Below are positions 1 to 64,000 of a stretch of 64,000 nucleotides of DNA, piece after piece. This DNA is from Candidatus Falkowella caecavicola (GTDB taxonomy: Bacteria; Bacillota; Clostridia; Oscillospirales; Ruminococcaceae). Both the position numbers and the translations under genes were made by a program. The notes under the pieces were generated by a model that was not told the DNA's origin, searched no databases, and was given only the letters and a program-made list of their open reading frames with translations. Within the stretch, counting starts at the first letter, position 1. Every line of letters begins with the position of its first letter. The stretch spans positions 1-64,000 of the forward strand of contig CAJFUK010000053.1 in assembly GCA_904420125.1 (NCBI GenBank), written 5' to 3'.

Positions 1-200
1 TGCCATCACAGATATAAGGACCCGGAAAAGGCTGATGCCCATCCAGTCTCTAAAAAAATCAGGCCAGTTTAAAAAGACTGACCTGATTGTAAACTGTTTT
101 CTCCTGGCACCATCACAGATATAAGGACCCGGAAAAGACTGACGCCCATCCAATCTCTAAAAAATCAGGCCAGTCTAAAAAGACTGACCTGATTTTTTTA
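1..200. repeat. Tandem direct repeat, two copies of about 88-90 bp with 105-bp period (copy 1 about 4-92, copy 2 about 109-197, around 90% identical). Each copy contains an inverted repeat (ATCAGGCCAGTCT-AAAAA-AGACTGACCTGAT) followed by a T-run. The window starts inside or at the array, so more copies may lie upstream.
   Basis: Direct alignment of bases 4-92 against 109-197 in the sequence. The hairpin plus T-tract of copy 2 is visible at 161-200. Confidence 0.8.
161..200 (-). terminator. Rho-independent terminator downstream of hydA. It is bidirectional, since the T-run is also present on the plus strand. A second near-identical copy lies at about 56-95.
   Basis: 13-bp stem (one mismatch), 4-5 nt loop, then a T-rich tract immediately 3' of the hydA stop at 231. 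Confidence 0.6.
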
Positions 201-230
201 TGCTTGAATGATCGGAGTTGGCAAATCAAA

Positions 231-1973
231 CTAACGGACTTCTTTTCCCCGCTTCACATAGGAGGTATGGAGCGTCTCATGCGCAATATGGCTGCCCGGT
301 TTCTCCAGATACTCCTCATAAACCAGCTTCATCAGCGGGCTCTGATGCGATTTCCGAAGCGGCAGATTTTTATCTTCCTCATAGAGCGCTTTGGCACGCA
401 TCCCTTTCAAATCCTCAAAATTCCGTACAGAAGCCGGCTGCAGCGGCTGTCCTCCGCCGTTAACACATCCGCCCGGACATCCCATGATTTCAATAAAGTC
501 AAATTTCTCTCCGGCCTTTACCCGTTCGAGAAGTTTTTTGGCATTTCCGGTACCGCTGGCAACGCCGACCTTCACCGTTGCATCTCCAATTTTATAGGTG
601 GCAACTTTGACGCCTTCCGTTCCGCGAACCTCCTGATATTCCACTTCCTGCAGATCCTGACCGGTCACCCAGTCAGCCGCCGTACGGAGTGCAGCCTCCA
701 TCACGCCGCCGGTTGCGCCGAAGATAACAGCCGCACCGGTAAATTCTCCCATGATCTGGTCAAAAGCTTCGTCTTTCAGGCTGGTGAACTGGATATGCGC
801 GCGTTCAATCATGCGTGCCAGTTCACGGGTGGTGAGCGCCACGTCCACATCCGGATAGCCGGATGCCGATTCGTCTTCCCGGCCGATCTCAAATTTCTTT
901 GCGGTACAGGGCATGATGGAAACAACAACAATATCCTCCGGATTGAGGTTGTTTTTCTTTGCATACCATGTTTTGATCATCGCGCCGGTCATCTGCTGAG
1001 GCGATTTACAGGTTGAAAGGTTGGGAATAAATTCCGGGTAATAATGTTCGCAGTATTTCACCCAGCCGGGGGAACAGGAAGTAATCATCGGCAGCACGCC
1101 GCCCTTTGTGAAACGCTCTACGAACTCGTTGGCCTCCTCCATAATGGTGAGGTCCGCACCAAAGTTGGTATCAAAAACCTTGTCAAAACCAAGACGGCGG
1201 AGTGCCGCAACCATTTTTCCTTCTACATTCGTACCGATCGGCAGACCAAAGCTCTCGCCAAGCGCAGCCCGAACAGCGGGCGCAGTCTGCACAACCACAT
1301 GCTTATTCGGGTCTCCAAGCGCCTCCCATACTTTCGCGGTGTTATCCCGCTCCTGCAAAGCGCCGGTCGGGCAGTTCACAATACACTGACCGCATCCGAT
1401 ACAAGGCGTGTTATTCAGCGGCCGCTCAAACGCGCAGCCGATGCTGGTGTCAAATCCACGGGCATTTGCGCCGATGACAGCGACCTCCTGTGCCTGGCAG
1501 GCAGCGACACAGCGGCGGCAGAGCACGCATTTGCTGTTATCCCGTACCAGATAGGCCGTTGATTCATCTTTAACCGTTTGAGTGACAGCACCGTCATACC
1601 GGCCCTCGTCTTCCACGCCGTATTCCCGGCAAAGATTTTGGAGTTCGCAGTGTCCACTGCGGGAGCAGGAGAGACATTTGCGCTGATGGTTGGACAGAAT
1701 GAGTTCGAGCGTCATTCTTCTGGAATCCTGTACCCGTTTGGAATTGGTATAGATCTCCATTCCTTCCGCCACCGGATATACGCAGGAAGCTACGAGACTG
1801 CGTGCGCCTTTGACCTCAACAACGCAGATACGGCAGGCGCCGATTTCATTCATTTCTTTCAAATAACAGAGTGTCGGGATATTGAATCCGGCCTCTCTTG
1901 CCGCCTCCAGAATCGTGTAAGTATTCGGAACGGTCAAGGGCATGCCGTTGATGGTAATATTAACAGTTTTCAT
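231..1973 (-). CDS. hydA: [FeFe]-hydrogenase catalytic subunit (HydA/HndD-like). It has an N-terminal 2Fe-2S domain and multiple 4Fe-4S Cys motifs. H-cluster motifs: L1 is TSCSPGW (variant of TSCCPxW), L2 is MPCTAKKFE, L3 is EIMGCPGGCVNGGGQP.
   Basis: Motifs read in the 580-aa translation. It is the terminal gene of an operon with NuoE- and NuoF-like subunits. Confidence 0.9.
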   Translation of the reverse strand: MKTVNITINGMPLTVPNTYTILEAAREAGFNIPTLCYLKEMNEIGACRICVVEVKGARSLVASCVYPVAEGMEIYTNSKRVQDSRRMTLELILSNHQRKCLSCSRSGHCELQNLCREYGVEDEGRYDGAVTQTVKDESTAYLVRDNSKCVLCRRCVAACQAQEVAVIGANARGFDTSIGCAFERPLNNTPCIGCGQCIVNCPTGALQERDNTAKVWEALGDPNKHVVVQTAPAVRAALGESFGLPIGTNVEGKMVAALRRLGFDKVFDTNFGADLTIMEEANEFVERFTKGGVLPMITSCSPGWVKYCEHYYPEFIPNLSTCKSPQQMTGAMIKTWYAKKNNLNPEDIVVVSIMPCTAKKFEIGREDESASGYPDVDVALTTRELARMIERAHIQFTSLKDEAFDQIMGEFTGAAVIFGATGGVMEAALRTAADWVTGQDLQEVEYQEVRGTEGVKVATYKIGDATVKVGVASGTGNAKKLLERVKAGEKFDFIEIMGCPGGCVNGGGQPLQPASVRNFEDLKGMRAKALYEEDKNLPLRKSHQSPLMKLVYEEYLEKPGSHIAHETLHTSYVKRGKEVR

Positions 1974-1989
1974 AAAGCATACACCTTTC

Positions 1990-3777
1990 CTATTTCTTAA
2001 TGATTGCGCCGAACTTACATTTTTCCATGCAGGCGCCGCACTTTAAGCATTTTGATTGATCAATGGTGTGCGGATTCTTAACCGTGCCGGAGATGGCTTC
2101 GGCCGGACAGACTCTTGAACAAAGGGTACATCCCTTACATTTGTCTTCCTGAATCTCATAATGGATCAGATGCTTACAAACGCCGGCCGGACAGGTCTTG
2201 TCCTTGACATGCGCGACATATTCATCGCGGAAGAACCGGAGTGTGGACAACACCGGGTTGGGCGCTGTCTGACCAAGGCCGCAGAGCGCGGAGTCCTTGA
2301 TATAATAGCAGAGCTGTTCGATGGTATCCAGATCTTCCATGGTACCGTTTCCGCGGGTAATCTTATCAAGCAGTTCATACAGGCGCTTGATCCCGATCCG
2401 GCAGGGCGTACATTTGCCGCAGGATTCATCGACGGTAAATTCAAGGAAGAACTTCGCAATATCCACCATACAGGTGTCTTCGTCCATAACAATCAGTCCG
2501 CCGGAACCCATCATTGCGCCGATCTGAATCAGGCTGTCATAGTCGATTTTTACGTCATAGCACTGTGCCGGAACGCATCCGCCGGAAGGTCCGCCCATCT
2601 GTGCGGCTTTAAACTTCTTGCCGTTTGGAATGCCGCCGCCGATCTCCTCGACAATCGTGCGGAGCGTCGTTCCCATTGGAACCTCCACCAGACCGGTGTG
2701 TTTAATTTTTCCGCCAAGCGCAAAAACTTTGGTACCCTTAGACTTTTCTGTACCAATGGAAGCAAACCATTCCGCTCCGTTTAAGATAATCTGCGGGATA
2801 TTGGCATAGGTCTCAACGTTATTGAGAATGGTCGGTTTTTCAAACAATCCCTTGACTGCCGGATACGGAGGACGGGGACGGGGTTCACCGCGGTGTCCCT
2901 CGATCGAAGTCATCAGAGCGGTTTCCTCGCCGCAGACAAATGCGCCTGCGCCCAAACGAATATCCAGATCAAAATCAAACCCGGTGCCGAAAATATTTTT
3001 ACCCAGCAATCCGTATTCTCTTGCCTGCTGAATCGCAATTTCCAGACGATGTACGGCAATCGGATATTCCGCGCGGACATATATGTAACCCTGGCTGGCG
3101 CCGATCGCATAGCCTGCAATCGCCATGGCTTCAATGACTGAATGCGGGTCGCCTTCGAGTACAGAACGGTCCATGAATGCGCCCGGGTCGCCTTCATCGG
3201 CATTGCAGCAGACATATTTCTGGTCCGCCTGGTTGGCTGCCGCAAGGCTCCATTTGACGCCGGTCGGGAAGCCGCCGCCGCCCCGTCCGCGCAGGCCGGA
3301 TTCTTTCACCACATCAACAACCTGCTGCGGTGTGTATTCAGTCAGACATTTTGCCAAAGCCTGATATCCGTCAAAAGCGATATATTCGTCGATATTCTCC
3401 GGGTTAATCACGCCGCAGTTACGCAGGGCAACACGCTGTTGTTTGGCATAAAACTGGGTTTCATTCAGGGACTTGACGGTATCCTTTTCGACCGTCTCAT
3501 CATAGAGCAGCCGGGTGACAACACGTCCCTTAAGCAGGTGCTCTTCTACGATTTCCGGAACATCTTCCACTTTTACCATACTGTAGAAGGATCCTTCCGG
3601 ATAAACAATCATAATCGGGCCAAGCGCGCAGAGGCCGAAACAGCCTGTCCGCACAACGTTGACTTCATTTTCCAAACCGTGTTCACGGATTTGTTCTTTT
3701 AACGCTTCAATAATTTTAGTACTGTTTGAGGATGTACATCCGGTACCGCCGCAAACCAGAACCTGAGAACGAAACAT
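1990..3777 (-). CDS. hydB: NuoF-like NAD(P)H-binding flavoprotein subunit of a bifurcating hydrogenase (HydB/HndC-like). It carries the FMN/NADH motif GRGGGGFPTGVKW, an N-terminal thioredoxin-like 2Fe-2S domain and C-terminal 4Fe-4S ferredoxin motifs.
   Basis: Conserved NuoF (51 kDa) motifs in the translation. There is a 17-bp gap to hydA. Confidence 0.9.
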   Translation of the reverse strand: MFRSQVLVCGGTGCTSSNSTKIIEALKEQIREHGLENEVNVVRTGCFGLCALGPIMIVYPEGSFYSMVKVEDVPEIVEEHLLKGRVVTRLLYDETVEKDTVKSLNETQFYAKQQRVALRNCGVINPENIDEYIAFDGYQALAKCLTEYTPQQVVDVVKESGLRGRGGGGFPTGVKWSLAAANQADQKYVCCNADEGDPGAFMDRSVLEGDPHSVIEAMAIAGYAIGASQGYIYVRAEYPIAVHRLEIAIQQAREYGLLGKNIFGTGFDFDLDIRLGAGAFVCGEETALMTSIEGHRGEPRPRPPYPAVKGLFEKPTILNNVETYANIPQIILNGAEWFASIGTEKSKGTKVFALGGKIKHTGLVEVPMGTTLRTIVEEIGGGIPNGKKFKAAQMGGPSGGCVPAQCYDVKIDYDSLIQIGAMMGSGGLIVMDEDTCMVDIAKFFLEFTVDESCGKCTPCRIGIKRLYELLDKITRGNGTMEDLDTIEQLCYYIKDSALCGLGQTAPNPVLSTLRFFRDEYVAHVKDKTCPAGVCKHLIHYEIQEDKCKGCTLCSRVCPAEAISGTVKNPHTIDQSKCLKCGACMEKCKFGAIIKK

Positions 3778-3822
3778 GAATGGTTTCCCCCTTTGATTTT
3801 TCTGTTAACGGTGTTTGACGGC

Positions 3823-4194
3823 TTATACAGCAGACGCACCGATGGTATATTCTGTAACAACTTCCCCGTTCATCAAGTGGCTGTGTACAACACGGAGCGC
3901 CTTTTCCGGAGTCATCTTTACATAAGTAACTTTTTCTTTGCCCGGTTCGAAAATTTCTACAACCGGTTCATATTGACAGATACCGATACATCCTGTCTGG
4001 GTAATGGTGACGCCGGACAGGTTTTCTTTGGAAACCTCTTCCACCAAAGCGTTGAGGACTGGGCGCGCACCGGCCGCAATGCCGCAGGTTGCCATACCGA
4101 CAACCACGCGGATGCCGTCCTCTGTTTCCGCACGCATTTCAATTTCTTTGCGGGCCTTATCCCGAATCGCCTGCAATTCAGCTAACGTTTTCAT
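3823..4194 (-). CDS. Thioredoxin-like [2Fe-2S] ferredoxin (HndB-like small subunit). Start placed at the internal ATG (MKTLAELQ...) preceded by a GAAGGAGGAG RBS. It overlaps the upstream stop by ATGA.
   Basis: Cys pattern C..C...GCIGIC. The RBS precedes the internal Met. The longer ORF-track version would overlap the upstream gene by about 90 bp. Confidence 0.7.
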   Translation of the reverse strand: MKTLAELQAIRDKARKEIEMRAETEDGIRVVVGMATCGIAAGARPVLNALVEEVSKENLSGVTITQTGCIGICQYEPVVEIFEPGKEKVTYVKMTPEKALRVVHSHLMNGEVVTEYTIGASAV

Positions 4195-4775
4195 ACTGCT
4201 CCTCCTTCTGAATCTGGAGCCGCCGCCGGGGTGTCTCCCTGCAGCTCCTCTGTATTTTCCTGTAAAAATCCCCGAATCCATTCTGTCACTTCCGGCATAT
4301 TCAGGGGCACTCCTTCCAGCGTCTCCCGGAGTGTCCGGGTATCTAAAACAAACTGTCTGCCGTCCAGAGTATATTCATATATGAAATCAATCTCCGGATT
4401 ACAGGATATCAGCATGGTCATTGTACCGCAGATATCCCCAACCGGTGTAAAATCAATACTGTCACTGTTAAAACAAGCGCAGATCTGGGTACCCTCTCCA
4501 GGCACGGATTGAATAGAAAAACTTCCTCCGGTCATTTCCGCTGCCATTTTAAACAGCGGGATGCCAAGACCGACCTTCCGTGTGGTACGGGTCGTGTAAA
4601 AAGGATCTGTCACTGCATTGACCTGTTCCGGCGTCATCCCGCAGCCGTCATCCTCGATGGAGATCGACAGGCTGTGTTGGGCCCGGTTCTCCCGAAGCCG
4701 GACAGCGATCAGGCTGGCTCCTGCTGAAATCGAATTCTGCACAACGTCCAATACGTTAAGCGACAGCTCCCGCAT
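4191..4775 (-). CDS. Histidine-kinase-like ATPase (HATPase_c) domain protein embedded in the hydrogenase operon. This is the HydD-like protein seen in trimeric/tetrameric bifurcating hydrogenase operons.
   Basis: HATPase-like motifs (DDGCGM, GLGIPL) in the translation. Its position between the NuoE-like and ferredoxin genes fits. Confidence 0.6.
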   Translation of the reverse strand: MRELSLNVLDVVQNSISAGASLIAVRLRENRAQHSLSISIEDDGCGMTPEQVNAVTDPFYTTRTTRKVGLGIPLFKMAAEMTGGSFSIQSVPGEGTQICACFNSDSIDFTPVGDICGTMTMLISCNPEIDFIYEYTLDGRQFVLDTRTLRETLEGVPLNMPEVTEWIRGFLQENTEELQGDTPAAAPDSEGGAV

Positions 4776-4805
4776 TTTCTTTCCCCCTGCAGTTTGTACA
4801 AAAAA

Positions 4806-5300
4806 TTATTGATATTTTTTCAGAATATCTTCCACGTCATCTACGGTCAGACGTCCGTATACATCATCGTTGACCGTCAGTACCGGTGCAAGCCCGCAGG
4901 CGCCGATACAGCGGCATGCCGTCAGAGAAAATTTGCCGTCCTCTGTTGTCTCTTCGGGATTAATATGTAGCAGTTCTGTCAGTTTGTTCAGGATATCTCC
5001 TGACCCTTTGACATAACAGGCCGTTCCAAGACAGACAGAAATGTTGTACTCTCCCTTGGCAGACAGTGAGAACTGAGAGTAGAACGTGGATACTCCATAT
5101 ACCTCTTCAATCGGTACATTCAGACCCTCTGCAATCATAGACTGCACCTCAATCGGCAGATACCCGTAAATAGCTTGCGCTTCCTGCAAAACCGGCATAA
5201 CCGCACCCCGCTGGTCTTTATGCGCCTCAATGACTTGTTTGAGTTTCTGCTCCTGTTCCGCAGTCCCCTTAAACGGCAGATTGCTGATGGATTTACGCAT
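4806..5300 (-). CDS. hydC: NuoE-like thioredoxin-like [2Fe-2S] subunit of a bifurcating hydrogenase (HydC/HndA-like).
   Basis: NuoE Cys motifs (CLGTACYVKGS ... CRCIGACGLAPV). It is the first gene of the minus-strand operon. Confidence 0.85.
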   Translation of the reverse strand: MRKSISNLPFKGTAEQEQKLKQVIEAHKDQRGAVMPVLQEAQAIYGYLPIEVQSMIAEGLNVPIEEVYGVSTFYSQFSLSAKGEYNISVCLGTACYVKGSGDILNKLTELLHINPEETTEDGKFSLTACRCIGACGLAPVLTVNDDVYGRLTVDDVEDILKKYQ

Positions 5301-6008
5301 GGCTGTTCCTCCTTAAACCCTTGATTGTTTTGCTCAAATAATTGATGCAGCAGCTGATCTTCCGTCCGAGATAAACACAAACGAAAATGAATCCCATTCC
5401 AAAGTGCCACACCTCATCGGAGCATCCCCAGCCCAAAACACCAGCCCGGAAAATACGCTCTGCAAAGACTGGGTATCTTCTGCCGGCAATAGCATCTACA
5501 GACAAAAAGGTATCCCCCTGACCCGGTGTTGTCTCTCCAATGGAATCGGATCAAAATCAGCTGTATGTTCCCTTGCATATGAGTGTGAATTATTTATCAA
5601 TCATTTGCAAAAAAACAAACAAATTTTAATCCTACCGACATTTTTCGAGAAAAGCGGTAAAATATTGTCTTTTTTTAGTCAAACTTAATAATTTATTCAC
5701 GATTCTTATGCAAATATCACATATATCTTAGATATTATAGCATAGATTTTTTCATAAATCTACCGTTTTTTATTTCTTTCCAAAATTTTTTATTTTTTAT
5801 TGCGTTTTCCCGTAAATTCTTATTGTTTCTTATGATTTCTCCTGTTTTCTCTTTCCTGAACCCCCATTGCGTTCTGTATACCTGGCTCCCCGCGGGTTAA
5901 AATAATATCCGGATATCATATTTTCTTTCCCATTCTATGTTTGTCCGGCAATAAATATGAGCACACAGGAGTCACTTGGCCTGTGCGCTCATATTTGCCG
6001 GATTTTCC

Positions 6009-6344
6009 TTAATATTTCACAATAGCGTTTGCGATTTCCAACAGCATTGTTTTTTGTGTTTCGTTCATTCGACAGTAGATCGTTTCGATTTCTTCCCGCA
6101 GGTACTGAGGCTGTTTCGGAACAGAACCAGTGATCAGTTCCGAAAGATCGCACTCCAGCAGGACTGCAATACTGGAAAGAGTATCCAGGCTAATCTTGGT
6201 TGCTCCGCGTTCAATCTGGCTGATATACCCCACGGATACACACAAAGCTTCTGCAAGATCATCCTGTGTTTTTCGGCTTTTTTTCCTTTTTTCTTTAATC
6301 CTCTGCCCAATGACCTTGTAATTCACCTTCATTCCTATCACCAA
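6009..6344 (-). CDS. XRE-family helix-turn-helix transcriptional regulator.
   Basis: HTH_XRE signature (TQDDLAEALCVSVGYISQIERG). It is divergent from a small ORF, with a palindrome in the spacer. Confidence 0.8.
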   Translation of the reverse strand: MVIGMKVNYKVIGQRIKEKRKKSRKTQDDLAEALCVSVGYISQIERGATKISLDTLSSIAVLLECDLSELITGSVPKQPQYLREEIETIYCRMNETQKTMLLEIANAIVKY

Positions 6345-6502
6345 CTTTATTGTATAAATAAAAACTCGAAATTTACAGATACTTATAACTATAAAAATAG
6401 CTATAAGTATTGATTTTTGCCGAATATTATGGTAAAATTATAGTAATCATGTAAATGGTATAAAAATATGTTTTAGGAAAAAATCCTAAAAGGGGAAGTT
6501 TT

Positions 6503-6751
6503 ATGGACTTGTTAGAATCCATTTCGTCCATCCTGCATTGTCAGTATATGTCAGATCTACATTACATTAAAATTACTCACGGGCAAGCTGATCAACTCCG
6601 TCAGCTGGAAGATAACCATTTCACATTATCTGATTGTCAGGATGCAGTTTGTTATATTTGCGGAGATGACGTACCCTGCACCAGCTTTCAGGAAGCCAAA
6701 CAAGTAATTATCCAACAGTTATTACGTGAAGAGCCGGAAACCCGTCAGTAA
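6503..6751 (+). CDS. Hypothetical small protein (82 aa), divergent from the XRE regulator and followed by a strong terminator.
   Basis: ORF with a plausible RBS (AAAGGGGAAG) and a terminator at 6762-6800. No recognisable domain. Confidence 0.4.
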   Translation: MDLLESISSILHCQYMSDLHYIKITHGQADQLRQLEDNHFTLSDCQDAVCYICGDDVPCTSFQEAKQVIIQQLLREEPETRQ

Positions 6752-6761
6752 AATAAAAAAA

Positions 6762-6800
6762 TAAAACCCCCGTGCGGTGTCAAACCGGACGGGGGTTTTA
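6762..6800 (+). terminator. Rho-independent terminator (CCCCCGTGCGGTGTCAAACCGGACGGGGG followed by TTTTATT).
   Basis: GC-rich hairpin plus T-tract read directly. Confidence 0.8.
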
Positions 6801-7054
6801 TTGCCTGAAAAGAAATTTCCGCCTATCTGCTGCCTGCCTTGCTGTTTCTTTCTGGCATAGCACAACAAAATCCATCATATTTCATAAGTTTATTTCACAA
6901 TCTTCTCTGTCTATAGTTGATTCCGATGGAAAAGTCTGATATAATAAAAATACAGCAAATTCAACAAAGAAAAAACAACATGCTGGAAGCCACAAACATT
7001 GGATTCCGCGCCGCGTCGAATCGTATATAACAGTTGCGGCAGAAAGGGGTTTTT

Positions 7055-7405
7055 ATGAATATTAAGGAAGTTGTCCGGATTTTGGATGCAGAGATTGTAT
7101 GTGGAGAAAATCTGGATTTTCATGTAAATACTGCTTGCGGAAGCGATATGATGAGCGATGTTCTGGCTTTTGTGAAAGACCAGTCGCTGTTGCTGACAGG
7201 GCTGGTTAATCCGCAGGTTATTCGGACTGCAGATATGATGGACATGCGGTGTATTGTTTTTGTCCGCGGTAAAACCCCCACAGAGGAAATGACTGCATTG
7301 GCACAGAAATTGGATATTATGCTTTTAAAGACACGTTATCGAATGTTTACAGCCTGCGGCCGCCTGTACCATGAAGGTCTGGGAGGAGGCTGCGATGAAA
7401 CATGA
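7055..7405 (+). CDS. DRTGG-domain protein, a putative hydrogenase-associated regulator component. Start placed at the internal ATG with an AAAGGGG RBS.
   Basis: Similarity of architecture to the second DRTGG ORF at 9182 (G.D.L...LL.TG...V....IVF pattern). It is the first gene of the sensory-hydrogenase cluster. Confidence 0.55.
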   Translation: MNIKEVVRILDAEIVCGENLDFHVNTACGSDMMSDVLAFVKDQSLLLTGLVNPQVIRTADMMDMRCIVFVRGKTPTEEMTALAQKLDIMLLKTRYRMFTACGRLYHEGLGGGCDET

Positions 7406-7827
7406 ATGCCTTAAAAAAACATTATATTGTTCCTGGCGATGATTTTACACGGGCTGGAGAGGCGTCTGGAAAGGTCAAAGGGACGCTGAAACAGCTGGGA
7501 TATAACAGTGATGTCATCCGCCGTGTTGCCATTGCCATGTACGAAGGTGAGATTAATATGGTCATCCATGCAGGCGGCGGGGAAGCGGACGTATCGATTT
7601 ATCCAGACCGGGTAGAAATTATTCTGTCTGATCATGGTCCGGGAATCCCGAATGTGGAACTGGCCATGCAGGAGGGTTATTCCACTGCGCCGGACGATGT
7701 GCGCTCTCTGGGGTTCGGTGCTGGTATGGGATTGCCGAACATCAAAAAATATACCGATGAAATGCGGATTGATACCAAAATTGGCGTGGGTACCCAAATG
7801 TATATGACGATCCGTGTCCACCCCTGA
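7402..7827 (+). CDS. Anti-sigma regulatory factor-like Ser/Thr-kinase-type HATPase protein (RsbW/SpoIIAB-like).
   Basis: HATPase_c motifs (SDHGPGIP, GFGAGMGL). It overlaps the upstream stop (ATGA). Confidence 0.7.
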   Translation: MNALKKHYIVPGDDFTRAGEASGKVKGTLKQLGYNSDVIRRVAIAMYEGEINMVIHAGGGEADVSIYPDRVEIILSDHGPGIPNVELAMQEGYSTAPDDVRSLGFGAGMGLPNIKKYTDEMRIDTKIGVGTQMYMTIRVHP

Positions 7828-7862
7828 TCCGCTGCCATAAGTTTTGAAAGGAGGCGGCGTAT

Positions 7863-9134
7863 TTGCCTCAATTTTTTCATAGTGTTACTTTGAATGAAGA
7901 ATTATGCCACGGCTGTACGACCTGTATCAAGCGCTGTCCTACGGAAGCTATCCGGGTGCGAAACGGAAAGGCGGTCATTACTTCTGAACGGTGTATTGAC
8001 TGCGGAGAATGTATCCGTGTCTGCCCGCATCATGCGAAAAGCGCCAAATCAGACAAACTGTCGATCATCAGCCGTTTTACTTATAAAATTGTCCTGCCTG
8101 CGCCTTCTCTGTATGGGCAGTTTAATAATCTGGACGATATCGATTATGTGTTGGCTGGCCTGCTAAAGCTGGGATTTGATGAAGTATATGAAGTATCCGC
8201 AGCCGCAGAGCTTGTCTCGGATGCTACACGCAATCTGATGGAGCGGGGCAAGCTGCAAACGCCGGTGATCAGTTCGGCCTGTCCGGCGGTTGTCCGGCTG
8301 ATTCGGCTGAAATTTCCGGATTTATGCGGCTATGTACTTCCCCTGCTGTCTCCCATGGAGATCGCCGCCCGTACTGCAAAACGCCAGGCTGCAAACAGAT
8401 TGGGATTGCCTGTTGAAGAAATCGGCGCTTTTTTTATTTCTCCATGCCCTGCAAAAGTGACCGATATCCGTGCGCCGATCGGTATACAGGATTCCTGGGT
8501 AGACGGCGTATTTTCCATGAATGAAATTTACCCGAAACTTTTAGAAACGATGACAAAAAAAGAAGAACCTTCCCTTTTAAGCCATTCTGGGCTGATCGGT
8601 GTGAGTTGGGGCAGCAGCGGAGGAGAAGCCTCCGCGCTGATTCAGAAAAAGTATCTGGCAGCGGACGGGATAGAAAATGTCATGGGAATTCTGGAAGCAC
8701 TGGAAGACGGCCGATTGCGAGAGCTGGAATTTATTGAGCTCAATGCCTGTCCGGGCGGATGCGTCGGCGGTGTATTAACGGTGGAAAACCCTTTTGTCGC
8801 GCGTGCCCGCATCCAACAGCTTCGCAAATATCTGCCTGTATCTTTAAATCACCTGGAAACCGGCGCTTCTTCAATTCCCAACCAGATGTGTTGGCAGGAA
8901 CCGTTAGAATCCGCCGATGTTTTAAGGCTTTCTGATGACCTGGGTGAAGCTATGGAAATGATGGAACAGATCGACTTGCTTTACGAAAGCCTGCCCAAGC
9001 TGGACTGCGGTTCTTGTGGGGCGCCGTCCTGCCGCGCACTGGCAGAAGATGTAATTTGCGGAAAAGCCGGAAAATACGATTGTATTTTCGTTCTGCGGGA
9101 AGAACTGAAAAAACAGGGCGTGTCCATTGGCTAG
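7863..9134 (+). CDS. Sensory-type [FeFe]-hydrogenase paralogue (HydS-like, no PAS domain). It has two N-terminal 4Fe-4S ferredoxin motifs and an H-domain with L1 as SSACPAV (proton-relay Cys replaced by Ala), L2 as SPCPAK and L3 as ELNACPGGCVGG, plus a C-terminal 4-Cys motif. Start is TTG with an AAGGAGG RBS.
   Basis: Motifs read from the translation. Its neighbours are DRTGG and anti-sigma-like ATPase genes. Confidence 0.75.
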   Translation: MPQFFHSVTLNEELCHGCTTCIKRCPTEAIRVRNGKAVITSERCIDCGECIRVCPHHAKSAKSDKLSIISRFTYKIVLPAPSLYGQFNNLDDIDYVLAGLLKLGFDEVYEVSAAAELVSDATRNLMERGKLQTPVISSACPAVVRLIRLKFPDLCGYVLPLLSPMEIAARTAKRQAANRLGLPVEEIGAFFISPCPAKVTDIRAPIGIQDSWVDGVFSMNEIYPKLLETMTKKEEPSLLSHSGLIGVSWGSSGGEASALIQKKYLAADGIENVMGILEALEDGRLRELEFIELNACPGGCVGGVLTVENPFVARARIQQLRKYLPVSLNHLETGASSIPNQMCWQEPLESADVLRLSDDLGEAMEMMEQIDLLYESLPKLDCGSCGAPSCRALAEDVICGKAGKYDCIFVLREELKKQGVSIG

Positions 9135-9181
9135 TCCGTATAGCCCTGGATTTCGTTATACAATAGGAAGGAGCATATGGG

Positions 9182-9514
9182 ATGACTGCCGCCGCACTTT
9201 GCGAAATGTTAAATCTGATTCCGCTTGCTGGAATGGAAGGAAAGAACAAAGAAGTAACCGGAGGGTATATTGGTGACCTGCTCAGCTGGGTCATGGGACG
9301 CTGTAAGGAAGGAGATGCCTGGATAACGGTAATGGGAAACCGTAATGCTGTAGCTGTTGCCCTTCTGCGGGATGTCTCCTGTATTATACTTTGCGAGGAT
9401 GCAGAGTTGGATGCGGATGCCCGGACAAAAGCAGATGAAGAAGGGATTTTTATTGTCCGTTCTTCCCTGCCCGCATATGAACTGGCGATCCGCCTGTCCG
9501 CCCTTTTAAAGTAA
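9182..9514 (+). CDS. DRTGG-domain protein (second copy).
   Basis: GGAAGGAG RBS. The domain pattern matches the 7055 ORF. Confidence 0.55.
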   Translation: MTAAALCEMLNLIPLAGMEGKNKEVTGGYIGDLLSWVMGRCKEGDAWITVMGNRNAVAVALLRDVSCIILCEDAELDADARTKADEEGIFIVRSSLPAYELAIRLSALLK

Positions 9515-9580
9515 GGTGCTGTCCATCAGCCGGTATTGGCCAGTGGATATGCAGAATGGAAAGGAGCGAAAACCCAAAAT

Positions 9581-9763
9581 ATGAAGCATTTTCAAAGGCT
9601 ATTGCTGTTGACTCTGGCCTTAGCCATGGGAGGCGGATTAGGCTACCTGTTATTGCCTGATTTTGAGCCGGTTCAAATGATCCTGTTTTCCGCCGCCTGC
9701 CTGGTATTGGGAGAAATTTTCTATCAGGTAGATAAATATATATCAAAAAAGAAGTCTTCATAA
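9581..9763 (+). CDS. Small predicted membrane protein (two hydrophobic helices). The start is uncertain.
   Basis: Hydrophobic ORF followed by a terminator. Weak RBS. Confidence 0.3.
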   Translation: MKHFQRLLLLTLALAMGGGLGYLLLPDFEPVQMILFSAACLVLGEIFYQVDKYISKKKSS

Positions 9764-9896
9764 TTGGAATATTCTCCCATTTAAGCAGACGACCAAACGG
9801 CATGTATCCGGTATGCGGGTTCCGCTCCAGATAAACTGAGTAACCCGCTTTTCATTCATGGCCGTATTGCCGCACTTCTTATTTCTGCACGAAAAA

Positions 9897-9936
9897 TCCC
9901 GACTTTAAAATAGAGTCGGGATTTTTTTGCACAGGC
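9897..9936 (+). terminator. Rho-independent terminator (CCCGACTTTAAAATAGAGTCGGG followed by ATTTTTTT).
   Basis: Hairpin plus T-tract. Confidence 0.8.
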
Positions 9937-10046
9937 CTGCCAGCTTCAATCTTTCCGGCTGCACACATGCGGGCAAGCCAAAACAACTTGTTTTTTTTAT
10001 TTTTGTGGTGTAAGATAAAGAAAAATCTACACATAGGAGGCACACC

Positions 10047-10967
10047 ATGAGTCGAATTCCTGTTATTATCGACACGGATCCGGGCGTAGACGACGCTGCC
10101 GCATTGGCTGCAGCCTGCTTTTGCGATCAGTTGGATATTCGTTTAATTACAACCGTTTCCGGAAACGTCAGCTGTGAAAAAACAACTGCAAACGCCTTAA
10201 AGCTTCTCGAATTTTTCAAAAAAGACATCCCGGTTGCCCGCGGCTGTGCATTTCCCCTGCTTCGGTCTCCCTTTTATGCCGATGATGTGCATGGGGAAAC
10301 CGGCCTGGATGGTTATATATTCCCTCCTCCATCGTCATCTCCGGTTCCAGTACATGCCGTAGAAGCGATCCATCATGTCCTGTTGGAGTCATCTGAGCCG
10401 ATGACACTGATTACCCTTGGAGCCTTAACGAATATTGCAGCACTGCTGACCCTTTATCCGGAGATTAAACCCCGTGTGCGGGAAATTATTACCATGGGCG
10501 GCAGCTTCTCCGGTGGAAACGTCACCTCAGGTGCAGAATTCAATATTTATGCGGATCCACATGCCGCTCAAATCGTCCTGCAGTCCGGTGTACCCATTCT
10601 GCTGGTCGGACTTGATGTTACCATGAAAGCGCTGCTGGAACCTGAAGATGTTGAACAGATACAAAGTACAGGGCCGACCGGACAAATGCTCTGTGCCTTA
10701 TTTGCCCATTATCGTGCGTCTTGCCGGGACGGATTGGAAATGCACGATTCCTGCGCGGTTGCCGCTTTAGTGAAGCCAGAGCTGTTTACTATACAAAATG
10801 TATTTGCTGAAGTTATCTTAGACGGTCCGGGCGCTGGTACGGTGATCGGGGACTTCCGCATGCGGTTTCATGACCATCCTAATGCGCGGGCCTGTATGGC
10901 AGTGAATACACCAGCGTTTCGCCAATGGTTGGTACAGGCGCTGCGAAAAGCAGACGCTGCGGAATAA
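10047..10967 (+). CDS. Inosine-uridine-preferring nucleoside hydrolase family protein.
   Basis: N-terminal DTDPGVDDAAALA aspartate-cluster motif. AGGAGG RBS. Confidence 0.85.
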   Translation: MSRIPVIIDTDPGVDDAAALAAACFCDQLDIRLITTVSGNVSCEKTTANALKLLEFFKKDIPVARGCAFPLLRSPFYADDVHGETGLDGYIFPPPSSSPVPVHAVEAIHHVLLESSEPMTLITLGALTNIAALLTLYPEIKPRVREIITMGGSFSGGNVTSGAEFNIYADPHAAQIVLQSGVPILLVGLDVTMKALLEPEDVEQIQSTGPTGQMLCALFAHYRASCRDGLEMHDSCAVAALVKPELFTIQNVFAEVILDGPGAGTVIGDFRMRFHDHPNARACMAVNTPAFRQWLVQALRKADAAE

Positions 10968-11355
10968 ATCCCCTGCATTGATAGGTGGGCCATGATGAAA
11001 AGCCCGCATTTAAAGGTATCGTCCGCTGATCAAGCTGATCAATATATTTCCTCCCAAAACTATTTTCGTCATTTTATCTGCGGGTTCTAATGGAAAGTGC
11101 AAGCATGCAATGATGGGCATATTTGGATCGGCTTTATTTTTGAGAAATATCACGGTTTTATTGCACAAAAAACAAATCATCTACTTGTTAAAAATTTAAC
11201 TATTATATCTGGACAAATAGAGGGTTTGCATGGTACAATAGGACCAACCGGTAAATACAAAAATCGGGACAGTCTTACCGGCATAAAATCCACATACATC
11301 TATCAAAGATCTTCATGGCTGTGGGTCGGTCCATTTTCAGGGAGATGTGTATCAA

Positions 11356-12815
11356 TGAAATGTAAAAAAATAATATCTATATTCATGGTTGCCTGTATCA
11401 TGGTATTTTCGGTTTCCTGCTCCCCCGCAGACGAACCGTCCATTTCTTCTTCCACGAGTTCTCAGGAGGAAACTTCAAACTCTGAAGATCCTGCAACAGA
11501 TGGTGCCGGTCAATCAGAAGAATCAGAGACATCTCAAACACAGAGCCTGTCCGAACAAGATCTGCAGACGATAGCAAAGAACTGTACGGACGCCTTGTTA
11601 GACGCAGAATTTACCACGGTATATGAGTATTTTGGTTCCTTATTAAAGTTGCAGCTGTCAACAGAGGCACTTCAAAGCGCTTGGGAGCAGACGATCGCCG
11701 GACAGGGAGATTTTCAGGAGATTGTCTCTGATGAAATACTGGAGAATAACGGACTCTCTACAGTACAGAATATTTTACGATATGAAAAGACAGGGATCCG
11801 TATTTCTTATACATTTGATCAAGCCGGGCAAATACAGGGATTATGGTTTGGCTATACAACCATTTCCGACGGACCGGAAAGCACAGAAATCTTTACGGAA
11901 TATCCCATTGAAATCGGTACAGGTGAAATCAAACTGGGCGGTTTTCTGACACTGCCCAATGGAATAGAAAAGCCTCCTGTTATTATTTTAATACAGGGAT
12001 CCGGACAATCTGACCGGAATGAGACTGTCGGTGCAGCCGGCAACGCGCCGTTTCGTGACCTGGCACATGGACTGGCTGCTCAGGGGATCGCGACGATTCG
12101 TTATGACAAACGATATTTTGCTTTTCCCGAACTGGTCCCAGATGGCGGCCTGTCCCTGACGATTGAAGATGAAGTGCTGGAAGATGCGGGAGATGCTGTG
12201 CGTTTTGCAGCAGAAGACGGGCGGGTCGATGCGGATCGGATCTATTTATTAGGACATAGTATGGGCGGCATGCTTGCTCCCAAAATTGCTGCCGATCACC
12301 CGGAAATCCAGGGGATTATCTCAATGGCCGGTACTCTGCGCAAACTGGAAGATCTGATGTTAGATCAAAATAGGGAAGCATTGGCCTCGATGGACAATCT
12401 GTCAGAGGAAGAACGTCAAACGGTTCTGCAACAGGTAGAAGAACAGGTGCAAAAAATCAAAAATCTCCAGCCTGGCCAGGAGCCGGAACTGCTGATGGGC
12501 GCTTATTCCCCGTACTGGCTAAGCCTGAACGCCATTGACAGTCAGGCGCTTGTGCAGTCCCTGTCTATTCCCATGCTGATTATGCAGGGCGGTATGGACT
12601 TCCAGGTCTATCCGGATCCAGATTATCTTTTATGGCAGGAAACTTTGCAGGATCGCAACAATGTGTCATTTCAGTTTTACGATCATCTGAATCATCTTTT
12701 TATGCCTTCTTCGGGCAAACGGGATGTCAGCGATTACGACACAGCAAACCAGGTGGACCCGCAGGTGATCGCGGATATTGCCGCATGGATTCACAGTTTA
12801 GCTGTCCATCCGTAA
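11356..12815 (+). CDS. Lipoprotein alpha/beta-hydrolase (S9/dienelactone-hydrolase-like). It has a lipobox signal (VSCS), a Ser/Thr/Glu-rich linker and a GHSMGG nucleophile elbow.
   Basis: Signal peptide and GxSxG motif. Start chosen at the internal Met MKCKK rather than the longer ORF. Confidence 0.7.
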
Positions 12816-12836
12816 ACAATCTAAATAGAAAGAGGA

Positions 12837-14039
12837 ATGAAAATGAATGTGGTACAGTTAAAAGAAGGTATTTACTCCGTCGGTGTACAAAATCCCAGCT
12901 TACGTGTTTTTGATATTATCATGGCGACCAAATACGGCACATCCTACAATGCATATCTGGTGGCAGGCAAAGAAAAAACTGCCCTGATTGAAACTGTTCA
13001 TCTCACATATTTTGAGGAATATCTGGAAAATCTACAGGCTGTCTGCGATATCCATAAGATTGATTATCTGATTCTCAACCACACAGAACCTGACCACAGC
13101 GGCAGTGTCCGTCGGCTTCTGGAACTGAATCCTGATATTACTGTCATCGCAACCACTGCAGCACATAAATATCTGGCCAACATTACCAATATATCTTATC
13201 AACAGCAAGCAGCTAAACCAGGCAGTTTCATTGATTTGGGCGGCATAAAATTAGAATTTATCCCAGCACCCATGCTGCACTGGCCGGATTCCATGTTTAC
13301 CTGGTGCCCAGAACAAAAAACGCTCTTTTCCTGCGATTTTCTCGGAGCGCATTACTGTGAACCCCGTCTGTTGGATACAAAAATCACCTATCCGGATCAA
13401 TATCTGGGTGAATTTAAAAACTATTATGAGGCGATCTTTTCCCCGTTTAAGCCCTATGTGCTGGCCGGTCTGGATAAAATTAAGGACTTGCCGCTAGAAT
13501 GTGTCTGCCCCAGTCATGGTCCCATCCTCATGGAACGGATCCAAAGCGCACAGGCGCTGTACCGGGAATGGAGCACACCTGTTTCGGACAGTGCTGTTAA
13601 AAAGGTGCTGATTGTCTATGTGTCTGCTTACGGATGCACCAAAAAAATAGCTGAAATATTGGCCCAAACCCTGACCGGGGAATTCGGCATTGAAGTAGAA
13701 ACCATCAATCTGGTCGAACAGTCTTTTGACGGACTGGCAGCAAAAATAAACAGCTGTCATGGCCTGCTGTTCGGAACCCCCACGATCAACCGGGATGCGC
13801 TGGCTCCAATCTGGCAAGCATCGTCTATGATTGACGCCATTACCAATAAGGGAAAAGCCGCCGGTGTCTTCGGTTCATACGGATGGAGCGGTGAAGGGGT
13901 GCCGATGATCGTAGAACGTTTTAAAGGTTTAAAACTGAATGTTGTAGGGGACGGCGTCACTGCCCTGTTTGTACCGTCTGAAGAAGAAACGGAAAAAATT
14001 CGGGAATACGCGCGGACCTTTGCAGCAGCTGTTCAGTAA
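12837..14039 (+). CDS. fprA: Flavodiiron protein (FprA-type A flavoprotein; metallo-beta-lactamase domain plus flavodoxin domain).
   Basis: HxExDHxGS-type di-iron motif (NHTEPDHSGS) and a C-terminal flavodoxin-like segment. Confidence 0.85.
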   Translation: MKMNVVQLKEGIYSVGVQNPSLRVFDIIMATKYGTSYNAYLVAGKEKTALIETVHLTYFEEYLENLQAVCDIHKIDYLILNHTEPDHSGSVRRLLELNPDITVIATTAAHKYLANITNISYQQQAAKPGSFIDLGGIKLEFIPAPMLHWPDSMFTWCPEQKTLFSCDFLGAHYCEPRLLDTKITYPDQYLGEFKNYYEAIFSPFKPYVLAGLDKIKDLPLECVCPSHGPILMERIQSAQALYREWSTPVSDSAVKKVLIVYVSAYGCTKKIAEILAQTLTGEFGIEVETINLVEQSFDGLAAKINSCHGLLFGTPTINRDALAPIWQASSMIDAITNKGKAAGVFGSYGWSGEGVPMIVERFKGLKLNVVGDGVTALFVPSEEETEKIREYARTFAAAVQ

Positions 14040-14053
14040 GGAGGATTTGTATA

Positions 14054-14698
14054 GTGAAAGCCATCCTGTTTGATCTGGATGACACACTGGTCAGTCGTCA
14101 GATTGCCTTTGAAAAATTCTGTGAATATCTGATTGACAAATATCTGCCGTCTCTGCCGGCGCCTCGGACAGAAATCATCGCGCATATGATTGCGGCTGAC
14201 GGACGGGGTTATCGGGGTGCAGACCGTTTTTTTAATGAAATCATTGACCGGTGGGGATTTAAAACCAATCCGGAGCAAATGATGGAAGAGCGGTTTGCTG
14301 TCTTTCCGGAATTCACCACCCCGATGCCGGGCATGCATGAAGTGTTGGAGTCGCTTGCAGCCCGGTATCCGCTGGGCATGATTACCAATGGATCCTCTAA
14401 CCTGCAGCAGTCTAAAATTGACCGTGCAGGAATCCGACATTATTTTTCAACGATTATCGTTTCCGGCGAGGTTGGCATGCGAAAACCGGATTCCCGGATC
14501 TTTTGGCTTTGCTGTCAACAGATGGGTCTGGATCCGTCTCAAACGGCTTATGTCGGAGATAATCCGCTCAACGATATAGAGGGTTCGCTTTCGGCAGGAT
14601 TACGGCCATACTGGCTGGACCGCAGCGATGCGCCAACTCCGGAACATGTGATCCGTCTTAAACAGTTGACAGACCTTCTGCCTCTCTTCTGCAAATAA
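14054..14698 (+). CDS. HAD-superfamily hydrolase (subfamily IA).
   Basis: Motif I LFDLDDTLV. Downstream HAD motifs. Confidence 0.8.
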   Translation: MKAILFDLDDTLVSRQIAFEKFCEYLIDKYLPSLPAPRTEIIAHMIAADGRGYRGADRFFNEIIDRWGFKTNPEQMMEERFAVFPEFTTPMPGMHEVLESLAARYPLGMITNGSSNLQQSKIDRAGIRHYFSTIIVSGEVGMRKPDSRIFWLCCQQMGLDPSQTAYVGDNPLNDIEGSLSAGLRPYWLDRSDAPTPEHVIRLKQLTDLLPLFCK

Positions 14699-14711
14699 AT
14701 CGAATTTAAAT

Positions 14712-14760
14712 AACCTGCTTGTCTGCCGTTTTTTATGACAGACAAACAGGTCTTTTATTT
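14712..14760 (+). terminator. Rho-independent terminator.
   Basis: Imperfect hairpin CCTGCTTGTCTG...CAGACAAACAGG followed by a T-rich tract. Confidence 0.6.
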
Positions 14761-14881
14761 TTATAAGTTTATAAGAATCAAACACATTATTTATATTTTT
14801 ATTGAATAATAAAATTTATTTATTGACATTCGATAATTTTTTTGGTAAAATAAAACCAATCTTTTGAAAGGTCGTGCAATC

Positions 14882-15361
14882 ATGAAAACAAGTCAAACTG
14901 CTCGTTTCTTATTGGGCGTGCTGATTGCCGTTGCCGGCATCACGCTTTTTCTATGTATTTGTATTGTTCCCGCTTTTGCCGAAGATTGTGCCCAAATGTT
15001 TCCGGAAATCAGTTTTATGCGGATCCCATGCCTGATATTTCTCTATATAGCTGTGCTGCCTTTTCTGTTTGCTGTTTTTAAAGCAATTTGTATTTGCTGG
15101 CGAGTCATTAACGAAAATGCCTTCTGTTTGGAAAATGCGCGGGCACTGACTGTGATCAGCCGTTGTGCGCTGTTTGAAATGATCTGGTTCCTTCTTGGTG
15201 GAATTATGCTTCTGATCTGTCGTATGCTGTATCCGGGCTTTATTCTGGCCGGCCTTGTGGTGATTGTTGCTGCTGCCGGCTTCTCCACACTCTGCGCTGT
15301 CCTGTCCCAATTGATCAGCAATGCAGCCGATTTACAGGACGAACACAACCTCACCATTTAA
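14882..15361 (+). CDS. DUF2975-like polytopic membrane protein, the usual partner of a YozG-type HTH regulator.
   Basis: Four hydrophobic segments. It sits immediately upstream of the small XRE/YozG-like gene. Confidence 0.55.
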   Translation: MKTSQTARFLLGVLIAVAGITLFLCICIVPAFAEDCAQMFPEISFMRIPCLIFLYIAVLPFLFAVFKAICICWRVINENAFCLENARALTVISRCALFEMIWFLLGGIMLLICRMLYPGFILAGLVVIVAAAGFSTLCAVLSQLISNAADLQDEHNLTI

Positions 15362-15374
15362 GAGGAGGAGTATC

Positions 15375-15584
15375 ATGCCGATTATCATTAATATTGATGT
15401 GATGCTTGCAAAACGCAAGATGAGCGTGACAGAACTGTCTGAAAAAGTCGGGATTACCATGGCAAACCTATCCATCTTAAAAAATAATAAAGCCAAAGCA
15501 ATCCGTTTCTCCACACTGGAAGCGTTATGTAAAGCGCTGGATTGCCAGCCTGCCGACCTGATCGAATACCGTGATAATGACTGA
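15375..15584 (+). CDS. Small HTH transcriptional regulator (XRE/YozG-like, 69 aa).
   Basis: HTH motif MSVTELSEKVGITMANLSILKNN. GAGGAGG RBS. Confidence 0.75.
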   Translation: MPIIINIDVMLAKRKMSVTELSEKVGITMANLSILKNNKAKAIRFSTLEALCKALDCQPADLIEYRDND

Positions 15585-15639
15585 TCTGATTTTACAAATC
15601 CCCCTGCCAATGGCCGGGGATCGTAAGAAAGTGATATCA

Positions 15640-15960
15640 TGTTTTCTGTTTCATCAGTGCATTCACCGGAATAAAGTTTACAAGGTCATAGGAAATGCGG
15701 AATTGTGCCAACCACAAAGCCTGTAGAGATAGCCACAAAGCGGCGCAAGAAGACGCAGGTCTCTGGTGGAGATTTCAAAGCGTTTCACGCTTTGAAGCGC
15801 TGGCCGAGCCGGCAGGTAAGACCAGCTACTTGTATGGAACGAAGTGACGTAAAACAGCCCGGACATTCGGATGTCCGGGCTGTCTGCCTCGCAGGGCGCA
15901 CTTCTATACAGGGATTACCCCCTGTATAGAAGTGCGCCCTTTGTTCCAAAGGGATTTTTC
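15640..15960. other. Structured non-coding region between convergent genes. It contains hairpin CAGCCCGGACATTCGGATGTCCGGGCTG and a perfect 20-bp inverted repeat GGGCGCACTTCTATACAGGG-attacc-CCCTGTATAGAAGTGCGCCC. These are likely bidirectional terminators, possibly a small RNA.
   Basis: Inverted repeats read directly. No convincing ORF. Confidence 0.5.
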
Positions 15961-15969
15961 AGGTTCTCT

Positions 15970-17184
15970 TTAGTAATTGAAACTTCCGTCCCATGTGGGC
16001 ATATTGGAAATATAGGAACTTTCCACCGCAGGAACATAATATGCTCCGTAGGTTTTTAATCCGTTCTCTCGTTCTTCTTCAGGTAACTCAACATAGAAAC
16101 AATAGTATGGCATGTAGTATTCTTCGTATTTGCCTGTCCGGTAGATGAGTTCCACTTTTTTGATAAACTCTGCTCCAGAAATTGCATAGGGGACAGTCGT
16201 AATATAATTACCGTTTAGCAACAACTCTTTTGCCTGCTCCGAACTGATAATTGGATAATCTCCGAGTTTCTTGGATAAATTGGGCTGATATATCCTTGCT
16301 ATGAACAGTTCCCCGTTGTCATCGCAGTAAAATGCTACCCGATTAAAATTGTAGTTTATGATTTGCTCAACATCACTCTCACCGGCGTCAAAAAACTCAA
16401 TGGAATAGCTCTGTTGGTTATAGATATTGTAATCTCCACCGTAAATGTTCACCTGCGGATCGTCAAGGCCAATCAATTCGCAATATTCGCTTTTCAAATA
16501 ATCAGCCACGGCAACCTTATCATCGTAGGCGGCATGGTGGGTGAAGTTATATTTTTCCGGTAGAGATATTGGGGGATCGAAAGATACTTTTGCCGTCATG
16601 GTTTGGTCTACTTCGATTTCCACCCCATCTGCCTCAATGATCAGTTTCGTTGGTGCAAAGTAACCATCGGGAACGGGACATCCTACGCTTTGGAATTTCT
16701 CGATAATCTTCTGCTGGGATTCTCTGTCCGGTGCATTGTCGGTAATGAGCAGACTATTTGTATCAAGCCCTAATCTTCCGGCAACATCCAATATAAATGC
16801 CTGCATCTTATCAAAATCAGCCCCCGATGCAATAAAGTTTGCATCATAGGTCAAAGAATTTTGATAAACGGGCAGTGTGGATATTTTAGAATCTTCATTC
16901 CAAGGATTTGCATTTACAAGTTCTGAAATGTCATACGCCATATATCCCTCATATCCCATTGCTGATGTGTTTTCAGAAATCGACAACATAGGCAGATCAG
17001 AATTTAATCCTGATTCATCTTGCAGCAAAAGCCTTGTTCCCGCAAGAACCATGACTGCAAAACAGGCAGCAACGGCTCCCCACTTAATCCAAGAATATTT
17101 CTTTCGGTTCGGCTTGGCATCTGCCGCTTCCACATAGGCGGGATCGATCAGCTCCATCTTATCCAAAAATTCATTTCCTCTCAT
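15970..17184 (-). CDS. Putative anti-sigma factor / membrane-anchored protein with a single TM helix and a large extracytoplasmic domain.
   Basis: Its start overlaps the stop of the ECF sigma gene (ATGA). Hydrophobic helix near the N-terminus. Confidence 0.45.
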   Translation of the reverse strand: MRGNEFLDKMELIDPAYVEAADAKPNRKKYSWIKWGAVAACFAVMVLAGTRLLLQDESGLNSDLPMLSISENTSAMGYEGYMAYDISELVNANPWNEDSKISTLPVYQNSLTYDANFIASGADFDKMQAFILDVAGRLGLDTNSLLITDNAPDRESQQKIIEKFQSVGCPVPDGYFAPTKLIIEADGVEIEVDQTMTAKVSFDPPISLPEKYNFTHHAAYDDKVAVADYLKSEYCELIGLDDPQVNIYGGDYNIYNQQSYSIEFFDAGESDVEQIINYNFNRVAFYCDDNGELFIARIYQPNLSKKLGDYPIISSEQAKELLLNGNYITTVPYAISGAEFIKKVELIYRTGKYEEYYMPYYCFYVELPEEERENGLKTYGAYYVPAVESSYISNMPTWDGSFNY

Positions 17185-17750
17185 AGAACGTAACCCTCCT
17201 TTTCAAGATACTCCCGAAGCTGATTACGGCATCGGTAGAGCGTAGTTTTTACTTTGCTTTCAGACAAAGTAAAGCGATTGGAAATGTCGTCTATGGAATC
17301 CAGATACCAATACCGTCGAATGAAAATATTCCTTTTCTCTTCATCCAGCTTACTAAGAAATCCATTGATTGCTTTACGTAACGTCATATCATCTATACGA
17401 CATTCAACATCATCGGGAGCAGGAATACATTGCTCAATCTCTGAGCTGAGTTCACATATAAATGCGCTGCGTTTCAGTCGGCTGCGATTACGGCAGCAGT
17501 TCAAAGAAATATGACGAGTAATCCGGGCAAGAAACGCATACAAATAGCTTCTTGGCTCATGGGGTGGGATGGTGTTCCATGCTTCCATGTAAGTATCGTT
17601 TTCACATTCTTCGGCTGTCTGCTGATCATTGACTATTCCATAAGCCAGAGAATGCAAACGGCTTCCAAATTTTTCGGTAGTCTGCTTGATTGCTGTTTCG
17701 TCACGCAACAAATATAATTCGACGATTCTGTTATCATCCAAGGTTTTCAT
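17181..17750 (-). CDS. ECF-subfamily RNA polymerase sigma-70 factor.
   Basis: Sigma region 2 and region 4 features in the translation. Coupled to the downstream membrane protein. Confidence 0.85.
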   Translation of the reverse strand: MKTLDDNRIVELYLLRDETAIKQTTEKFGSRLHSLAYGIVNDQQTAEECENDTYMEAWNTIPPHEPRSYLYAFLARITRHISLNCCRNRSRLKRSAFICELSSEIEQCIPAPDDVECRIDDMTLRKAINGFLSKLDEEKRNIFIRRYWYLDSIDDISNRFTLSESKVKTTLYRCRNQLREYLEKEGYVL

Positions 17751-17861
17751 CTCCTTTCTTTTCGTATTGAAAGGCCTTCACCCTAATAAGCACTGTTTAG
17801 GGTGGATCGGTTACACTTTTCAAGAAAATAATAGCATAAATTATTGCTTTCAGCTATGGGC

Positions 17862-17900
17862 AAAAAATAACGGGTACCCGGCTTTAATACCGAATACCCG
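17862..17900 (-). terminator. Rho-independent terminator for the CBS gene (ATAACGGGTA...TACCCGTTAT followed by TTTTTT on the minus strand).
   Basis: 10-bp inverted repeat plus T-tract. Confidence 0.6.
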
Positions 17901-18011
17901 TTATCTCGTTTACCAACCTCACCTGACAGATGCCATCATCGTAATTTTTCGGATTATTTTCTTATGAGCACCCGTGTAACCGGCAGGGGGATTTGTGCTG
18001 CATGACACTTT

Positions 18012-18422
18012 CTACGGCATACAAATTTCAGCAAGCGCTTCGGCAATTTCTGCGGATGTGCGCACTCGTGCAATATCTGCTAAGCTGACAATTCCCTCCA
18101 GCCTTCCGTTTTCTAAAACCGGAAGGCGGCGGACCTGTTCCTGGGACATCACATGGATACAGTCTTCTAACGACTGATTCGGTGCGACACACGCGGCCGA
18201 CTCTGTCATTAAATCTCCAATCCGGCATTCAGCCGGACTTTTTCCTCCAGCTACACAACGCAGAACGATATCACGGTCTGTCACCATTCCGCTCACCGTT
18301 GTTCCATTTACAACCGGGATGACACCGATATCATACCGTTGCATTAATTTTGCGGCTTCTGTTACAGTGGCATCTTCTTTCACTGTCACAACATGTGACG
18401 TCATTACATCTTTTACAAGCAT
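18012..18422 (-). CDS. CBS-domain pair protein.
   Basis: Two CBS repeats in the translation. Confidence 0.85.
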   Translation of the reverse strand: MLVKDVMTSHVVTVKEDATVTEAAKLMQRYDIGVIPVVNGTTVSGMVTDRDIVLRCVAGGKSPAECRIGDLMTESAACVAPNQSLEDCIHVMSQEQVRRLPVLENGRLEGIVSLADIARVRTSAEIAEALAEICMP

Positions 18423-18444
18423 GGTTTTACTCCTCTCCTATTGA

Positions 18445-18480
18445 CAGATAGAAAAATAACAGGGATGAATTGCTTCATCC
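18445..18480. terminator. Bidirectional terminator hairpin AACAGGGATGAA-ttgc-TTCATCCCTGTT flanked by T-runs on both strands.
   Basis: Read directly. Confidence 0.7.
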
Positions 18481-18490
18481 CTGTTATTTT

Positions 18491-19345
18491 TTACGGTTCT
18501 CCATAGATTATGCGGTAATTCCGCTGCAATACGCCGGCGCCGCGGAATCCAAATGCGCGCGTTTTGACCAGTGCAGGAATATCCTCATACCGCAGAATCG
18601 GAATACAGTCTTCAGAAAAAGCCCGGATCGATGTTTTCTGCAGCATATGATTATGCGGACAGACTTCCTGACAAATATCACACCCCCAGAGCAGCCCGCC
18701 CCGACGCACCAAAGCTTCTTCTTCCTGGGACAACTCCCCCTTTTTCTGGGTCACAGCGGATAAACATACCGCATCGGTCCGCCCGTTTGCCGACAGACAG
18801 CCGGACGGACATGCCTGTATGCATTTTCCGCATCCGATGCAGCCGCCTTGCGATGGCGTGTTGCAGGTAAACGGAAAATCTGTTGCAATTTCTCCGATGA
18901 ACTGATAGGTTCCAAACGCCTTGGTGATCAACAATCCGTTTTTTCCGCGAACACCCAATCCAGCCTGGACTGCCGCCGTCACCTCAGGGAACGGAGAGCT
19001 GTCAGTGAACCAGGCAAACTGAGCCTCCGGATAGCGTTCCTGCAAAAATCTGCAAGCTTTTTCCAGCATGTCACGGACGACTAAATGATAGTCTGCCACG
19101 ATGGCATACCGTGAGATATTATGCGGCATTTCTCCAACATAATAAGGGAACAGACAAACGATCAGCCGCACGGCATCTTTGGGGATCCGCTGCCGTGCGC
19201 GGCAGGGAAGAAAGGAAGTGCTGGACGGCAGCGAACAAACACCAAAAGAGGGAATTCCGGCAAAATCCATGGCCTGACGCAGATAATCCACATCTTTTTC
19301 CGAACACAGGCGCCCATCCAAAACAGTTTCCGTTTGGGCCGTCAC
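18491..19345 (-). CDS. queG: QueG-like protein (epoxyqueuosine reductase family) with 4Fe-4S di-cluster motifs CIGCGKCIQACP and CDICQEVCP. The start is uncertain. The full-length ORF (to 19531) overlaps the upstream gene by 190 bp. A GTG start at 19345 with a GGGGAGG RBS, sharing GTGA with the upstream stop, is an alternative.
   Basis: Ferredoxin-type Cys motifs. RBS analysis of the overlap region. Confidence 0.45.
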   Translation of the reverse strand: MTAQTETVLDGRLCSEKDVDYLRQAMDFAGIPSFGVCSLPSSTSFLPCRARQRIPKDAVRLIVCLFPYYVGEMPHNISRYAIVADYHLVVRDMLEKACRFLQERYPEAQFAWFTDSSPFPEVTAAVQAGLGVRGKNGLLITKAFGTYQFIGEIATDFPFTCNTPSQGGCIGCGKCIQACPSGCLSANGRTDAVCLSAVTQKKGELSQEEEALVRRGGLLWGCDICQEVCPHNHMLQKTSIRAFSEDCIPILRYEDIPALVKTRAFGFRGAGVLQRNYRIIYGEP

Positions 19346-20106
19346 ATAAACACCTCCCCGATCAGCCAGAAAATTCCCAGCAGCACTGGCTGATGGATCA
19401 GATAAATCCACAAGGTATGCCGCCCGCAGGCCGCTAAAAATCTGCAATGCGTACGGTAAAAAAATGTCGGCAGACATTTCCGGCGCAGATAAATCCCAAT
19501 ATAGGTTCCCGCCATAAACAAAAGTCCCCACGGGATCAGTGGAAAATAATCAGATGAAAAAAAGCTTTCCCCATGCAGCCCCAGCCAGAACAGCCAATCT
19601 GTCTCATACCAGGACGCCGGCAGAGAAATGAGCGGAACTCCCAACACACCGATATATCCATGCGGCAGACCGTACCCGGCAATAAACAGCAAGCCAAAGA
19701 CCCCCACTCCCACCCCGGCCGGGATCCTGTCCATCCATTTCTGAAGCAGACCAAAAAGAAGCATACAGATTCCCAACAGATGCAGGATTCCAAAAATGAT
19801 CCGTTCTGCAGGAAGTACGAGCCAAGTCACTGCGGTTAGAAGCAGTCCCAAACACAAGCACCAAAATCCACGACGGATATTGCTGCGGGAAAAACGGCTG
19901 ACCATCCCGGAAATCAGAATAAATACCCCGGCAAAAATATCCCGTACAGCATTTAACCAGGGGCTATAGAAAACAGGAATATTGATATGGAACAGACTCA
20001 CCAGATCATATGCTGCATGATAAACCACCATGCACAGGATAGCAAACCCCCGCACCTCATCCAGGAACCCGACTCGCTCTACTGTTTTCCCCCGACTTTC
20101 CGCCAT
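19342..20106 (-). CDS. Polytopic membrane protein, DUF1624 / heparan-alpha-glucosaminide N-acetyltransferase-like family.
   Basis: Hydrophobicity pattern and N-terminal RVGFLDEVRGFAILCMVVYH motif. Confidence 0.5.
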   Translation of the reverse strand: MAESRGKTVERVGFLDEVRGFAILCMVVYHAAYDLVSLFHINIPVFYSPWLNAVRDIFAGVFILISGMVSRFSRSNIRRGFWCLCLGLLLTAVTWLVLPAERIIFGILHLLGICMLLFGLLQKWMDRIPAGVGVGVFGLLFIAGYGLPHGYIGVLGVPLISLPASWYETDWLFWLGLHGESFFSSDYFPLIPWGLLFMAGTYIGIYLRRKCLPTFFYRTHCRFLAACGRHTLWIYLIHQPVLLGIFWLIGEVFM

Positions 20107-20110
20107 CTGA

Positions 20111-20671
20111 TCAAAGCACCTCCTGCTTTTGTTGTTCCAATAGATATTTCACCTTTAAAATGGCAGCCTGTGTCTTGGCATCCTTGATTTCCCCGCGCAG
20201 AATCATCTGCACGGCCTGGTCAAGCGGTATTTTTTCCACATCTAAAAATTCATCTTCATCCAACCGCTGGACCGCCTGTTCCAGCTTTACTGCCAGATAC
20301 ATATAAATGACCTCATCGGTATAACCCGGAGAAGGATATAATTCACCCAGAGATATGTACTCTGCCGCTTGCATCCCCGTTTCCTCAGTCAATTCTCTTT
20401 TTCCGCAAACAAGCGGATCTTCACCCGGTTCCCGCTTGCCCGCCGGCAGTTCCAACACCATTTCCCCATATGGATAGCGAAATTGACGTACCATATAAAT
20501 ACATTGATCCTCTGTCAATGCCGCAATACAAACGCCGCCCGGATGGGTTACATATTCCCGGTATGTGTGTTTACCATTTTCCAGTTCTACCTGATCCCGA
20601 TACATGGAAATAATCCGGCCTTTGTAAAACTGTTCACTGGAAATTTTCTTTTCAAAATGCTGCATATCCAT
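20111..20671 (-). CDS. NUDIX hydrolase (ADP-ribose pyrophosphatase-like).
   Basis: Nudix box GKREPGEDPLVCGKRELTEETGM. Confidence 0.8.
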   Translation of the reverse strand: MDMQHFEKKISSEQFYKGRIISMYRDQVELENGKHTYREYVTHPGGVCIAALTEDQCIYMVRQFRYPYGEMVLELPAGKREPGEDPLVCGKRELTEETGMQAAEYISLGELYPSPGYTDEVIYMYLAVKLEQAVQRLDEDEFLDVEKIPLDQAVQMILRGEIKDAKTQAAILKVKYLLEQQKQEVL

Positions 20672-20768
20672 CTGCCTTTCTATACTTTAGATCGTTTCAT
20701 AAATTTGCATCAGGCTCCATATACATATCTAAGAATTATGATTATGGTACAATCAAGGGGGAAATTCC

Positions 20769-21704
20769 ATGGAGTCCGTTCTGCATACTGCCGCTTCCCT
20801 GCCAGATCCGTCATTTTATCAACATCCGCCTGCGTTTAACAAACTACAGCAGAAAATTTTGTCCTTGTCCAGCCAATATGCCGCTTTAAAAAGCTTCAGC
20901 ATCGGCCGAAGCGTTCTGGGACGAAAAATCTATGCGCTCGGATTAGGCGATTTACGCAACGCCGTACTGTTTGCTGCTGCGTTTCACGGCCAGGAATGGC
21001 TGACCACCCTGCTTTGTGTCCGTTTTGTCGAAGAACTTTGCCGTGCACTGCAAAATAAACAGCCATTGTTTGGTATCCAACCGGAGCATATATTTGATGG
21101 CCGGGGGCTGATCGTCCTGCCGATGGTTAACCCGGACGGCGTTGAAATCGCCCTACACGGTGCAGCCAGTGCCAAACGCCTGAAAAAGCAGGTCGAAGCC
21201 ATCATGCGAAAGGATCCGCGAAGCTGGCAGGCAAATGCCTGTGGCGTTGATCTCAACCATAATTTTGACGCTGGATTTTCTATTCTGCGCCAAATGGAAG
21301 AGGAAGCCGGTATTCACGGACCATCTCCCCGGCAATACGGAGGTCCCCGTCCACACTCTGAACCGGAAACCCGTGCAGTTGCCAGTCTCTGTATGGGTTT
21401 TGGGATCCGGCGTGTCCTGGCATTTCACTCCCAGGGAGAAGAAATCTACTATTCCTATGGCGACCGTACGCCGGAAAATGCTAAAATCATTGCCGACGCG
21501 ATGGCCGCATCCTCCGGATATCGCGTATGTGTACCCGACGGTCTCGCTTCACATGGAGGGTTTAAAGACTGGTTTATTGAAAAATTTGGACGTCCAGGGT
21601 TTACGATTGAAATCGGCAAAGGAGAAAACCCGCTGCCTGTCCAGGACCTGGAGCCAATCTATGCCCGGTTATTTGAAATGATGCTGCTCAGCATCCTCAT
21701 TTAG
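20769..21704 (+). CDS. M14-family zinc carboxypeptidase / gamma-D-glutamyl-meso-diaminopimelate peptidase-like.
   Basis: HGQE zinc-binding motif and M14-like downstream motifs. Confidence 0.75.
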   Translation: MESVLHTAASLPDPSFYQHPPAFNKLQQKILSLSSQYAALKSFSIGRSVLGRKIYALGLGDLRNAVLFAAAFHGQEWLTTLLCVRFVEELCRALQNKQPLFGIQPEHIFDGRGLIVLPMVNPDGVEIALHGAASAKRLKKQVEAIMRKDPRSWQANACGVDLNHNFDAGFSILRQMEEEAGIHGPSPRQYGGPRPHSEPETRAVASLCMGFGIRRVLAFHSQGEEIYYSYGDRTPENAKIIADAMAASSGYRVCVPDGLASHGGFKDWFIEKFGRPGFTIEIGKGENPLPVQDLEPIYARLFEMMLLSILI

Positions 21705-22125
21705 CCTTTGAGGAAGGCTTTTTAAAAATAAAGAGTTTGCTAAACAGATAGTTTAAGATGATTACCAGAACATTGGATAAAATTTTCATCAGCATTTCAT
21801 GCCAGTGAAGGATATCCACAAACAGATACATGATCCCCAGATCCAACAACCCTGAAAAAAGCCGCGCAGCAAAAAAAGCGCCGATTTCAGGAAACATCAC
21901 CTTTGGGGCAAAGGAACGGCTTTCAAAGACAAACAGTTTGTTTGTCACATAGGCAAAGATCACGGACACAAACCACGCCAGAATGGTAGAAACCACAAGA
22001 TCCCAGAGAAATAAGTTCCGGGAAACCCAGAAAAATACGATATTCACCAACGTGGTCAGCCCGCCGAACAACAGGTACAAAAACGGTTCCCGATATTTTT
22101 GATAAAGTGTCCATAGTTTCTGCAT
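21697..22125 (-). CDS. GtrA-family membrane protein.
   Basis: Four TM helices. GtrA-like sequence pattern. Confidence 0.7.
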   Translation of the reverse strand: MQKLWTLYQKYREPFLYLLFGGLTTLVNIVFFWVSRNLFLWDLVVSTILAWFVSVIFAYVTNKLFVFESRSFAPKVMFPEIGAFFAARLFSGLLDLGIMYLFVDILHWHEMLMKILSNVLVIILNYLFSKLFIFKKPSSKAK

Positions 22126-22250
22126 AAGCGGTCCTCTTTTTCTGATTGATCATTTATTACAAAGCGGAACCGGGATCCCGGTTCCGCCCTTTTGATATTT
22201 TACCACGATTGTGTGTATCACGCAAGTTTTATATTGAAAACAGCTTGTTT

Positions 22251-23486
22251 TTATACCGTTTCCCGCTCCGCAGAAAAAAGCGCCAGATCCGGACACCGGC
22301 CTTCCAGGTAAAGCTGCAGCAGCAACCGGCTTCCGATTTCTGCCTGTACCGCACGATTGACTCCAGCCGTATAATGCAGATAAATATTTTTGCGACCCGG
22401 CGCATAGCCGAAAACAGGCAGCGTATCTCCAGTTTTCGGCAGATAACCTGCATACCGGTATTCAGCTTCCAGTTTGGGAATGCCGCAGAACATTTCGGAA
22501 AGTTTCTGTTCCATTTCCTGATATCGTATATCAAACAGCCTGTTCATATGCAAAACCCTGGAGATTCTTCCTCTCTCTGACGCCAGCAGGCTTTCACCGC
22601 CGCAGATAAAAAGCCGCTTATCACGAGTAGAGCGGAGATAATAAGGCGTTTGGGTTTCCGCACGGATCACAGGGCAGTCTGTATAGCCTGGGAATGCCTC
22701 AACCGGCTTAGTAACCAGATAAAAGCTGGTTCGTTTTGAAGAAATTCCCCAGACATTTTTATTGGGTGCCAGCCCGGTAGCCAATATAGCTTTTTTAGCC
22801 CGTATTTTTCGGAAAGCCGTGGTTTCTGCAAACACACCGTCTCCCTCTTCAAATAGCGTCTGTACCGGCGTGTTTTCATAAATCCGAGCGCCTCGTTTTT
22901 CCGCCGCCGCGAGCAGTGCATGCATAAACAGATAGCTGTCTATCTCTCCGGCTAAGCCCTTAGATAAAATCCCCGCCTGCACCGGAAAGGAGAAGCGGTC
23001 CATCGCCGTATCCCGGTCAATGTAGGTTACGTCAAATCCGTTATGCCGGCGCATCAGGTATTCTGTATGAAACTGGTCTGCCTGTTCCGGTTTGTTGGTA
23101 TAATAAAATCCGTCCCGTCTGGTAAAACCCGCAGCCGGAAAAGAAAGCGCGAGGTTTTCCAGATTCCCGATGGCTTCCTGTTGCATTTTGTAGACCTGCA
23201 CCGCATTTTCCCGGCCAATCTGTTTCATCAGTCCGGAAAGATTGTTTTCCGTCTCATAAAGCAGTATCCCACCCGATAAAGCAGTTCCCCCATAACCCGC
23301 CGGATCGGTTCCAGCCAAAACCACGCTGACACCGGCATCCGCAAAGCGATAAGCCAGCAGCGCGGCTGAGAATCCGTTTCCAATAATGAGTACGTCGCAG
23401 CTCTCATCATAGGAAAGCCATGGGTAAATACAGGGCGCTGTCTGTATACTGGTGAAATATGGACGGCCGTTGATTAACTGGGACAT
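22251..23486 (-). CDS. FAD-dependent oxidoreductase (DAO-like). Start placed at the internal Met with an AAAGGAGGG RBS.
   Basis: N-terminal dinucleotide-binding motif VLIIGNGFSAALLA. Confidence 0.6.
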   Translation of the reverse strand: MSQLINGRPYFTSIQTAPCIYPWLSYDESCDVLIIGNGFSAALLAYRFADAGVSVVLAGTDPAGYGGTALSGGILLYETENNLSGLMKQIGRENAVQVYKMQQEAIGNLENLALSFPAAGFTRRDGFYYTNKPEQADQFHTEYLMRRHNGFDVTYIDRDTAMDRFSFPVQAGILSKGLAGEIDSYLFMHALLAAAEKRGARIYENTPVQTLFEEGDGVFAETTAFRKIRAKKAILATGLAPNKNVWGISSKRTSFYLVTKPVEAFPGYTDCPVIRAETQTPYYLRSTRDKRLFICGGESLLASERGRISRVLHMNRLFDIRYQEMEQKLSEMFCGIPKLEAEYRYAGYLPKTGDTLPVFGYAPGRKNIYLHYTAGVNRAVQAEIGSRLLLQLYLEGRCPDLALFSAERETV

Positions 23487-23607
23487 AAGCCCCCTCCTTT
23501 GCATGTCCTGTCTCTTTTCTTTCAGTATACGCCTGTCCAACAATTTTTATGCAGTTGTCACACACGTCCGCCGTTTATTTTTCCCGGAAGGCGGGATCAT
23601 CCGGACC

Positions 23608-24360
23608 CTATCCCAACTCCGACAGGAACAAAGCGTCGAGTTTTGCCCAATCACGGGGTGCTTCCGCAGGGAGTACAGCGATGCGCTGCTTGATGTCGGC
23701 AATGCTTGTATCCAGATACCGATTGAGAGAATCGATCCGGTCAATTTGCTGTACCTCCGGCGCATGGATTTTCATTTCCAGCAGATCTTCCACAATCACC
23801 CGCAGCCTGCCATCCAGCTGGCTGTCCATTAATTCCGTAAACAGCATGGGCGGCGGCGTGCCCTTCTCCAGAATCCAACGGCAGGCCAGAACGGGCCGTA
23901 GTACGTAAAAGTATTTCTTTGCCTTGACCCGATCGCCGTGCAGATATTCCCGGTTATTGTTTTCCGCCATGCTGATGTAATGCCATAAGCTGTTTTTGGA
24001 AGAAAAATACTCCTGCATCAAAGACTTAAACCGGCTGGCAAACGGGCTGGTCTGATAGATGATCGGCGAAGAAAACCATTCAAAAACAGTCGGGTTTGAT
24101 TTGTGCAGCAGCCGCAGGGTTTTGTTAAGATCCCAGCCGTTGATATCAAGCAGGTCATGGATGGGATATTCGAGGACATCCCTGGATTTTTCCAGCTTGA
24201 GATAGTATTCCCGCGGACGAACATAGATAAAACGCACATCGTAGTCGCTGTCAGGAGAAGCGAATCCCCATGCGCGGCTGCCGGATTCTACAGCAAGAAG
24301 GATGCGGCAGTTTTCCTTTCTTTCAATTTCACACAGCTTTTTTTGAATTTCTGCTTTCAT
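23608..24360 (-). CDS. Pol-beta-superfamily nucleotidyltransferase (RlaP/COG3541-like 'predicted nucleotidyltransferase'), encoded immediately downstream of rtcB.
   Basis: NTase motif GSRAWGFASPDSDYDV (GS...DxD). Operon position with rtcB. Confidence 0.6.
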   Translation of the reverse strand: MKAEIQKKLCEIERKENCRILLAVESGSRAWGFASPDSDYDVRFIYVRPREYYLKLEKSRDVLEYPIHDLLDINGWDLNKTLRLLHKSNPTVFEWFSSPIIYQTSPFASRFKSLMQEYFSSKNSLWHYISMAENNNREYLHGDRVKAKKYFYVLRPVLACRWILEKGTPPPMLFTELMDSQLDGRLRVIVEDLLEMKIHAPEVQQIDRIDSLNRYLDTSIADIKQRIAVLPAEAPRDWAKLDALFLSELG

Positions 24361-24423
24361 GTTTCCCCTTCTTTCTTGTTAGTAAGATGACGACGCCATA
24401 TGTCTGCCTGTCCCCACCCCGTT

Positions 24424-25626
24424 TTAGTCTGCCGCCTTGTAATTGTAAACGGGTCGAATATGTTTGACAATTTCGGCGGTCGGTCCGATCTGACGGACAA
24501 TTTCATCCATCCGTTTATAAGCCATAGGCGACTCGTCCAGGGTATCGGGCAGTACACAGGTTGTATAAATACCCTCCATCTCCGCTTTGAACGCATCCAT
24601 CGTCAGGGATTGGAACGCCATCCTGCGGCTCATTAGCCGGCCTGCGCCATGCGGCGCGGAATAATTCCAATCTTCATTGCCCTTTCCCAGACAAATCAGG
24701 CTGCCATCGCGCATGTTGATGGGAATCAGCAGCTTTTCTCCTTTCCCGGCCGAAACGCTTCCTTTGCGCAGGATCATCGTCTCGGTATCTATATAGTTAT
24801 GAATGGTCGTAAATTCTTCTCTGCGTCCAAGCCCCAGCTTTGTCAGGATCACATCGGTCATGGCCTTCCGATTAAGCACGGCAAAATGCTGGATGATCTT
24901 CATGTCGTGAATATAGTCTTCAAACAGTTGTCCCTCCACATAGGCCAAATCCTTTGGAATCTCAATCCGGTGTTCCTTTTTCAGCTTTTGGATCGTGGGC
25001 TGGATCTCCTGAAAACGGCCCTGCTCTTTAAGCGTCTGAATCACCTTCTGGATCTGATGGCTGGCACCGCCCCAAAGCGCACGCCTTCCCTCATCCTGAT
25101 AAAAATTTGCCACTTCCGTGCCGAGATGACGGCTGCCGGAGTGAATAATCAGATAAAGCATGCCGTCGTCGTCCCGATCCACTTCAATAAAATGGTTGCC
25201 GCCGCCCAACGTGCCGATGCTGTGCCTGGCCCGGTCCAGATTGATCTGATCCGCACAGCGCAGCGCAGGCAGATCGATCTCCTGGTTCAGCGGATGTATC
25301 TCTGTGCGTACATTCCGTCCGGAAGGGACGTTTTCGCGGATTACCCGGTCCAATGCTTCAAAGTCAATCGTTTTCTCTTCCAGCAGGACTGTCTCCATGC
25401 CGCAGCCAATGTCCACTCCTACCATGCCGGGCACGATTTTGTCTTTAATGGTCATTGTAGTACCAATGGTGCATCCCTTGCCGGCATGTACGTCCGGCAT
25501 AATACGGATTCTGGAACCGGCAAATGCCTCCTGGTCACATACATCCTGAATCTGCTGCGCAGCAGCATCTTCCAGTGTCTCGCAGAAGCACTTGGCGGTG
25601 TTGTATAAACCTTCAATCTGGATCAT
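24424..25626 (-). CDS. rtcB: RNA-splicing ligase RtcB (3'-phosphate/2',3'-cyclic phosphate RNA ligase).
   Basis: RtcB signature motifs read in the translation: PDVHAGKGCTIG, GGGNHFIE, SGSRHLG, HGAGR. Confidence 0.9.
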   Translation of the reverse strand: MIQIEGLYNTAKCFCETLEDAAAQQIQDVCDQEAFAGSRIRIMPDVHAGKGCTIGTTMTIKDKIVPGMVGVDIGCGMETVLLEEKTIDFEALDRVIRENVPSGRNVRTEIHPLNQEIDLPALRCADQINLDRARHSIGTLGGGNHFIEVDRDDDGMLYLIIHSGSRHLGTEVANFYQDEGRRALWGGASHQIQKVIQTLKEQGRFQEIQPTIQKLKKEHRIEIPKDLAYVEGQLFEDYIHDMKIIQHFAVLNRKAMTDVILTKLGLGRREEFTTIHNYIDTETMILRKGSVSAGKGEKLLIPINMRDGSLICLGKGNEDWNYSAPHGAGRLMSRRMAFQSLTMDAFKAEMEGIYTTCVLPDTLDESPMAYKRMDEIVRQIGPTAEIVKHIRPVYNYKAAD

Positions 25627-25683
25627 CTGAAATTCCCCCTTGAAAAACCGAATGTTCTGTATACTCTGTATGTCTCATCCTTT

Positions 25684-26787
25684 TCAGGATGCCCGGCCTT
25701 TTAAAAGGCTACTGAGCTGTGTCAGTATGTCGCCTGTACCGTTTAAACTGATGTTCCCGACATTTTCACAGATCCTTTCGATGTATTCCATCTCTTTCAG
25801 GCGCAAAAGCGTCTGGTTTTCATCCATCAGTTTTGCCGTATTCAGCAGACTCCGGGTAGAGGCCACCTCTTCGCGGCGGGTAATCACGTTGGCCTGCGCT
25901 CTTTTTTCAGCTACAAGGACCGTATTCATGATATCACGGATCTCACCTGGCAGGATAATATCTTTAACGCCTCCATCGGCAATCTCCAGATAAAACGCAG
26001 CTGCTTTCTCTCTGCACCGTGCCAGTACATATGCGGAGATCTGCTCTTTATTTTCCAGAATTTCATCCAGCGTCTGCTTGCCGACATACTCCCGCATGGC
26101 AAGTTGCACGGCAACATGCAGCTGCTCTGCGTAATCGTCGATTTCTGTCAGCACCTTCACATAATCGGTAATCCGGTAGGTGCATACAAAGTTTATGCGC
26201 AGGCTGACTTTGTCTCTGATCAGGATCTCCTGACCGGTGATGTTCATCTGCGTCAGTCGGATATCCACAAAACTGACGTCAATCCGGATGTTGTTTTTCC
26301 AGAAATAATAGGTTCCGGCATCCAGCACCCGTTCCAGCTTCTGATTAAAATAAAGCCTGGCTTTCTGATATTCCGCCACCTGGACCTTGGTATAGAAACT
26401 GGCGGGCAGCATCTCGAAAATGTAATCAGGAACCTCCGGAGAAACCAGCGGGCTGGAGATATCGACCAGTTGAAAACGGTGTTGCTGTAATCCGTTCCAG
26501 AAGGCATATTTGCCCTTGCTCAGTGCGCTGCAGAACTTACCGTCGACAAAATGCAGCGCCAGCTGCTGGTCTGCCACTTCCACAACGGTGGTCTGCCGTG
26601 CAATTTCTGTTTTTTTGAGCAGGATATCCAGCGACGCTCTACTGGAATACAACGGTTCCTCTACGGCAAGGACCTCAATCTCGCGCCCGCCAAAACAATA
26701 GTATTTCCCAGTGCCGAGCAGCTTGACAAAACGGCCGTTTTGAAACAGCAGTCCCTTCTGATTTTCGTTGATTGTAATGGTTTTCAT
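25684..26787 (-). CDS. SPFH/band-7 (stomatin/slipin-like) domain protein with an N-terminal extension of about 150 aa. First gene of the SPFH-rtcB-NTase operon.
   Basis: C-terminal SPFH-like region. GGAGG RBS. 57-bp gap to rtcB. Confidence 0.65.
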   Translation of the reverse strand: MKTITINENQKGLLFQNGRFVKLLGTGKYYCFGGREIEVLAVEEPLYSSRASLDILLKKTEIARQTTVVEVADQQLALHFVDGKFCSALSKGKYAFWNGLQQHRFQLVDISSPLVSPEVPDYIFEMLPASFYTKVQVAEYQKARLYFNQKLERVLDAGTYYFWKNNIRIDVSFVDIRLTQMNITGQEILIRDKVSLRINFVCTYRITDYVKVLTEIDDYAEQLHVAVQLAMREYVGKQTLDEILENKEQISAYVLARCREKAAAFYLEIADGGVKDIILPGEIRDIMNTVLVAEKRAQANVITRREEVASTRSLLNTAKLMDENQTLLRLKEMEYIERICENVGNISLNGTGDILTQLSSLLKGRAS

Positions 26788-27085
26788 ATGTATAATCCTC
26801 CTTCAAGGTAAATTGTCGGTAGCACTTTCCCAAATGAACGGCGCACGGCCGATACGTTTAGTGCAGCAGTTCGGGCGGCGGAAAGTCCATACTTCTGGCC
26901 GGCCGTATGCATACACGGTATCCTGCATCGGGCAGGGTGCGGCGATCATTGCTTTACCGACGCTTCAGGACCGGCATTCCGCCGTACCCGTCGCACAAAG
27001 GGTCAAGCGAGCGGGAAAATGCAGATGATGAGCAGTTCAGAATATGAACCGCGGTTTAGCCGTTTCCGGCAATACCAAATCCACT

Positions 27086-27200
27086 TGGCCACATGTAGCA
27101 TGTGGGCAGGATTCGAACCTGCGATTATTTGGGGAGTCGAACCCCGTCGCGTACCTGCGATTGCCCTGGGCTGCATTGTGCAGCTTCATGCAGTGTCCTT
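27086..27200 (-). ncRNA. Candidate tRNA-like non-coding RNA element. Two consecutive stem-loops carry the tRNA TΨC-arm consensus (ACGGGGTTCGACTCCCC and GCAGGTTCGAATCCTGC on the minus strand). No complete cloverleaf could be built by hand, and no anticodon arm or acceptor/CCA end was found.
   Basis: GGTTCGAnTCC motifs within 5-bp stems in a roughly 540-bp non-coding region (26790-27330) directly upstream of the SPFH-rtcB operon. Only short, overlapping ORFs without RBS sit here. Confidence 0.3.
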
Positions 27201-27311
27201 TGGCATACGCTCTGGAAACTCCTCGCGCACCGCTGTGAAAAATGTCAGTCACAAGCATTTTGGACCCTGCAAATAGATCATAGCAAATCTTTCCTCTATA
27301 TTCACGGAAAA

Positions 27312-27358
27312 AAAGTTGCGAACTCTTTTTCAGAGTTCGCAACTTGACTGTTTTTTTA
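27312..27358. terminator. Bidirectional rho-independent terminator (AGTTGCGAACTC-ttttTC-AGAGTTCGCAACT flanked by T-runs). It overlaps the last codons of the WYL gene.
   Basis: Perfect 12-bp stem. TTTTTTT follows on both strands. Confidence 0.75.
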
Positions 27359-28241
27359 AACGTTCCCGTAACAATTCAATAAAATGATCCGGGGATATCA
27401 CCTGAATCATGGGGCCAAATGAAAGGACGCGAATCAACAGTTCGGTTTCGTCATCCTTCTCATAGCGCAGCGTAACCCGGTATTCATACTCGCTCAGCCG
27501 GACAGTTTCTTTTTCAAAATGGGAAAAATGAAGCAGCGCGCGTTCCAGCGTATTTCGTTCATCCTGTAAAATAAACGTCAGTGTTCTACACCTCGGCTGC
27601 GGCTCATGGAATCCGCCCATATCTGTCTGTTCCAGTAAATCGCAATGCTGAATACGGGCCATGTTGATGATATACCGTTTCCCTTTGCCCACGGCCAGTA
27701 TACGGAATTTATCGTCCTTTTCCGAATATTCCAGCCGGTAAGGCATGCAGACGACGCAGCAGGGGGCTGTCCTGCCCTGATAACGCAGACGTATGCTGCG
27801 CCGTTCCTTTACAGCCTGCAACACAAACCGGAATACTTCCCTGTAGACTGCATCCCCATAGGGATCTCCGTCCAGATACTGGTCAAAGTATACGATATCA
27901 TCCAGGTTAAAAAGCGGCTCTGTATCCTCAAGCCCGTTCATATCAGGCGCAAACAGTGCGATTCTGGCATCCTGCAACAGTGTTTTCAACCAGCGCTTCT
28001 GGAGAGAAGTCAGCGGCATGGACGGTGGATGTTGTATAGGCGTCGTAAGGTCGTTTTTCAGAAGCGGCCATTTTTTCCGGAGCGCAGCAGGGATCGAAAG
28101 ACTGCTTTCGGCAAAAGCTTTTTCCCGAATGATTTGATCGAGCTTATCACCGGTCAGCGTATGTTCCGCCGCCTCCTTCAGGATAGCCGCCACAGTGTTA
28201 AAATAACTGCTGTATATCTCGCTAAACAGCGTCGTCCTCAC
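27330..28241 (-). CDS. WYL-domain transcriptional regulator (HTH-WYL-C-terminal extension architecture), downstream member of an overlapping pair.
   Basis: WYL-like core P.RLEY......FRILA.......R.....ARI. It overlaps the upstream WYL gene by 20 bp. Confidence 0.6.
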   Translation of the reverse strand: MRTTLFSEIYSSYFNTVAAILKEAAEHTLTGDKLDQIIREKAFAESSLSIPAALRKKWPLLKNDLTTPIQHPPSMPLTSLQKRWLKTLLQDARIALFAPDMNGLEDTEPLFNLDDIVYFDQYLDGDPYGDAVYREVFRFVLQAVKERRSIRLRYQGRTAPCCVVCMPYRLEYSEKDDKFRILAVGKGKRYIINMARIQHCDLLEQTDMGGFHEPQPRCRTLTFILQDERNTLERALLHFSHFEKETVRLSEYEYRVTLRYEKDDETELLIRVLSFGPMIQVISPDHFIELLRERLKKQSSCEL

Positions 28242-29463
28242 CTCCGTACATCTGCCGCAAACGCTCCAGATCCGCGTAAAATCTGTCTACAACCATCTGA
28301 TTACTGCACCGAAGCTCTGTAATCCGTCCGATAAAAGTCCGGATCCAGGGCAGCAGTTCCGCAGCGTCGTACACATCCGCCGCAAACTGCCAGGTATGCG
28401 CATCGAGCTGTGTAACCGTTCCATTTCTTTTCTCCCGCTGCAGGCGCTGTGGGATGTGCGCTTCCCCTTCCCCCACACAAACAGTCATCTCTATATGTTC
28501 CACCCCGTGCACCGTACTGGTGGATACGCCCCAAAGGTACTTTCTGAAACGGGTATAACACGCCATATAATCATCGTGCTCGCCATCCACCGCGCCGGGC
28601 GTTACCTGGCAGATTGCGTCCAGCCGGTAAAAGGTGATAGATTTTCTGCCATAATGCCAACCAAGCAAATAACGCCGCCCGCCCTGTACGCTTGCATAAA
28701 TTTTCAATGGATATACCACCCGCCGCAGCTCCTTATGGCTGTGCTGGCTTCGGAGTACAAGCGTTACTGCACGATGCTCCCGCATAGCTGTCAAGAGGTC
28801 AAGCAGCACCTGACTATCCAGTGCGTGAAGGATATAATGGTGTTTAAATCCGAAATACGATGGAGGAACATCAGCCTTATCCAGCAGGAAAGACCCGATC
28901 ACACCTGCCGGATTTTCTTCCGAAAAGAAAGCGACTGCGTCCATCCATGAGTCAAGGTTCACAGTGTCCGCGGACAAATGATAACGAACTTCCCGCCCAT
29001 TTCTCTCCGCGGTTAAAAGGCCAAGATTTTCATATTCTTTCAGTTTTTTTCGTACTGTTGATTCATCCAGGCTGAATGCGTCGTCAAAATGAGAGAGATA
29101 GTTATTTTCAATCCGTTCCACAATTTCGCGGACTGTCAGGGAACATGGATCCGCCACAATATCCAAAATAAAAAAGTGGAGCGCGATATCCTTGTCCGTA
29201 AAGCTCTTAGCCTTGAAAGACTGATAGAGCGGATTGTACCGGATTGCCCGGCTGTCGACTGAAAGAAAAAGCCTTTTTCCGTTGGCGTCCTGCCAAAACG
29301 ACATATAATCTCCCAGCCAGCTTTCAATTCTGCGGCGTTCATTATCATAGCTGCGGGCGCTTTTGGCATCATACTCCTCGCGGCTTTTAAAACCATATAC
29401 ATAGAACTGCCGCATATAATCCCGAATGCGCTCATGGTCTTTGATCAGTTCGCTGAATGCCAC
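28222..29463 (-). CDS. HTH-WYL-domain transcriptional regulator (PafB/PafC-like architecture), upstream member of the pair.
   Basis: N-terminal winged-HTH-like segment and WYL core (RRYLLGWHYGRKSITFYRLDAI). Confidence 0.7.
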   Translation of the reverse strand: MAFSELIKDHERIRDYMRQFYVYGFKSREEYDAKSARSYDNERRRIESWLGDYMSFWQDANGKRLFLSVDSRAIRYNPLYQSFKAKSFTDKDIALHFFILDIVADPCSLTVREIVERIENNYLSHFDDAFSLDESTVRKKLKEYENLGLLTAERNGREVRYHLSADTVNLDSWMDAVAFFSEENPAGVIGSFLLDKADVPPSYFGFKHHYILHALDSQVLLDLLTAMREHRAVTLVLRSQHSHKELRRVVYPLKIYASVQGGRRYLLGWHYGRKSITFYRLDAICQVTPGAVDGEHDDYMACYTRFRKYLWGVSTSTVHGVEHIEMTVCVGEGEAHIPQRLQREKRNGTVTQLDAHTWQFAADVYDAAELLPWIRTFIGRITELRCSNQMVVDRFYADLERLRQMYGGEDDAV

Positions 29464-29696
29464 CAGCCTCTCCCCCGTCCCGTCTGTTCTGCATGACAGC
29501 AGACAGCATCAATATTATCAAAATCATATCATACCCGCTTTATTTTTTCAAGGATCCGCCCGCAAGCCGCTTCTTCCCGTCCCTTTTTCTTTCATATGGT
29601 ACCCCATCCCTATTTCTGTTGTTTCCTTCCTGAATATCCGATGTCCCAAGTACATGAAACCCGGGGCGTTACCGTCCAGGAAAACCGCCCATTTTC

Positions 29697-30194
29697 CTAA
29701 CAGAACCAGGATTTATGCTTGATAATAAAATGATAATTGAGTTCTTCCAAATCATCCGGTTGCCTGTAAAATTCCCGGTCGCATGCAGAAAGAATTTGAT
29801 CGGCCTGGTCAGTCATCACATGATCAAGAAATTCCTCACGCTGTATTTTGTCAACAGGTATCTTTTCATTCAAAGCACAAATCGCTTTCCGGCAAATAGC
29901 GGCTGTTTTTTCTGCGCCGATTGCTTTAAAGGAGGCAACCAGGTCGGCGGAAATATCGCCGTAAGCATTATAAAAGTATTGGATAAATCCTCCATTGTTC
30001 ACTTCCGCTTCCAGTTGCAGCGTCAGATAAACCGTTCGTTCCGGAGTGGAAAGAATAGGAAGGTTAGATCCGTTATCACTTTTTCTGCATAACCAGCTGT
30101 TGACTGCTATTAAAAAATCTTCTTTATTTTGTATGTTCCAAACATCCCGGATATCAATTCCCAAGAATTTTTTTATTTCGTTGTTATGCGGCAT
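29697..30194 (-). CDS. DUF4375 / DMP19-like (DNA-mimic family) protein. Tentative.
   Basis: NNGGFIQYFYNAYGD motif remembered from DMP19-family proteins. No search possible. Confidence 0.35.
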   Translation of the reverse strand: MPHNNEIKKFLGIDIRDVWNIQNKEDFLIAVNSWLCRKSDNGSNLPILSTPERTVYLTLQLEAEVNNGGFIQYFYNAYGDISADLVASFKAIGAEKTAAICRKAICALNEKIPVDKIQREEFLDHVMTDQADQILSACDREFYRQPDDLEELNYHFIIKHKSWFC

Positions 30195-30417
30195 TCCTTT
30201 TTTTAAATTGATCCAACAGGCCCATCATTTTCCTCCTTATATCGCAACATTTGTTTAACCAGGCTAACAGTATCGCTCAAAGATTCGTTCAATAACTGCC
30301 GTATGTATATTATATTTTTGGCAAAAAATCATTCATCCCCTGCATGTTCCGGGAGCAGCTCTACGTCCAACAGAGCGACAGCAGTTACCGAGCTCCTTTA
30401 ACAAGGGTCATCCAAAC

Positions 30418-30722
30418 AAAAAGGCCTGAAACCATTGGATTTCAGGCCTTTTGGTGGAGACATGCTCGCGCTGGTCGAACCCGTTAGATTTTCCCAGGCT
30501 CACTTCCATTCTATGCACAACACAAGCCCCTGCGGGAAAACAGTAATTTTCCTCTTAAGGGTTCGTGCAGTGATAATTTTGGTGGAGTAAAAGGCGCGCT
30601 GGTCGAACCTGTTCGTTTCTAATACCGGTTATCCAATTGAATGCCAAGTCCGAATCTCTGATGCGAAAATAAAAATTTTCGCATCAGAGATTCGACCAGC
30701 GATCATTTTGGTGGAACGTATA
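30418..30722. repeat. Cluster of three related repeats of about 35 bp resembling reverse-complemented tRNA 3' ends (TTTTGGTGGAG-N8-10-GCGCTGGTCGAACC; copy 3 rearranged). Each is preceded by a strong hairpin (30418-30452 and the perfect 17-bp stem 30654-30691).
   Basis: Copies at 30453-30482, 30580-30609 and 30691-30718 aligned by eye. None folds into a cloverleaf. Confidence 0.6.
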
Positions 30723-30775
30723 AAGCAAAATCCGAACCCATCGCCAACCGGCACAAGGTTCGGATTTATTCGTTG

Positions 30776-30851
30776 TGGTGGAGATAAGCGGGATCGAACC
30801 GCTGGCCTCTTGAATGCCATTCAAGCGCTCTCCCAGCTGAGCTATACCCCC
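30776..30851 (-). tRNA. tRNA-Ala (anticodon GGC) with encoded CCA and a G3:U70 identity pair. A terminator hairpin lies immediately downstream (30730-30775).
   Basis: Reverse complement gives GGGGGTATAGCTCAGCTGGGAGAGCGCTTGAATGGCATTCAAGAGGCCAGCGGTTCGATCCCGCTTATCTCCACCA. D, anticodon and T arms were folded manually. Confidence 0.85.
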
Positions 30852-31220
30852 ATGTTACCGGAAAGCCCTGATTTTACCGGATTTCCGGATGATTCACTTT
30901 TCAGTTTTTCTTTTGTCAAAAAGTCATATGCCTGATTACTTCTGTTTCCAGCTCAGCATATCCCTATCTTACCCGGAAATCTGTATCCGGCCGATTTTTC
31001 AGACAATTCACCTTTTAAAATGTCTGCCGGGAAATCGCAGGCTGAATGATTTTGTTCTCCCAAACTGCGTCTGAGACTCCGAATACCTGATTAAAAGGTT
31101 TTCTCCTCAAACATGTATTATAGTATAGCATAATTAAAAAATTTTTGCAAGTATTATTGTTTGAATTTTTTACTAATCCGTAAGATTGTTTTTAAATTCT
31201 CCTTACTTCCGCCTGCCTTG

Positions 31221-31970
31221 TCAAGATTCAGCCGTCATCATTTCGCCCTGTGGCCAGGCATCCCTGTCTGCAATCACAGTTACGTCCCGATGCAGGAATA
31301 AAAAAGACGCCGGGAACATTGGATCAATCTGGGTCATCTGTTTTAACCGCGCCATCACTTTGGCCTTGCCTTTTCCCGAAGCCAACAAAATAATTTTCCG
31401 GCTTTTCAAAATACTTCCCATTCCCATTGTGACAGCACTTTGCGGAGTTTTTTCTCCCGGGGAGAAAAAACGGGCGTTTGCAGCCAGCGTCTCCGGCGCC
31501 AGCTGAACGGGGTGACAGAACGCTTCCTGTACAGATGCGGGTTCGTTAAACCCAATATGCCCATTGATGCCAATCCCCAAAATCGCCAGATCCGGATAAC
31601 CGGCTTGTTTCAATTTCTCTTCATAATCCGCCGCTGCTTGAACCGGGTCTGCCAGCGCATCCAGCACAAAAATATTCTGCTGTTGTACATTGACATGCCG
31701 GTAAAAATTTTCCCAGAGAAAGAAAGCATAACTCTGCGGATGCTCCGGAGGCAGCCCGGCATATTCGTCCAAATTAAAGCCGCGCATTCTGGAAAAATCT
31801 ACTTGTCCGGACTGATAGCATGCAACTAAAGAAGCATACATCGGCAACGGAGTGCTTCCTGTTGGAAAAGCAATTAATGCATCGGGCTTTTTCTGCAGAC
31901 AGCGGCAGATAATCTCTGCCGCCATACAGCCCTGATCAGAAGGATTCTCAGCTGCAATCCACCGCATCAT
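31221..31970 (-). CDS. nagB: Glucosamine-6-phosphate deaminase.
   Basis: NagB-family sequence features (AFPTGSTP, GIGINGHIGFNEP). Confidence 0.85.
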   Translation of the reverse strand: MMRWIAAENPSDQGCMAAEIICRCLQKKPDALIAFPTGSTPLPMYASLVACYQSGQVDFSRMRGFNLDEYAGLPPEHPQSYAFFLWENFYRHVNVQQQNIFVLDALADPVQAAADYEEKLKQAGYPDLAILGIGINGHIGFNEPASVQEAFCHPVQLAPETLAANARFFSPGEKTPQSAVTMGMGSILKSRKIILLASGKGKAKVMARLKQMTQIDPMFPASFLFLHRDVTVIADRDAWPQGEMMTAES

Positions 31971-31992
31971 CTTATCTCCTTTATCGCCAACT

Positions 31993-32898
31993 CTATACGA
32001 TAACGGGCTTTAAAACTTCCCTCGCCCTTAAAACCTCATCCAGCTTCGGGATGGAAGCTGCCGCACCGGAACGGGAAACCGCAATCGAAGAAGCAACAGA
32101 AGCAAGCTCCAACGCAAGTTCCGGGGAATCCCCCGCCGCCGTCCGCGCCAGAAAATATCCGGTAAAGGTATCCCCAGCACCAGTGGTATCCACTCTGGGA
32201 ACGTCATAGATCCCATGCCGCAGACGGCGGATGCCGTCATCATATACCGCACCGTGTTTGCCAAGAGTCAGAAGAAGAACTGCCGACGGATATTTTTTTC
32301 GGATAGCCGCCAACATCTGGTCCGGTTCCAATACCCCGCTGAGCATCTCTCCTTCAATCTCATTAAAAACAAATAACGTGACATTTTCCAACGGCATTTC
32401 CAGCAGTTTAGGGCTAACCGGAGATGGGTTCAGGGCAATCTGCATTTCCTTTTGTGCTGCTTTAATCAAAAGAAGATCCAGTCCATTGATCTCATTCTGG
32501 AGCAGGAGAAGATCCCCGGGGCCAAAATCAGAGAGTGTTCGATCTATCTGCTCTTCTGTGATCTGCTGGTTAGTGCCGCCATATAACAAAATACAGTTCT
32601 GTCCGCTGGCATCCACCTGAATGACCGCATGCCCGCTTCTGCCGGCGGCTTGTTCCACCCACTGGGTGTTAACGCCATGTTCCTGGAGAATATCCAGCAG
32701 GATCTTTCCGTCCTCCCCGATTTTTCCCGCATGATAAACCGTGGCGCCTGCCTTGGAAAGGGCGATCGACTGGTTGAGCCCTTTTCCGCCGCAGAATAAA
32801 TCCAGTTGTTCTGTGGCCAGCGTCTCTCCTGGGCGGACAAAATGAGAAACCGTATAAACATTGTCAATATTTAAAGACCCAAAATTTAAAATTTTCAT
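31993..32898 (-). CDS. rbsK: Ribokinase / PfkB-family carbohydrate kinase. Start placed at the internal Met MKILNF with an AAAGGAG RBS.
   Basis: GG motif and TGAGDTF anion-hole motif. Confidence 0.75.
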   Translation of the reverse strand: MKILNFGSLNIDNVYTVSHFVRPGETLATEQLDLFCGGKGLNQSIALSKAGATVYHAGKIGEDGKILLDILQEHGVNTQWVEQAAGRSGHAVIQVDASGQNCILLYGGTNQQITEEQIDRTLSDFGPGDLLLLQNEINGLDLLLIKAAQKEMQIALNPSPVSPKLLEMPLENVTLFVFNEIEGEMLSGVLEPDQMLAAIRKKYPSAVLLLTLGKHGAVYDDGIRRLRHGIYDVPRVDTTGAGDTFTGYFLARTAAGDSPELALELASVASSIAVSRSGAAASIPKLDEVLRAREVLKPVIV

Positions 32899-32962
32899 AC
32901 CCTGACTCCTTTCCGTGCACAAATTGCCTGTCCTTTTCATACAAACCGCATGGATGCCAACA

Positions 32963-34111
32963 CTATAATTTCTCACCGGAAGATACAGGATTTTGCTCCT
33001 TGTCAAAGGTCAGCAGATAAATGTCTGAACGGGTATGACGGGCAATATCCCGCAGCCGGGTTCTTTCTTCCGGCGCAAAAAAAGTATAAGCGACTCCTTC
33101 CCGTTTGGCGCGGCCGGTTCTTCCAATCCTATGCAGGTAATATTCATTTTCTTCCGGCAGTTCATAGTTGAATACGGCCTCGACGTCACATACATCGATC
33201 CCTCGCGCAGCTACATTGGTCGAAACAAGAATATGAATCTGCCCCGCTTTATAAGCGGCCATGATTTTATTTCTGGCGCGCTGATCCATATCGCCGTGAA
33301 GGCATTCTGCTGCAAATCCATATTTGATTAACTGTCCGCAAAGGCTGGATGTCATATATTTTGTATTGCAGAACACCATCGCTCTGCGGTATCCCATCTT
33401 GCTGATAATATGCATGAGCGCGATCAATTTTCGTCTGCCGTCGCATTCCAAGGCATATTGCTGAATTTGAGGGCGGCTTTCTTCAACAGGGCGGACAATA
33501 ATCTCCTCCGCATTCCGCTGATACAGCCATCCAATATCCATCACCTCGCGCGAAATGGTTGCCGAAAACATGGAGAGCTTTTTTTCTTTTGGCAGTTGAT
33601 CCAGGATATACCGTACATCTTTAAAAAAACCCATATTGAGCATCTCATCCGCCTCATCCAAAACAACGGACAATACCTTGTTAATCCGGATATTTTTTCG
33701 TTTTGCATGATCCAGCAGCCGGCCTGGGGTTGCAACAATGATCTGCGGCTTTTTTTGCAATTCTGCAATCTCTGCTTTGATAGAATGGCCGCCGTATACC
33801 ACCGCAATCCGGATTTGGGGTTTAAAGGCTGCCAGCTGCCGGAGATCATCTGCAATCTGAGTGGCCAGTTCCCGTGTCGGCGCCAAAATCAACGCCTGCG
33901 GATAGTCTGCAGACAGGTCAAGCTGTTCAATCAGCGGAATTCCGAAAGCGCAGGTTTTTCCTGTTCCGGTTGGCGCCTTGGCAATCAGTTCTTTGCCTTC
34001 TAAAAGAATGGGGATAGCCTTTTCCTGTATTTCTGTCATCTCCGAAAACCCCATTTGTTCTACAGCCTGGAGAATCTCTGGCGAAACAGGTAATTCTTGA
34101 TATTTCATCAT
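32963..34111 (-). CDS. DEAD-box ATP-dependent RNA helicase.
   Basis: Q-motif and motifs I (AKAPTGTGKT), II (VLDEADEM), III (SAT) and VI (HRIGRTGRA). Confidence 0.85.
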   Translation of the reverse strand: MMKYQELPVSPEILQAVEQMGFSEMTEIQEKAIPILLEGKELIAKAPTGTGKTCAFGIPLIEQLDLSADYPQALILAPTRELATQIADDLRQLAAFKPQIRIAVVYGGHSIKAEIAELQKKPQIIVATPGRLLDHAKRKNIRINKVLSVVLDEADEMLNMGFFKDVRYILDQLPKEKKLSMFSATISREVMDIGWLYQRNAEEIIVRPVEESRPQIQQYALECDGRRKLIALMHIISKMGYRRAMVFCNTKYMTSSLCGQLIKYGFAAECLHGDMDQRARNKIMAAYKAGQIHILVSTNVAARGIDVCDVEAVFNYELPEENEYYLHRIGRTGRAKREGVAYTFFAPEERTRLRDIARHTRSDIYLLTFDKEQNPVSSGEKL

Positions 34112-34280
34112 ATCCGATAAGTCCTTTTCATTATAATACTTTTTATTATACACAGATTAGACAGCTTACGCAACCTCACCTACCCAGCCGTGCGGACCTA
34201 TGGCCCTATCCACTTGCCCAAAAACAGTCGGCAGGTTGATTCTTCTCCCCAGCTGACCAATTTTGCATGGTGTAACCCTT

Positions 34281-35114
34281 TTACTGTCTGTAGGTATTTT
34301 TATATCGTGCCGGAGAAACCCCCATATTTTTTTTGAACTGTTTTGAAAACGCGGATGCCTCACTGTAACCCAGCTGCCTGGCAACCTGTCCTACCGAATT
34401 TCCATCCAGCAGCATCAAACGTGCAACCTTTATTTTTTCTTTCAGCCGGTATTCTGCAGGAGAAAGCCCGATCTCCTTTTTAAATTGCTTGCGGAAATTT
34501 TCATAGCCCAGACAAAGCCTGTCGGCAATCTCTTCCGGCTGAATATTGCGGGAAAGATCGCTTCCCAATAAGCTGCAAGCTTCGGCCATCGCCGCCCGAA
34601 CCACGTCCTGCCCTTTTCCAGCCGCATGGTGCATGGACACCGTCAGATCCTGCGCCTGCTGCAAAACCTGATACAGCGTATCCGTCTGTGCACTGCGCAA
34701 GTGTCGCAAAAGACTCTCAAACCGTGCATGAAAATCCCTGGTGACAGACAGATAGGAAACCGGCTGCTCAATCTGTAAAATACCAAGTTCCCGCATGGAT
34801 ATATAGGTATTTTTTCCAAAACTGATATAAAATTCGGACCACCGGCCATCGGGTACCACTTCGATGGAATGGAGCTCTCCCGGCCGCCGCTGCACGAAAC
34901 TGCCGGCAGAAAGCATGGTGCGATTCCCCTCTCCGTCAATATAAAACCCGGTCCCGCTTAGAAGCACAAAACAGCTGTAATAGTCAATACAGCAGTCATA
35001 TTGAGACCGCGCAGCCGTTTCTTTGGCCATATAACCACAGGAAAGAATCCCATTGGAAAAATCATCTCCGATACAGCGGTACACAACATCATTCCGCTTT
35101 TCTGCCTGCATCAA
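34281..35114 (-). CDS. AraC-family transcriptional regulator (cupin sensor plus C-terminal AraC HTH).
   Basis: C-terminal double-HTH AraC signature. Confidence 0.8.
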   Translation of the reverse strand: MMQAEKRNDVVYRCIGDDFSNGILSCGYMAKETAARSQYDCCIDYYSCFVLLSGTGFYIDGEGNRTMLSAGSFVQRRPGELHSIEVVPDGRWSEFYISFGKNTYISMRELGILQIEQPVSYLSVTRDFHARFESLLRHLRSAQTDTLYQVLQQAQDLTVSMHHAAGKGQDVVRAAMAEACSLLGSDLSRNIQPEEIADRLCLGYENFRKQFKKEIGLSPAEYRLKEKIKVARLMLLDGNSVGQVARQLGYSEASAFSKQFKKNMGVSPARYKNTYRQ

Positions 35115-35289
35115 TCAGCACCTCACAAAATACCAAATTGGACATTCTTATCGTATCAGTTTTTTCTTTAGAAAACAAGTGGCCTTTTTACTGAAAATTT
35201 TCGCTGTTTTTAGATATTTTCCACCTGCCTGCCAGTTTGCAAACAAGCGAACATATAAATAGGTACCCACCGGAAAAGCCGGTGGTACT

Positions 35290-35960
35290 TCAAAAACGGG
35301 CAAATCTTTATGATACCAGCAAGCGCGTCTCGTCGCGCTTGTACGGTCTGACTGCCCCGAGAGTTCTGCTGCCTGCCGCCCGTAAACCGGCTTAGAAGTT
35401 TCCCTTTGTCAATTCTTCTCCTCCCTTCTCCTCTTCCAACTGGTCTTGGATATACTCTGCTTTCTTTTTCCCATTCTTTCCCCCTGTGCCCACGTAGTTC
35501 CCTCTGCTCCTGAATGCCCCGTTTCGGTATTTTTTCCGCCATTCCGGGTACTTCCCGTACATCATCAGGCTACTCTTCCCCTTCAGATACCCCATGAAAC
35601 TCGATACCGCTGCCTTCGGTGCAATCTCCACCAGCATGTGTACATGGTCCGGGCATACTTCTGTCTCTATTATTTGAACCCTTTTCCTCTCACACAGCGT
35701 CCGCAGAATTTCCTCTGTCTCTCTTCTCTTTTCTCCATTGAACTCCTTCCTCCGGTATTTCGGGGCAAACACTAATGTGGTACTTGCCATTCCATTTCGT
35801 ATGCGATAAACTATTTATCTCATTCATCTCAATGACCTCCCTTTGCTTTCTTCCCTGCAGTTGCCAGACCGCACCCTGATTCTAAGCAAAGGGAGTTTCT
35901 TTGTCTGCATCATCGCCATCAGCCTTCTTTTAATCCTCTCCCCCAGCGAGTGGTTTTCGT
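35290..35960 (-). mobile_element. IS200/IS605-family insertion sequence (tnpA-only type) with subterminal hairpins. One lies around 35308-35333 (CAAGCGCG...CGCGCTTG) and another at 35836-35895 (CTCCCTTTGCT...AGCAAAGGGAG). Boundaries are approximate.
   Basis: Y1 transposase ORF flanked by palindromic structures. Confidence 0.6.
35392..35790 (-). CDS. tnpA: IS200/IS605-family transposase TnpA (HUH/Y1).
   Basis: HVHMLVEIAPK HuH motif and conserved Tyr region in the translation. Confidence 0.8.
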   Translation of the reverse strand: MASTTLVFAPKYRRKEFNGEKRRETEEILRTLCERKRVQIIETEVCPDHVHMLVEIAPKAAVSSFMGYLKGKSSLMMYGKYPEWRKKYRNGAFRSRGNYVGTGGKNGKKKAEYIQDQLEEEKGGEELTKGNF

Positions 35961-36018
35961 TATACAAAAAATCCTGTGCAGAGTATTTCTGCACAGGATA
36001 AGCAATAAAACATGCTAT

Positions 36019-36883
36019 TTATTTTGCTCCAACTTTGTCTGACAGTTCTTGGGCTTTTTCAAACAGCCGGGTGGCAATTTCCAGCATCCTCGCCTCATCC
36101 AGGGAAATCTCTTCTCCCTGTGCGGGGGTGAATGCAGAATCCAGCACGGTATTAGCCGTCAGATCCACCTCAAATTCCACCTCAGCGCCGGTCAGAGCAC
36201 CATCTGGTTCCGATGTCCCGCTGGAAGAAGCCTGCCCATTCCCTGCAGCCATATGCACACGAAAGGTGTTTTTTCCCTTTTTCCCAATAGCCGGTTCCTT
36301 CATTATACAGGGAAAATTCCGGAACCCACCCCAGATTGGTAAAAGAAAGCTGCCAATCCTCTTTTAAGATGGTTAACGTATACGATTCTTTGGGGATTTC
36401 GTTCTGTATCTTTTTAAACAGATACAGTGCTATTTCTTTCATCTGTGCTTCATCCAGATCCAGGATCGTCTCCCCATCCGGGGCAGGGATCAACTCGGAC
36501 TGGGTGATCTCTCCCGACGGCATCTCCGCGTCAAACTTAGCCTGTGCCCCCGCCAGCGAACCAACCGGACCCTCTGCCTCATCAGAAGAGGGCTGTCCCA
36601 GGCCGGTAATAATCTCCACATGGAGACTGTTTGTCTCTCTTTCCCAATAAGCAGCTCCTTCGTTTTCCTCCGTCAAAGCGGGAAACTGGCCCATATCTGT
36701 AAAAGCTACCTGTACATCACCGTTTTCCTGTACGGTTACCGTATAATGGCCGTTATCTTCTTTTTCCGGTGTGCAGGCAACCAGTATGCCTGTGAATGCC
36801 ACGCAAAAAAGAACAGCGGTCAAGGCAATTAAACCGTTTTGCCGTCTCTGCGGATTAAAAATATTGCAAAATCGTTGTTTCAT
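36019..36883 (-). pseudogene. Repeat-domain lipoprotein gene split by a frameshift. The 36182-36934 and 36019-36303 ORFs encode successive copies of the same domain of about 85 aa in different frames. The shift maps to a homopolymer-rich patch (T6/C3/T5) near 36275-36290.
   Basis: Lipobox LVAC signal. Internal repeat similarity ILDLDEAQMKEIALYLFKK versus ISLDEARMLEIATRLFEK across the frame change. Confidence 0.5.
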
Positions 36884-36987
36884 TCTTTTCCTCCGTAACA
36901 TTTGTAACAACGGCAGTATGGGTCTGTGCGGCAAATCCTATACCGTTGCCCCCACTTTTATTCGTGGCGGAAAACATGCATACACAT

Positions 36988-38478
36988 CTAGGCTTTCTTT
37001 TCGATGGTAAACAGGAATACATCGTTTTCGCGGATCGGCCGTTCCACCGTCAAAACGCCGTCTTTTGCTTCAGCCGTGGCAATCGCGATCGGTGCACCGC
37101 TGCATTTTGCTTTCAGCGTATCAATCTGTGCAGCGGACAGCGTTCCCTGCTGCGGCATGGACAGATACTCGGTATATACGTCATTCATCCGGTAACCAAT
37201 GCCATATGTTGTCACTGTGTATACACCGTCTTCCAGGCCGGATACCTGCACGGAAACAGTGCCCTTATCCGGGGCCGGAAGGTCTTTGATATAGTAATCC
37301 TGATTGGAACAGCCATTCTGATCCGGCATGGTATAGTCCCAGGTTAACACCTGCACGCCCTGATCGTTTTTGGCCGCAAAGGTATATTTGTCCTCACAGG
37401 CAAGACAGGTGTCTCCCAGCATATGCAGATATTTATAGGCAAAGAAGGACGGCTTTTTCAGCCCCTGAATATTCATCAAGCCAAAGCCGCCATGGAAATG
37501 CTTCGGACCAGGGCCTGCTTCTTCAAAAATATCCGAAAAAGTCCAATGGGACATCGCTTTTGTATAGCCTGCACAGTCATGGAGGCGGGTCAGAATAAAG
37601 GACGCCGCATGGTATGCATCATGCACATTGTCACGGGAGGAATAACTGGGTCCCCATTCCGTAATATAAAGCGGCAGGTGGGGCATCGGTGACTCACTGA
37701 TCTGCTGATGTGCCAGCTTCACATCATACGTCACGCTGTTTTCATCATGGAACATGATCTGTGCATCTTTACCGAATTCGTCCAGGCAGCCCTCCACGCC
37801 ATATGTATGCGCCGTAATAAAGTCCAGCGGAACCTGATTGTCATAACAGTGCTGGATAAACTCCGGAATCCATGCGATTCCGGCCGATACCGGTCCGCCC
37901 ACCGCATACTTCTCATTCACAGATTTAACCGCCTTGGCCGTTGTATCATACAGCTTGATATAATCTTCATATTCTGCTGCCCAGAATCCTTTCAGATTCG
38001 GTTCGTTCCAGATTTCAAACATCCAGTTTTTCTCCAGCTCTTCTGCGCCATACCGGTCCGTCAGGTGCTGGACAAAAGCCTGAATAAAGTCATACCACTG
38101 GTTGTAATCACGCGGCGGCGTTACATTTCCCCGCCAGAAAAAGATGGTGTTCCCACCGCTCGCCAAGGGATAAGGCATAAACCCAAGTTCCACAATCGGA
38201 CGGACTCCGATGCTCATCATATAATCGTACAACAGATCAACATATTGCCAGTTGTAGACCAGTTTCCCTTCTCTGTCGTAAATACAGACTGCCATATCCT
38301 CATTAAAAATACCGTGAAAACGCAGATGGGTAAAACCGCACTCATCCACTGCAGTTTTCAGCTGACGCTGATTCTCCGCAACCAGCGTCTCATATGCGCG
38401 GCCGCCTCCGACGCAGAAATCAATATGCTCTCTGTTGTTTTCTATCACTTGATTCACGTTAACAGCAACTTTTTTCAT
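36988..38478 (-). CDS. Glycoside hydrolase family 39 (beta-xylosidase-like).
   Basis: FEIWNEPNL catalytic acid motif and GH39-like length. Confidence 0.7.
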   Translation of the reverse strand: MKKVAVNVNQVIENNREHIDFCVGGGRAYETLVAENQRQLKTAVDECGFTHLRFHGIFNEDMAVCIYDREGKLVYNWQYVDLLYDYMMSIGVRPIVELGFMPYPLASGGNTIFFWRGNVTPPRDYNQWYDFIQAFVQHLTDRYGAEELEKNWMFEIWNEPNLKGFWAAEYEDYIKLYDTTAKAVKSVNEKYAVGGPVSAGIAWIPEFIQHCYDNQVPLDFITAHTYGVEGCLDEFGKDAQIMFHDENSVTYDVKLAHQQISESPMPHLPLYITEWGPSYSSRDNVHDAYHAASFILTRLHDCAGYTKAMSHWTFSDIFEEAGPGPKHFHGGFGLMNIQGLKKPSFFAYKYLHMLGDTCLACEDKYTFAAKNDQGVQVLTWDYTMPDQNGCSNQDYYIKDLPAPDKGTVSVQVSGLEDGVYTVTTYGIGYRMNDVYTEYLSMPQQGTLSAAQIDTLKAKCSGAPIAIATAEAKDGVLTVERPIRENDVFLFTIEKKA

Positions 38479-38568
38479 TTTTCTTCCTCCTTACATGAGA
38501 CAGTAATTATATCATATCATATTACATAACTTTTTCAACAGAAAATCCCATGTTTTTAAAACCAGCCC

Positions 38569-41562
38569 CTACCATTCAATCAGCAGTGTCTTGATCTCAA
38601 AGGGTTTAAAAGACAACGCTACGCTGTTTTCCTCCAACGCCAGTTCTCCGGTCTCGCAATCCGCGCCGTCCAGCCGTTCCAACAAATTGACCTGTTTAAC
38701 GGAACGAACCGGCAGATTAAAAGAAAGACTGCCCTGACTGCTGCCGCCTGCTGCTTCATATAAACGAAGAATCAGCCCGTTCCCATCCTCCTGCTTTTTC
38801 AGCGCTTCGACCATGATATGCGGACAGTGCAGACACATAAACTGTCCGGAAAGCGCTTCTTTTGTTACCCGGGTACCGGAGACCGTGAGTGGATGTGCCA
38901 TATCCTCTGCCGCTTCCCAGACCTGCGCATCCACCTGGTCCCCAGTATGGGGATAAATCGCATAGGTAAACCGGTGATGGGCCTGATCGGCATAAGCGCC
39001 CGGCCAGCCGGTCGAACGGAGCAGATTGAGTCCCAACATGGAACCGACCGCGTTGTGTCCATATTTGGAGTCCGTCATCAGGGTGACGCCATAATCCGGC
39101 TGGGATAAATCTGCCCATTTCTGCGCACAGATTTCATACTTTGCCATATCCCAGGTCGTGTTCTGATGGGTCGGACGCTTCAAATGCCCAAACTGAATGC
39201 CGCAGGTTACTTCGTTGCAGAGCAGGTCAAAATTAAATTCTGCGCGCAGCATCCGCGCGTATTCGTTCCAGTCTGCTTCCGTCTCAAATACCGCTTTTCT
39301 GCTGTCTTCCTGCAACCGGATTTTCTGTCGCAGAACCGATGCTCCATGCCGGTATTCCTGTTCCATCACCGCGCAGGAACCTTCGACATAAGCCCGGCTG
39401 GAAACAAGCTTCATATATTCCGGTGCTTTTTCACTGTAATAAATATCAATATCCCAGGCATTCCCGTTGTCATAATACACCGGGAACCGGTTAGAAGGCG
39501 CACGCAGGCATTCCCGCCGGTTTTCTTCATCATACAGCGAAGACACAGCCCCATCCTCTGCAAACGTCAGGGTCAGCTTGCCGTTAGAAATCCGGTTTTT
39601 CTCTGCCCGCACATGGAAATCCTTTTGCAGATTCTCCGCTGATACAGCCGTATAGCCGAATGCCGGCACCTTGACTTTATATTCCTGCCCATCCAATTGG
39701 ATATAGGCTTGCCGGTCAAACGCCAGAGAATTATAAACCAGCGCAGGTGTGTCTTCCCCAACCGAAACAGAAAGGGCGGCATATGCTTCCTGCATGATGG
39801 CCCGGGTATGTTTGAGCAGGAGTTCATACCGCGCCAGAGATTCATCGTAGACCCGTTTAATGGAAGAACCGGGGATAATATCATGGAACTGATACAACAG
39901 GACTTCTTTCCAGATCTGTTCCAGTTCTTCCTGCGGATAGGGAAACCCCTTCTGCATGGCCAGCGAGCAGGCATACTCTGCCTCCCGCAGCGCGCTTTCC
40001 ATTTTCCGATTATACCATTTATTCCGTGCCTGGGTTGTATAAGTCCCCTGATGCCGGGAAAGATACAGCTCACCTTTCCATTGTTTATACCGGTCTCTGT
40101 ACTGGTCGATCCGCTCGAAAAAAGCTTCGATGCTTCCCTGTTCGACCGGGGGCAACCCGCTCAGATTCTGCATACGGCTGATCCGTTCCAAATGTTCTGT
40201 TCCCGGGCCGCCTCCGCCGTCCCCAATCCCAAACAGCATGATTGCTTCCGGACAAACCCCTTTATCCTTATCATTGTGTTCAGTGAACAAAACAGATTCC
40301 GGCAAAATCGCACTGTTATATGTATTTTCCGGCGGCATATGCGCCAGCACTTCGGTGCCGTCAATGCCTGCCCAACGGAAGGTATGATGTGGAAAATCGT
40401 TGTGATAATCCCAGGACAGTTTCTGCGTCATAAAATATTCCAGTCCGGCCTTTTTCATGATTTGCGGCAGACTTCCCGTATAGCCAAAGGTATCGGGCAG
40501 CCAGCACATTCTGGATATTTTTCCGAACTCTTTTTCTGCAAAACGCCGGCCATATAAAAACTGCCGGACGAAGGCTTCGCCGCCGGTGAGATTGGTGTCG
40601 TTTTCCACCCACATATTCCCCTGTACTTCCCAGCGTCCTTCGGCGATTTTATCTTTGACGCGCTGATACAGCGCCGGATAACCTTCTTTCATCCATTGAT
40701 ACAGCTGCATCTGGCTGGCGCCGAAATAATAATCCGGATACTTTTCAAAATTAGCGAGCACGGTCGAAAAAGTCCGTGCGCCTTTCCGTTTGGTTTCCCG
40801 GATCGGCCAAAGCCAGGCCAAATCGATATGAGAATGCCCGGTTGCAATGATTTTCAGAGAAGGGTCCCCGCCGCGTTTGGCCAGCAGTGCGTCAAAAATC
40901 TCCCCGGCTTTCCGCAGGGTATCCGGATCGGTTCGAATCAACAGGCCGGCAGCCTCATTGAGGCCATATAGAATCTCCGCACGCCGCGCCGAATCTTCCG
41001 GTAAATGCTCCGCCAGGTTCAAAAGGACTTCCATATCATAATACAGTTTGGTAAATTCGGGATGGCAGATGACGATTTCCGCCTGCAAAATTCTCCCGCG
41101 CCCCCGATAATTGCCGAACAGGTCATTACAGCCGCCGTCTACCCAGAGGTCAACCACTTCCCCGCCCTGCGCACAGTCGGCAACCGGTACCAGCCGCTTG
41201 CTGTCTTTAGCGACGTCAAAATCCGAGGTAGCCCGGGTTGTAATGCCGAGCAGCGGATTCCCGTCCTGGTCGACCACAAGTCCTTCTCCGGACAGATCCA
41301 GCATAACCGCCACATTTGCTCCGCAGGCTGTATCCGGTACCCTGCCCGTAAAATGAAACCAACCGCAGTCCCAAAGCTCTCCCCATACATCGCCTGGCTG
41401 AAATAAATGGCGTTCTCCTTCCAGCCGCTGTGAATAAGGCAGCGGTTCTTTTGTGATATAAGCCTCGATCGCAAGATCCGCGATTTTCTGATATTGCGCG
41501 TTCCAAAGTCTGTCAAATGCTTCCCGGATCAGATTCATAGACTGTTTCTGATAATAAGGCAT
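38569..41562 (-). CDS. Glycoside hydrolase family 38 alpha-mannosidase.
   Basis: GHSHIDLAWLW N-terminal motif and length of about 1000 aa. Confidence 0.85.
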   Translation of the reverse strand: MPYYQKQSMNLIREAFDRLWNAQYQKIADLAIEAYITKEPLPYSQRLEGERHLFQPGDVWGELWDCGWFHFTGRVPDTACGANVAVMLDLSGEGLVVDQDGNPLLGITTRATSDFDVAKDSKRLVPVADCAQGGEVVDLWVDGGCNDLFGNYRGRGRILQAEIVICHPEFTKLYYDMEVLLNLAEHLPEDSARRAEILYGLNEAAGLLIRTDPDTLRKAGEIFDALLAKRGGDPSLKIIATGHSHIDLAWLWPIRETKRKGARTFSTVLANFEKYPDYYFGASQMQLYQWMKEGYPALYQRVKDKIAEGRWEVQGNMWVENDTNLTGGEAFVRQFLYGRRFAEKEFGKISRMCWLPDTFGYTGSLPQIMKKAGLEYFMTQKLSWDYHNDFPHHTFRWAGIDGTEVLAHMPPENTYNSAILPESVLFTEHNDKDKGVCPEAIMLFGIGDGGGGPGTEHLERISRMQNLSGLPPVEQGSIEAFFERIDQYRDRYKQWKGELYLSRHQGTYTTQARNKWYNRKMESALREAEYACSLAMQKGFPYPQEELEQIWKEVLLYQFHDIIPGSSIKRVYDESLARYELLLKHTRAIMQEAYAALSVSVGEDTPALVYNSLAFDRQAYIQLDGQEYKVKVPAFGYTAVSAENLQKDFHVRAEKNRISNGKLTLTFAEDGAVSSLYDEENRRECLRAPSNRFPVYYDNGNAWDIDIYYSEKAPEYMKLVSSRAYVEGSCAVMEQEYRHGASVLRQKIRLQEDSRKAVFETEADWNEYARMLRAEFNFDLLCNEVTCGIQFGHLKRPTHQNTTWDMAKYEICAQKWADLSQPDYGVTLMTDSKYGHNAVGSMLGLNLLRSTGWPGAYADQAHHRFTYAIYPHTGDQVDAQVWEAAEDMAHPLTVSGTRVTKEALSGQFMCLHCPHIMVEALKKQEDGNGLILRLYEAAGGSSQGSLSFNLPVRSVKQVNLLERLDGADCETGELALEENSVALSFKPFEIKTLLIEW

Positions 41563-41788
41563 CCAAACACTTCCTCTCTGTCTTTCCTGCCCTTATTATG
41601 GCATGGAAAAAACGGAAAGTCAATTCACTTTGAGCAATATCTCTGATTTGATCTGGAATAAATTTCCCAGGTGCCTGCTGAAAATCCGGTGATCCAATCA
41701 ATGTACAAACACAGCGGAAAATGTGATATAATCTTAAAATAATAGATCCATCAAATCTATATATTTTATACTTTGAGGTATGCCCGTA

Positions 41789-41975
41789 AAATCCGACTTG
41801 GATTTGGGTTCCATAACTGGAGCATTGTCCGCGAAATTCGATATTGGATTTGTCGCTAAAGCAGGAGGACTGCCAGTCAAATCCGACACGCTGTCCGTAC
41901 AGCCGGCAGTCGGATTTGTCCCCAATGCAGGAGTCTTGTCACCCATATCCAACTGTACAATTGTCGGATTTGCAC
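41789..41975. promoter_or_regulatory. Array of six copies of an 8-9 bp motif (TCGGATTTG / CAAATCCGA) in direct and inverted orientation upstream of the phosphotransferase gene. It includes a 12-mer inverted pair GTCAAATCCGAC ... GTCGGATTTGTC separated by 20 bp.
   Basis: Motif occurrences at 41789, 41801, 41846, 41879, 41911 and 41965. They produce an artefactual repetitive ORF (41780-41986). Confidence 0.5.
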
Positions 41976-42002
41976 TCATACATTGAAAATCGGAGGAATT
42001 AT

Positions 42003-42866
42003 ATGGATGGTTTCATGTCTGAACTTGCAAAAATGAATATAGATTTTCAGTCTCTTGATATAATCCAGCATAAAGATGGCATTGTTGTCGCACGTGTTGT
42101 CTGTGAAGACAGATCTTTGATCATAAAATTTTTTCAACGGCAGGCGTTTGCCAGAGAAATTGAAAATTACAGGATTCTATCATCGCTGAATATTCCGACG
42201 TTGCATATCATCTCTGCTACAGAGCGCGCCCTATTGATGGAAGACATTCGTGACAGTACAATATACAGGTTCGGAACGGAGCAGGATTTAAATAACCCTG
42301 AAATCGCTGTTTTGATAGCGAAATGGTATAAGTTGCTGCATCATAAAGGGTATGAATATATCAGGCAAAACCATGATGTATCGCTGTATGATGAAAATGA
42401 TTTGATCACTGCAAAAAATATAGAAGAAATAAAACGAAAAACCAATACGTCCGCATTGCCTGTCTGGAAACTGATAGAACGCAATCTTGATTTGATCCAA
42501 AATGTTCTAAGCAAAGTGAAACGGACCTTAACCTATAATGATTTTTACTATTCCAATCTGACCGTTTCAAAAGACAGCACGTCAGCCATGATGTTTGATT
42601 ACAATCTGCTTGGAAAAGGATATGCTTATGCAGATATAAGGAATGTGTGCTCTTCATTGTCAGAAGAAGCCCAAAAAGCCTTTTGTGAGGAATATGGGAA
42701 ATATGACACATTGGAAGCCATGATAGATGATGTCGTTTCTATACTGATTACCCTACATTTTGCCTGTCAAAAAACTTCGTTTCCTTCCTGGGCAAATGGT
42801 GCGCTGACGGATATACAATCTGCTTACATTGATAAGGTTCAAAGATTTCTTGATCTCGTAAAGTAA
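42003..42866 (+). CDS. Phosphotransferase-family (APH/choline-kinase-like) protein kinase-fold enzyme.
   Basis: NDFYYSNL and MFDYN catalytic-loop-like motifs. GGAGG RBS. Confidence 0.55.
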   Translation: MDGFMSELAKMNIDFQSLDIIQHKDGIVVARVVCEDRSLIIKFFQRQAFAREIENYRILSSLNIPTLHIISATERALLMEDIRDSTIYRFGTEQDLNNPEIAVLIAKWYKLLHHKGYEYIRQNHDVSLYDENDLITAKNIEEIKRKTNTSALPVWKLIERNLDLIQNVLSKVKRTLTYNDFYYSNLTVSKDSTSAMMFDYNLLGKGYAYADIRNVCSSLSEEAQKAFCEEYGKYDTLEAMIDDVVSILITLHFACQKTSFPSWANGALTDIQSAYIDKVQRFLDLVK

Positions 42867-43249
42867 ATCTTTCAAAAACACATAGACACATAAACACATA
42901 TTCAAGTATGTATCTGAAATGACATGAAACCAAGCCAGAACGCCGTATGAAGGGAAACTTCCATATACGGTATGGAGCAGGGAGAAAAGGGGGAGATCCT
43001 GCCAAAGCTTTACCTGTTGCCATCATGCTGCCGGTCAGCGTTTTGGATTGACAGATATAGTCCCCGAATATTACTTTTTATTAAATTTCGTCTGAAACAG
43101 GCGGGGATTCTATTGACTTTGCACAACTAATTCCTGTATAATACAAAAAGCAATTGATACTTTTGCAAGCAGTCTGACGATATAAACTGCAGCGAATCAT
43201 AAAGAGCTGACCATGACTGACCGTGTGTCAGAGATAAAGGAGAGATGAC

Positions 43250-45190
43250 ATGAAATTCAAAACATTTCCTGTTCCGGTACTGGATCCGGCATCCAAAGTA
43301 ACCGGCGGTTTCTGGGAAAAGCGGATGAATCTTGCGCGGGAAAAGGTGATTCCCTATCAGTGGCTGGCCTTGAACGATCAAATTCCGGATGCTGCTCCCA
43401 GTTATTGTATGCAGAATTTTAAGATTGCGGCCGGACTGGCGGAGGGAAAATTTCAGGGATGTATCTTTCAGGACAGCGATGTTGCCAAATGGATTGAAGC
43501 CGTAGGTAATTCCCTGCTCTGGCATCCGGACCCGGAGCTGGAGAAAACCGCTGACGAGGCAATTGATATCATCTGTAAAGCGCAGAAGCCAGACGGATAC
43601 CTGGACACCTGTTATATCATCAACAATTGGAATTATTTCAACAACCTCCGGGACGATCACGAACTGTACTGTGCCGGTCATATGCTGGAGGGAGCCATCG
43701 CTTATTATCTGGCGACTGGAAAAGACAAACTGCTCAAAACCATGATGCGGTATATGGATCTGATTGACCGGATGTTCGGCCATGAGGAGGGCAAAATCCA
43801 CGGTTATCCCGGACATGAGGTGCTGGAAATGGCCCTAGTAAAACTCTGGCAGGTCACTGGGGAAAAGAAATATCTCAATCTGGCGAAATATTTTATTGAT
43901 GAGCGGGGACAATCCCCTCTGTATTTTGAAAAAGAACAGCAGGAGCACCATCTCGCCAAATGCTGGGAGGGTAGCGCATTCGGCCTGCAGTATTATCAGG
44001 CCGGCAAGCCGGTTCGGGACCAGCATGACGCGGAAGGCCATGCCGTACGGGCAACCTACCTTTATTCCGGTATGGCGGATGTCGCCAGAGAAACGCAGGA
44101 TGAGAGTTTAAAACAGGCGTGCCAGAACCTGTGGAACAGTATTACACGCCGCCGGATGTATATTACAGGTGGAATCGGATCGCAGGCATACGGTGAGTCT
44201 TTCTCCTGTGACTATGATCTGCCGAATGATACAGTCTACGCAGAAAGCTGTGCGTCCATCGGCCTGGCTTTTTTTGCCCGCAGGATGTTGGAGCTGGATA
44301 TCAAAGCAGAATATGCAGACGTGCTGGAAAAAACGCTTTATAACGGAATCCTCAGCGGAATTTCGCTGGACGGTACGAAATTCTTTTATGTCAATCCGCT
44401 GGAAGTTGTTCCGGAACTGGTTGCCAAAGCACAGCCCCACCGCCATATCGCGCCGCAGCGGCAAAAATGGTTTGGCTGTGCCTGCTGTCCGCCGAATATC
44501 GCCCGTCTCCTCTGCGCGATCCCAAGTTATGCGTATACAGCAGCCGGGGACTCTCTCTTTGTCCATCTTTATATGAACGGTTCCTACGATATGCAGACAG
44601 ACGGCAAAAATCTGCATCTGGACGTGGAGACTGCATACCCCTGGGAAGGTGATATTGCCTTTTCGGTTTCTTCTACCCAGGATATTCCCTGCACCCTTGC
44701 ACTCCGGATCCCGGGCTGGTGCAGAAAATATACGGTTTCCCTGAACGGGCAGCCCATTTCTGGTGAAGTGACGGATGGTTATCTCTATTTGAACCGGACA
44801 TGGAAAAACGGTGACCTTCTTCGCCTGACGCTGGATATGCCGGTGGAAATGATCCGTTCCAATCCTGCTGTACGGGATGATGCAGACAAAGTTGCCGTCA
44901 TGCGGGGACCGATCGTCTATTGTCTGGAAGAAGCGGACAACGGAAATAACCTGCATCTGGTACATATGGCGGAGAAACCGGAATTCAAGGCTGTTTATGA
45001 GCCGGATTTACTGGACGGCGTCGTTTCCATTACTTCTAACGGCCGACGGATGAAAACCGGTGGATGGGAGAATGCCCTATATGCGTTTGACACACCGGAC
45101 CAGTATGAGGATATTTCTTTAAAATGGGTGCCGTATTATGCCTGGGCAAACCGTTCTCTGGGCGAAATGACCGTTTGGGTGCGGAAATAA
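43250..45190 (+). CDS. Glycoside hydrolase family 127 (DUF1680; beta-L-arabinofuranosidase-like).
   Basis: Length and conserved Cys cluster (CACCPPN) typical of the family. Confidence 0.75.
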   Translation: MKFKTFPVPVLDPASKVTGGFWEKRMNLAREKVIPYQWLALNDQIPDAAPSYCMQNFKIAAGLAEGKFQGCIFQDSDVAKWIEAVGNSLLWHPDPELEKTADEAIDIICKAQKPDGYLDTCYIINNWNYFNNLRDDHELYCAGHMLEGAIAYYLATGKDKLLKTMMRYMDLIDRMFGHEEGKIHGYPGHEVLEMALVKLWQVTGEKKYLNLAKYFIDERGQSPLYFEKEQQEHHLAKCWEGSAFGLQYYQAGKPVRDQHDAEGHAVRATYLYSGMADVARETQDESLKQACQNLWNSITRRRMYITGGIGSQAYGESFSCDYDLPNDTVYAESCASIGLAFFARRMLELDIKAEYADVLEKTLYNGILSGISLDGTKFFYVNPLEVVPELVAKAQPHRHIAPQRQKWFGCACCPPNIARLLCAIPSYAYTAAGDSLFVHLYMNGSYDMQTDGKNLHLDVETAYPWEGDIAFSVSSTQDIPCTLALRIPGWCRKYTVSLNGQPISGEVTDGYLYLNRTWKNGDLLRLTLDMPVEMIRSNPAVRDDADKVAVMRGPIVYCLEEADNGNNLHLVHMAEKPEFKAVYEPDLLDGVVSITSNGRRMKTGGWENALYAFDTPDQYEDISLKWVPYYAWANRSLGEMTVWVRK

Positions 45191-45251
45191 AAAGGTTGCA
45201 GCAAAAAGTCCTGTTTCCCATGTAAACCCAAAACTTTGAGAAAAACAGCAA

Positions 45252-45295
45252 AAGGAAGGCCGCCATAAAAACGGTCTTCCTTTTTTGTCTTCAGA
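45252..45295 (+). terminator. Rho-independent terminator downstream of the GH127 gene.
   Basis: Hairpin GGAAGGCCG...CGGTCTTCC followed by TTTTTTG. Confidence 0.6.
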
Positions 45296-45320
45296 ATCTC
45301 TCCGGCAAAAACGCCTGCTT

Positions 45321-46724
45321 TTAAATCCGGATTTCTGTCCAGCGGCCGCTTTTAAAGCGGATTCCCGTCAGCACAAAACGGGCAAACTGGTCCAAAGTCA
45401 ACCCGATCCAGGCACCGGTCAGCCCCAGTCCCAGCGGCTCGCAGAACAGCCATCCAAACAGCGGGCGGATGATCGCCACACTGATCAGGGAAACAAATGC
45501 CGTATATTTGGTATCCCCCGCTCCCCGCAGGCAGCCTGAATAAATCACCTGTGCAATCTGAAGGAAAACGATCACTGCCAACAGTGACATAATCATCATA
45601 CTGTAATCCAAAACAGCCTGTTCTTCCGCAAACAAGCCGAAAATCCATCTGCCCAGGGTAAAGAAAACCACTGATAATCCGCACGCAAACACAATACCAA
45701 ATCGTTGACAGGCGCCCCCATATACCTTTGCAAGATCCGGTCTATGCTCTCCCAGGCTCTGGCCAACCAGCGCCACAGAAGCAACGGACAGCCCATCTCC
45801 GAAAGAAAAGGAGATACTCATCAGATTCATACCAATTTGATGAGCGGCAAAGGCCGTTGTCCCCAAATTGGCAACAATGATGGCATAAATCAGAAAACCA
45901 ATCCGCAGAAAAATCTGCTCTGCCAGCGTGCTGGAACCAATATTACAGATTGCCCCGATGGTACGGCGATCAAACCGCAGGCGGCCAATCTTTCGCAAAC
46001 TGATAAACTGATCTTTATGCAGCACCGACATAATGCTCATCCCACAGGCAGCTATGGTTCCGATGACCGTAGCAATCGCCGCGCCCTGTACCCCCAGTGC
46101 AGGAAATCCGAAATGCCCTTCAATCAACAGGTAATTAAACACAATATTGACCCCGTTGGAGACCATATTGGTCCGCATAGCAATTTTCGTGTTTCCCGCA
46201 CCCCGCTGCGCCGCATTAATCACCATGGTGATCACATTAAAAACCATTCCGCCCATAATGATCCGGAAATAATCTGCCGCATAGGCATGTGTATCCTCTT
46301 TTGCCCCCGCAAACCAGATAATCGGATCGGCATACACAACGCAAACTACGCTGACAATCAGGGTGAGCAGTCCCGTAATTACCAGTGCCTGCTGCAAAAC
46401 CTTATTGGCGCTTTCCCTGTCCTCTTCTCCCTTGCGGCGGGCAACAATAGCAGAAACCGCTACATTCAGGGAAAGAAATACAGCAAGCCCAATAAATTTC
46501 GGCTGGGTTGTCAGACCCACGGCCGAAATGGCATAGGATCCCAGGCCGCCTACCATCATGGTATCAATCACACCGACCAAGCTCACCAGAAAGGACTCCA
46601 GCACAGAGGGCCAGGCGATATGAACGACTGTTTTCAGCAGTTCTCTTTCTTCGGGCAGTGCCCCGCATGGCTCCATTCCATGCAATAATTTTTGAACTGT
46701 AAAAAGACGCAAGACCAGCACCAT
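45321..46724 (-). CDS. MATE-family multidrug/oligosaccharidyl-lipid efflux transporter. Start placed at the internal Met with a GGAAAG RBS.
   Basis: 12-TM pattern and MATE-like sequence. Confidence 0.8.
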   Translation of the reverse strand: MVLVLRLFTVQKLLHGMEPCGALPEERELLKTVVHIAWPSVLESFLVSLVGVIDTMMVGGLGSYAISAVGLTTQPKFIGLAVFLSLNVAVSAIVARRKGEEDRESANKVLQQALVITGLLTLIVSVVCVVYADPIIWFAGAKEDTHAYAADYFRIIMGGMVFNVITMVINAAQRGAGNTKIAMRTNMVSNGVNIVFNYLLIEGHFGFPALGVQGAAIATVIGTIAACGMSIMSVLHKDQFISLRKIGRLRFDRRTIGAICNIGSSTLAEQIFLRIGFLIYAIIVANLGTTAFAAHQIGMNLMSISFSFGDGLSVASVALVGQSLGEHRPDLAKVYGGACQRFGIVFACGLSVVFFTLGRWIFGLFAEEQAVLDYSMMIMSLLAVIVFLQIAQVIYSGCLRGAGDTKYTAFVSLISVAIIRPLFGWLFCEPLGLGLTGAWIGLTLDQFARFVLTGIRFKSGRWTEIRI

Positions 46725-47168
46725 TCTTTCCACGATTCGCTTCTGTTTATGACAGCGATGATATTTTTGTGTTTTTATTATACATGATTTTCCTTTTTTC
46801 TGCAAACTTTTCTTTTGATTTTTGCCAAAGCATTCTGCCGACAGGCGGCAAGCTGAAAGGCTGCCCAATCCCGCCGTCCGTTTGTCCGCTGGTAAAACAG
46901 ACGGCGGAACAGGGAGATGCCCCAGAAAAAAATCAAAACAGAAAGCCTGAGGGAGTGGTCCGTCGCAATCAGGAATGCCTGTCATACGATGCCGGAAACT
47001 GTAAACACAGATTGGGGTTCCCGCGGATTGTGCAGATAGAAAGGGACAAGGGATCAGATGATAAAAAAGACATGAAAAATAGATGAAAATTTTTAAAAAA
47101 ATTTAACCATTTCAAATTTCTTTCACTATTAAGGTAGAAGCTTCTAAAAAATCAGAGGAGGTGTGACA

Positions 47169-48740
47169 ATGAACGGCGCTCAATTTAATGAGAAAATCGT
47201 TGAAGTATCAAAAACAATTTTTTCATATTGTATGGCAAAAACCCCGACACGCGAGGAAGCGGAGGATTTATGCCAGGATATCCTTTACGAGCTCGTAAAA
47301 TCATCCAAAAACATTCGAAACCAGGATGCATTTTATGGATTTATGTGGACTGTTGCCGGCAATGTATACAGACAATGGTGCAGAAAAAGAGCCAAAATCC
47401 GAACCTGTGAGTTGACGGATGATATCCCGGCAGAAGTCATCATAAACGATGATGAAAATACCGATATTTATTTTCTCAGAAGAGAGTTATCTTTACTTTC
47501 TGAAAAATATCGCCGCGCAACGATTCTGTATTACATTGACCGCAAGTCATGCGCTGAAATTGCACACATCCTTGCAATCAGCGAAAGCATGGTGAAATAT
47601 CTGCTTTTCAAATCCAGAAAAATATTGAAAGAAGGAATGAGTATGGAACGCAAGCTTGGCAGTCTGAGTTATAACCCTAAAATCTTTGTCCCGCTTTACA
47701 TGGGTTCCGGCCCCAATCATTTTTGGGACTTCATGCAAAGTAAAATCAGGCAGAATATTGTAAGCGCCTGTTATAACGATTCTTTAACAGCTGAGCAAAT
47801 CAGTCTTGAAACAGGCATACCGCTCCCCTATCTGGATGATGACATCAAGGCCCTTGTAGCCAAACAAATCCTCATAAAGGACGGGACCCACTACAAGGCG
47901 AATATCATTATTATCACATCGGAATGTACTGATGAAATCAACCGAAACGCGGCATCGTATCATCATAAAATTGCTGATAGCATCCGTCATTTTATTGAAA
48001 CAAATCTTGAAAATTTCAAGCAAATTAGTTTTACCGGTGCTGATTTTTCGGACAATACGCTGCATTGGCAATTGATGACTTTTGTATTGGCAGCAATCAC
48101 TCTTTTTCAGACCAATGTGCTCGACACAAACGACGCGTCTGAATTTCCTGAAACTGCCTGGGGCGATCACGCATATCTATGGCTTGTTGAAAAAGACAGC
48201 GGATTAAATAACCGTATATTTAATTTTTCACAGGAAAACAGCCGTCAGGGCGACCGCATCCATTTCTTCGATTATCTCCCGCATCCTAAAGGCGATCATC
48301 ACGATTTTTACGGTAATACACGGTATGTTAACATTCTTTGTGATATCGCGCGCGGTCATTTGGACAATGTCAGCGAATACGAGCTTGAGGCAGTTGCAGA
48401 GATGATCAGAAAAGGTTATGTTGTGAAAGAAAACAACACCTATCAAGTGACTATGCCGGTATTTACAATGGAACAATATGCTGAAGCGGTACAACTTGCC
48501 AGGAAATTTGTTTCTGAAAAACTCGGAGAGGTCATCCAGGAACTGGATCAGTTATCCATCAAAATATTAAACGAGCACACGCCTAAATATTTGCAAAAGC
48601 AAGTGCCTGGAATCGCTGGTGCGGACAGATTCGTTCATGCCGCCTGCATTCCCATCAGTATTCTGGTTGACAGAAAATTTTTAAATACAAATTGGAATCC
48701 GCTGGAAATGCCAACAACCTTTGTCGTTTTAAATCAGTAA
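47169..48740 (+). CDS. Sigma-70-family (ECF-like) sigma factor domain of about 170 aa fused to an uncharacterised C-terminal extension of about 350 aa.
   Basis: Region 2 / region 4 (ILYYIDRKSCAEIAHILAISESMVK) motifs at the N-terminus. GGAGG RBS. No recognisable domain in the extension. Confidence 0.6.
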   Translation: MNGAQFNEKIVEVSKTIFSYCMAKTPTREEAEDLCQDILYELVKSSKNIRNQDAFYGFMWTVAGNVYRQWCRKRAKIRTCELTDDIPAEVIINDDENTDIYFLRRELSLLSEKYRRATILYYIDRKSCAEIAHILAISESMVKYLLFKSRKILKEGMSMERKLGSLSYNPKIFVPLYMGSGPNHFWDFMQSKIRQNIVSACYNDSLTAEQISLETGIPLPYLDDDIKALVAKQILIKDGTHYKANIIIITSECTDEINRNAASYHHKIADSIRHFIETNLENFKQISFTGADFSDNTLHWQLMTFVLAAITLFQTNVLDTNDASEFPETAWGDHAYLWLVEKDSGLNNRIFNFSQENSRQGDRIHFFDYLPHPKGDHHDFYGNTRYVNILCDIARGHLDNVSEYELEAVAEMIRKGYVVKENNTYQVTMPVFTMEQYAEAVQLARKFVSEKLGEVIQELDQLSIKILNEHTPKYLQKQVPGIAGADRFVHAACIPISILVDRKFLNTNWNPLEMPTTFVVLNQ

Positions 48741-48745
48741 TACGC

Positions 48746-48782
48746 CGTTGCCGGGAGCTTAACAGCTCCCGGCATTTTTATG
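48746..48782 (+). terminator. Rho-independent terminator (GCCGGGAGCTTAACAGCTCCCGGC followed by ATTTTTAT).
   Basis: Read directly. Confidence 0.8.
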
Positions 48783-49136
48783 CGTAAAATGATCATCCTT
48801 TTTTATCATGACAGAAAATATTCAGGCCGGCATACCCTATCCCAACCTGCCGTCAGGTTGTTTTTTACCAAAGCCAACAAGGCCGAATCACAGGGTTTAC
48901 ATCCTAACATATATGCAGTATATAATTCGATTTGAATTTTTAAGATTCATTCCTGTATTTTGGAAAAATCGCTGATTATAGCTTGTTTTATCTTGACAAA
49001 AATTTAGAAAACGCTTATGATTAGAGTTGCAGAAGACAAATTTTTTCTGGATAAAGTCCATGTTTTACAGGCATACTTTTAATCCTGCAAATATTCGTGA
49101 TATCCATATTTTTCTATAAAGATAAAGGAGCGGCTT

Positions 49137-49934
49137 ATGGACGGACTTCATCCGCTGGTCTCTTCTCTGATCGGCACCGGTTTTACATTCCTGATGACAG
49201 CTGCGGGGGCAGCCCTGGTATTTTTCTTCCATGGAGAAATCAAACCGTTTTTTCAACGAGCCTTTCTGGGCTTTGCGGCAGGTGTCATGATTGCGGCATC
49301 TGTCTGGTCTCTTCTGATACCAGCGATGGAAATGGCCGATGAGCAGGGCACTGTCGCCTGGCTGCCCGCGGCAGGAGGCTTTATATTAGGCGGTTTATTC
49401 TTACGTACTTTGGATCATATCCTTCCCCATTTGCATCCCGGATCCCGCGACCCGGAAGGCATGCCGTCTTCCCTGAAGCGCACGACCATGCTCGTACTGG
49501 CGGTGACACTGCATAATATCCCGGAAGGGATGGCGGTTGGACTGTCTTTTGCCATGGTAACACAAAGCGGTGGATCCGTCCCGCTGGCTTCTGCTGTTGC
49601 GCTGGCCATTGGTATGGGGCTGCAAAACTTTCCGGAAGGAACAGCGATTTCCCTGCCCCTCCGGCAGGAAGGGCTTTCCAAAACGCGCGCTTTTGCATAT
49701 GGTGCTTTATCCGGCGTTGTAGAGCCGATCGGCGGTGTGTTGGCTGTACTGATCGCAGGTTCTATCGCACCGTTAATGCCCTGGCTGCTTTCCTTTGCCG
49801 CAGGCGCCATGATTTTTGTCGTCGCAGAGGAGCTGATACCGGAAGCGCACCTGGATGAGCATTCCCATGCTGGTACTTGTGGCGTTATGGCCGGATTTCT
49901 GGTGATGATGATTCTGGATGTTGCGCTGGGATGA
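49137..49934 (+). CDS. zupT: ZIP-family divalent metal (Zn/Fe) transporter (ZupT-like).
   Basis: HNIPEGMAVG signature and 8 TM segments. Confidence 0.8.
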   Translation: MDGLHPLVSSLIGTGFTFLMTAAGAALVFFFHGEIKPFFQRAFLGFAAGVMIAASVWSLLIPAMEMADEQGTVAWLPAAGGFILGGLFLRTLDHILPHLHPGSRDPEGMPSSLKRTTMLVLAVTLHNIPEGMAVGLSFAMVTQSGGSVPLASAVALAIGMGLQNFPEGTAISLPLRQEGLSKTRAFAYGALSGVVEPIGGVLAVLIAGSIAPLMPWLLSFAAGAMIFVVAEELIPEAHLDEHSHAGTCGVMAGFLVMMILDVALG

Positions 49935-49991
49935 AATCAGGCGGAGAATATCATAAAAAGACAGAATGAGAAAAAATAGAGAGGAACAAAC

Positions 49992-50741
49992 ATGTTAGAA
50001 CTCAAAAATATTTCCATGCAGGTGGAAAATCATAAAGAAATTTTAAAAAATATTAATCTGACAATTGATGATGCAAAATTTGTTGTCATCACCGGTCCAA
50101 ACGGCGGCGGAAAATCAACGCTTGCCAAAGTCATTGCCGGTATTGAACACCCGAATGAGGGAAAAATCTTTTTTAACGGCCGGGACATTACGGATATGAG
50201 TATCACAGAACGCGCCCGCCTTGGCATTGGATTTGCTTTTCAGCAGCCAGTGCGGTTTAAAGGGCTTACCGTACAGGATCTGGTCGAACTGGCGGCCGGA
50301 AAGCCCATGCAGGAAATGGAGTTGTGCCATTATCTCCGGGATGTCGGGCTTTGCGCGCGGGATTATATCCATCGGGAGGTCAATGCCAGCCTGTCCGGCG
50401 GGGAAATCAAACGAATCGAAATTGCCATGGCGCTTGCGCGCAAAGCGCAGCTTACGATTTTTGACGAACCGGAAGCAGGGATTGATCTTTGGAGCTTCAA
50501 TAATCTGATCAATGTGTTTAAAACCCTGCATCAGCAGATTCACGGATCCATTCTGATCATTTCTCATCAGGAACGGATTCTGGATATTGCGGATGAGATT
50601 ATTGTCCTGTCGGCTGGAACCGTGTCTGCGCACGGTAAAAGAGATGAAATTTTACCGGAATTACTTAGTGGCGGCGGCAGTTGCCGTTTCTGCCCGGATC
50701 TTGAGAGAACGAACGCAAACCCTGTTTTCGGAAAGGAATAA
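49992..50741 (+). CDS. sufC: Fe-S cluster assembly ATPase SufC.
   Basis: Walker A GPNGGGKST, ABC signature LSGGE, Walker B. Followed by a SufB/D-family gene. Confidence 0.85.
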   Translation: MLELKNISMQVENHKEILKNINLTIDDAKFVVITGPNGGGKSTLAKVIAGIEHPNEGKIFFNGRDITDMSITERARLGIGFAFQQPVRFKGLTVQDLVELAAGKPMQEMELCHYLRDVGLCARDYIHREVNASLSGGEIKRIEIAMALARKAQLTIFDEPEAGIDLWSFNNLINVFKTLHQQIHGSILIISHQERILDIADEIIVLSAGTVSAHGKRDEILPELLSGGGSCRFCPDLERTNANPVFGKE

Positions 50742-50746
50742 ACAGC

Positions 50747-51664
50747 ATGAAAAACGCAACGCAAAAACTGCTTGAAATGGTTTCGGATCTGTTCGGCACC
50801 CCGGAAGGCGCCTATAATATTCGGGAGGACGGGAGCTGTGCAGGCCGCCAGTCCACAGAAAATGTACAGATTAATCCGAAAGCGGATCAATCCGGAATTG
50901 ATATCATTGTTAAGGCGGGGACGCCGGGTGAAAAAATCTATATTCCCGCATGTATCACCCATGGCAATGTCAACGACCTGGTCTATAACGACTTTTTTAT
51001 CGGAGAGAATGCGGACGTAACAATCGTGGCGGGATGCGGCGTGCATAATGAGGGAGAAGAGGATTCTCAGCACAACGGTATTCATCGCTTCTTTGTCGGA
51101 AAAAATGCGCGGGTCGTCTATCTGGAAAAACATATCGGAACCGGCAATGGGACCGGCAAGCGGATTATTAATCCACAAACCTATGTCGAGCTGGACGAAA
51201 ACGCCTATATGGAAATGGATACCATGCAAATCCGTGGGGTGGATTCCACAGTCAGAGAATCCAAAGCGCTTCTGAAAGGCGGGGCCAAATTAATCATCAA
51301 GGAAAAACTGATGACCCATGGAGACCAGTACGCGGAAACCAATTTTGAAGTAGACGCTAACGGAGAAGACTGCGGCGTAGATCTGATTTCCCGTTCTGTC
51401 GCGCGGGATCACTCTAAACAGGTTTTCCGTTCTAAAATCAACGGAAATACCCGCTGCACAGGACATTCTGCCTGCGATGCCATTATTATGGACAGCGGGA
51501 TTGTCAGCGCGATTCCGGAACTGACGGCCAACCATGTAGACGCTGCCCTGATCCATGAAGCCGCAATTGGAAAAATTGCCGGAGAACAGCTGATTAAATT
51601 AATGACGCTTGGACTAACCGAAGAAGAAGCTGAAGCAAAAATCATTGACGGATTTTTAAAGTAA
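50747..51664 (+). CDS. sufB: SufB/SufD-family Fe-S assembly protein (short form).
   Basis: SufBD beta-helix region similarity. Coupled to sufC. Confidence 0.7.
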   Translation: MKNATQKLLEMVSDLFGTPEGAYNIREDGSCAGRQSTENVQINPKADQSGIDIIVKAGTPGEKIYIPACITHGNVNDLVYNDFFIGENADVTIVAGCGVHNEGEEDSQHNGIHRFFVGKNARVVYLEKHIGTGNGTGKRIINPQTYVELDENAYMEMDTMQIRGVDSTVRESKALLKGGAKLIIKEKLMTHGDQYAETNFEVDANGEDCGVDLISRSVARDHSKQVFRSKINGNTRCTGHSACDAIIMDSGIVSAIPELTANHVDAALIHEAAIGKIAGEQLIKLMTLGLTEEEAEAKIIDGFLK

Positions 51665-51682
51665 ACAAAGGGAGGAGAAATC

Positions 51683-53200
51683 ATGCTTTACCGCAATCCA
51701 ATTATTCCAGGGTTCAACCCTGATCCGAGCATCTGTCGTAAAGGAGACGACTTTTATCTGGTCACCTCGACCTTTGAGTTTTTTCCGGGTGTGCCGGTAT
51801 ATCACAGCAAAAACCTGGTAAACTGGGAGCATATTGGATATTGCCTGGATCGGGATTCCCAACTGCCCCTGCAGGGCTGCTGGCCTTCAGCCGGTATTTA
51901 TGCACCGACGATCCGTTATCATGAGGGCATGTTTTATATGACCACCACCAATGTCAGCGGCGGCGGCAACTTTATTGTACATACCGAAGACCCGGCCAAA
52001 GGCTGGTCGGAACCGGCCTGGGTGCACGGACAGGGCGGCATCGACCCTTCCCTTTTCTTCGACGATGACGGCAAAGTATACTTCACCTCGACCGGCGAAG
52101 ATGAAAACGGTTCGGGGATCCGAATCTGCGAACTCAACCCCATGACCGGAGAACTGCTGTCCGATTCCATCCTCCTTTCCCACGGTACCGGCGGAAAATG
52201 CCCGGAAGCACCGCATATTTATAAGATCAATGGCTATTATTATCTGATGATGGCCGAAGGCGGCACAGAATACGGACATATGGAAACCATCTTCCGAGCC
52301 AAAAATCCCTATGGACCTTATGAGTCCTGTCCGCATAATCCAATTATCACCCAGCGCAATACCTGCGGTACCCCTATTCAGGCCACCGGGCATGCCGATA
52401 TCATTGAAGACGGGAATGGAAACTGGTGGATGGTCTGCCTGGGAATTCGCCCAATCGGCGCGCAGCTCCACAATCTGGGCCGCGAAACCTTCCTGGTGCC
52501 GGTTATTTGGGAAAACGGCTGGCCGGTTGTCGTCAACAATGAACCTTTGGGTCTGGAAATCGACGCGCCTTTGCCCTATCCGGAAACAGTGCGGCCGGTT
52601 TGCCTGGATCTGGAGGAAAATTTTGATGGAAGCAGTTGGAACGTCGCGTTTAATTTTCTGCGCAATCCACAGCGTGAAAATTATAGACTGGACACGCAGA
52701 ATCACTGCCTGCATCTGCAGGGTACAGAAAAGCGATTGTCAGATTCGTCTACCAATCCCACATTTATGGGCGTGCGCCAACAGGATCATAACACCTGCGT
52801 TACATCGGTGCTGACCGGGGAACTGGCGGAGGGCGGCGCCGCCGGCCTGTCCGCTTATTATACCCACTGTTATCATTATGATATCTGCTTACAGAAAAAA
52901 GACGGCGTCTATCAGGTTGCCGTTCGCAGAAGGCTGCACGATCTGGATCTTGTCACCGCCTGCACCCCGATTGCTTATAATGGAAAAATTGAGCTGAAAA
53001 TACAGGCCGCCAAAGATTTTTACCAATTCAGCTACCGGCTGGACGACGGAGAATTTATTCCGCTTGATTCGGCGATGACTGCTGGTCTGTGTACGGAGGG
53101 CCTTTATTTCAATACCTTTACCGGTACCTATATCGGCATGTTTGCGGAAAATACAGAAGCGGTATTTGACAGTTTCCATACCACACAGCCCGTCCGCTGA
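51683..53200 (+). CDS. Glycoside hydrolase family 43 (beta-xylosidase/alpha-L-arabinofuranosidase) with a C-terminal beta-sandwich domain.
   Basis: NPIIPGFNPDPSI N-terminal catalytic-base motif. Confidence 0.85.
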   Translation: MLYRNPIIPGFNPDPSICRKGDDFYLVTSTFEFFPGVPVYHSKNLVNWEHIGYCLDRDSQLPLQGCWPSAGIYAPTIRYHEGMFYMTTTNVSGGGNFIVHTEDPAKGWSEPAWVHGQGGIDPSLFFDDDGKVYFTSTGEDENGSGIRICELNPMTGELLSDSILLSHGTGGKCPEAPHIYKINGYYYLMMAEGGTEYGHMETIFRAKNPYGPYESCPHNPIITQRNTCGTPIQATGHADIIEDGNGNWWMVCLGIRPIGAQLHNLGRETFLVPVIWENGWPVVVNNEPLGLEIDAPLPYPETVRPVCLDLEENFDGSSWNVAFNFLRNPQRENYRLDTQNHCLHLQGTEKRLSDSSTNPTFMGVRQQDHNTCVTSVLTGELAEGGAAGLSAYYTHCYHYDICLQKKDGVYQVAVRRRLHDLDLVTACTPIAYNGKIELKIQAAKDFYQFSYRLDDGEFIPLDSAMTAGLCTEGLYFNTFTGTYIGMFAENTEAVFDSFHTTQPVR

Positions 53201-53221
53201 TATCATACTGCTTTTAATACA

Positions 53222-53262
53222 AAAGGCCGTTGCTTGGGATAAAGCAACGGCCTTTTTGGGGC
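53222..53262. terminator. Bidirectional terminator (AAAAGGCCGTTGCTT...AAGCAACGGCCTTTTT).
   Basis: Perfect inverted repeat flanked by T/A runs. Confidence 0.8.
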
Positions 53263-54309
53263 TTAATCATTTTGATCTATATATAAATGCATGGGCCAGG
53301 ACAGATATTCCAGCTGATCCAGCTTTTCTGCCGTAATATATCCAGTGGGCGCATTTAAAATTGTCGGGATCCGATTGACAACAGAGGCACAGGTGTGTTC
53401 CACGGTTGCCGGTTTGGTCACATAAAAAGTCGTATCCGGCTCGCCTATTATTTTCCAGTCACACATATCCCCATCATCCGGTCCATATACTTTGCCAATG
53501 CACTGTGTCTCGATGACGGGTCCCTGGAAGGTTTCCGTGGTAACCACTGCGCTCATACCAATACAGTTACCTTTTGGAATCGTCTTACCCAGGGTGGCAG
53601 AGTATAAATCCTGATCATAGAAATACGGAATACATTTCTGACTGGTTTTCTTGATGGTCCAGCCCATCCGGTTACAGAGCGCTTCATTAGAATTCCATAC
53701 ATAAGCGGGTTCCAGGGTAGTAGGATGCGCAATTTTCTCCTCAAATTCCTCTGGGGTCAAACCAACGCCGTGTGCATTGGCTAAAGCGAGCCCATAATCT
53801 TCGACATTATAACTGACCGCACCCTCAATCCGATCGATCCGGTGTACGGCGCCAGCCACAGCGCCAATCCAGTTAATCCAAAATACATCCTGCATACCGG
53901 TGCCGGTAATCGTGCAGTTATTTTCTTTTGCCAGCCTGTCCAAACGATTCGTAATCGCCGCACTGGTCGTCCAGGGATAAATCGCTTCCTCGCATGTTGT
54001 CACAACGCTGATTCCGCGGGACAGGCATCGTTCCAGGCACTCCAGCATATCCGGCATAAAGCTGAAGAGCGTGACCACTGCAATATCTGCGTCGCACGCA
54101 TCCAGAACGGCATCCGCATCACTGCGGATCGGTACCTGCAGTTTCACACCCAGCTCAGCATAGTCTCCCACATCCATGCCGAGAATATCCGGATTGATAT
54201 CGATCGCACCCACGATTTCAGCACCCTTTTCATAGAGATAGCGAAGTGTATACTTGGCCATCTTTCCGCATCCATATTGTACTACCCGAATCTTTTCACG
54301 GTTCATCAT
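53263..54309 (-). CDS. DapB-like NAD(P)-binding oxidoreductase (dihydrodipicolinate-reductase-fold family that includes amine dehydrogenases and 2,4-diaminopentanoate dehydrogenase).
   Basis: N-terminal Rossmann motif [10 protein letters not shown] and family-like length. Start placed at the internal Met. Confidence 0.5.
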
Positions 54310-54741
54310 AGCATCCCTCTCTTTTGTTGATTGCACGCAATTCTGCAAAAAGCCAGTCCGTCTTCTGACTGTTCTGCGGTGTTTGCGTCCTTATGGAACA
54401 GCATGTGCATCTCCAGGTCATCCCCAGGCATCGGCTGGTTCAGAAAAATGGCCGGATGGCCATGACGGAGTATGCTTTCATAGTTTTCCAAATCATGGGG
54501 ATAAAATACATATCCAAGATAATCATCTTGGATATATGGAAATATTCCATGTTTCAAAATGGGTTCACCGATGCCTCTGATCCGATGGCATGGGTTCCTC
54601 CACTTTGTATTTTTTCGACCGGCATGTCGCACAGCGGCTTTTTGCAAAAAACTTCCGGTCAAACCATGTCATTCATATCCCTGCTGGTATGGGTGTAGAT
54701 CCGACCGTTATCATTCCTCATATGGATATCCCGCATACCGC

Positions 54742-54790
54742 TAGGCCCTAGACACAAAAATGGATGGAGCAAATGCTCCATCCATTTTTG
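54742..54790. terminator. 19-bp perfect inverted repeat hairpin (ACACAAAAATGGATGGAGC-aaat-GCTCCATCCATTTTTGTGT) downstream of clpB.
   Basis: Read directly. Confidence 0.6.
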
Positions 54791-54799
54791 TGTCCGTGT

Positions 54800-57412
54800 T
54801 TAGCTGTTTTCCTGTGCCGTTATGATCAGGTCTGTACCGTTATAATCTACAACCAGGGTTGTACGCGGTTTTAATGTCCCGCCGATGATCATTTTAGCGA
54901 TTAAGGTTTCTACCCTGCTCTGGAGAAAACGTTTCAGGGGACGTGCTCCGTAAACCGGATCATAACCCTGTTCTACAATATATTCTTTTGCCGCACTGGT
55001 TAATGTGACAGAAAGCTGTTTTTCCTCCAGCCGCCGTTGGAGATCCTGCAGAAGCAGGTCTACAATCCGGTCAATTTCATCTCGTCTTAAGGGCTTATAG
55101 AAAACGATTTCATCCAGACGGTTCAAAAATTCCGGTCGGAACTGTTGTTTCAACAAATCCTCTACCTGCTGACGTGCCTGCTGACTGATTTCCCCATTAT
55201 CCTGAATGCCCTCCAGAATATAGCTGGATCCCAAATTGGAAGTCAAAATAATAATGGTATTTTTGAAATCCACCGTGCGTCCCTGGGAATCAGTGATCCG
55301 CCCGTCATCCAGCACCTGTAACAGAATATTAAAGACATCCGGGTGTGCTTTTTCTACCTCATCGAACAAAACAACGGAATAAGGTTTGCGGCGCACTGCT
55401 TCTGTCAGCTGTCCGCCCTCCTCGTAGCCCACATATCCGGGAGGCGCTCCGATCAGCCGGGAGACTGAATATTTCTCCATATATTCGGTCATGTCAATCC
55501 GGACCATATTATGTTCATCATCAAATAATGTCTGTGCCAGCGCTTTCGCCAGTTCCGTCTTACCGACACCGGTTGGGCCAAGGAAAAGGAAGGAACCGAT
55601 TGGCCGGTTCGGGTCCTGAATACCCGCACGGGAACGAAGAATCGCCTGACTGACTTTTTCGACTGCCTCGTCTTGTCCAATGACCCGTTCATGCAGGATT
55701 GTATCCAGTTTCAGCAGTTTTTCCCGTTCTCCCTCCATGAGTTTGGCAACCGGGATACCGGTCCAGCGTGCAATAATCCGGGCAATCTCTTCATCTGTGA
55801 CACGGTCCCGAAGCAGGGAATCATGTCCCTGACTTTCTTCTGCAATCCGTTCTTCCTCCGCTAATTCTTTGGTCAACTGGGGCAGACGGCCATATTTATA
55901 CTCGGCCGCTTTTTCCAGATCATACCGGGCCTGTGCCTTTTCAATTTCAGCGTTGACCTGTTCGATCTCTTCCCGCAGTTTCTGTACTTTGGAAATCGCC
56001 TGTTTCTCGTTTTCCCATTTGGCCTTCATCTCTTTAAAACGGGCGCGCTGGTCTGCCAATTCTTTCTGGATTTCCTGCAGGTGCTCCTGAGACAACGCAT
56101 CCGTCTCTTTTTTCAGCGCCGCCTCTTCAATTTCATGCTGCATAATCTGGCGGGAAATTTCATCCAGCTCGGTGGGCATCGAGTCAATCTCTGTTCTGAC
56201 CATTGCGCATGCCTCGTCAACCAGATCAATGGCCTTATCCGGCAGGAATCGGTCGGAAATATACCGGTTGGAAAGGACTGCTGCCGCAATCAGCGCCTGG
56301 TCCTGAATTTTTACCCCATGGAAAACCTCATAGCGTTCCTTCAAACCACGCAGAATCGAAATCGTATCCGCCACTGTCGGCTCATCGACCATAACCGGTT
56401 GGAACCGGCGTTCCAGTGCCGCGTCCTTCTCAATGTACTGATGGTATTCGTTGAGGGTGGTAGCGCCGATACAATGCAGCTCGCCGCGAGCCAGAAGGGG
56501 TTTTAAAAGGTTGCCTGCATCCATTGCGCCTTCGGTCTTTCCGGCTCCCACAATGGTATGCAGCTCATCAATAAACAGAATAATTTTTCCTTCACTTTTT
56601 TTGACTTCATTTAAAACCGCCTTCAGCCGCTCTTCAAATTCTCCCCGAAACTTCGCGCCGGCGATTAAAGAACCCATATCCAGTGAAAACAGCTTACGGT
56701 CTTTCAGATTATTCGGCACATCTCCCCGGACAATCCGCAGTGCCAGTCCTTCTGCAATTGCTGTTTTACCAACACCCGGTTCACCAATCAGGACAGGATT
56801 ATTTTTGGTTTTCCTGGAAAGAATCCTGATCACATTTCGGATTTCCGTGTCCCGTCCAATGACAGGATCCAGCTTGTGATTCCGCGCCAATTCAACCAGA
56901 TCCTGCCCGTATTTGGAAAGCGCATCATAGGTTTCTTCGGGTGTATCACTGGTGATTCGGACATTTCCCCGGACCGTCGAAAGGACGGAAAGGAACTTGT
57001 TTTTATCTACGCCAAACTGTCTGAAGATTTCTTTGAGTACAGAATTGGCCTGATCAAGCAGCGCGATCATCAGATGTTCAACCGATACATACTCATCCTT
57101 CATTCGGGCAGCCTCTTTTTCAGCTGCATTCAGTACAGTATCCACATCCTGCGCAATATAAATCTTGCCACTTTCCCGACCCGGACCGGTTACGCCCGGA
57201 ATCTTCTGCAACTTTTCCTCTACAGCGTGAAGAAAAGCGGAAACATCCATCCCCATTTTCACCAGCAGCTGTGGAATCAGACCATCCTGTTGACTCAGCA
57301 GTGCATACAGCAAATGCTGCTGTTCAATTTGCATATGATGATATTCAATCGCTGTGTTCTGCGCCTCTTGAATTGCCTCCAGCGATTTTTTTGTAAATTT
57401 TTGAGCATCCAT
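54800..57412 (-). CDS. clpB: ATP-dependent chaperone ClpB (two AAA+ modules, long middle coiled-coil, N-terminal Clp repeat).
   Basis: Two Walker A motifs ([16 protein letters not shown]), length of 870 aa, coiled-coil M-domain. Confidence 0.9.
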
Positions 57413-57652
57413 ATGTTTTCCTCCTCTATCCCTGCAAAGACGGATCTTTGCATTTCAATGTATATCAAATTAAACTTTGACTTTCTTTGATCTTTATATG
57501 TATTATAACCCATAATTATGAACTTTTTGTGAACAAATAAGATTTTTTTCATTTTCTTTGATTTGCAAAAAAATATGATCTGTGTTATAATATTTTTTGT
57601 ACAAATTTTTATCATGTTGCGCCAGATCAACAGGCGGGAGGTAAATGATATG

Positions 57653-58366
57653 AATTTCTTCTATGATCTGCATCTGCATTCCTGTCTGTCTCCCTGCGGC
57701 GATCAGGATATGACGCCGTATAATCTGGTCCATATGGCCCAATTGCTGGGGTATGATCTGATTGCGCTTACGGACCATAACACCACCCGAAACTGTCGGG
57801 CTGCGCTGGAAGTCGGAAAGGCATCCGGCATGACAGTGATCCCTGGAATGGAACTTTGTACAGCGGAAGAAATCCATATGATCTGCCTGTTTGAAGCGCT
57901 GGAAAGTGCGGAACAGTTTGGCGCATTTGTTCGGGAGCGGATTCCCCCGGTTTCAAACCGGCCCGAAGTATTTGGGGCACAGCTTCTGATGGATGCAGAA
58001 GACCGGGTCCTCGGTGAAGAAGAACTGCTTTTAGTCACTGCCTCCTCCATCAGTATCGAGGACCTTCCCGACCTGATGCCGGCATATGGAGGTATCTGCT
58101 ATCCAGCGCATATTGATCGCGCTTCCTATAGTATTATATCGAGCCTGGGTGTCTTTCCGGAACATTTATGTTTCTCTGCGGCGGAAATCAGCCCTTTGGG
58201 AAACCGGCAGAAATTGATCGAACAGCATCCTGTATTAAATCAACTGCGCTTGATCACCAGTTCGGATGCACACCATCTAGAACATATGCCGGATCCCACC
58301 CATCAGATTGCATTAGATGAACTATCCGCCGCTTGCCTGATTCGCACACTTCGGCAGACTGTCTGA
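57653..58366 (+). CDS. PHP-domain metal-dependent phosphoesterase.
   Basis: DLHLHSCLSPCGD PHP motif I. GGGAGG RBS. Confidence 0.75.
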   Translation, partial: NFFYDLHLHSCLSPCGDQDMTPYNLVHMAQLLGYDLIALTDHNTTRNCRAALEVGKASGMTVIPGMELCTAEEIHMICLFEALESAEQFGAFVRERIPPVSNRPEVFGAQLLMDAEDRVLGEEELLLVTASSISIEDLPDLMPAYGGICYPAHIDRASYSIISSLGVFPEHLCFSAAEISPLGNRQKLIEQHPVLNQLRLITSSDAHHLEHMPDPTHQIALDELSAACLIRTLRQTV

Positions 58367-59086
58367 CCGGCTGATAGATTTTTTCCGCGCTTTAAACGAC
58401 ATTTGATCATTTTATGCGTAGAATGAACAAGTGGACTGTTGCTCTCACCTGGAACCAGGTATGAGTTTTAAGCTTCAGCTTCCCGTTTGTCCACTATTCG
58501 TATTGGCACTATTTTTATTGATTTTATAGCTGAAAAACTCTTTTTAACTTCCCGCAGGTGTTGATACCCCCGTAAAAACCGCTTTAAATAAAGGTTTTTG
58601 GCATATTTCCATATGTCTTAATGTATCTCCATATATAATGGGTTTGTAAGGTTGGGCATCATTTTGGCACCACAGAAAAATGTATCTGCAACACCATATA
58701 GCGTTAACACGCGTACAATATAAGATTTGTCATCTCGCTTTTCTCATTGTGTTACCAATTAGAGACAGAATAAGCGTTGAAATAGAGGCTTTAGAGGTGT
58801 GATGATTCAGTGGCAAAGAATGGATACCTTTTTCTTCAAAATCACTCTTTCACTGGGTAACATTTCAAACAACATCAAGATGATTGTCGCGATGTCATCC
58901 CCTTCTTTTCCATAAATCCTCCAGAAAAAAATATGGCACAGAGCAATCAAGAAAGAAAAGGACTATAAAAGTTCCGTAGCAAATATAGGAAAAGGGTACC
59001 CTTTCCGTAAAGTCTTCGACCATCAATTTGATTTTTGCTTATTTGGAATATCCCAACCCCTTTAGCAAACTGGAAGTTATGAAATA

Positions 59087-60085
59087 CTACTGATAAAACT
59101 TTCTTCTGATCTTTCTCATTTCTTTCCAAACATTATCCCCATAATTACTCACCAAAACAGAAATCATTCCATTATTGGGATTGTATTCAGAAATAAAACT
59201 TACACCAGGGTCACAACCTTGAAAATAAACCAAATCTTTACCACATGGATTGTCAATAATCCATACGCCATAACCATAGTAGCCTTCTTCAGGGTCGGCA
59301 CCGTCTCCACTTTGTTTAGTAAACATCTTTGAGAGCAACTCTTTTGAAATTAATTTTTCATTTAATAAGTTCGTCCAAAAATTGACTACATCTTTTACTG
59401 TTATAAAAGCTCCCCCTGCCCCCGTTCCTTTTGCATCAACAGAAAAAATATTGGTACGGAAATCCTTTGTATCAGCACAATAAATATAATTATTTGCACA
59501 TTTTGGCGGTAATCTATCCAGTTCATAGTAACCTGTCCCATTCATATCGCATACATCAAAAATATTTGTTTGCAGATACTGATCAAAATACATTCCCGTT
59601 ACTTTTTCAATGATCTCTGCCAGCAACACATAACCCGAATTGTTGTATTGAAATTTTTGACCTTTCGGATACATCATAGGCTTATCTATGAACAACGGGA
59701 ACAGATCATGATTATGTCTGATCTTGTAGTTAGGATACTCAATCCATAATTCCTCGTATTCGTCCATCATGCTTTCATCAAAATAATCTGGTACTCCCGA
59801 AGTATGATTTAATAATTGTTCTATTGTCACATCAACATCTATATCGTATAAATCAATATCAAGCAGTTTTCCTAATGTATTCTCAAAATTCAGTTTTCCT
59901 TGCTCAATTAACTGTAAGATGGCTACAGCAACAAATACTTTTCCCGCTGATGCACTAGCAAATTTTGTTTCTATTGTATTGGGGATTTCATTTGCCCAAT
60001 CAGCCAGTCCGGACACATGTTCTATTACGACCTTGCTATCTTGAACAACATATATATTCCCTCTAAAATTACTATCTATGTTCAT
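59087..60085 (-). CDS. Serine hydrolase of the beta-lactamase/penicillin-binding-protein (class C-like) family. Markedly AT-rich codon usage.
   Basis: SxxK (SAGK) and YxN (YNN) motifs. Confidence 0.65.
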   Translation of the reverse strand: MNIDSNFRGNIYVVQDSKVVIEHVSGLADWANEIPNTIETKFASASAGKVFVAVAILQLIEQGKLNFENTLGKLLDIDLYDIDVDVTIEQLLNHTSGVPDYFDESMMDEYEELWIEYPNYKIRHNHDLFPLFIDKPMMYPKGQKFQYNNSGYVLLAEIIEKVTGMYFDQYLQTNIFDVCDMNGTGYYELDRLPPKCANNYIYCADTKDFRTNIFSVDAKGTGAGGAFITVKDVVNFWTNLLNEKLISKELLSKMFTKQSGDGADPEEGYYGYGVWIIDNPCGKDLVYFQGCDPGVSFISEYNPNNGMISVLVSNYGDNVWKEMRKIRRKFYQ

Positions 60086-60488
60086 CGTTCATCATCCACC
60101 TCGCTAAACAATGAATTGCAGATTTCTTTAACAATTACATTATAGCGCTCAGATATCAATTTTTCTACCATTTCCTGCTTTTTTCAATATAGAAGACTAA
60201 CGAGAACAAAAAACAACAAATGCTTTTCTTCTCGTATAGTATATGGTATTCTCTTATATCTGCCCGTATGGTTTTATATCATCATAGGAAATTCGGGCAC
60301 CATTTCGGCACCAGGGCGTCGAAACTTCGGATTATTCCCGCGGCGATAAAGTGCTGAAAACATAGCAATCACGCGGCTTTATGCCATTCTACACACCGGC
60401 ATTCAGAATTGTTCTTCTACTATTTTTGATTATAGAACAGGAGGTGTAAGGCTGTCCCTGGGGTAATATCGCCTCACATACAGCCTGT

Positions 60489-61352
60489 ATGTACATGAAA
60501 AAATCATTGACAGCTATACTGACAAGCTTGCTGATGCTTGGCTCTTTACCGGTCTGTCAGGCCGCAGATCAGGCGTTGACCCTGCCCGATTATGTCTATG
60601 ACGTGGTCCGGCAGATGATCGAAGAAGAAAAACTGTCCAACACAGAAACAATCGAACTGAATCATAAGACCTGGGCGTTAACGTTTTCTGATGATTTTGA
60701 CGGTGATACGCTGGACGACTCCAAATGGGAGCGCTGCCCGGAACAGGAACGGTCTGATCTGGGCGCGTATTGGTCTGATTCCTGTTCCTGGCTGGATGGA
60801 GAGGGGCATTTGGTCATCAATGTGCGCAAACAGGACGGCAGATATTGTTCCGGGGCCATCCAGACGCAGGGAAAATTTGAACAGGCATATGGATATTTTG
60901 AAATCCGTTGTAAATTACAGTCTGAACCGGGTTTCTGGACGGCGTTCTGGTTGATGGGAGACACGGTTGGAAATGTCGGGAACGGCAGTCAGGACGGCGT
61001 AGAAATTGATATTATGGAAGCGCTAAAACGGGAAGATCCGGTTATTCATCATAACCTGCACTGGGACGGATATGGCGTCCATCATCAGACCACCGGCACC
61101 GATGTCACTGTTCCGGGTATTTTCGACGGATATCATACATTCGGGCTGGAATGGAACGAAGAAGCCTATATCTTTTATGTCGATGGACAGGAAACCTGGC
61201 GCACCACAGCAGATGGGATCTGTACAGCGCCACTGTTTATCATCATTTCGGCAGAGGTGGGAACCTGGGGCGGCGATATTACGCAGGCGGCCCTGCCGGA
61301 TTCGATGCTGGTCGACTATGTGAAAGTCTATCAGGAAGTAAAACCTGTATAA
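60489..61352 (+). CDS. Secreted glycoside hydrolase family 16 (laminarinase/licheninase-like).
   Basis: Signal peptide. Catalytic EIDIME motif. Confidence 0.8.
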   Translation: MYMKKSLTAILTSLLMLGSLPVCQAADQALTLPDYVYDVVRQMIEEEKLSNTETIELNHKTWALTFSDDFDGDTLDDSKWERCPEQERSDLGAYWSDSCSWLDGEGHLVINVRKQDGRYCSGAIQTQGKFEQAYGYFEIRCKLQSEPGFWTAFWLMGDTVGNVGNGSQDGVEIDIMEALKREDPVIHHNLHWDGYGVHHQTTGTDVTVPGIFDGYHTFGLEWNEEAYIFYVDGQETWRTTADGICTAPLFIIISAEVGTWGGDITQAALPDSMLVDYVKVYQEVKPV

Positions 61353-61779
61353 TCGAAAAGCCCTGAATGCAAGCCGGCAGCTTTGACACCCCGCCAATAT
61401 CCGCGCCTTTCCATGTCACTCGTTTTTACTTACCCGATTGAGTCCGGTATCCTACAAATAGAGAAAGCCGTTTGAAAGGTTCCTGTTCGATCATCGGAGG
61501 GTGCTGACTGCAGCCTGTTTGATTCTCGTCTCAGTGGAACATCAAGGTATAAAACACTCCTTTGTCCGGGTAGGATGCTTCATAAAACGCCAATATATGC
61601 CTGACGGCTGAAAGACATATAGGCTGCATCTGAAAGAGGTAAAATGAGGGCATCAAAGACATCTGATTTTTTTCAATATGCAAGGGACTGCTGCAAAACA
61701 AATTATTTTGCAGCAGTCCCTTTTTGTGTTTATGCATTTATGCCGGACGCATTGCGTATTTGTACAATCGCCAAAACAT

Positions 61780-62580
61780 TCATGATGCAAGTGAAAATTC
61801 GGTCGAAACCGTTAAATCCTTTGCTGTTATCTCCTCTTCTGGAACGATTTCAAAATGCGCTTTGACATTTCTGGCCCCATTGGATTCCAGGCAAAGCTTG
61901 ATCTTTCCTGGAGAAAAACGGTCCAATATATAGACCATCCCGCCGTCCATCCCCGTCAAATCCAGACATTCCTCTGTATCGTCCTGCGAAATATACAGTA
62001 ACAGTTCTCCGCTCTCAGAAGACACTTCGATGTAAAGCGCTTCCCCCTCTTCCATCCGCATGGTTTGATCCTGCCGGTAGCCATCACTGGCTCCGAGGAA
62101 GCTGATCGACCAGGTATCTCCCCAGGCGCTCTGTACACTGCCATAGACATATCCCGAATCCAAAGCAAACGACTCACGATCCAGAGCAAATGTAACAATC
62201 ATCCCGGAAATCATACAAATAATCCCCATAGCAAAACTGATCATCGCTGCAATAAACAAACCCCATTTAGTTTTGACCGGTGCCGGTCGTTCTGTAACGG
62301 TCAAGTCGTTTCCGCACCGGCTGCAGAAAGTGTCTGTTGTATTCACTCGCTGCCCGCAACGTGGACATACCATGGTTGTTGCTCTCCTGCCGATGATAAA
62401 ATAGAGAAGCAGGCTGATTCCTTGAGAAACAAGCAAAACCAGCAGCGTCCAAAGCAGCGTGTTTGCTCCTCTTGCCTTGCTGTCTCGATAGACCCATATG
62501 CCAATCATCACCCAAAAAGCTAAAATAAACAATAAGCCCGGCAGCATGAAAGCTAAAAGAAAAAATTCTATTGACATCAT
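61780..62580 (-). CDS. Membrane protein with a cytoplasmic zinc-ribbon (CPRCG...CSRCG), TM helices and an extracytoplasmic domain.
   Basis: Cys4 ribbon motif and hydrophobic segments. Confidence 0.5.
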   Translation of the reverse strand: MMSIEFFLLAFMLPGLLFILAFWVMIGIWVYRDSKARGANTLLWTLLVLLVSQGISLLLYFIIGRRATTMVCPRCGQRVNTTDTFCSRCGNDLTVTERPAPVKTKWGLFIAAMISFAMGIICMISGMIVTFALDRESFALDSGYVYGSVQSAWGDTWSISFLGASDGYRQDQTMRMEEGEALYIEVSSESGELLLYISQDDTEECLDLTGMDGGMVYILDRFSPGKIKLCLESNGARNVKAHFEIVPEEEITAKDLTVSTEFSLAS

Positions 62581-62611
62581 TTCATCGTTCCTTTCATAGA
62601 TAGTCGCTGTC

Positions 62612-62947
62612 TCATTTTATCGTTACGCAAAGCTGTTTTTTCAAGTCGCCAAAGCGTAGCCCAATCACAGTCAGCACCCCGCAGCATAAGATCAGATGCC
62701 CACAGATTCCGACCGCCGCCCAACGAAGCCAGCCGGTTGAAAAATATAAAAACCAAAGGCCCAGCGTGCTGAAAAACAAGCTATTCAATATAAACGGAAC
62801 ATACCATAAAAATATATTTTTTCGCTGGCGCGGCGGAATTTCTGCCTCCAATTGTTTCTGTAACTGCAGACGAAGCGCTTCCGGCGGTTCTTCTTCAGCC
62901 CGCAGCGCCTGGCGCATGATCTCATCAAACTCTTTCTGGCTGTTCAT
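62612..62947 (-). CDS. Putative anti-sigma factor (small membrane protein) coupled to the ECF sigma gene.
   Basis: Overlaps the sigma gene by 23 bp. Two TM helices. Confidence 0.45.
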   Translation of the reverse strand: MNSQKEFDEIMRQALRAEEEPPEALRLQLQKQLEAEIPPRQRKNIFLWYVPFILNSLFFSTLGLWFLYFSTGWLRWAAVGICGHLILCCGVLTVIGLRFGDLKKQLCVTIK

Positions 62948-63494
62948 ATCCGATCTCCTCCAATCTTTGCCGAATCAACGCGCGTCCTTTATGCAGTCTG
63001 CTTTTCACTGTCCCGGACGGCACTTTTAATACAACCGCGATATCCTCTGTTTTCAATCCAAAGGTATAAAATAAAATGACCGGAAGCCTGTACCGATCCG
63101 GCAGATTTTGCACAGCATGCCGGATATCCGCTTCCCGCATCCGAACCAGTACCTGTTCTTCCGTATCTACAGAAGCGCTTATCACAAAACCAGGTTCCTC
63201 TGCAGAGATCTCCGGCGCGATTCTTTCCCGCCGCATCTGTTTGCGCCGAAGATTCCGCCAGATTCCATGCGCCACGGAAAACAAAAACGCCCTTGGATTC
63301 CGGTTCCAGTCTGGAACGGCCTGCATCTCCAGCAGCCGCAAAAAAGTCTGCTGATATAAATCCTCTCCATCCGGCCGGCTTCCCGATAAACGCAAGCAAA
63401 AACGATACACTTCCGTACCATACAAATCCGCAAGCTTTCCAGCCTCATCTGCCCGCATTCTCTTTTCCCTCCTCCGCTTTTTGAACCGGTTCAC
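62925..63494 (-). CDS. ECF-subfamily RNA polymerase sigma factor.
   Basis: Region 2 and region 4 (AVVLKVPSGTVKSRL) motifs. Confidence 0.8.
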   Translation of the reverse strand: MNRFKKRRREKRMRADEAGKLADLYGTEVYRFCLRLSGSRPDGEDLYQQTFLRLLEMQAVPDWNRNPRAFLFSVAHGIWRNLRRKQMRRERIAPEISAEEPGFVISASVDTEEQVLVRMREADIRHAVQNLPDRYRLPVILFYTFGLKTEDIAVVLKVPSGTVKSRLHKGRALIRQRLEEIGYEQPERV

Positions 63495-64000
63495 TATCTA
63501 TTCGTCTCAACGATCCTTTTGGTTCATGGATCGTCGATGATTTTTTGATGAAATAGAGAAATTTCTCCTCATAAGCCCACACAAGTGTTACTAATATCCT
63601 TGCAGAACCAGCTTAAAATCAGGACTTGCTGCATCTGCATATCCGTGTGTTTATAGGCCCGGCACCATTTCGGCACCACAAAAGCGAGCAATACAAACGA
63701 ATGCACACGTTTTTCTCCGTTCCATTTCTGCCTGTAAAATGTGAGAAGTTCCGTGACAAGCATAGGAAACGGGTGCCCACTCCCGTTTCCCTGTCTACCG
63801 AATATCCGTTGAGAATTTCCACAACTTTTTGATTCTATCGACTCAATGAGCGGAAAATCAGTGTATCAGTCTTTAAAGCAGTCAGATGCCAGCATGCCAT
63901 ACATACACGCAGCTACAATGCCTGTATTGTTCCAATTGGCTTTTCTCTCAAAGCACCCTCATCAATAAGGCCGCATTTTTTCATGACCTCACCTGCGTTT

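Follow-up and report, generated by a model that had tools for sequence, protein, structure and literature searches.

The [FeFe]-hydrogenases of Group D have already been classed as PAS-less putative sensors, encoded near kinases and the bifurcating hydrogenase HydABC. Their sensory role is still termed 'putative' (PMC8924675, PMC13104023). TamHydS of Thermoanaerobacter mathranii binds the [2Fe] cofactor and reacts with H2 (PMC8163306, PMC10407848); it combines a high affinity for H2 with low turnover, a stabilised Hred state and a slow but reversible interconversion of H+ and H2 (PMC8163306), and an H2-induced change in its secondary structure is mentioned, as a cited result, in PMC13104023. 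In M2e, a hydroxyl residue (Ser or Thr) in place of M353 is well conserved (PMC8163306), and an alternative proton path specific to Group D comprises E252, E289, S249 and D265 of TamHydS (PMC10407848). How the signal leaves a Group D protein devoid of a PAS domain is a question posed explicitly in two of these papers (PMC8163306, PMC13104023), and no study of the signalling mechanism, or of the function of the Group D partner genes, was found in the literature searched, many subscription papers being outside its scope.

Group C (M2f), namely TmHydS, R. albus HydS and T. saccharolyticum HfsB (PMC5707799, PMC10055695), has several features in common with the HydS described here: the proton-relay Cys of the H-domain is replaced, F-clusters lie at the N-terminus and a four-Cys cluster at the C-terminus, hydABC is close by, and H2 sensing has been proposed as the function. 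However, Group C proteins have a C-terminal PAS domain, and sensors of this kind signal via Ser/Thr protein kinases and phosphatases (PMC5707799), whereas the present HydS has no PAS domain and is accompanied by DRTGG proteins, a SpoIIAB-like GHKL protein and a PHP protein. The logic of HoxBC-HoxJ-HoxA in Ralstonia eutropha, as summarised in PMC5707799, is alike in that a low-turnover hydrogenase paralogue serves as the H2 sensor and is coupled to a GHKL-family kinase controlling the catalytic hydrogenase. This system differs, according to the same summary, in that the metal centre of HoxBC is unrelated to that of HydS, and HoxJ, besides having a PAS-like domain, is a complete histidine kinase, which acts on the response regulator HoxA. 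Neither of the two GHKL proteins found here contains a DHp/His domain, and there is no response regulator in the cassette.

The putative sensory cassette and its Group D hydrogenase

The DNA analysed (the window) is a single stretch of 64,000 nucleotides. The following features belong to the cassette or lie beside it:

6917..6945, + strand: promoter-like site, TTGATT-17 nt-TATAAT with extended TG (consensus scan, 10/12 matches)
7055..7405, + strand: DRTGG1, 116 aa, stand-alone DRTGG-domain protein (PF07085, E 5.8e-8)
7402..7827, + strand: HATP_s, 141 aa, SpoIIAB/RsbW-like GHKL ATPase, putative Ser kinase (HATPase_c 2.2e-9, HATPase_c_2 6e-8)
7863..9134, + strand: HydS, 423 aa, Group D (M2e) [FeFe]-hydrogenase (Pfam, alignments, AF2 model)
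9182..9514, + strand: DRTGG2, 110 aa, DRTGG1 paralogue with the motif GDLLSWVM (PF07085, 9.4e-6)
9581..9763, + strand: possible hydrophobic small ORF, 60 aa (read from sequence)
9886..9931, + strand: intrinsic-terminator hairpin, then a U run (RNA fold -26 kcal/mol, z -8.4 versus shuffles)
57653..58366, + strand: PHP-domain phosphoesterase, 237 aa (only PHP homologue in the window)

The four genes of 7055-9514 are co-oriented on the + strand in the order DRTGG1, HATP_s, HydS and DRTGG2, and ORF and Pfam analyses agree with the genes and coordinates given in a preliminary description of this DNA; its reading of the products as two DRTGG proteins, an ATPase and a HydS-like protein without PAS was recovered as well (DRTGG, HATPase_c and Fe_hyd_lg_C). 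The successive gaps are -4, 35 and 47 bp, the start of HATP_s overlapping the stop of DRTGG1 by 4 bp. The promoter-like site, which is a consensus match only, lies about 110 bp 5' of DRTGG1 and downstream of a terminator at 6760-6802, and the hairpin at 9886-9931 is the probable end of the sensory transcription unit. From the gaps, the promoter-like site and the hairpin, we infer that the four genes are co-transcribed. The small ORF at 9581-9763 occupies the slot held by PHP in related loci, and its membership of the system is uncertain. An Rfam scan of 5200-10200 revealed no riboswitch or leader RNA; its three matches were all below the gathering scores and implausible.

HydS starts at a TTG codon behind the ribosome-binding site AAAGGAGG, and its homologues align from residue 1. 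Pfam recognized two Fer4 domains, Fe_hyd_lg_C (4.3e-32) and a C-terminal FeS domain, PF04060 (6.6e-11). The Fer4 matches cover residues 9-60, with two N-terminal [4Fe-4S] motifs, and C15, C18, C21, C25, C44, C47, C50 and C54 are invariant in 53 relatives. No PAS domain was matched in Pfam at E <= 0.01, and the protein ends 16 residues past C407, whereas in Group C a PAS domain follows the four-Cys motif. The L1 motif, VISSACPAVV, aligns to the TSCCP of solved hydrogenases, so that CpI C299 corresponds to Ala139; the replacement of the proton-relay Cys by Ala (SSACP), on which the preliminary description had based a sensory rather than catalytic assignment, was thereby confirmed. The contrary finding that it had named, retention of the full catalytic motifs, was not obtained, the proton-relay Cys being A139 on alignment. 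SSACP, STACP or an equivalent occurs in 75 of 80 related loci. The M353 position is S193 (ISPCPAK) and is Ser or Thr in all 80, and the M497 position is N294. The H-cluster cysteines (C140, C195, C296 and C300) and the L2 lysine (K198) are invariant in 53 diverse relatives. The Group D proton path, located by pairwise alignment with TamHydS, consists of S252, E255, D268 and E292, the last three of which are invariant in the 53 relatives. The C-terminal motif is C382-x2-C385-x4-C390-x16-C407 (C382-GS-C385-GAPS-C390), and this motif, A139, S193, K198, the H-cluster cysteines and the proton path are all invariant or nearly so across the same set. The AF2 model (pLDDT 90.7) retrieved only [FeFe]-hydrogenases among its top 50 Foldseek matches.

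The identity of HydS to TamHydS is 54% over 413 residues (E 3e-166), the reference having been rebuilt from an OCR-damaged coding sequence with stitched reading frames; a database protein, P0121, is 99% identical to the rebuilt sequence and supports the reconstruction. Both proteins have the same domain order without PAS (PMC8163306, PMC10407848, PMC13104023), C299 replaced by Ala (A137 in TamHydS), M353 replaced by Ser, the E/E/S/D proton path and the Cx2Cx4Cx16C motif. They differ at the M497 position, reported to be poorly conserved, which is Asn here and Leu in TamHydS, and at E122 of TamHydS, which is Asn124 here. Judged by all of the testable Group D features, HydS is a typical Group D (M2e) protein. 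The domain set and the substituted motifs bear out the earlier view of a sensory-type, PAS-less paralogue; as a hydrogenase, the locus adds nothing new. The novelty that had been claimed was overstated for the protein, a kind already described as Group D/M2e HydS; for the signalling mechanism, no description was found in the literature searched.

Partner proteins and the hydABC operon

The hydCBA operon was confirmed on the minus strand, from 5300 down to 231. Its genes, and the features that separate it from DRTGG1, are as follows:

231..1973, - strand: hydA, catalytic Group A [FeFe]-hydrogenase, 580 aa (Fe_hyd_lg_C, E 1.2e-100)
1990..3777, - strand: hydB, NuoF-like FMN/NADH subunit (Complex1_51K, E 3.5e-47; NADH_4Fe-4S)
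3823..4194, - strand: small thioredoxin-like [2Fe-2S] ferredoxin (start codon chosen by reading the sequence)
4191..4775, - strand: HATP_hyd, 194 aa, second stand-alone GHKL protein, histidine-kinase CA-like (Pfam HATPase_c, E 1.4e-15)
4806..5300, - strand: hydC, NuoE-like [2Fe-2S] subunit, first gene of the operon (Pfam 2Fe-2S_thioredx, E 2.7e-52)
6009-6344, - strand: XRE HTH gene, between hydC and DRTGG1
6503-6751, + strand: 82-aa ORF, between hydC and DRTGG1
6760-6802: strong terminator hairpin, between hydC and DRTGG1

The L1 motif of hydA is TSCSPGW, and among solved structures its closest match is the HydA1 chain of 7Q4V (E 6e-224); nothing relevant to a 'TSCSP' motif in HydA was found in the literature searched. 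HATP_hyd keeps its position in every hydABC operon examined and is a candidate for the receiving end of the signal. The cassette had been called divergent from the hydrogenase operon, and the two are indeed on opposite strands, but their adjacency is loose: 1.75 kb, with the XRE gene, the ORF and the hairpin, separates hydC from DRTGG1. The cassette is a transcription unit separate from hydCBA. A search for the Rex operator (TTGTTAAN4TTAACAA, up to three mismatches) gave a weak site at 5583-5600, upstream of hydC, which was not used because the three sites in the window are no more than the approximately four expected by chance.

In HATP_s, the N box (E48, N52 and H56), the G1 box (D77-x-G79-x-G81) and the G2 box (G104-F-G-A-G-M-G-L) are intact. 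Its best NCBIfam matches, SpoIIAB (51 bits, cut-off 135) and RsbW (34 bits, cut-off 145), are both below cut-off, and its best PDB matches are again SpoIIAB (E 4e-6) and RsbW (E 2e-5). By these scores, HATP_s is a branch related to SpoIIAB/RsbW and not an equivalog. With these nearest relatives, the catalytic Glu and Asn, and both glycine boxes intact, it is a putative kinase. Both GHKL proteins (141 and 194 aa) are bare ATPase domains with no HisKA match in Pfam, and the possibility that HATP_s is the CA domain of a histidine kinase was discarded, since anti-sigma-type kinases score best among its matches and no His-containing partner domain was found.

To our knowledge, the DRTGG domain has no established function in any context. 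DRTGG1 contains the invariant motif CGSDMMSDVLAFVK (D31 and S34); both residues are invariant in the two paralogues, as aligned from four distant taxa, and in the fused forms described below, and they fall within the sole low-confidence segment of the DRTGG AF2 model. The fold is the DRTGG alpha/beta fold (DRTGG/HprK-N) and not STAS, and the analogy with a kinase substrate is therefore without precedent. Known DRTGG domains occur in CBS-pyrophosphatases (PDB 3L31), in AF1212 (PDB 2IOJ) and at the N-terminus of HPr kinase (PDB 1KO7), whereas the present ones stand alone, share an invariant D-x-x-S-D-V-L motif peculiar to their family, and have a GHKL ATPase as genetic neighbour or fusion partner.

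The PHP gene at 57653-58366, which the preliminary description had placed elsewhere in the window, is real and is the sole PHP homologue there. Its product has a median identity of about 50% to cassette PHPs, a level similar to that of DRTGG2, and on this basis the gene is regarded as an orthologue of the fifth cassette gene that has been displaced by 48 kb; tblastn revealed no remnant of a PHP pseudogene behind DRTGG2. The metal ligands H7, H9, D41, H42, E67, H75, H153, D205 and H207 are invariant in 42 sequences, and hydrolase competence is predicted from this complete His/Asp/Glu set. Its N-terminal approximately 80 residues are similar to nucleotide phosphoesterases of the TrpH/YciV/RNase AM type, a subfamily placement made from sequence only, and this counts against a role as protein phosphatase. 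Known PHP protein phosphatases were absent among its matches.

Conservation and fusion of the cassette in related genomes

The order DRTGG1>HATPase>HydS>DRTGG2>PHP was recognized in about 97-100% of the 80 related loci: HATPase and DRTGG1 are present in 78 of 79, DRTGG2 lies downstream of HydS in 78 of 78, and PHP adjoins DRTGG2 in 69 of 71. Thermoanaerobacter, Caldicellulosiruptor bescii and Coprothermobacter share one and the same ten-gene order, which runs through hydCBA, and P0123, 96% identical to the rebuilt TamHydS, has the same DRTGG/HATPase/DRTGG/PHP/hydCBA context. The cassette is linked to hydABC in 43 of the 80 loci, within the flanks fetched, and in L081-L085 and L087 besides; in L043 and L074 it is nested inside the operon. 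Of the 33 Oscillospirales loci with complete flanks, 17 have no hydABC within 8-10 kb; like the position of PHP outside the operon in the window, this counts against the mechanism proposed below. The expected synteny with DRTGG, HATPase and PHP genes, and the link to bifurcating-type hydABC, were thus borne out by co-occurrence over the 80 loci. The window itself is atypical on two counts, namely the PHP gene 48 kb away and the XRE gene and small ORF between the cassette and hydC; in loci of the TamHydS type, hydCBA lies directly downstream, whereas here it is divergent and 1.75 kb off.

The best 150 representatives of the HATP_s family include 36 HATP_s-HydS-like fusions, 10 DRTGG-HATP_s, 22 CBS-HATP_s and one DRTGG-CBS-HATP_s. 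Because these natural fusions sit in equivalent cassette slots, they imply a physical sensor-transducer complex of HydS, HATP_s and DRTGG1, which is new here. In the fusions, the HydS-like domain is without the L2 Lys, the residue by which the [2Fe] subcluster is held. L086 has the module without a HydS gene, with a CBS pair on the HATPase, upstream of an operon with NuoEF and a molybdopterin formate-dehydrogenase-like enzyme. In L088 and L089, CBS and HydS co-occur in one cassette, which suggests added inputs and not an alternative function. Immediately upstream, L084, L086 and L087 have Rex genes.

A possible signalling cycle and its alternatives

We consider it fairly probable that the locus combines a Group D putative H2-sensing HydS with conserved signalling partners, linked to HydABC, in an H2-gated GHKL/PHP cycle acting on DRTGG. 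HydS would bind H2 at an H-cluster lacking the Group A proton relay, turnover would be slow and the reduced state would persist, as is known for TamHydS and as 54% identity and the conserved residues suggest here. HATP_s, in one complex with HydS and DRTGG1 as the natural fusions suggest, would read the H2-dependent conformational or redox state of HydS and, with ATP, modify one DRTGG protein or both, most probably by phosphorylation; the foremost candidate for the modified residue is the invariant S34 of the D-x-x-S motif. The PHP phosphoesterase would undo this modification, and the state of DRTGG may adjust HydABC at the protein level, possibly via HATP_hyd, rather than through a sigma factor.

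The latter point departs from the cascade proposed earlier, in which partner switching or a phosphorelay was to control the hydABC operon. Classical partner switching would make HATP_s the anti-sigma kinase, DRTGG the anti-anti-sigma factor and PHP the phosphatase, with a freed sigma factor transcribing hydABC. The likeness to SpoIIAB-SpoIIAA-SpoIIE and RsbW-RsbV-RsbU consists of a small dimer-type GHKL Ser kinase, the nearest relative of HATP_s, and of small partner proteins, two in the cassette, together with a dedicated hydrolase. However, three of the four defining features fail: DRTGG replaces STAS, PHP replaces PP2C and there is no linked sigma factor; the input is also different, being a fused or adjacent metallo-sensor or CBS pair. 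No PP2C was seen in the cassettes examined, PHP being the conserved hydrolase. The large ORFs of the window include no recognizable sigma factor, and no recurrent transcription or sigma factor was found beside the 80 cassettes, whose recurrent neighbours look, by eye, like serA/serC-type enzymes rather than DNA-binding proteins; a sigma factor serving as target would have to be encoded elsewhere. Strict partner switching is thus highly improbable. Control of hydABC transcription is not supported either; in many taxa the cassette and hydABC form one operon, and no DNA-binding partner accompanies them, which suits protein-level control equally well or better.

It is also unlikely, although to a lesser degree, that the module senses redox or energy state (reduction of ferredoxin or FeS clusters and, in some variants, adenylate charge through CBS) and so tunes NuoEF-type flavin enzymes. 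The frequent CBS-HATP_s fusions (22 of the best 150 representatives), the HydS-less L086 preceding a formate-dehydrogenase-like operon, the fused HydS-like domains without the L2 Lys and the upstream Rex genes would all suit such a function, but HydS and 53 diverse stand-alone relatives keep K198, the H-cluster cysteines and the Group D proton path, CBS occurs together with HydS in L088 and L089, and both binding of the [2Fe] cofactor and reactivity towards H2 are established for TamHydS (PMC8163306, PMC10407848). A non-regulatory role, with HydS as a low-activity auxiliary hydrogenase or electron-transfer partner and the GHKL, DRTGG and PHP proteins as assembly, repair or chaperone factors of HydABC, would agree with the slow reversible catalysis of TamHydS (PMC8163306). 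Such factors might be encoded with the enzyme, as the cassette is, possibly in matching amounts. GHKL ATPases include chaperones; HATP_s, however, belongs to the SpoIIAB-like signalling branch and not to the Hsp90 or MutL types. The matched HydABC structures, 7Q4V, 8A6T and 7P5H, list only HydA/B/C-type chains, and these enzymes are reportedly active without cassette proteins. The exchange of CBS for HydS as sensor domain is also typical of signalling modules, and we regard the non-regulatory role as quite improbable.

With the H2-gated cycle as the preferred reading, it may be suggested, tentatively, that DRTGG1-HATP_s-DRTGG2-PHP and HATP_hyd constitute a widespread, undescribed signal module with exchangeable inputs and post-translational control of NuoEF-type enzymes. 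If so, the module would embody a partner-switching-like logic built from different folds, with HydS (for H2) and CBS pairs (for adenylates) as inputs and, through reversible DRTGG modification, NuoEF-type (flavin-based bifurcating-type) hydrogenases and formate dehydrogenases as targets. Fermentative Clostridia tune their product spectrum (H2, acetate and ethanol) to the H2 partial pressure, and the comparison made here narrows the signalling question to a SpoIIAB-like GHKL ATPase, two DRTGG proteins and a PHP hydrolase. Given this defined partner set, the fusions and a candidate Ser, the signalling step is directly testable in vitro and in tractable thermophiles. Should the module also govern NuoEF enzymes of the formate-dehydrogenase type, it would be relevant to electron-bifurcating enzymes generally, including those of H2 metabolism in the gut and rumen.

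Gene organization of the cassette and identity of HydS

Four co-oriented genes occupy positions 7055–9514, as stated in the preliminary description, and Pfam recovered all of the domains that had been assigned to them there. The cassette and its surroundings are as follows.

Features of the sensory cassette and hydABC region
5300 down to 231, minus strand: bifurcating-type operon of hydC (NuoE-like), a 194-aa stand-alone HATPase_c protein, a small [2Fe-2S] ferredoxin, hydB (NuoF-like) and hydA (Pfam)
6009–6344, minus strand: XRE-family HTH gene, between hydC and the cassette
6503–6751, plus strand: 82-aa ORF without a family match, between hydC and the cassette
6760–6802: strong terminator hairpin (z -7.4)
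6917–6945: promoter-like site, downstream of the 6760–6802 hairpin
7055–7405, plus strand: DRTGG1, 116 aa, ATG start behind GAAAGGGG (Pfam)
7402–7827, plus strand: HATP_s, 141-aa GHKL ATPase, start overlapping the DRTGG1 stop (ATGA) (Pfam)
7863–9134, plus strand: HydS, 423 aa, TTG start 8 nt after AAAGGAGG; homologues align from residue 1
9182–9514, plus strand: DRTGG2, 110 aa (Pfam)
9886–9931: strong hairpin with U tract (z -8.4)

Based on the intergenic gaps (-4, 35 and 47 bp), the promoter-like site and the hairpins, co-transcription of the cassette genes is predicted and is a reasonable inference. The cassette had been described as divergent from hydABC; the two lie on opposite strands but, being 1.75 kb apart, are not immediate neighbors. 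Upstream of hydC is a non-coding stretch of about 700 bp (5300–6009), in which neither minus-strand promoter-like sites nor an Rfam match was found.

HydS is composed of two Fer4 domains, Fe_hyd_lg_C and a C-terminal 'FeS' domain (PF04060), and no PAS domain was matched in Pfam. In the alignment to solved [FeFe]-hydrogenases, its L1 motif VISSACPAVV lies opposite TSCCPxW, so that C299 (CpI numbering) corresponds to Ala139 and the cluster ligand C300 to Cys140; the replacement of the proton-relay Cys by Ala (SSACP), noticed earlier, is thus confirmed. L2 is ISPCPAK (M353 to Ser193, with the Lys kept), L3 is ELNACPGGC (M497 to Asn294), and the C-terminus carries C382-x2-C385-x4-C390-x16-C407. 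These motifs agree exactly with the published description of M2e, or Group D, enzymes: N-terminal F-clusters, loss of C299, M353 changed to Ser/Thr, a C-terminal Cx2Cx4Cx16C and no PAS domain (PMC8163306, PMC6984386). As a reference, the Group D protein of Thermoanaerobacter mathranii (TamHydS) was rebuilt from a coding sequence that is given, with OCR damage, in the PMC13104023 supplement; the reconstruction finds support in a database protein that is 99% identical to the product. HydS of the window and TamHydS share 54% identity across 413 residues (E = 3e-166), and E252, E289, S249 and D265, the Group D-specific proton path proposed in TamHydS (PMC10407848), correspond to E255, E292, S252 and D268. 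Residues E255, D268 and E292 and all of the cluster Cys do not vary across 53 aligned relatives of diverse origin. The AlphaFold model based on that alignment is confident (pLDDT 90.7), and a Foldseek comparison with the PDB gave nothing but [FeFe]-hydrogenases among the top 50 matches; as these are only about 19–23% identical, there is no close relative at the Group C/D level among them. In all features that can be tested in a sequence, HydS belongs to Group D and, by sequence and structure prediction, has an intact H-cluster site and no Group A proton relay. The family is very large (at least 8000 matches in each of two protein searches), and HydS is an ordinary representative of an already described class, so it would not surprise a specialist.

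Carere et al. (2012) reported 'D M2e' hydrogenases that precede 'A1 TR(M3)' trimeric hydrogenases by five genes, for example Cthe_0335 with Cthe_0340-0342, Athe_1292 with Athe_1297-1299, Csac_1857 with Csac_1862-1864 and TTE0887 with TTE0892-0894, and noted that PAS/PAC domains are absent from the D M2e enzymes (PMC3561251). TamHydS has a high affinity for H2, a slow turnover and a stabilized reduced state (PMC8163306); a change in secondary structure induced by H2 is cited in PMC13104023, and the TamHydS literature states that the C-terminal cluster is not reduced by H2. How a PAS-less sensor transduces its signal was raised as a question by Land et al. No description of the signalling mechanism, in keeping with the preliminary description, and no paper tying hydrogenase sensing to DRTGG or PHP proteins was found in the literature searched, outside of which lie many subscription papers.

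Conservation of the cassette and departures in the window

Eighty loci encoding HydS relatives (56–69% identical), mostly from uncultured Oscillospiraceae, Acutalibacteraceae and Ruminococcaceae, were fetched, and their ORFs were searched with the proteins of the window. HATP_s and DRTGG1 were found upstream of HydS in 78 of the 79 loci with room, DRTGG2 downstream in 78 of 78, and a PHP phosphoesterase gene directly 3' of DRTGG2 in 69 of 71. The synteny with DRTGG and HATPase genes, on which the earlier interpretation depended, is therefore clearly conserved. Genes of hydABC were present in 43 of the 80 loci, and in many the block hydC-HATPase_c-ferredoxin-hydB-hydA lies either downstream on the same strand or divergently upstream; of the 33 loci flanked by 8 kb or more on each side, it was downstream in 12, divergent in four and not in range in 17. 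In two loci (L043, 8476–15490, and L074, 8595–16909), the hydABC operon encloses the sensory cassette, with hydC on one side of it and the HATPase_c gene on the other. Three distant genomes, namely a Thermoanaerobacter contig (with a 96% identical TamHydS relative), Caldicellulosiruptor bescii and Coprothermobacter, share the ten-gene order DRTGG1, HATPase_c_2, HydS, DRTGG2, PHP, NuoE, HATPase_c, ferredoxin, HydB and HydA. A Rex-type gene (Put_DNA-bind_N and CoA_binding) is seen directly upstream of the cassette in three distant loci, L084 (6372–7004), L086 (5694–6365) and L087 (5679–6779).

The window departs from this arrangement. The XRE gene and the 82-aa ORF have no counterparts in the 80 related loci; together with the hairpin at 6760–6802, they are a lineage-specific insertion. 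The slot 3' of DRTGG2 (9515–9931) contains only a possible 60-aa hydrophobic ORF (9581–9763) and a strong terminator, and no remnant of a PHP gene was found after DRTGG2. The PHP gene reported earlier at 57653–58366 (plus strand) is real; it is the sole PHP homologue within the window, lies 48 kb from the cassette, keeps the metal-binding His/Asp/Glu set and has a median identity of about 50% to cassette PHPs (compare 51% for DRTGG2 and 59% for HydS). It is best read as the relocated fifth gene of the cassette. By eye, a clpB-like gene adjoins it. No Rex gene was seen close to the cassette of the window, and the sole Rex-operator-like site in the window (5583–5600) is at chance level. The window copy is somewhat degenerate in its layout, as PHP has moved away and foreign genes have come in, and is not the best model for signalling work.

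On the hydABC side, a second stand-alone GHKL protein (HATP_hyd, 4191–4775, minus strand) has its gene between those of hydC and the ferredoxin. It combines a histidine-kinase CA-like domain with a C-terminal domain of about 90 aa without a family match, and a DHp/His domain is absent; its position was constant in every hydABC-type operon examined, including a formate-dehydrogenase-like variant. HydA of the window (231–1973, minus strand) has TSCSPGW at residues 298–304 in L1, as against the canonical TSCCPxW, while L2 and L3 are canonical; by position, the Ser occupies the expected site of the [4Fe-4S]H ligand Cys (CpI C300). Since TSCSPGW is shared by all 33 full-length HydA beside Group D cassettes, by HydA of Thermoanaerobacter, Caldicellulosiruptor and Coprothermobacter, and by the solved HydA1 chain common to 7Q4V and 7Q4W (the latter labelled A. 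woodii), it is a trait of the clade, in an enzyme that works. No paper on this motif was found in the literature searched.

Fusions and variant cassettes

A HMMER search of the full library with HATP_s yielded 2061 relatives at E ≤ 1e-3, and the best 150 representatives at 50% identity were classed.

Architectures among the best 150 representatives of the 2061 HATP_s relatives
77: stand-alone HATP_s
36: HATP_s fused N-terminally to a HydS-like protein
22: CBS pair fused to HATP_s
10: DRTGG fused to HATP_s (hhalign probability 98.6% against the DRTGG1 profile)
3: HATP_s with an unassigned N-terminal extension of more than 90 residues
1: DRTGG-CBS-HATP_s
1: HATP_s-DRTGG

The fusions recur on contigs that are independent and stem from several sources (one is an NCBI Thermovenabulum protein), and the fused genes occupy the expected slots of the cassette in six loci.

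Cassettes with fused genes (fusions in parentheses)
L084: Rex, (DRTGG1-HATP_s), HydS, DRTGG2, PHP, NuoE, HATPase_c, Fdx, HydB, HydA
L085: DRTGG1-like, (HATP_s-HydS), DRTGG-like, PHP, HATPase_c, NuoE, 2Fe2S, NuoF-GltD-like, HydA
L087: Rex, (HATP_s-HydS-like), DRTGG-like, PHP, HATPase_c, NuoE and onward
L088 and L089: DRTGG1, (CBS-HATP_s), HydS, DRTGG2
L086 (module at 6495–15158), first half: Rex, DRTGG1, (CBS-HATP_s, with a partial N-terminal DRTGG-like match), DRTGG2, PHP
L086, second half: NuoE, HATPase_c, 2Fe2S, NuoF-GltD-like, molybdopterin formate-dehydrogenase-like subunit

L089 stops short of the NuoE/NuoF-block region, its last gene being a 54-aa fragment in the DRTGG2 position. The cassette of L088 (6646–14924) has no PHP; a NuoF-GltD-like gene and HydA precede it, and the rnfCDGEAB operon follows it directly. 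The module of L086 has no HydS gene, and the formate-dehydrogenase-like subunit stands in place of HydA.

These Rosetta-stone fusions mirror the gene order and provide good evidence for a single complex in which DRTGG1, HATP_s and HydS work together. L086 and the CBS additions in L088 and L089 suggest that one sensor input can replace another or be added to it. The partner that stays constant across most fusion-bearing contexts is the block of NuoE, second HATPase_c, ferredoxin and NuoF, an indication that the receiving end is the NuoEF module or the GHKL protein that is encoded within it. The 36 HATP_s-HydS-like fusions have two Fer4 domains, an Fe_hyd_lg_C-like domain and a C-terminal FeS domain, and keep all four H-cluster Cys. 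In eight fusion proteins (P0376, P0380, P0397, P0406, P0414, P0419, P0428 and P0444), the F-cluster, H-cluster and C-terminal Cys are all kept and L2 reads CPAQ or CPAE, not CPAK. As the L2 Lys is missing, the fused HydS-like domains may lack the [2Fe] subcluster, and such fusions may sense redox state, with FeS clusters only, and not H2.

Partner proteins and possible signalling

HATP_s scores 51 bits against SpoIIAB and 34 bits against RsbW in NCBIfam, both far under the equivalog cut-offs, and aligns over nearly its whole length with SpoIIAB (E = 4e-6) and RsbW (E = 2e-5) in the PDB. Its ATP-binding boxes are intact; the catalytic E48, N52 and H56 and both glycine boxes are invariant in four distant taxa. 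Judged from these comparisons, HATP_s is closest to the anti-sigma-type Ser kinases, as a related branch and not an RsbW orthologue. The DRTGG proteins have the DRTGG fold, and only M1, D31, S34, T48, A59 and L104 are invariant in both paralogues across four distant taxa. Because S34 is invariant, because its motif (D-x-x-S-D/W-V-L) persists in fused and distant versions, and because D-x-x-S falls within the sole low-confidence stretch of the model (residues 31–40), S34 is the best candidate for a functional or modification site. In PHP, the metal site is intact, and about 80 residues at the N-terminus match the TrpH/YciV/RNase AM and nucleoside-bisphosphate-phosphatase types.

The preliminary description had proposed an H2-sensing partner-switching or phosphorelay cascade controlling hydABC, and this is partly supported. 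That a Group D sensor cassette acts on HydABC seems to us probable, if well short of certain. The state of HydS, dependent on H2, would gate HATP_s, which would phosphorylate a DRTGG protein, with S34 as candidate site; PHP would reverse the modification, and the DRTGG state would act on HydABC, probably at the protein level and possibly via HATP_hyd. The specific kinase/phosphatase cycle on DRTGG is the tentative part of this scheme, plausible but less likely than not.

True sigma-factor partner switching, which the kinship of HATP_s might call to mind, is highly improbable; no transcription factor or sigma factor was recurrent beside the cassettes of the 80 loci, where the recurrent neighbors lack a DNA-binding look and resemble serA and serC by eye, and none was found among the large ORFs of the window. 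The sensing of redox or energy, not H2, is in line with the reading of the fused HydS-like domains as redox sensors, and is unlikely for a cassette in which HydS itself keeps the L2 Lys. A non-regulatory accessory or assembly role would fit the proximity to hydABC but not the kinship of HATP_s with signalling kinases, and is quite improbable.

The module and its fusions are strongly conserved. The remaining interest lies in the unexplained, highly conserved set of DRTGG, GHKL and PHP partners, and the fusions make the question of how the PAS-less HydS signals experimentally approachable.

Follow-up and report, generated by a model that had tools for sequence, protein, structure and literature searches.

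The window, by which we mean the whole 64,000-nucleotide stretch of DNA analysed, holds a real RNA-repair operon, widely conserved in gut Clostridia and belonging to a class predicted as early as 2016. The initial annotation took this locus for an RNA-repair module that includes a tRNA-mimic RNA; protein domains, synteny and RNA covariation support that reading for the most part, and the likely function is that of a damage-induced RNA-repair ribonucleoprotein. All five ORFs (RlaP, RtcB, SPFH, WYL2 and WYL1) were found on the minus strand where they had been placed (Table 1). RlaP, RtcB, Band_7/SPFH and WYL were each matched in Pfam, and the second WYL protein was confirmed by its PADLOC profile match together with a fold resembling DriD and PafBC.

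Table 1. Position of genes, RNA elements and control signals of the module in the window.
Feature	Position	Strand	Support or remark
RlaP (Pol-beta nucleotidyltransferase)	23608-24360	-	Pfam PF10127, E 2e-92, full length
RtcB, 3'-phosphate/5'-OH RNA ligase	24424-25626	-	Pfam PF01139, E 2.3e-60
SPFH/Band-7 ("slipin") protein	25684-26787	-	Pfam Band_7, E 6e-23
Shine-Dalgarno GAAGGAGGA of SPFH gene	26796-26804	-	~30 nt past domain B
Leader/non-coding RNA of SPFH-rtcB-rlaP operon, predicted, ~480 nt	26788-27270	-	
Domain B, 130-nt irregular rod-like hairpin	26824-26954	-	model R1, 91.3 bits
Circularly permuted (YrlA-like) tRNA mimic	27059-27122	-	
GNRA hairpin of tRNA mimic	27059-27070	-	
D-arm-like hairpin with GG loop of tRNA mimic	27075-27088	-	
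Closed acceptor-like hairpin of tRNA mimic	27089-27105	-	
T-arm of tRNA mimic	27106-27122	-	
Extra T-arm-like hairpin GGGGUUCGACUCCCC	27131-27145	-	
5' hairpins H1 and H2	27202-27256	-	H2 = GGUGCRC-GA-GGN..NCC-AAA-GYGUAUGCC
Start region TGCAGGG	27265-27271	-	conserved
Extended -10 TGcTATGAT	27277-27285	-	conserved
Promoter-upstream element AGTTCGCAACTTTTTTTCCGTGA, 23 bp, overlapping -35 region	27302-27324	-	conserved
Intrinsic terminator of WYL operon, 14-bp hairpin and T-run	27313-27345	-	
WYL2, ~300 aa, divergent WYL-WCX regulator	27330-28241	-	Pfam WCX only, 23.4 bits vs cutoff 23.9
WYL1, 413 aa	28222-29463	-	Pfam WYL E 1.6e-9; PADLOC WYL E 1.8e-13
Promoter-like site TTGAAA-17-TATGAT with TG, upstream of WYL1-WYL2	29523-29551	-	consensus match only

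Conservation was assessed in Clostridia and Erysipelotrichaceae, where 80 related loci were compared. The WYL pair lies upstream of the SPFH operon in 48 of 57 eligible loci and RtcB lies downstream of SPFH in 47 of 63. RlaP was found downstream in only 3 of 56, making it a rare component in this lineage. The same arrangement of genes and RNA recurs in dozens of species, which argues that it did not arise by chance. Roughly a quarter of related loci carry SPFH and the RNA with no adjacent RtcB, suggesting that this core pair may serve beyond ligation.

The translated RtcB ORF contains DxHxGxGC, GGGNHF, HSGSRHLG and SAPHGAGR, which we take to be RtcB signature motifs. In the SPFH protein, which has >7800 homologues, a triple beta-repeat at the N-terminus leads into the SPFH domain, and a long helix forms the C-terminal part. 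A search of this protein for a transmembrane segment found none, indicating that it is soluble, and confirmed the internal repeat. By its modelled fold the protein matches the cage-forming members of the SPFH family (stomatin, HflK/C, prohibitin, flotillin), from which it differs in lacking a membrane anchor and in carrying the triple repeat. With major vault protein the TM-score of the match is low, at 0.22-0.24, and confidence in the SPFH model is low over its C-terminal half. The vault particle carries vault RNA. RlaP is named after its association with RNA ligases, and Pseudomonas homologues add one or two NMPs to RNA 3'-OH ends (PMC12776372).

The two genes annotated as overlapping HTH-WYL genes do overlap and do encode WYL domains; the HTH match is weak for WYL1 and, for WYL2, limited to the fold level. 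WYL1 comprises an N-terminal domain, an ArsR/PaaX-like wHTH (~112-182), a WYL domain (~217-290) and a WCX-like C-terminus. Its HTH gave a weak PaaX/ArsR-type match, with weak ArsR/SmtB and PafB/PafC profile matches in PDB, and 34 orthologues share 43-62% identity. WYL2 residues 130-297 match the PADLOC WYL model (E 5e-11), and WCX and WYL matches were obtained for 27/33 and 4/33 of its orthologues, respectively. The AlphaFold (AF2) model of WYL2 (pLDDT 74) has full-length Foldseek matches to DriD (E 6e-9), PafBC (E 9e-9), CapW and BrxR, with the N-terminal HTH falling in a low-confidence part. Profile and model evidence together indicate that WYL2 is a genuine WYL regulator. Its closest solved folds, DriD and PafBC, are ligand-activated transcription activators, both solved on RNA polymerase. 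The two genes overlap by 20 nt if WYL2 starts at GTG 28241 and by 8 nt if it starts at CTG 28229; the overlap is 4 nt in most orthologues. A GTG at ~28193 is also a candidate (16 codons subtracted, following database copy P0121, 287 aa and 100% identical), and the true start is uncertain. From the overlap, WYL2 is probably translationally coupled to WYL1.

The description of a PafBC-like WYL pair in the regulator slot is borne out by this fold and by the linkage to the SPFH operon. Like PafBC of actinobacteria and DriD of Caulobacter, the pair has an HTH-WYL-WCX fold and a candidate site that overlaps the -35, or takes its place, in a promoter with an extended -10; like PafB and PafC, the two paralogous subunits are encoded by tandem, overlapping genes. 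In contrast, sequence similarity to PafBC and DriD is negligible (PDB E 0.2-0.8), WYL1 has an extra ~100-aa N-terminal region, and the putative target is an RNA-repair operon rather than DNA-damage genes. Of the solved WYL relatives, DriD, PafBC and CapW bind single-stranded DNA or are responsive to it rather than to RNA; the titles of their structure entries are part of the basis for this.

A comparison of 40+ loci revealed no conserved operator ahead of WYL1. In the terminator hairpin of the WYL operon, the last WYL2 codons make up the left arm, and the right arm belongs to the upstream element of the promoter that follows. This element, AGTTCGCAACTTTTTTTCCGTGA, occurs once in the window, and a 21-nt degenerate form is present in exactly one copy in 40/80 loci. 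It is kept, minus the left arm of the palindrome, where the WYL genes are absent or divergent. We consider AGTTCGCAACTTTTTTTCCGTGA a candidate binding site of the WYL pair. Aligned loci conserve TGgTAnAAT-N6-TGCAAGG at the promoter and start region, and transcription is predicted to start near 27270.

The WYL2-SPFH gap spans 542 bp (26788-27329), with no minus-strand terminator detected between 27313 and 26787 and with conserved blocks along the full length of the leader in aligned loci. The annotated tRNA-like element is real, as judged from conservation and covariation across loci, but the rest of the gap had been missed: the entire ~540 bp is predicted to form conserved structured RNA. H2 is 100% paired in 49 sequences, its R-Y pair being AU in 23, GC in 22 and CG in 3. 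In the tRNA mimic, 88.7% of cells are paired, compared to 29-46% when the alignment is slid, and 13/20 pairs show compensatory changes. The GGGGUUCGACUCCCC hairpin sits where other loci have an anticodon-like arm, which is absent from the window's own RNA. Domain B is present once per locus in 74/81 sources searched, or 73/74 loci with enough upstream sequence. It is 90.4% paired (63% shuffled, 33-44% slid) with compensatory changes in 30/32 base pairs, and contains an invariant GGAUACCG/CUnAA internal loop and CCAAAAG..CUUUCCGC. No match to domain B was found in Rfam.

The combination had been thought undescribed. However, one later source (10.1101/312249) attributes RtcB with Band-7 and a predicted tRNA-like RNA (b7a-tRNA) to Burroughs & Aravind 2016 and mentions that YrlA occasionally adjoins a Band-7 protein; systems that also include RlaP were predicted by the same authors (NAR 2016). 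Later papers from the Aravind group cite the 2016 work on the control of RNA repair by WYL transcription factors, described there as sensors of cyclic-ended RNA (PMC9503650, PMC7824862). An SPFH protein as first cistron, which the initial annotation considered unusual, is the defining trait of the Band-7/b7a-tRNA/RtcB system. As far as secondary sources describe these systems, the window shares the Band-7/SPFH gene beside rtcB, the tRNA-like RNA by the Band-7 gene, and RlaP. By the same sources, b7a-tRNA "strongly resembles an authentic tRNA", whereas the window's element is permuted, fails tRNA detectors, and lies within a ~480-nt leader that also holds the 130-nt covarying domain and the 5' hairpins. 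We found no mention of these parts in the sources consulted, which for the 2016 work are secondary, and only the tRNA-like part of the leader seems to have been described earlier. The additions made here are the ~480-nt leader, covarying domain B, the 5' hairpins, and a promoter element conserved even without adjacent WYL genes.

On balance, we favour the reading that the locus belongs to this Band-7(SPFH)/tRNA-like-RNA/RtcB/RlaP repair class and works as follows. WYL1 and WYL2, which their overlapping genes would yield in a fixed ratio, would form a PafBC/DriD-like heterodimer, as fold and gene arrangement suggest. The dimer would bind the conserved AGTTCGCAACTTTTTTTCCGTGA, located at the -35 region of the promoter that follows, and, by analogy, would activate this promoter once the WYL domains of the dimer have bound a damage signal, probably RNA fragments or possibly single-stranded DNA. 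The transcript would begin with the leader, whose two 5' hairpins, permuted tRNA mimic and rod are borne out by covariation, and would run on into SPFH, rtcB and rlaP. The leader or processed pieces of it would most likely be the RNA partner of a soluble SPFH oligomer, and this scaffold may recruit broken tRNA or rRNA in parallel to the Ro/Y-RNA of rsr-yrlBA-rtcBA. RtcB would then join 2',3'-cyclic-phosphate or 3'-phosphate ends to 5'-OH ends, and RlaP would restore one or two lost 3' nucleotides, both activities being established for homologues. It should also be noted that RtcB-less loci, the fixed spacing of domain B and the single-stranded DNA link of WYL relatives are points against this proposal.

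The leader could instead be mainly a cis-acting regulatory RNA, riboswitch-like or a decoy sensor, rather than a trans-acting cofactor; for example, cleavage of the tRNA mimic by an invading anticodon nuclease, or binding of a ligand or protein, would alter translation or stability of the SPFH-rtcB mRNA. We consider this unlikely, although several observations fit it. In most loci the first start codon follows 30-37 nt after the end of domain B, also when SPFH has an extra ORF ahead of it, and a cis-acting role is also consistent with this fixed distance of ~35 nt. The RNA and the genes have no terminator between them, and the anticodon-like loops of orthologues are biased to GUN and UUU, anticodons that are ribotoxin targets. 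Nevertheless, accessibility predictions for the Shine-Dalgarno give intermediate values that vary without consistency (median unpaired probability 0.42), a switch based on alternative pairing was not found, and the window's RNA does not have the anticodon-like arm. Furthermore, the Y RNAs of Salmonella rsr-yrlBA-rtcBA are operon-encoded too, yet are RNA-protein partners. A cis-acting leader is compatible with SPFH-RNA repair.

More doubtful is a WYL-regulated anti-phage or conflict system, of the effector or abortive-infection type, in which RtcB and RlaP modify invader nucleic acids or counter a linked toxin. BrxR and CapW, both fold matches of WYL2, control defence systems, the PADLOC WYL models are CRISPR-associated, and the patchy distribution with regulator swapping suggests mobility. 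Against this, PADLOC returned no defence-system match for SPFH, RtcB or RlaP, Pfam found no nuclease or toxin within the module, no phage copies of the SPFH protein were found, domain-B RNA was not found among viral-contig pattern matches, the flanking genes vary among loci, and homologues of RtcB and RlaP are repair enzymes. A third idea, in which a decayed tRNA gene or integration-site remnant would account for the tRNA-like element and the rest of the gap would be ordinary spacer, was rejected as highly improbable. ARAGORN calls no tRNA in the gap, nor does Rfam at its gathering score, the sole Rfam hint being YrlA (16.7 bits vs cutoff 69) with the same arm order; but >70 loci keep the element and the domains on either side of it in the same place and with the same structure, compensatory changes are abundant, and the permuted arm order is consistent.

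We compared the repair operon favoured above with Salmonella rsr-yrlBA-rtcBA (Ro60/Rsr, YrlA/YrlB, RtcB, RtcA, RtcR). Both are RtcB operons that encode structured RNAs next to a dedicated sensor-regulator, and both tRNA mimics run T-arm, closed acceptor-like stem, D-arm, notwithstanding the low YrlA score. Here SPFH replaces Ro/TROVE, RtcA is missing and RlaP is present, and a sigma-70-type extended -10 promoter with the WYL pair stands in place of sigma-54 and the CARF protein RtcR. In a distant relative of the slipin-NTase module from proteobacteria, RtcR occupies the regulator slot, with a T-loop RNA in Citrobacter; this is consistent with regulator displacement and fits the earlier suggestion that the WYL pair takes the slot usually held by RtcR. 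In Anabaena, deletion of the repressor TrcR derepresses rtcB and a slipin gene together, and translational stress caused by antibiotics is reported to lift the repression (PMC10272220).

All five genes that the initial annotation had placed on the minus strand were confirmed as open reading frames at its coordinates (table below). Pfam searches bore out its domain calls for RlaP (PF10127), RtcB, Band_7/SPFH and, in the first regulator (WYL1), WYL. RtcB motifs and the G-S...DxD motif of RlaP can also be read in the translations, and we take these to be the hallmarks of their families. The second regulator (WYL2), likewise annotated as a WYL protein, returned only a WCX match just below threshold in Pfam. 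A PADLOC WYL+WCX profile matches it with E 5e-11, 27 of its 33 orthologues match WCX, and a Foldseek search with its AlphaFold model (pLDDT 74, with a low-confidence HTH region) matched DriD, PafBC, CapW and BrxR over the full length (E 6e-9 to 1e-4). We conclude that WYL2 is a WYL protein despite the weak Pfam result.

Features of the locus and of related loci
Feature	Source	Position	Strand	Remark
DAO-family FAD oxidoreductase gene	window	22251-23543	minus	
RlaP gene	window	23608-24360	minus	Pfam PF10127, E 2e-92, full-length match
RtcB gene	window	24424-25626	minus	Pfam RtcB, E 2.3e-60
SPFH gene	window	25684-26787	minus	Pfam Band_7, E 6e-23; adjoins RtcB
Domain B of leader RNA	window	26824-26954		
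WYL2-SPFH gap	window	26788-27329		542 bp
Promoter element complementary to WYL2 end	window	27313-27324		
Last codons of WYL2 (..SSCEL*)	window	27330-27345		left arm of terminator hairpin
WYL2 gene	window	27330-28241	minus	
WYL1 gene	window	28222-29463	minus	Pfam WYL, E 1.6e-9
DMP19-like gene	window	29697-30194	minus	
tRNA-Ala(GGC)	window	30776-30851	minus	
Leader region with anticodon-like loop	L002	~5290-5312		just upstream of main T-arm
Leader region with anticodon-like loop	L012	4185-4261		just upstream of main T-arm
Leader region with anticodon-like loop	L024	6674-6753		just upstream of main T-arm
Leader region with anticodon-like loop	L031	6632-6711		just upstream of main T-arm
Leader region with anticodon-like loop	L066	6669-6740		just upstream of main T-arm
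Group II intron domain D1-D4-3	L012	7011-7235	opposite to RtcB	Rfam, 34.7 bits
Extra ORF, ~248 aa	L022	6237-6983		between domain B and SPFH
Interrupted domain B	L010	~6704-6963		model score only 30.5 bits

WYL1 consists of an extra N-terminal region, a weakly matched ArsR/PaaX-like wHTH, WYL and WCX. The nearest solved folds to WYL2 are DriD and PafBC, for both of which the titles of database entries indicate structures bound to RNA polymerase. The pair therefore appears to share the HTH-WYL-WCX architecture of PafBC/DriD-type activators, for WYL2 as judged from the PADLOC profile and the model; sequence similarity of WYL1 and WYL2 to PafBC/DriD is negligible to marginal, and the fold likeness came from predicted structure. 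Like PafB and PafC, two paralogous subunits from adjacent genes, WYL1 and WYL2 are encoded side by side, and profile-profile comparison finds only weak similarity between them, in the WYL region (E 0.006). Their genes overlap in the window, and by 4 nt in most orthologues, which implies translational coupling. The public copy of WYL2 (P0121) has 287 aa, which is 16 residues fewer than the ORF in the window and puts its annotated start some 16 codons into that ORF. Orthologues keep residues upstream of that position, so the P0121 annotation is probably too short. Since a GGAGG (28242-28246) abuts the GTG at 28241, the CTG at 28229 is another candidate start for WYL2.

A scan with one genome per species returned 80 related loci from Oscillospiraceae, Lachnospiraceae, Acutalibacteraceae, Ruminococcus, Christensenellaceae and Erysipelotrichaceae. 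Counting only loci with sufficient flanking sequence, the WYL1-WYL2 pair lies upstream of SPFH in 48 of 57 (tandem, overlapping and co-oriented in 45, divergent from SPFH in three), domain B of the leader RNA lies upstream of SPFH in 73 of 74, and RtcB follows SPFH in 47 of 63. RlaP is rare downstream of SPFH in this lineage (3/56). Therefore, the constant core is the WYL pair, the RNA and SPFH, with RtcB usual and RlaP optional. Loci that lack RtcB carry unrelated genes downstream of SPFH, and the flanking DMP19-like and FAD oxidoreductase genes of the window are not kept with the module elsewhere. The DMP19-like gene and an ordinary tRNA-Ala(GGC) gene share the strand of the WYL pair and lie a short distance upstream of it; the tRNA gene is not conserved with the module either. 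The next same-strand gene after rlaP, the FAD oxidoreductase, is 64 nt away with no terminator predicted (23543-23608), and read-through into it is possible.

Some loci depart from this arrangement. L001 (6415-9370), among the closest relatives in the scan (SPFH identity 70%, RtcB identity 72%), keeps the promoter element, the leader, SPFH and RtcB. The 7 kb upstream hold no WYL pair, so its regulators are either encoded at another site or missing. An additional ORF, some 248 aa long and unmatched in Pfam, is present in seven loci (L022, L005, L020, L027, L050, L054 and L058), and there domain B lies directly upstream of that ORF instead of SPFH. L012 has a group II intron domain, on the opposite strand, a short way downstream of RtcB.

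With more than 7800 homologues (WYL2 has more than 5700), the SPFH protein is one of a large group of "slipin" proteins about 367 aa long, and it has a triple N-terminal repeat. It shares the SPFH domain with the stomatin and HflKC membrane scaffolds but not their membrane anchor, as no hydrophobic segment was found (maximum Kyte-Doolittle 19-residue mean 0.9).

A 14-bp terminator hairpin directly follows WYL2. Its right arm and T-run form the conserved element AGTTCGCAACTTTTTTTCCGTGA, located at the -35 region; after a further ~18 nt come an extended -10 (TGnTAnAAT) and a TGCAAGG that is likewise conserved. The operon promoter is thus of the extended -10 sigma-70 type, with a transcription start predicted downstream of the -10. 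A 21-nt degenerate form of AGTTCGCAACTTTTTTTCCGTGA occurs exactly once in 40 of the 80 loci and once in the window. Loci with absent or divergent WYL genes and no left hairpin arm still keep the element; therefore it is a promoter/operator element and not merely a terminator arm. This 23-bp element is a candidate operator for a heterodimeric WYL regulator. In activators of the PafBC/DriD type, a single-stranded nucleic acid bound by the WYL domain turns on transcription at a site that takes the place of the -35 element, and the conserved candidate site here lies at the -35 region. No second copy was found within the window, and no autoregulatory copy is conserved upstream of WYL1. The last codons of WYL2 form the left hairpin arm and are complementary to the promoter element of the next operon, so one DNA stretch has three uses, as coding sequence, as terminator and, probably, as operator. 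The C-terminal consensus of WYL2, QKxCxL, may be constrained by this role.

When the 520 nt preceding SPFH are aligned across loci, conserved blocks appear along the whole gap, and the "intergenic" region is, as read from these comparisons, one long structured RNA. In the gap of the window, ARAGORN calls no tRNA and nothing reaches an Rfam gathering score. There is good support for the two 5' hairpins of domain A: H2 shows 100% pairing, and one of its pairs switches between A-U (23), G-C (22) and C-G (3). After a variable stretch comes the tRNA mimic, which consists of a T-arm, a closed acceptor-like hairpin, a D-arm-like hairpin with a GG loop and a GNRA hairpin, an arm order that is a circular permutation of tRNA. 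Its pairing reaches 88.7%, compared to 29-46% with the partners slid, with compensatory changes in 13 of 20 pairs. The order T-arm, closed stem, D-arm is shared with YrlA; the model of this Y-RNA-like family (Rfam RF02553) gives the sole hint in the gap, 16.7 bits against a gathering score of 69 (E 1.9), aligned to model positions 24-84.

Many sister loci have an anticodon-like arm with a 7-nt loop before the T-arm. The window lacks this arm and carries a second T-arm-like hairpin in its place. ARAGORN calls a tRNA in the leaders of sister loci L012, L024, L031, L032 and L066, and the L066 element passes the Rfam tRNA (RF00005) gathering score at 40.3 bits. The anticodon-like loops keep U33-G34-U35 and vary at position 36. 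In a small sample of related sequences, the triplets were GUC (6), GUA (2), GUU (2), GUG (1), UUG (1) and UUU (2). GUN anticodons are targets of colicin E5-type nucleases, and Lys UUU is the target of PrrC-type nucleases.

Domain B folds as an irregular hairpin of 130 nt, whose GGAUACCG/CUnAA internal loop is invariant. By RNAalifold, 31 of 34 pairs show compensatory changes; double changes occur in 30 of 32 pairs, and 90.4% of cells are paired (63% shuffled, 33-44% slid). When 81 sources were searched with its covariance model, 74 contained exactly one copy each, and these include seven loci from outside the model-building set. A search of Rfam 15 returned nothing similar even at E 10. Domain B ends 30-37 nt before the operon's first start codon in most loci, and the window has no terminator between the leader and SPFH. 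A long-range pairing of the 5' UGCAAGG with CCUUGC in domain B was rejected; it shows no covariation, and CCCUG often occurs alongside CAAGG. As to whether the leader hides the Shine-Dalgarno sequence, its predicted accessibility was inconsistent across 64 loci. A pattern search for domain B in viral contigs gave 85 hits. The covariance model recognised none of the 80 that were retrieved as loci, and these are therefore chance hits. In L010, domain B is apparently interrupted by a ~100-nt insertion after GGAUACCG.

The domain identities, the conserved synteny, the RNA structures and the conserved promoter element are shown by the analysis, and a mechanism can be proposed on top of them. The WYL heterodimer would bind the AGTTCGCAACTTTTTTTCCGTGA element and activate transcription on sensing damaged nucleic acid, and the leader or its pieces would associate with an SPFH oligomer, giving a scaffold for repair of tRNA or rRNA by RtcB and RlaP. 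The main rival is that the leader acts as a cis-regulatory or decoy RNA, as suggested by the fixed distance of domain B to the start codon and by the resemblance of the sister-locus anticodon loops to ribotoxin targets; this and the SPFH-scaffold reading are compatible. That the module is a defence system is poorly supported, as PADLOC flags none of SPFH, RtcB and RlaP as a defence-system protein and a tblastn search of phage records with the SPFH protein gave no hit. Similarly poorly supported is a tRNA-like element that is simply a tRNA remnant, given the compensatory changes in both the tRNA mimic and domain B and the presence of the latter in 74/81 sources.

The scaffold reading can be extended, tentatively and with more doubt than confidence, to a leader that, at ~480 nt, is a large structured RNA class not described before (5' hairpins, permuted tRNA mimic and domain B), matched one-to-one with an SPFH protein that is soluble and forms cages. 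The two would make up a vault-like ribonucleoprotein of the cytoplasm, which would capture damaged tRNA or rRNA for RtcB/RlaP; the WYL heterodimer would sense RNA damage, not DNA damage, and the anticodon-like arm of sister loci (UGUN loops) would be bait or decoy for colicin-E5-type anticodon nucleases.

The initial annotation was right about function and regulator, but its view that the gene combination was undescribed does not hold. A YrlA structure paper (bioRxiv 10.1101/312249) states that in some bacteria RtcB adjoins a Band-7 protein and a predicted tRNA-like RNA, b7a-tRNA, then not validated. It credits this arrangement to Burroughs and Aravind (2016) and adds that YrlA occasionally adjoins a Band-7 protein. 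RlaP was named in the same 2016 paper, according to PMC12776372, which also describes RlaP homologues adding 1-2 nucleotides to damaged RNA 3' ends and helping to restore tRNA function after repair. Later papers from the 2016 group (PMC9503650, PMC7824862) refer to it for WYL transcription factors that regulate RNA repair and sense RNA with cyclic ends. It is citing papers that attribute Band-7 with b7a-tRNA and RtcB, RlaP and WYL regulators to the 2016 study. The window shares with that system a Band-7 gene beside RtcB, a tRNA-like RNA beside the Band-7 gene (covariation-supported, uncalled by tRNA detectors there) and RlaP associated with the ligase. Thus, the locus is a member of a predicted, experimentally untouched system; our literature search found no experimental study of the SPFH/RNA/RtcB cassette. 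In Anabaena, deletion of the TrcR repressor derepresses a slipin gene and rtcB together, and its repression is relieved under translational stress, according to the authors (PMC10272220). What is possibly new here is the extended leader RNA, especially domain B.

The concept itself is not new. The system is abundant and unstudied, and gut Clostridia very commonly carry the cassette. Little is understood, outside enterobacteria, about the natural substrates, cofactors and signals of RtcB repair systems, which are widespread. The system bears on the role of soluble SPFH proteins, on whether WYL domains sense RNA damage and on why RNA-repair operons repeatedly recruit tRNA mimics. Its testable parts are the 23-bp candidate operator, the predicted transcription start and two RNA domains backed by covariation, one of which has no Rfam entry. 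The system is carried by a cultured organism, Oscillibacter valericigenes Sjm18-20 (L007).

The canonical Rtc system has RtcR and RtcA alongside RtcB, whereas the window has a WYL pair as regulator: the two upstream genes encode WYL proteins, not the sigma-54 activator RtcR with its CARF domain, and the RNA 3'-phosphate cyclase RtcA is not among the seven genes scanned (22251-30194). YrlA systems have Ro60/Rsr (TROVE) adjacent, whereas the window has SPFH there, with no TROVE among the same seven genes. L166 (2960-6913), on plasmid NZ_CP151862.1 of Citrobacter freundii, is a distant relative from a proteobacterium, in which an NTase comes after a distantly related slipin (33% identity) and RtcB is not adjacent. 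Domain B, tRNA and Rfam families were not detected at this locus. Ahead of its slipin gene lie rtcR in divergent orientation, a sigma-54-like promoter and an RNA in which a UGGGUUCGAUUCCCA T-arm hairpin can be seen by eye. With rtcR in the regulator's place in this relative, regulators have therefore been swapped between lineages. Slipin genes similar to that of L166 are also present in E. coli and Burkholderia records.

Follow-up and report, generated by a model that had tools for sequence, protein, structure and literature searches.

The window analysed here, the whole stretch of 64,000 nucleotides, carries on its minus strand a tandem pair of WYL-type regulator genes followed by genes for an SPFH/Band-7 protein, an RtcB RNA ligase and RlaP (Table 1). 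Between the regulator pair and SPFH–rtcB–rlaP lies a structured leader of ~480 nt (about 27271–26823). WYL1 matched the Pfam WYL domain (E = 1.6e-9, residues 219–288) and has a PaaX/ArsR-like HTH at residues 121–168, while WYL2 matched WCX (E = 7.6e-5) and more weakly WYL (E = 0.025), with no HTH detected. PDB sequence searches with both WYL proteins gave no match, and the analogy to PafBC is therefore one of domain content and tandem arrangement. A membrane segment was not detectable in the SPFH protein; the biochemistry of RlaP is described elsewhere (PMC12776372). The gene order WYL1-WYL2-RNA-SPFH-RtcB was conserved among related loci, in that WYL1 precedes the RNA in most of 80 loci and WYL2 always sits between the two, directly after WYL1. 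A preceding WYL pair sets the Clostridial cassette apart from the Pseudomonas aeruginosa rtc locus, where the regulator is reported to be RtcR, a CARF protein. The nearest real tRNA, and the only one that ARAGORN and Rfam found in the window, is a tRNA-Ala at 30776–30851, 3.6 kb from the element.

Several signals surround the predicted start of the RNA. The palindrome at the WYL2 stop codon, which recurs in locus L017, probably terminates WYL2 and may double as an operator. In an alignment of 45 sequences, the 20-mer next to the -35 element was almost invariant while the flanking intergenic DNA varied freely, and this conservation makes it a candidate binding site of the WYL regulators with a putative operator role. 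A promoter scan of L017 gave GTGAAA-17-TAAAAT with TG. In the window, helix H1 begins 6 nt downstream of the extended -10 element, from which transcription would start at about 27270, presumably with the WYL pair in control. A sigma-54 promoter was considered for the conserved TTGCA and rejected, as neither the spacing nor the -24 element fits and TTGCA is the 5' end of H1. A terminator scan found no sense-strand intrinsic terminator between the RNA and the SPFH ribosome-binding site (L017 was also examined), which argues for co-transcription with SPFH; the RNA would then form the 5' part of an SPFH-rtcB-rlaP transcript.

Table 1. Genes, signals and RNA elements of the locus, in descending order of position.
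Feature	Position	Strand	Basis or remark
WYL1, winged-HTH + WYL-domain regulator gene	28222–29463	-	first of tandem pair
WYL2, second regulator-like gene, WCX domain + weak WYL	27330–28241	-	Pfam
14-bp hairpin/palindrome overlapping WYL2 stop codon, then T7	27313–27345	-	terminator scan
20-mer TTCGCA(A/G)CTTTTTTTCCGTG, abutting/overlapping -35	27303–27322	-	near-invariant in alignment
Extended -10 promoter element TGCTATGAT; family consensus TGGTAAAAT	27277–27285	-	conserved in alignment
H1 5' strand UGCAGGGUCC, at/near RNA 5' end	27262–27271	-	pairs with 27189–27198
P1 hairpin	27232–27256	-	covariation test
P2 hairpin GGUGCGC-GA-GGAGUUUCC-AGA-GCGUAUGCC	27202–27231	-	covariation + pattern search
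H1 3' strand GGACACUGCA	27189–27198	-	duplex test + MFE fold
Hairpin a of variable region, GCUGCA-CAA-UGCAGC	27170–27184	-	MFE fold
Hairpin b AUCGC-AGGUAC-GCGAC, stacked directly on T1	27131–27161, including T1	-	MFE fold
T1, optional first T-arm mimic, GGGG-UUCGACU-CCCC	27131–27145	-	sequence + MFE fold
T2, universal T-arm mimic, GCAGG-UUCGAAU-CCUGC	27106–27122	-	covariation
AS, capped 7-bp acceptor-like hairpin CCACAUG-CUA-CAUGUGG, abuts T2	27089–27105	-	covariation
D-like arm CCAA-GUGGAU-UUGG, conserved GG in loop	27075–27088	-	covariation
GNRA-capped hairpin GCCG-GAAA-CGGC	27059–27070	-	comparison of loci
3' domain, five nested helices	26823–27001	-	RNAalifold
3'-domain helices 1–2	27001–26994/26830–26823; 26949–26937/26846–26834	-	
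3'-domain helices 3–5	26933–26924/26856–26848; 26916–26913/26864–26861; 26903–26891/26886–26874	-	
SPFH-gene ribosome-binding site GAAGGAGG	26797–26804	-	read from sequence
SPFH/Band-7 (slipin) protein	25684–26787	-	three N-terminal beta repeats
RtcB RNA ligase	24424–25626	-	Pfam RtcB E = 2e-60
RlaP, RNA-ligase-associated Pol-beta nucleotidyltransferase	23608–24360	-	Pfam RlaP E = 2e-92

The leader comprises three covariation-supported domains, namely a 5' junction (H1/P1/P2), a tRNA-like region and a 3' domain of ~180 nt, and this RNA-level structure of ~480 nt is conserved between the WYL genes and SPFH-rtcB(-rlaP). The MFE fold computed from the predicted start has the same structure as the comparative model and contains H1, for which cognate strands formed duplexes with a mean of -13.3 kcal/mol versus -9.8 for non-cognate strands (Wilcoxon p = 6e-8). 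The P1 helix was 91% paired, with compensatory changes at 5/6 pairs; P2, which is better conserved than any other element, was 100% paired and showed AU/GC and AU/CG swaps. Together, P1 and P2 had 96.1% of cells paired versus 19–53% in controls. The region that carries hairpin a differs in length among loci. An MFE fold computed first, on an arbitrary slice of 221 nt, had suggested a long terminal stem of Y-RNA type (GUUUCC…GGAAAC). This stem was rejected because its 5' strand belongs to the self-covarying P2 hairpin and because the fold from the predicted start yields H1/P1/P2.

An earlier sequence-only reading had drawn attention to two T-arm mimics on this strand, and both the quoted sequence and the mimics are present as T1 and T2. 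The window as a whole (64 kb) contains the motif GGTTCGANTCC only at these two sites, which lie 24 nt from each other, against a chance expectation of 0.16, and none of 100 shuffles gave at least two matches. T1 was found in 21/59 homologous loci (~1/3); its stem varies in a compensatory manner (GGGG/CCCC, GAGG/CCUC, AGGG/CCCU), as does helix b in the loci that bear T1 (AUCGC/GCGAU, UCAC/GUGA, GCG/CGC). T2 has a loop that is near-invariant among homologues and a stem that is 100% paired, in which three of the five pairs covary (CG/UA at one pair, GC/AU at another). The same reading had been unable to complete an acceptor, D or anticodon arm, which proved wrong in that the covariation-supported AS and D-like arm directly follow T2. 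AS showed compensatory changes at 7/7 pairs, with 32 distinct 5' strands in 59 loci and at least 6/7 pairs kept in 55 of them. The D-like arm has only 4 bp and is absent from the MFE fold; three of its four pairs covary, and it coincides with the D-arm of YrlA when the segment is aligned to that Rfam model. Across T2, AS and the D-like arm, 89.6% of cells were paired versus 29–46% in slid controls, and 13/16 pairs were compensatory. The core is a circularly permuted tRNA mimic that runs from T-arm through capped acceptor-like hairpin to D-like arm. The slot before the core holds, depending on the locus, a second T-arm (as in the window copy), an anticodon-arm mimic, both or neither.

Downstream of the core, the hairpin at 27059–27070 is conserved among loci as a GNRA or UUCG type. 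The suggestion that the remaining ~300 nt before SPFH may be structured was borne out by RNAalifold, which predicted 47 pairs in the 3' domain, 42 of them with compensatory changes. In this domain 87.9% of cells were paired versus 35–42% in slid controls, the covariation score was 0.582 versus about 0.11 in slid controls, and an unpaired GGAUACCG (26923–26916) and GGCCG are conserved. The domain ends ~20 nt before the SPFH ribosome-binding site. A cis-regulatory element might be expected in such a position too.

The intergenic region was found by nhmmer in 71/80 SPFH-anchored loci, and a covariance model placed a single full module, in sense orientation and upstream of SPFH, in 64 of the 80, with non-seed loci scoring 35–58 bits. 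Position and orientation of the module were fixed across several Clostridial families. Rfam has no entry for the RNA, which is widespread among gut Clostridia and whose carriers include two cultured species, Oscillibacter valericigenes and Robinsoniella peoriensis; our literature search found no description of the Clostridial RNA. A hairpin that mimics an anticodon arm was present in 22/59 Clostridial loci, another 22 had neither this hairpin nor the optional T-arm, and the window copy lacks the hairpin and has a T-arm there instead. The loops of these mimics read C-U-N-U-N-A-N (U33/U35/A37-like) in Clostridia and in a distant clade described below, and the Clostridial anticodon mimics have a middle U in 20/22 cases, being mostly GUC, GUA, GUU, GUG and UUU. 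As the sequence-only reading had it, the element is not a canonical tRNA: ARAGORN and Rfam found no tRNA or tmRNA cloverleaf with an open acceptor stem at this site, and the acceptor-like stem is closed by a loop. ARAGORN made weak tRNA calls in 4/80 Clostridial loci. In 31/59 loci the P2 3' strand could serve as the acceptor of a canonical cloverleaf, and Rfam accepted one of these loci (L075) as a tRNA in this form. In the window this cloverleaf was rejected, with 1/7 acceptor pairs and a 'D arm' that is the H1 3' strand.

Beyond the Clostridia, a search with the P2 pattern recovered both the Clostridial RNA and about 29 metagenomic loci without WYL genes, the latter being found through the pattern itself, so that their likeness in P2 carries an ascertainment effect. 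These distant loci have two T-arms at +70 and +143, with SPFH (23–36% identity) and RtcB (about 31%) downstream, and their tandem units were called tRNA by ARAGORN and Rfam at 40–62 bits. Their anticodon-mimic loops include CUGUCAC, CUUUCAC, CUGUUAC and CUGUAAA, and the 'anticodons' of the second unit are highly varied. Homology of the two clades beyond P2 and the T-arms was not detectable by sequence. At the level of this shared pattern, the P2 hairpin links the Clostridial RNA to a distant clade with tandem tRNA-scoring units. A further 13 matches to the P2 pattern, on viral contigs, were discarded as chance because they came without a T-arm, operator or model match.

A Band-7-associated tRNA-like RNA, b7a-tRNA, was predicted computationally, but never experimentally validated, by Burroughs and Aravind (NAR 2016), and the summary given by Wang et al. 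(bioRxiv 10.1101/312249) states that it 'strongly resembles an authentic tRNA'. The distant clade matches this secondary description, and the equivalence of the two rests on that summary. As far as b7a-tRNA is described there, the window RNA resembles it in adjoining Band-7/SPFH, RtcB and RlaP genes and in having a T-arm and tRNA-like modules; it also shares the P2 signature GGUGCRY..GG..CC..RYGUAUGCC with the tRNA-scoring clade, and Clostridial RNAs have the C-U-N-U-N-A-N hairpin in common with the tRNA-detectable members. Measured against the same summary, it differs in that the window copy is not recognised as a tRNA by ARAGORN or Rfam (canonical acceptor, 1/7 pairs), its arms are permuted and its acceptor capped, a second T-arm stands where relatives carry an anticodon arm, the ~180-nt 3' domain and H1 junction are not detectable in the distant clade, and WYL-type regulator genes, not RtcR, precede it. 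On the strength of that summary, the two T-arms very probably form part of the Clostridial version of the tRNA-like RNA that accompanies Band-7/SPFH and RtcB, that is, of the b7a-tRNA family.

The same data bear on two other identities that had been proposed for the element. The suggestion of a Y-RNA-like module held up insofar as this is a conserved, rtcB-coupled RNA that mimics tRNA, but not as membership of the YrlA family. A genuine YrlA-type Y RNA would have as its partner a Ro60/Rsr protein from another part of the genome; YrlA binds Rsr and is modified by TruB and DusA. YrlA (RF02553) is the sole Rfam family, besides chance-level matches, that aligns with the segment, across T, AS and D, and the two RNAs have a T-arm, a loop-closed acceptor-like stem and a D-arm with GG in the same order (Chen 2014; Wang 2018). 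Both are also co-encoded with RtcB, here probably as a co-transcribed operon; a linkage of Y RNAs to rtcB is known from other phyla (10.1101/312249; PMC7790460), and YrlA is occasionally adjacent to Band-7 (Wang et al., 10.1101/312249). However, the alignment scored 16.7 bits (E = 1.5 in a 701-nt search, model positions 24–84 only) against a gathering score of 69 bits, and neither the window nor any of 37 related loci reached that threshold. The long terminal stem of Y RNAs is not conserved; the RNA 5' end pairs locally in H1 and not with the 3' end. The Ro-binding motif GNCGAAN0-1G is absent from the window RNA and was found, at no conserved position, in 15/59 loci versus 16% of shuffles. No TROVE/Ro60 match was found among window ORFs of at least 300 aa, and no Rsr lies nearby. 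The window RNA is, moreover, much larger, with extra domains and with SPFH in place of Ro60 as its partner protein, and tandem tRNAs can mimic the YrlA arrangement (Chen et al.). A YrlA-type RNA is thus largely refuted, and we regard it as very improbable. Even less credible is that these are functionless remains, either decayed tRNA 3' halves or integration scars. Tandem tRNA genes are a plausible origin of the family, and a real tRNA lies in the neighbourhood, but no integrase or repeat context is present, and the alternative is refuted because position and orientation are fixed in 64/80 loci from several families and compensatory substitutions occur in every helix.

Two further explanations concern what the RNA does. 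It could be a purely cis-acting leader, similar to a riboswitch or attenuator, that controls read-through or translation of SPFH-rtcB-rlaP in response to RNA damage (cleaved tRNA, 2',3'-cyclic-phosphate ends or a small ligand) or to feedback binding by SPFH or RtcB, the tRNA-like shape being a sensor only. This would agree with the lack of a terminator before SPFH and with a 3' domain, bearing conserved GGAUACCG and GGCCG, that ends just upstream of the ribosome-binding site. It would also agree with the P2 3', AS 5' and AS 3' strands, which can pair alternatively at 7/7 and 6/7 positions in 31/59 loci, as in an attenuator, and with the Rfam-accepted cloverleaf of L075. Nevertheless, we consider it unlikely: the window and ~20 other loci cannot form the alternative pairing, the ribosome-binding site is not sequestered in the consensus structure, and a permissive scan of 26700–27400 against Rfam 15 gave only chance-level matches to known riboswitch or leader families besides YrlA. 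In addition, the distant clade lacks the 3' domain and has complete tRNA-scoring units in the same place, which look like products and not switches. Less probable again is that the mimic is a sentinel or decoy, cut by or titrating the ribotoxins that the operon counters. Transfer RNAs with NUN anticodons are targets of nucleases of the colicin E5, PrrC and gamma-toxin type, and the anticodon-arm mimics of both clades, with their middle U in nearly all Clostridial cases, mimic this class. YrlA has been proposed as a possible competitive inhibitor of anticodon nuclease, and RtcR senses tRNA fragments (Hughes et al. 2020, PMC7790460). The nucleases that damage cellular tRNAs could attack the tRNA-shaped module as well, and the resulting fragments could feed the WYL sensors and switch on the pair, after which RtcB and RlaP could reseal the RNA and turn the response off, a cycle to which we give little credence; if true, this would place a self-reporting sensor of damage within an SPFH particle. 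Against it, the hairpin is limited to a minority of Clostridial loci and is replaced by a T-arm in the window, its loop could be merely a conserved protein-binding motif, the second-unit 'anticodons' of the distant clade vary widely, and a linked nuclease gene is lacking.

On balance, we favour a b7a-tRNA-type RNA that serves the repair cassette as the best explanation of the locus as a whole. That it does so as a cofactor or decoy of the repair module, acting through tRNA mimicry, is a more tentative proposal that falls somewhat short of even odds. Under this proposal, the tRNA-shaped module would be a tRNA surrogate inside a repair particle, where it may dock tRNA-recognising enzymes and their substrates or compete with real tRNAs for anticodon nucleases; a similar role has been proposed for Y RNA with Ro60 in proteobacterial operons. 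Competition for anticodon nucleases could not be a general function, because the window copy has no anticodon-arm mimic. P2 is the obvious candidate for a protein-binding site because it unites very different RNAs before SPFH-RtcB across phyla, and SPFH or RtcB may be the protein bound. The RNA might be processed out of the transcript, by analogy with the Salmonella rsr-yrlBA-rtcBA operon, whose Y RNAs are processed out, or it may never be separate from the mRNA. Its likeness to the particle of vault RNA and major vault protein would extend to domain order only, and the window has no TEP1/TROVE partner.

As judged from the summary cited above, the RNA is related, in remodelled form, to the tRNA-like RNA of the 2016 prediction, and is of interest as a member of a kind already known and not as something unprecedented. 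The locus bears on the role of tRNA-like RNAs in bacterial RtcB repair operons and supplies a covariation-supported three-domain model with exact boundaries, in which the tRNA mimic is modular and carries a T-arm, an anticodon-arm mimic, both or neither.

The gap between two adjoining WYL genes and SPFH-rtcB-rlaP encodes a structured minus-strand non-coding RNA of ~480 nt (about 27271-26823) that contains tRNA-like modules and is very probably a Band-7-associated tRNA-like RNA. A total of 80 loci from distinct species were collected via SPFH protein alignment (Oscillospiraceae, Acutalibacteraceae, Lachnospiraceae, Ruminococcus, Christensenellaceae and others, including Oscillibacter valericigenes and Robinsoniella peoriensis). 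The order WYL1-WYL2-gap-SPFH-RtcB was kept among these loci, and 71 of the 80 matched the intergenic region of the window by nhmmer, always directly upstream of SPFH, with many matches spanning all 540 nt. The Rsr/Ro60 (TROVE) partner gene raised in the sequence-only reading was not found among window ORFs of at least 300 aa. A DMP19-like protein gene (29697-30194, minus strand) lies just upstream of WYL1 and a DEAD-box helicase gene lies at 32963-34153. Elsewhere, a ~205-aa ORF without a Pfam or NCBIfam match separated the RNA from the SPFH gene in L027, L030, L036 (3366-3983), L071 and L077, and a group II intron D1-D4 match (34.7 bits) was seen downstream of rtcB in L017 (6446-6670, minus strand), all SPFH-anchored Clostridial loci.

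Features of the WYL-RNA-SPFH-RtcB-RlaP region of the window
Feature	Position	Strand	Basis
WYL1, wHTH + WYL protein	28222-29463	-	
WYL2, WYL/WCX protein	27330-28241	-	
Gap of 540 nt between WYL2 and SPFH	26788-27329		
14-bp perfect hairpin overlapping WYL2 stop codon, then T7	27313-27345	-	
Nearly invariant 20-mer TTCGCA(A/G)CTTTTTTTCCGTG, abuts -35 position	27303-27322	-	alignment
Extended -10 element, family TGGTAAAAT, window TGCTATGAT	27277-27285	-	alignment
H1 5' strand UGCAGGGUCC, first bases past promoter	27262-27271	-	
P1 hairpin, within H1	27232-27256	-	
P2 hairpin, within H1	27202-27231	-	
H1 3' strand GGACACUGCA, partner of UGCAGGGUCC	27189-27198	-	
T1, GGGG-UUCGACU-CCCC	27131-27145	-	sequence
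T2, GCAGG-UUCGAAU-CCUGC	27106-27122	-	sequence
AS, 7-bp loop-closed hairpin, abuts T2 without gap	27089-27105	-	
D-like arm, 4 bp, GG kept in loop	27075-27088	-	
GNRA hairpin, after D-like arm	27059-27070	-	
3' domain, five nested helices, ~180 nt	27001-26823	-	RNAalifold
SPFH/Band-7 'slipin' protein	25684-26787	-	
RtcB	24424-25626	-	
RlaP	23608-24360	-	

The minus-strand sequence quoted in the sequence-only reading was confirmed exactly at 27150-27095, and both of its T-loop-like 7-nt loops are present, closed by stems of 4-5 bp (T-arm mimics T1 and T2). The motif GGTTCGANTCC occurred at 2 sites in the 64-kb window, both in the element and 24 nt apart, compared to a chance expectation of 0.16, and two or more sites were seen in 0 of 100 shuffles. 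ARAGORN and Rfam at gathering thresholds found no tRNA, tmRNA or Y RNA at the element; their sole call within the window was a genuine tRNA-Ala(GGC), also just upstream of WYL1 (30776-30851, minus strand). A permissive Rfam scan gave one relevant alignment at the element, to the bacterial Y RNA YrlA, which spanned T2 and the next two hairpins and scored 16.7 bits vs. a gathering score of 69. Those hairpins overturn the earlier statement that no acceptor or D arm could be completed, as a capped acceptor-like hairpin (AS) and a D-like arm directly follow T2 with covariation support. In a MAFFT-only alignment of 51 sequences, 89.6% of T2-AS-D cells were paired vs. 29-46% when slid, 13 of 16 pairs were compensatory, and the covariation score was 0.512 vs. 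≤ 0.14. [quoted passage not shown] A covariance model built from T2-AS-D matched the window once at 62.4 bits (second-best in the window, 6.7 bits). The high score follows from the window having been part of the seed, but loci outside the seed also matched, at 35-58 bits. Exactly one full-length copy was present on the sense strand upstream of SPFH in 64 of the 80 loci; 4 of the remaining loci were without upstream sequence.

Folding the window RNA from its predicted start gave H1, P1, P2, both T-arms, AS and the GNRA hairpin; a long stem obtained by folding an arbitrary slice was misleading and was discarded. In an alignment-free test, H1 strands preferred their own partners, with cognate duplexes averaging -13.3 vs. 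-9.8 kcal/mol with partners from diverged loci (n=41, Wilcoxon p=6e-8). For P1/P2, 96.1% of cells were paired vs. 19-53% with slid partners (MAFFT-only alignment), with compensatory change at 9 of 16 pairs and a P2 helix that was 100% paired. Transcription would start at ~27270, and an independent promoter scan of L017 gave GTGAAA-17-TAAAAT with a TG extension. The 20-mer, which comprises the 3' half of the upstream hairpin, the T-run and CCGTG, was almost invariant across Clostridial families, while adjacent intergenic DNA varied freely. Because a terminator alone needs no such sequence conservation, 27303-27345 is a candidate operator of the WYL pair, an idea suggested for the 20-mer by analogy with PafBC, a tandem WYL activator that binds in place of the -35 element. 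Neither in the window nor in L017 did a sense-strand intrinsic terminator separate the RNA from SPFH, and the operon transcript therefore most likely begins with the RNA.

The suggestion that the further GC-rich stretch toward SPFH is structured was borne out by RNAalifold analysis of 26 sequences running from the D-arm to the SPFH ATG. In this 3' domain 42 of 47 pairs were compensatory, 87.9% of cells were paired vs. 35-42% when slid, and the covariation score was 0.582 vs. about 0.11; GGAUACCG and GGCCG were conserved and unpaired. The domain ends ~20 nt upstream of the SPFH ribosome-binding site, had no match in Rfam, and may represent either another RNA or a regulatory domain.

The hairpin 5-8 nt upstream of T2 was variable. 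Among 59 loci, window included, this slot held a T-arm-like hairpin (T1) alone in 15, T1 plus an anticodon-arm mimic in 6, a mimic alone in 16 and neither in 22. T1, the only slot module in the window, is therefore real but optional; where present, it stacks directly on a short helix with compensatory variation. The mimics have 7-nt loops (e.g. CUGUCAA, CUGUAAA, CUGUUAA, UUGUGAA, CUUUUAA) with U at the middle position in 20 of 22. L075 was the one Clostridial locus accepted by the Rfam tRNA model (41.2 bits), as a canonical cloverleaf with the P2 3' strand as acceptor, and ARAGORN made four weak calls with a like cloverleaf. That acceptor formed 7/7 pairs in 31 of the 59 loci, ≤ 4 in about 21 and 1/7 in the window, for which the cloverleaf was rejected. 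Since AS retained at least 6/7 pairs in 55 of 59 loci and the cloverleaf acceptor is confined to a subset, the permuted fold is universal; an alternative fold or switch is possible in that subset, to which the window does not belong. In those 31 loci (L002, L003, L004, L012, L017 and others), the post-T-arm strand pairs 7/7 with the invariant P2 3' strand or, alternatively, 6/7 with its own downstream partner. Every variant of this strand remains wobble-compatible with both partners, which amounts to an attenuator-like 1:2 / 2:3 / 3:4 arrangement.

The P2 signature was scanned as a DNA pattern against public collections. Thirteen viral matches failed every follow-up filter and were attributed to chance; there were at least 120 metagenome matches, and 67 loci among the matches listed passed filters. 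These 67 formed two groups, one of further Clostridial WYL-RNA-SPFH-RtcB(-RlaP) loci and a second, distant clade of about 29 loci. The latter lacked WYL genes and the 20-mer; in them P1/P2 preceded two T-arms at fixed offsets of +70 and +143 and, downstream, a distant SPFH, at 23-36% identity, and an RtcB at about 31%. Two tandem tRNA-like units were detected by ARAGORN and Rfam in 17 of 17 second-group loci tested (40-62 bits vs. a threshold of 29), and none of the 17 reached the YrlA score. P2 was the only part common to both groups detectable by sequence; H1/P1 and the 3' domain belong to the Clostridial type alone, and no 3' domain could be detected in the distant clade. Unit 1 had a full acceptor (6-7 bp in L102, L119, L127, L145 and L153), encoded (A/G)CCA and an 'anticodon' loop of 4-6 nt, and unit 2 had a normal anticodon arm with highly varied triplets but an acceptor of only 4 bp, UGGA/UCCA. 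The units look specialised for different tRNA halves. After them comes a hairpin whose loop again fits C-U-N-U-N-A-N, with CUGUCAC (7 loci) ahead of CUUUCAC (4), CUGUUAC and CUGUAAA.

The predicted b7a-tRNA (Burroughs & Aravind 2016), as described secondhand in 10.1101/312249, 'strongly resembles an authentic tRNA', adjoins Band-7 and RtcB and lacks experimental validation. The distant clade matches that description. Context and P2 place the element among the Band-7-associated tRNA-like RNAs, but it lacks their hallmark likeness to an authentic tRNA and has extra domains and another regulator. The two T-arms of the window are best read as a remodelled counterpart of the tandem tRNA-like pair, and T2-AS-D may have formed where two units joined; dimeric tRNAs are known to score as YrlA false positives (Chen et al. 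2014). In Pseudomonas aeruginosa an SPFH protein lies within the RtcR-controlled rtc locus (PMC13086221), and RlaP has been placed between rtcB and rtcA (PMC12776372). We found no model of the element in Rfam 15 and no description in the searchable literature, although parts of its anatomy may already be in Burroughs & Aravind 2016. Judged against the secondary description, it is probably a new form of an already predicted, itself unvalidated, b7a-tRNA-type RNA.

C-U-N-U-N-A-N loops were common to both clades, in the slot 5' of T2 (L002-L075) and after unit 2 in the metagenome loci (L102-L210), with GUC, GUA, GUU, GUG, UUU or UUC at the anticodon position. tRNAs with NUN anticodons are the targets of nucleases of the colicin E5, PrrC and zymocin types, and this loop pattern makes a sentinel or decoy role against anticodon nucleases attractive; such a role cannot be general, however, because the window and many relatives have no anticodon mimic. 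A QueG-like epoxyqueuosine reductase gene lies ~4 kb past the operon end (18491-19531, minus strand). Queuosine modifies GUN-anticodon tRNAs and many homologues of the element mimic GUN-anticodon loops, but this proximity is probably coincidence.

The main rival, that the RNA is purely a cis-acting sensor or leader, appears unlikely. We tentatively favour a cofactor or decoy mechanism, which itself falls a little short of probable. Transcription of the leader would be controlled by the WYL pair, the leader would stay in the mRNA or be processed out, and P2 would be a putative protein-binding site. The tRNA-shaped module may then stand in for tRNA in the repair particle, either as a cofactor for docking or as a decoy that competes with tRNA, in parallel to proposals for YrlA (10.1101/312249, PMC7790460).
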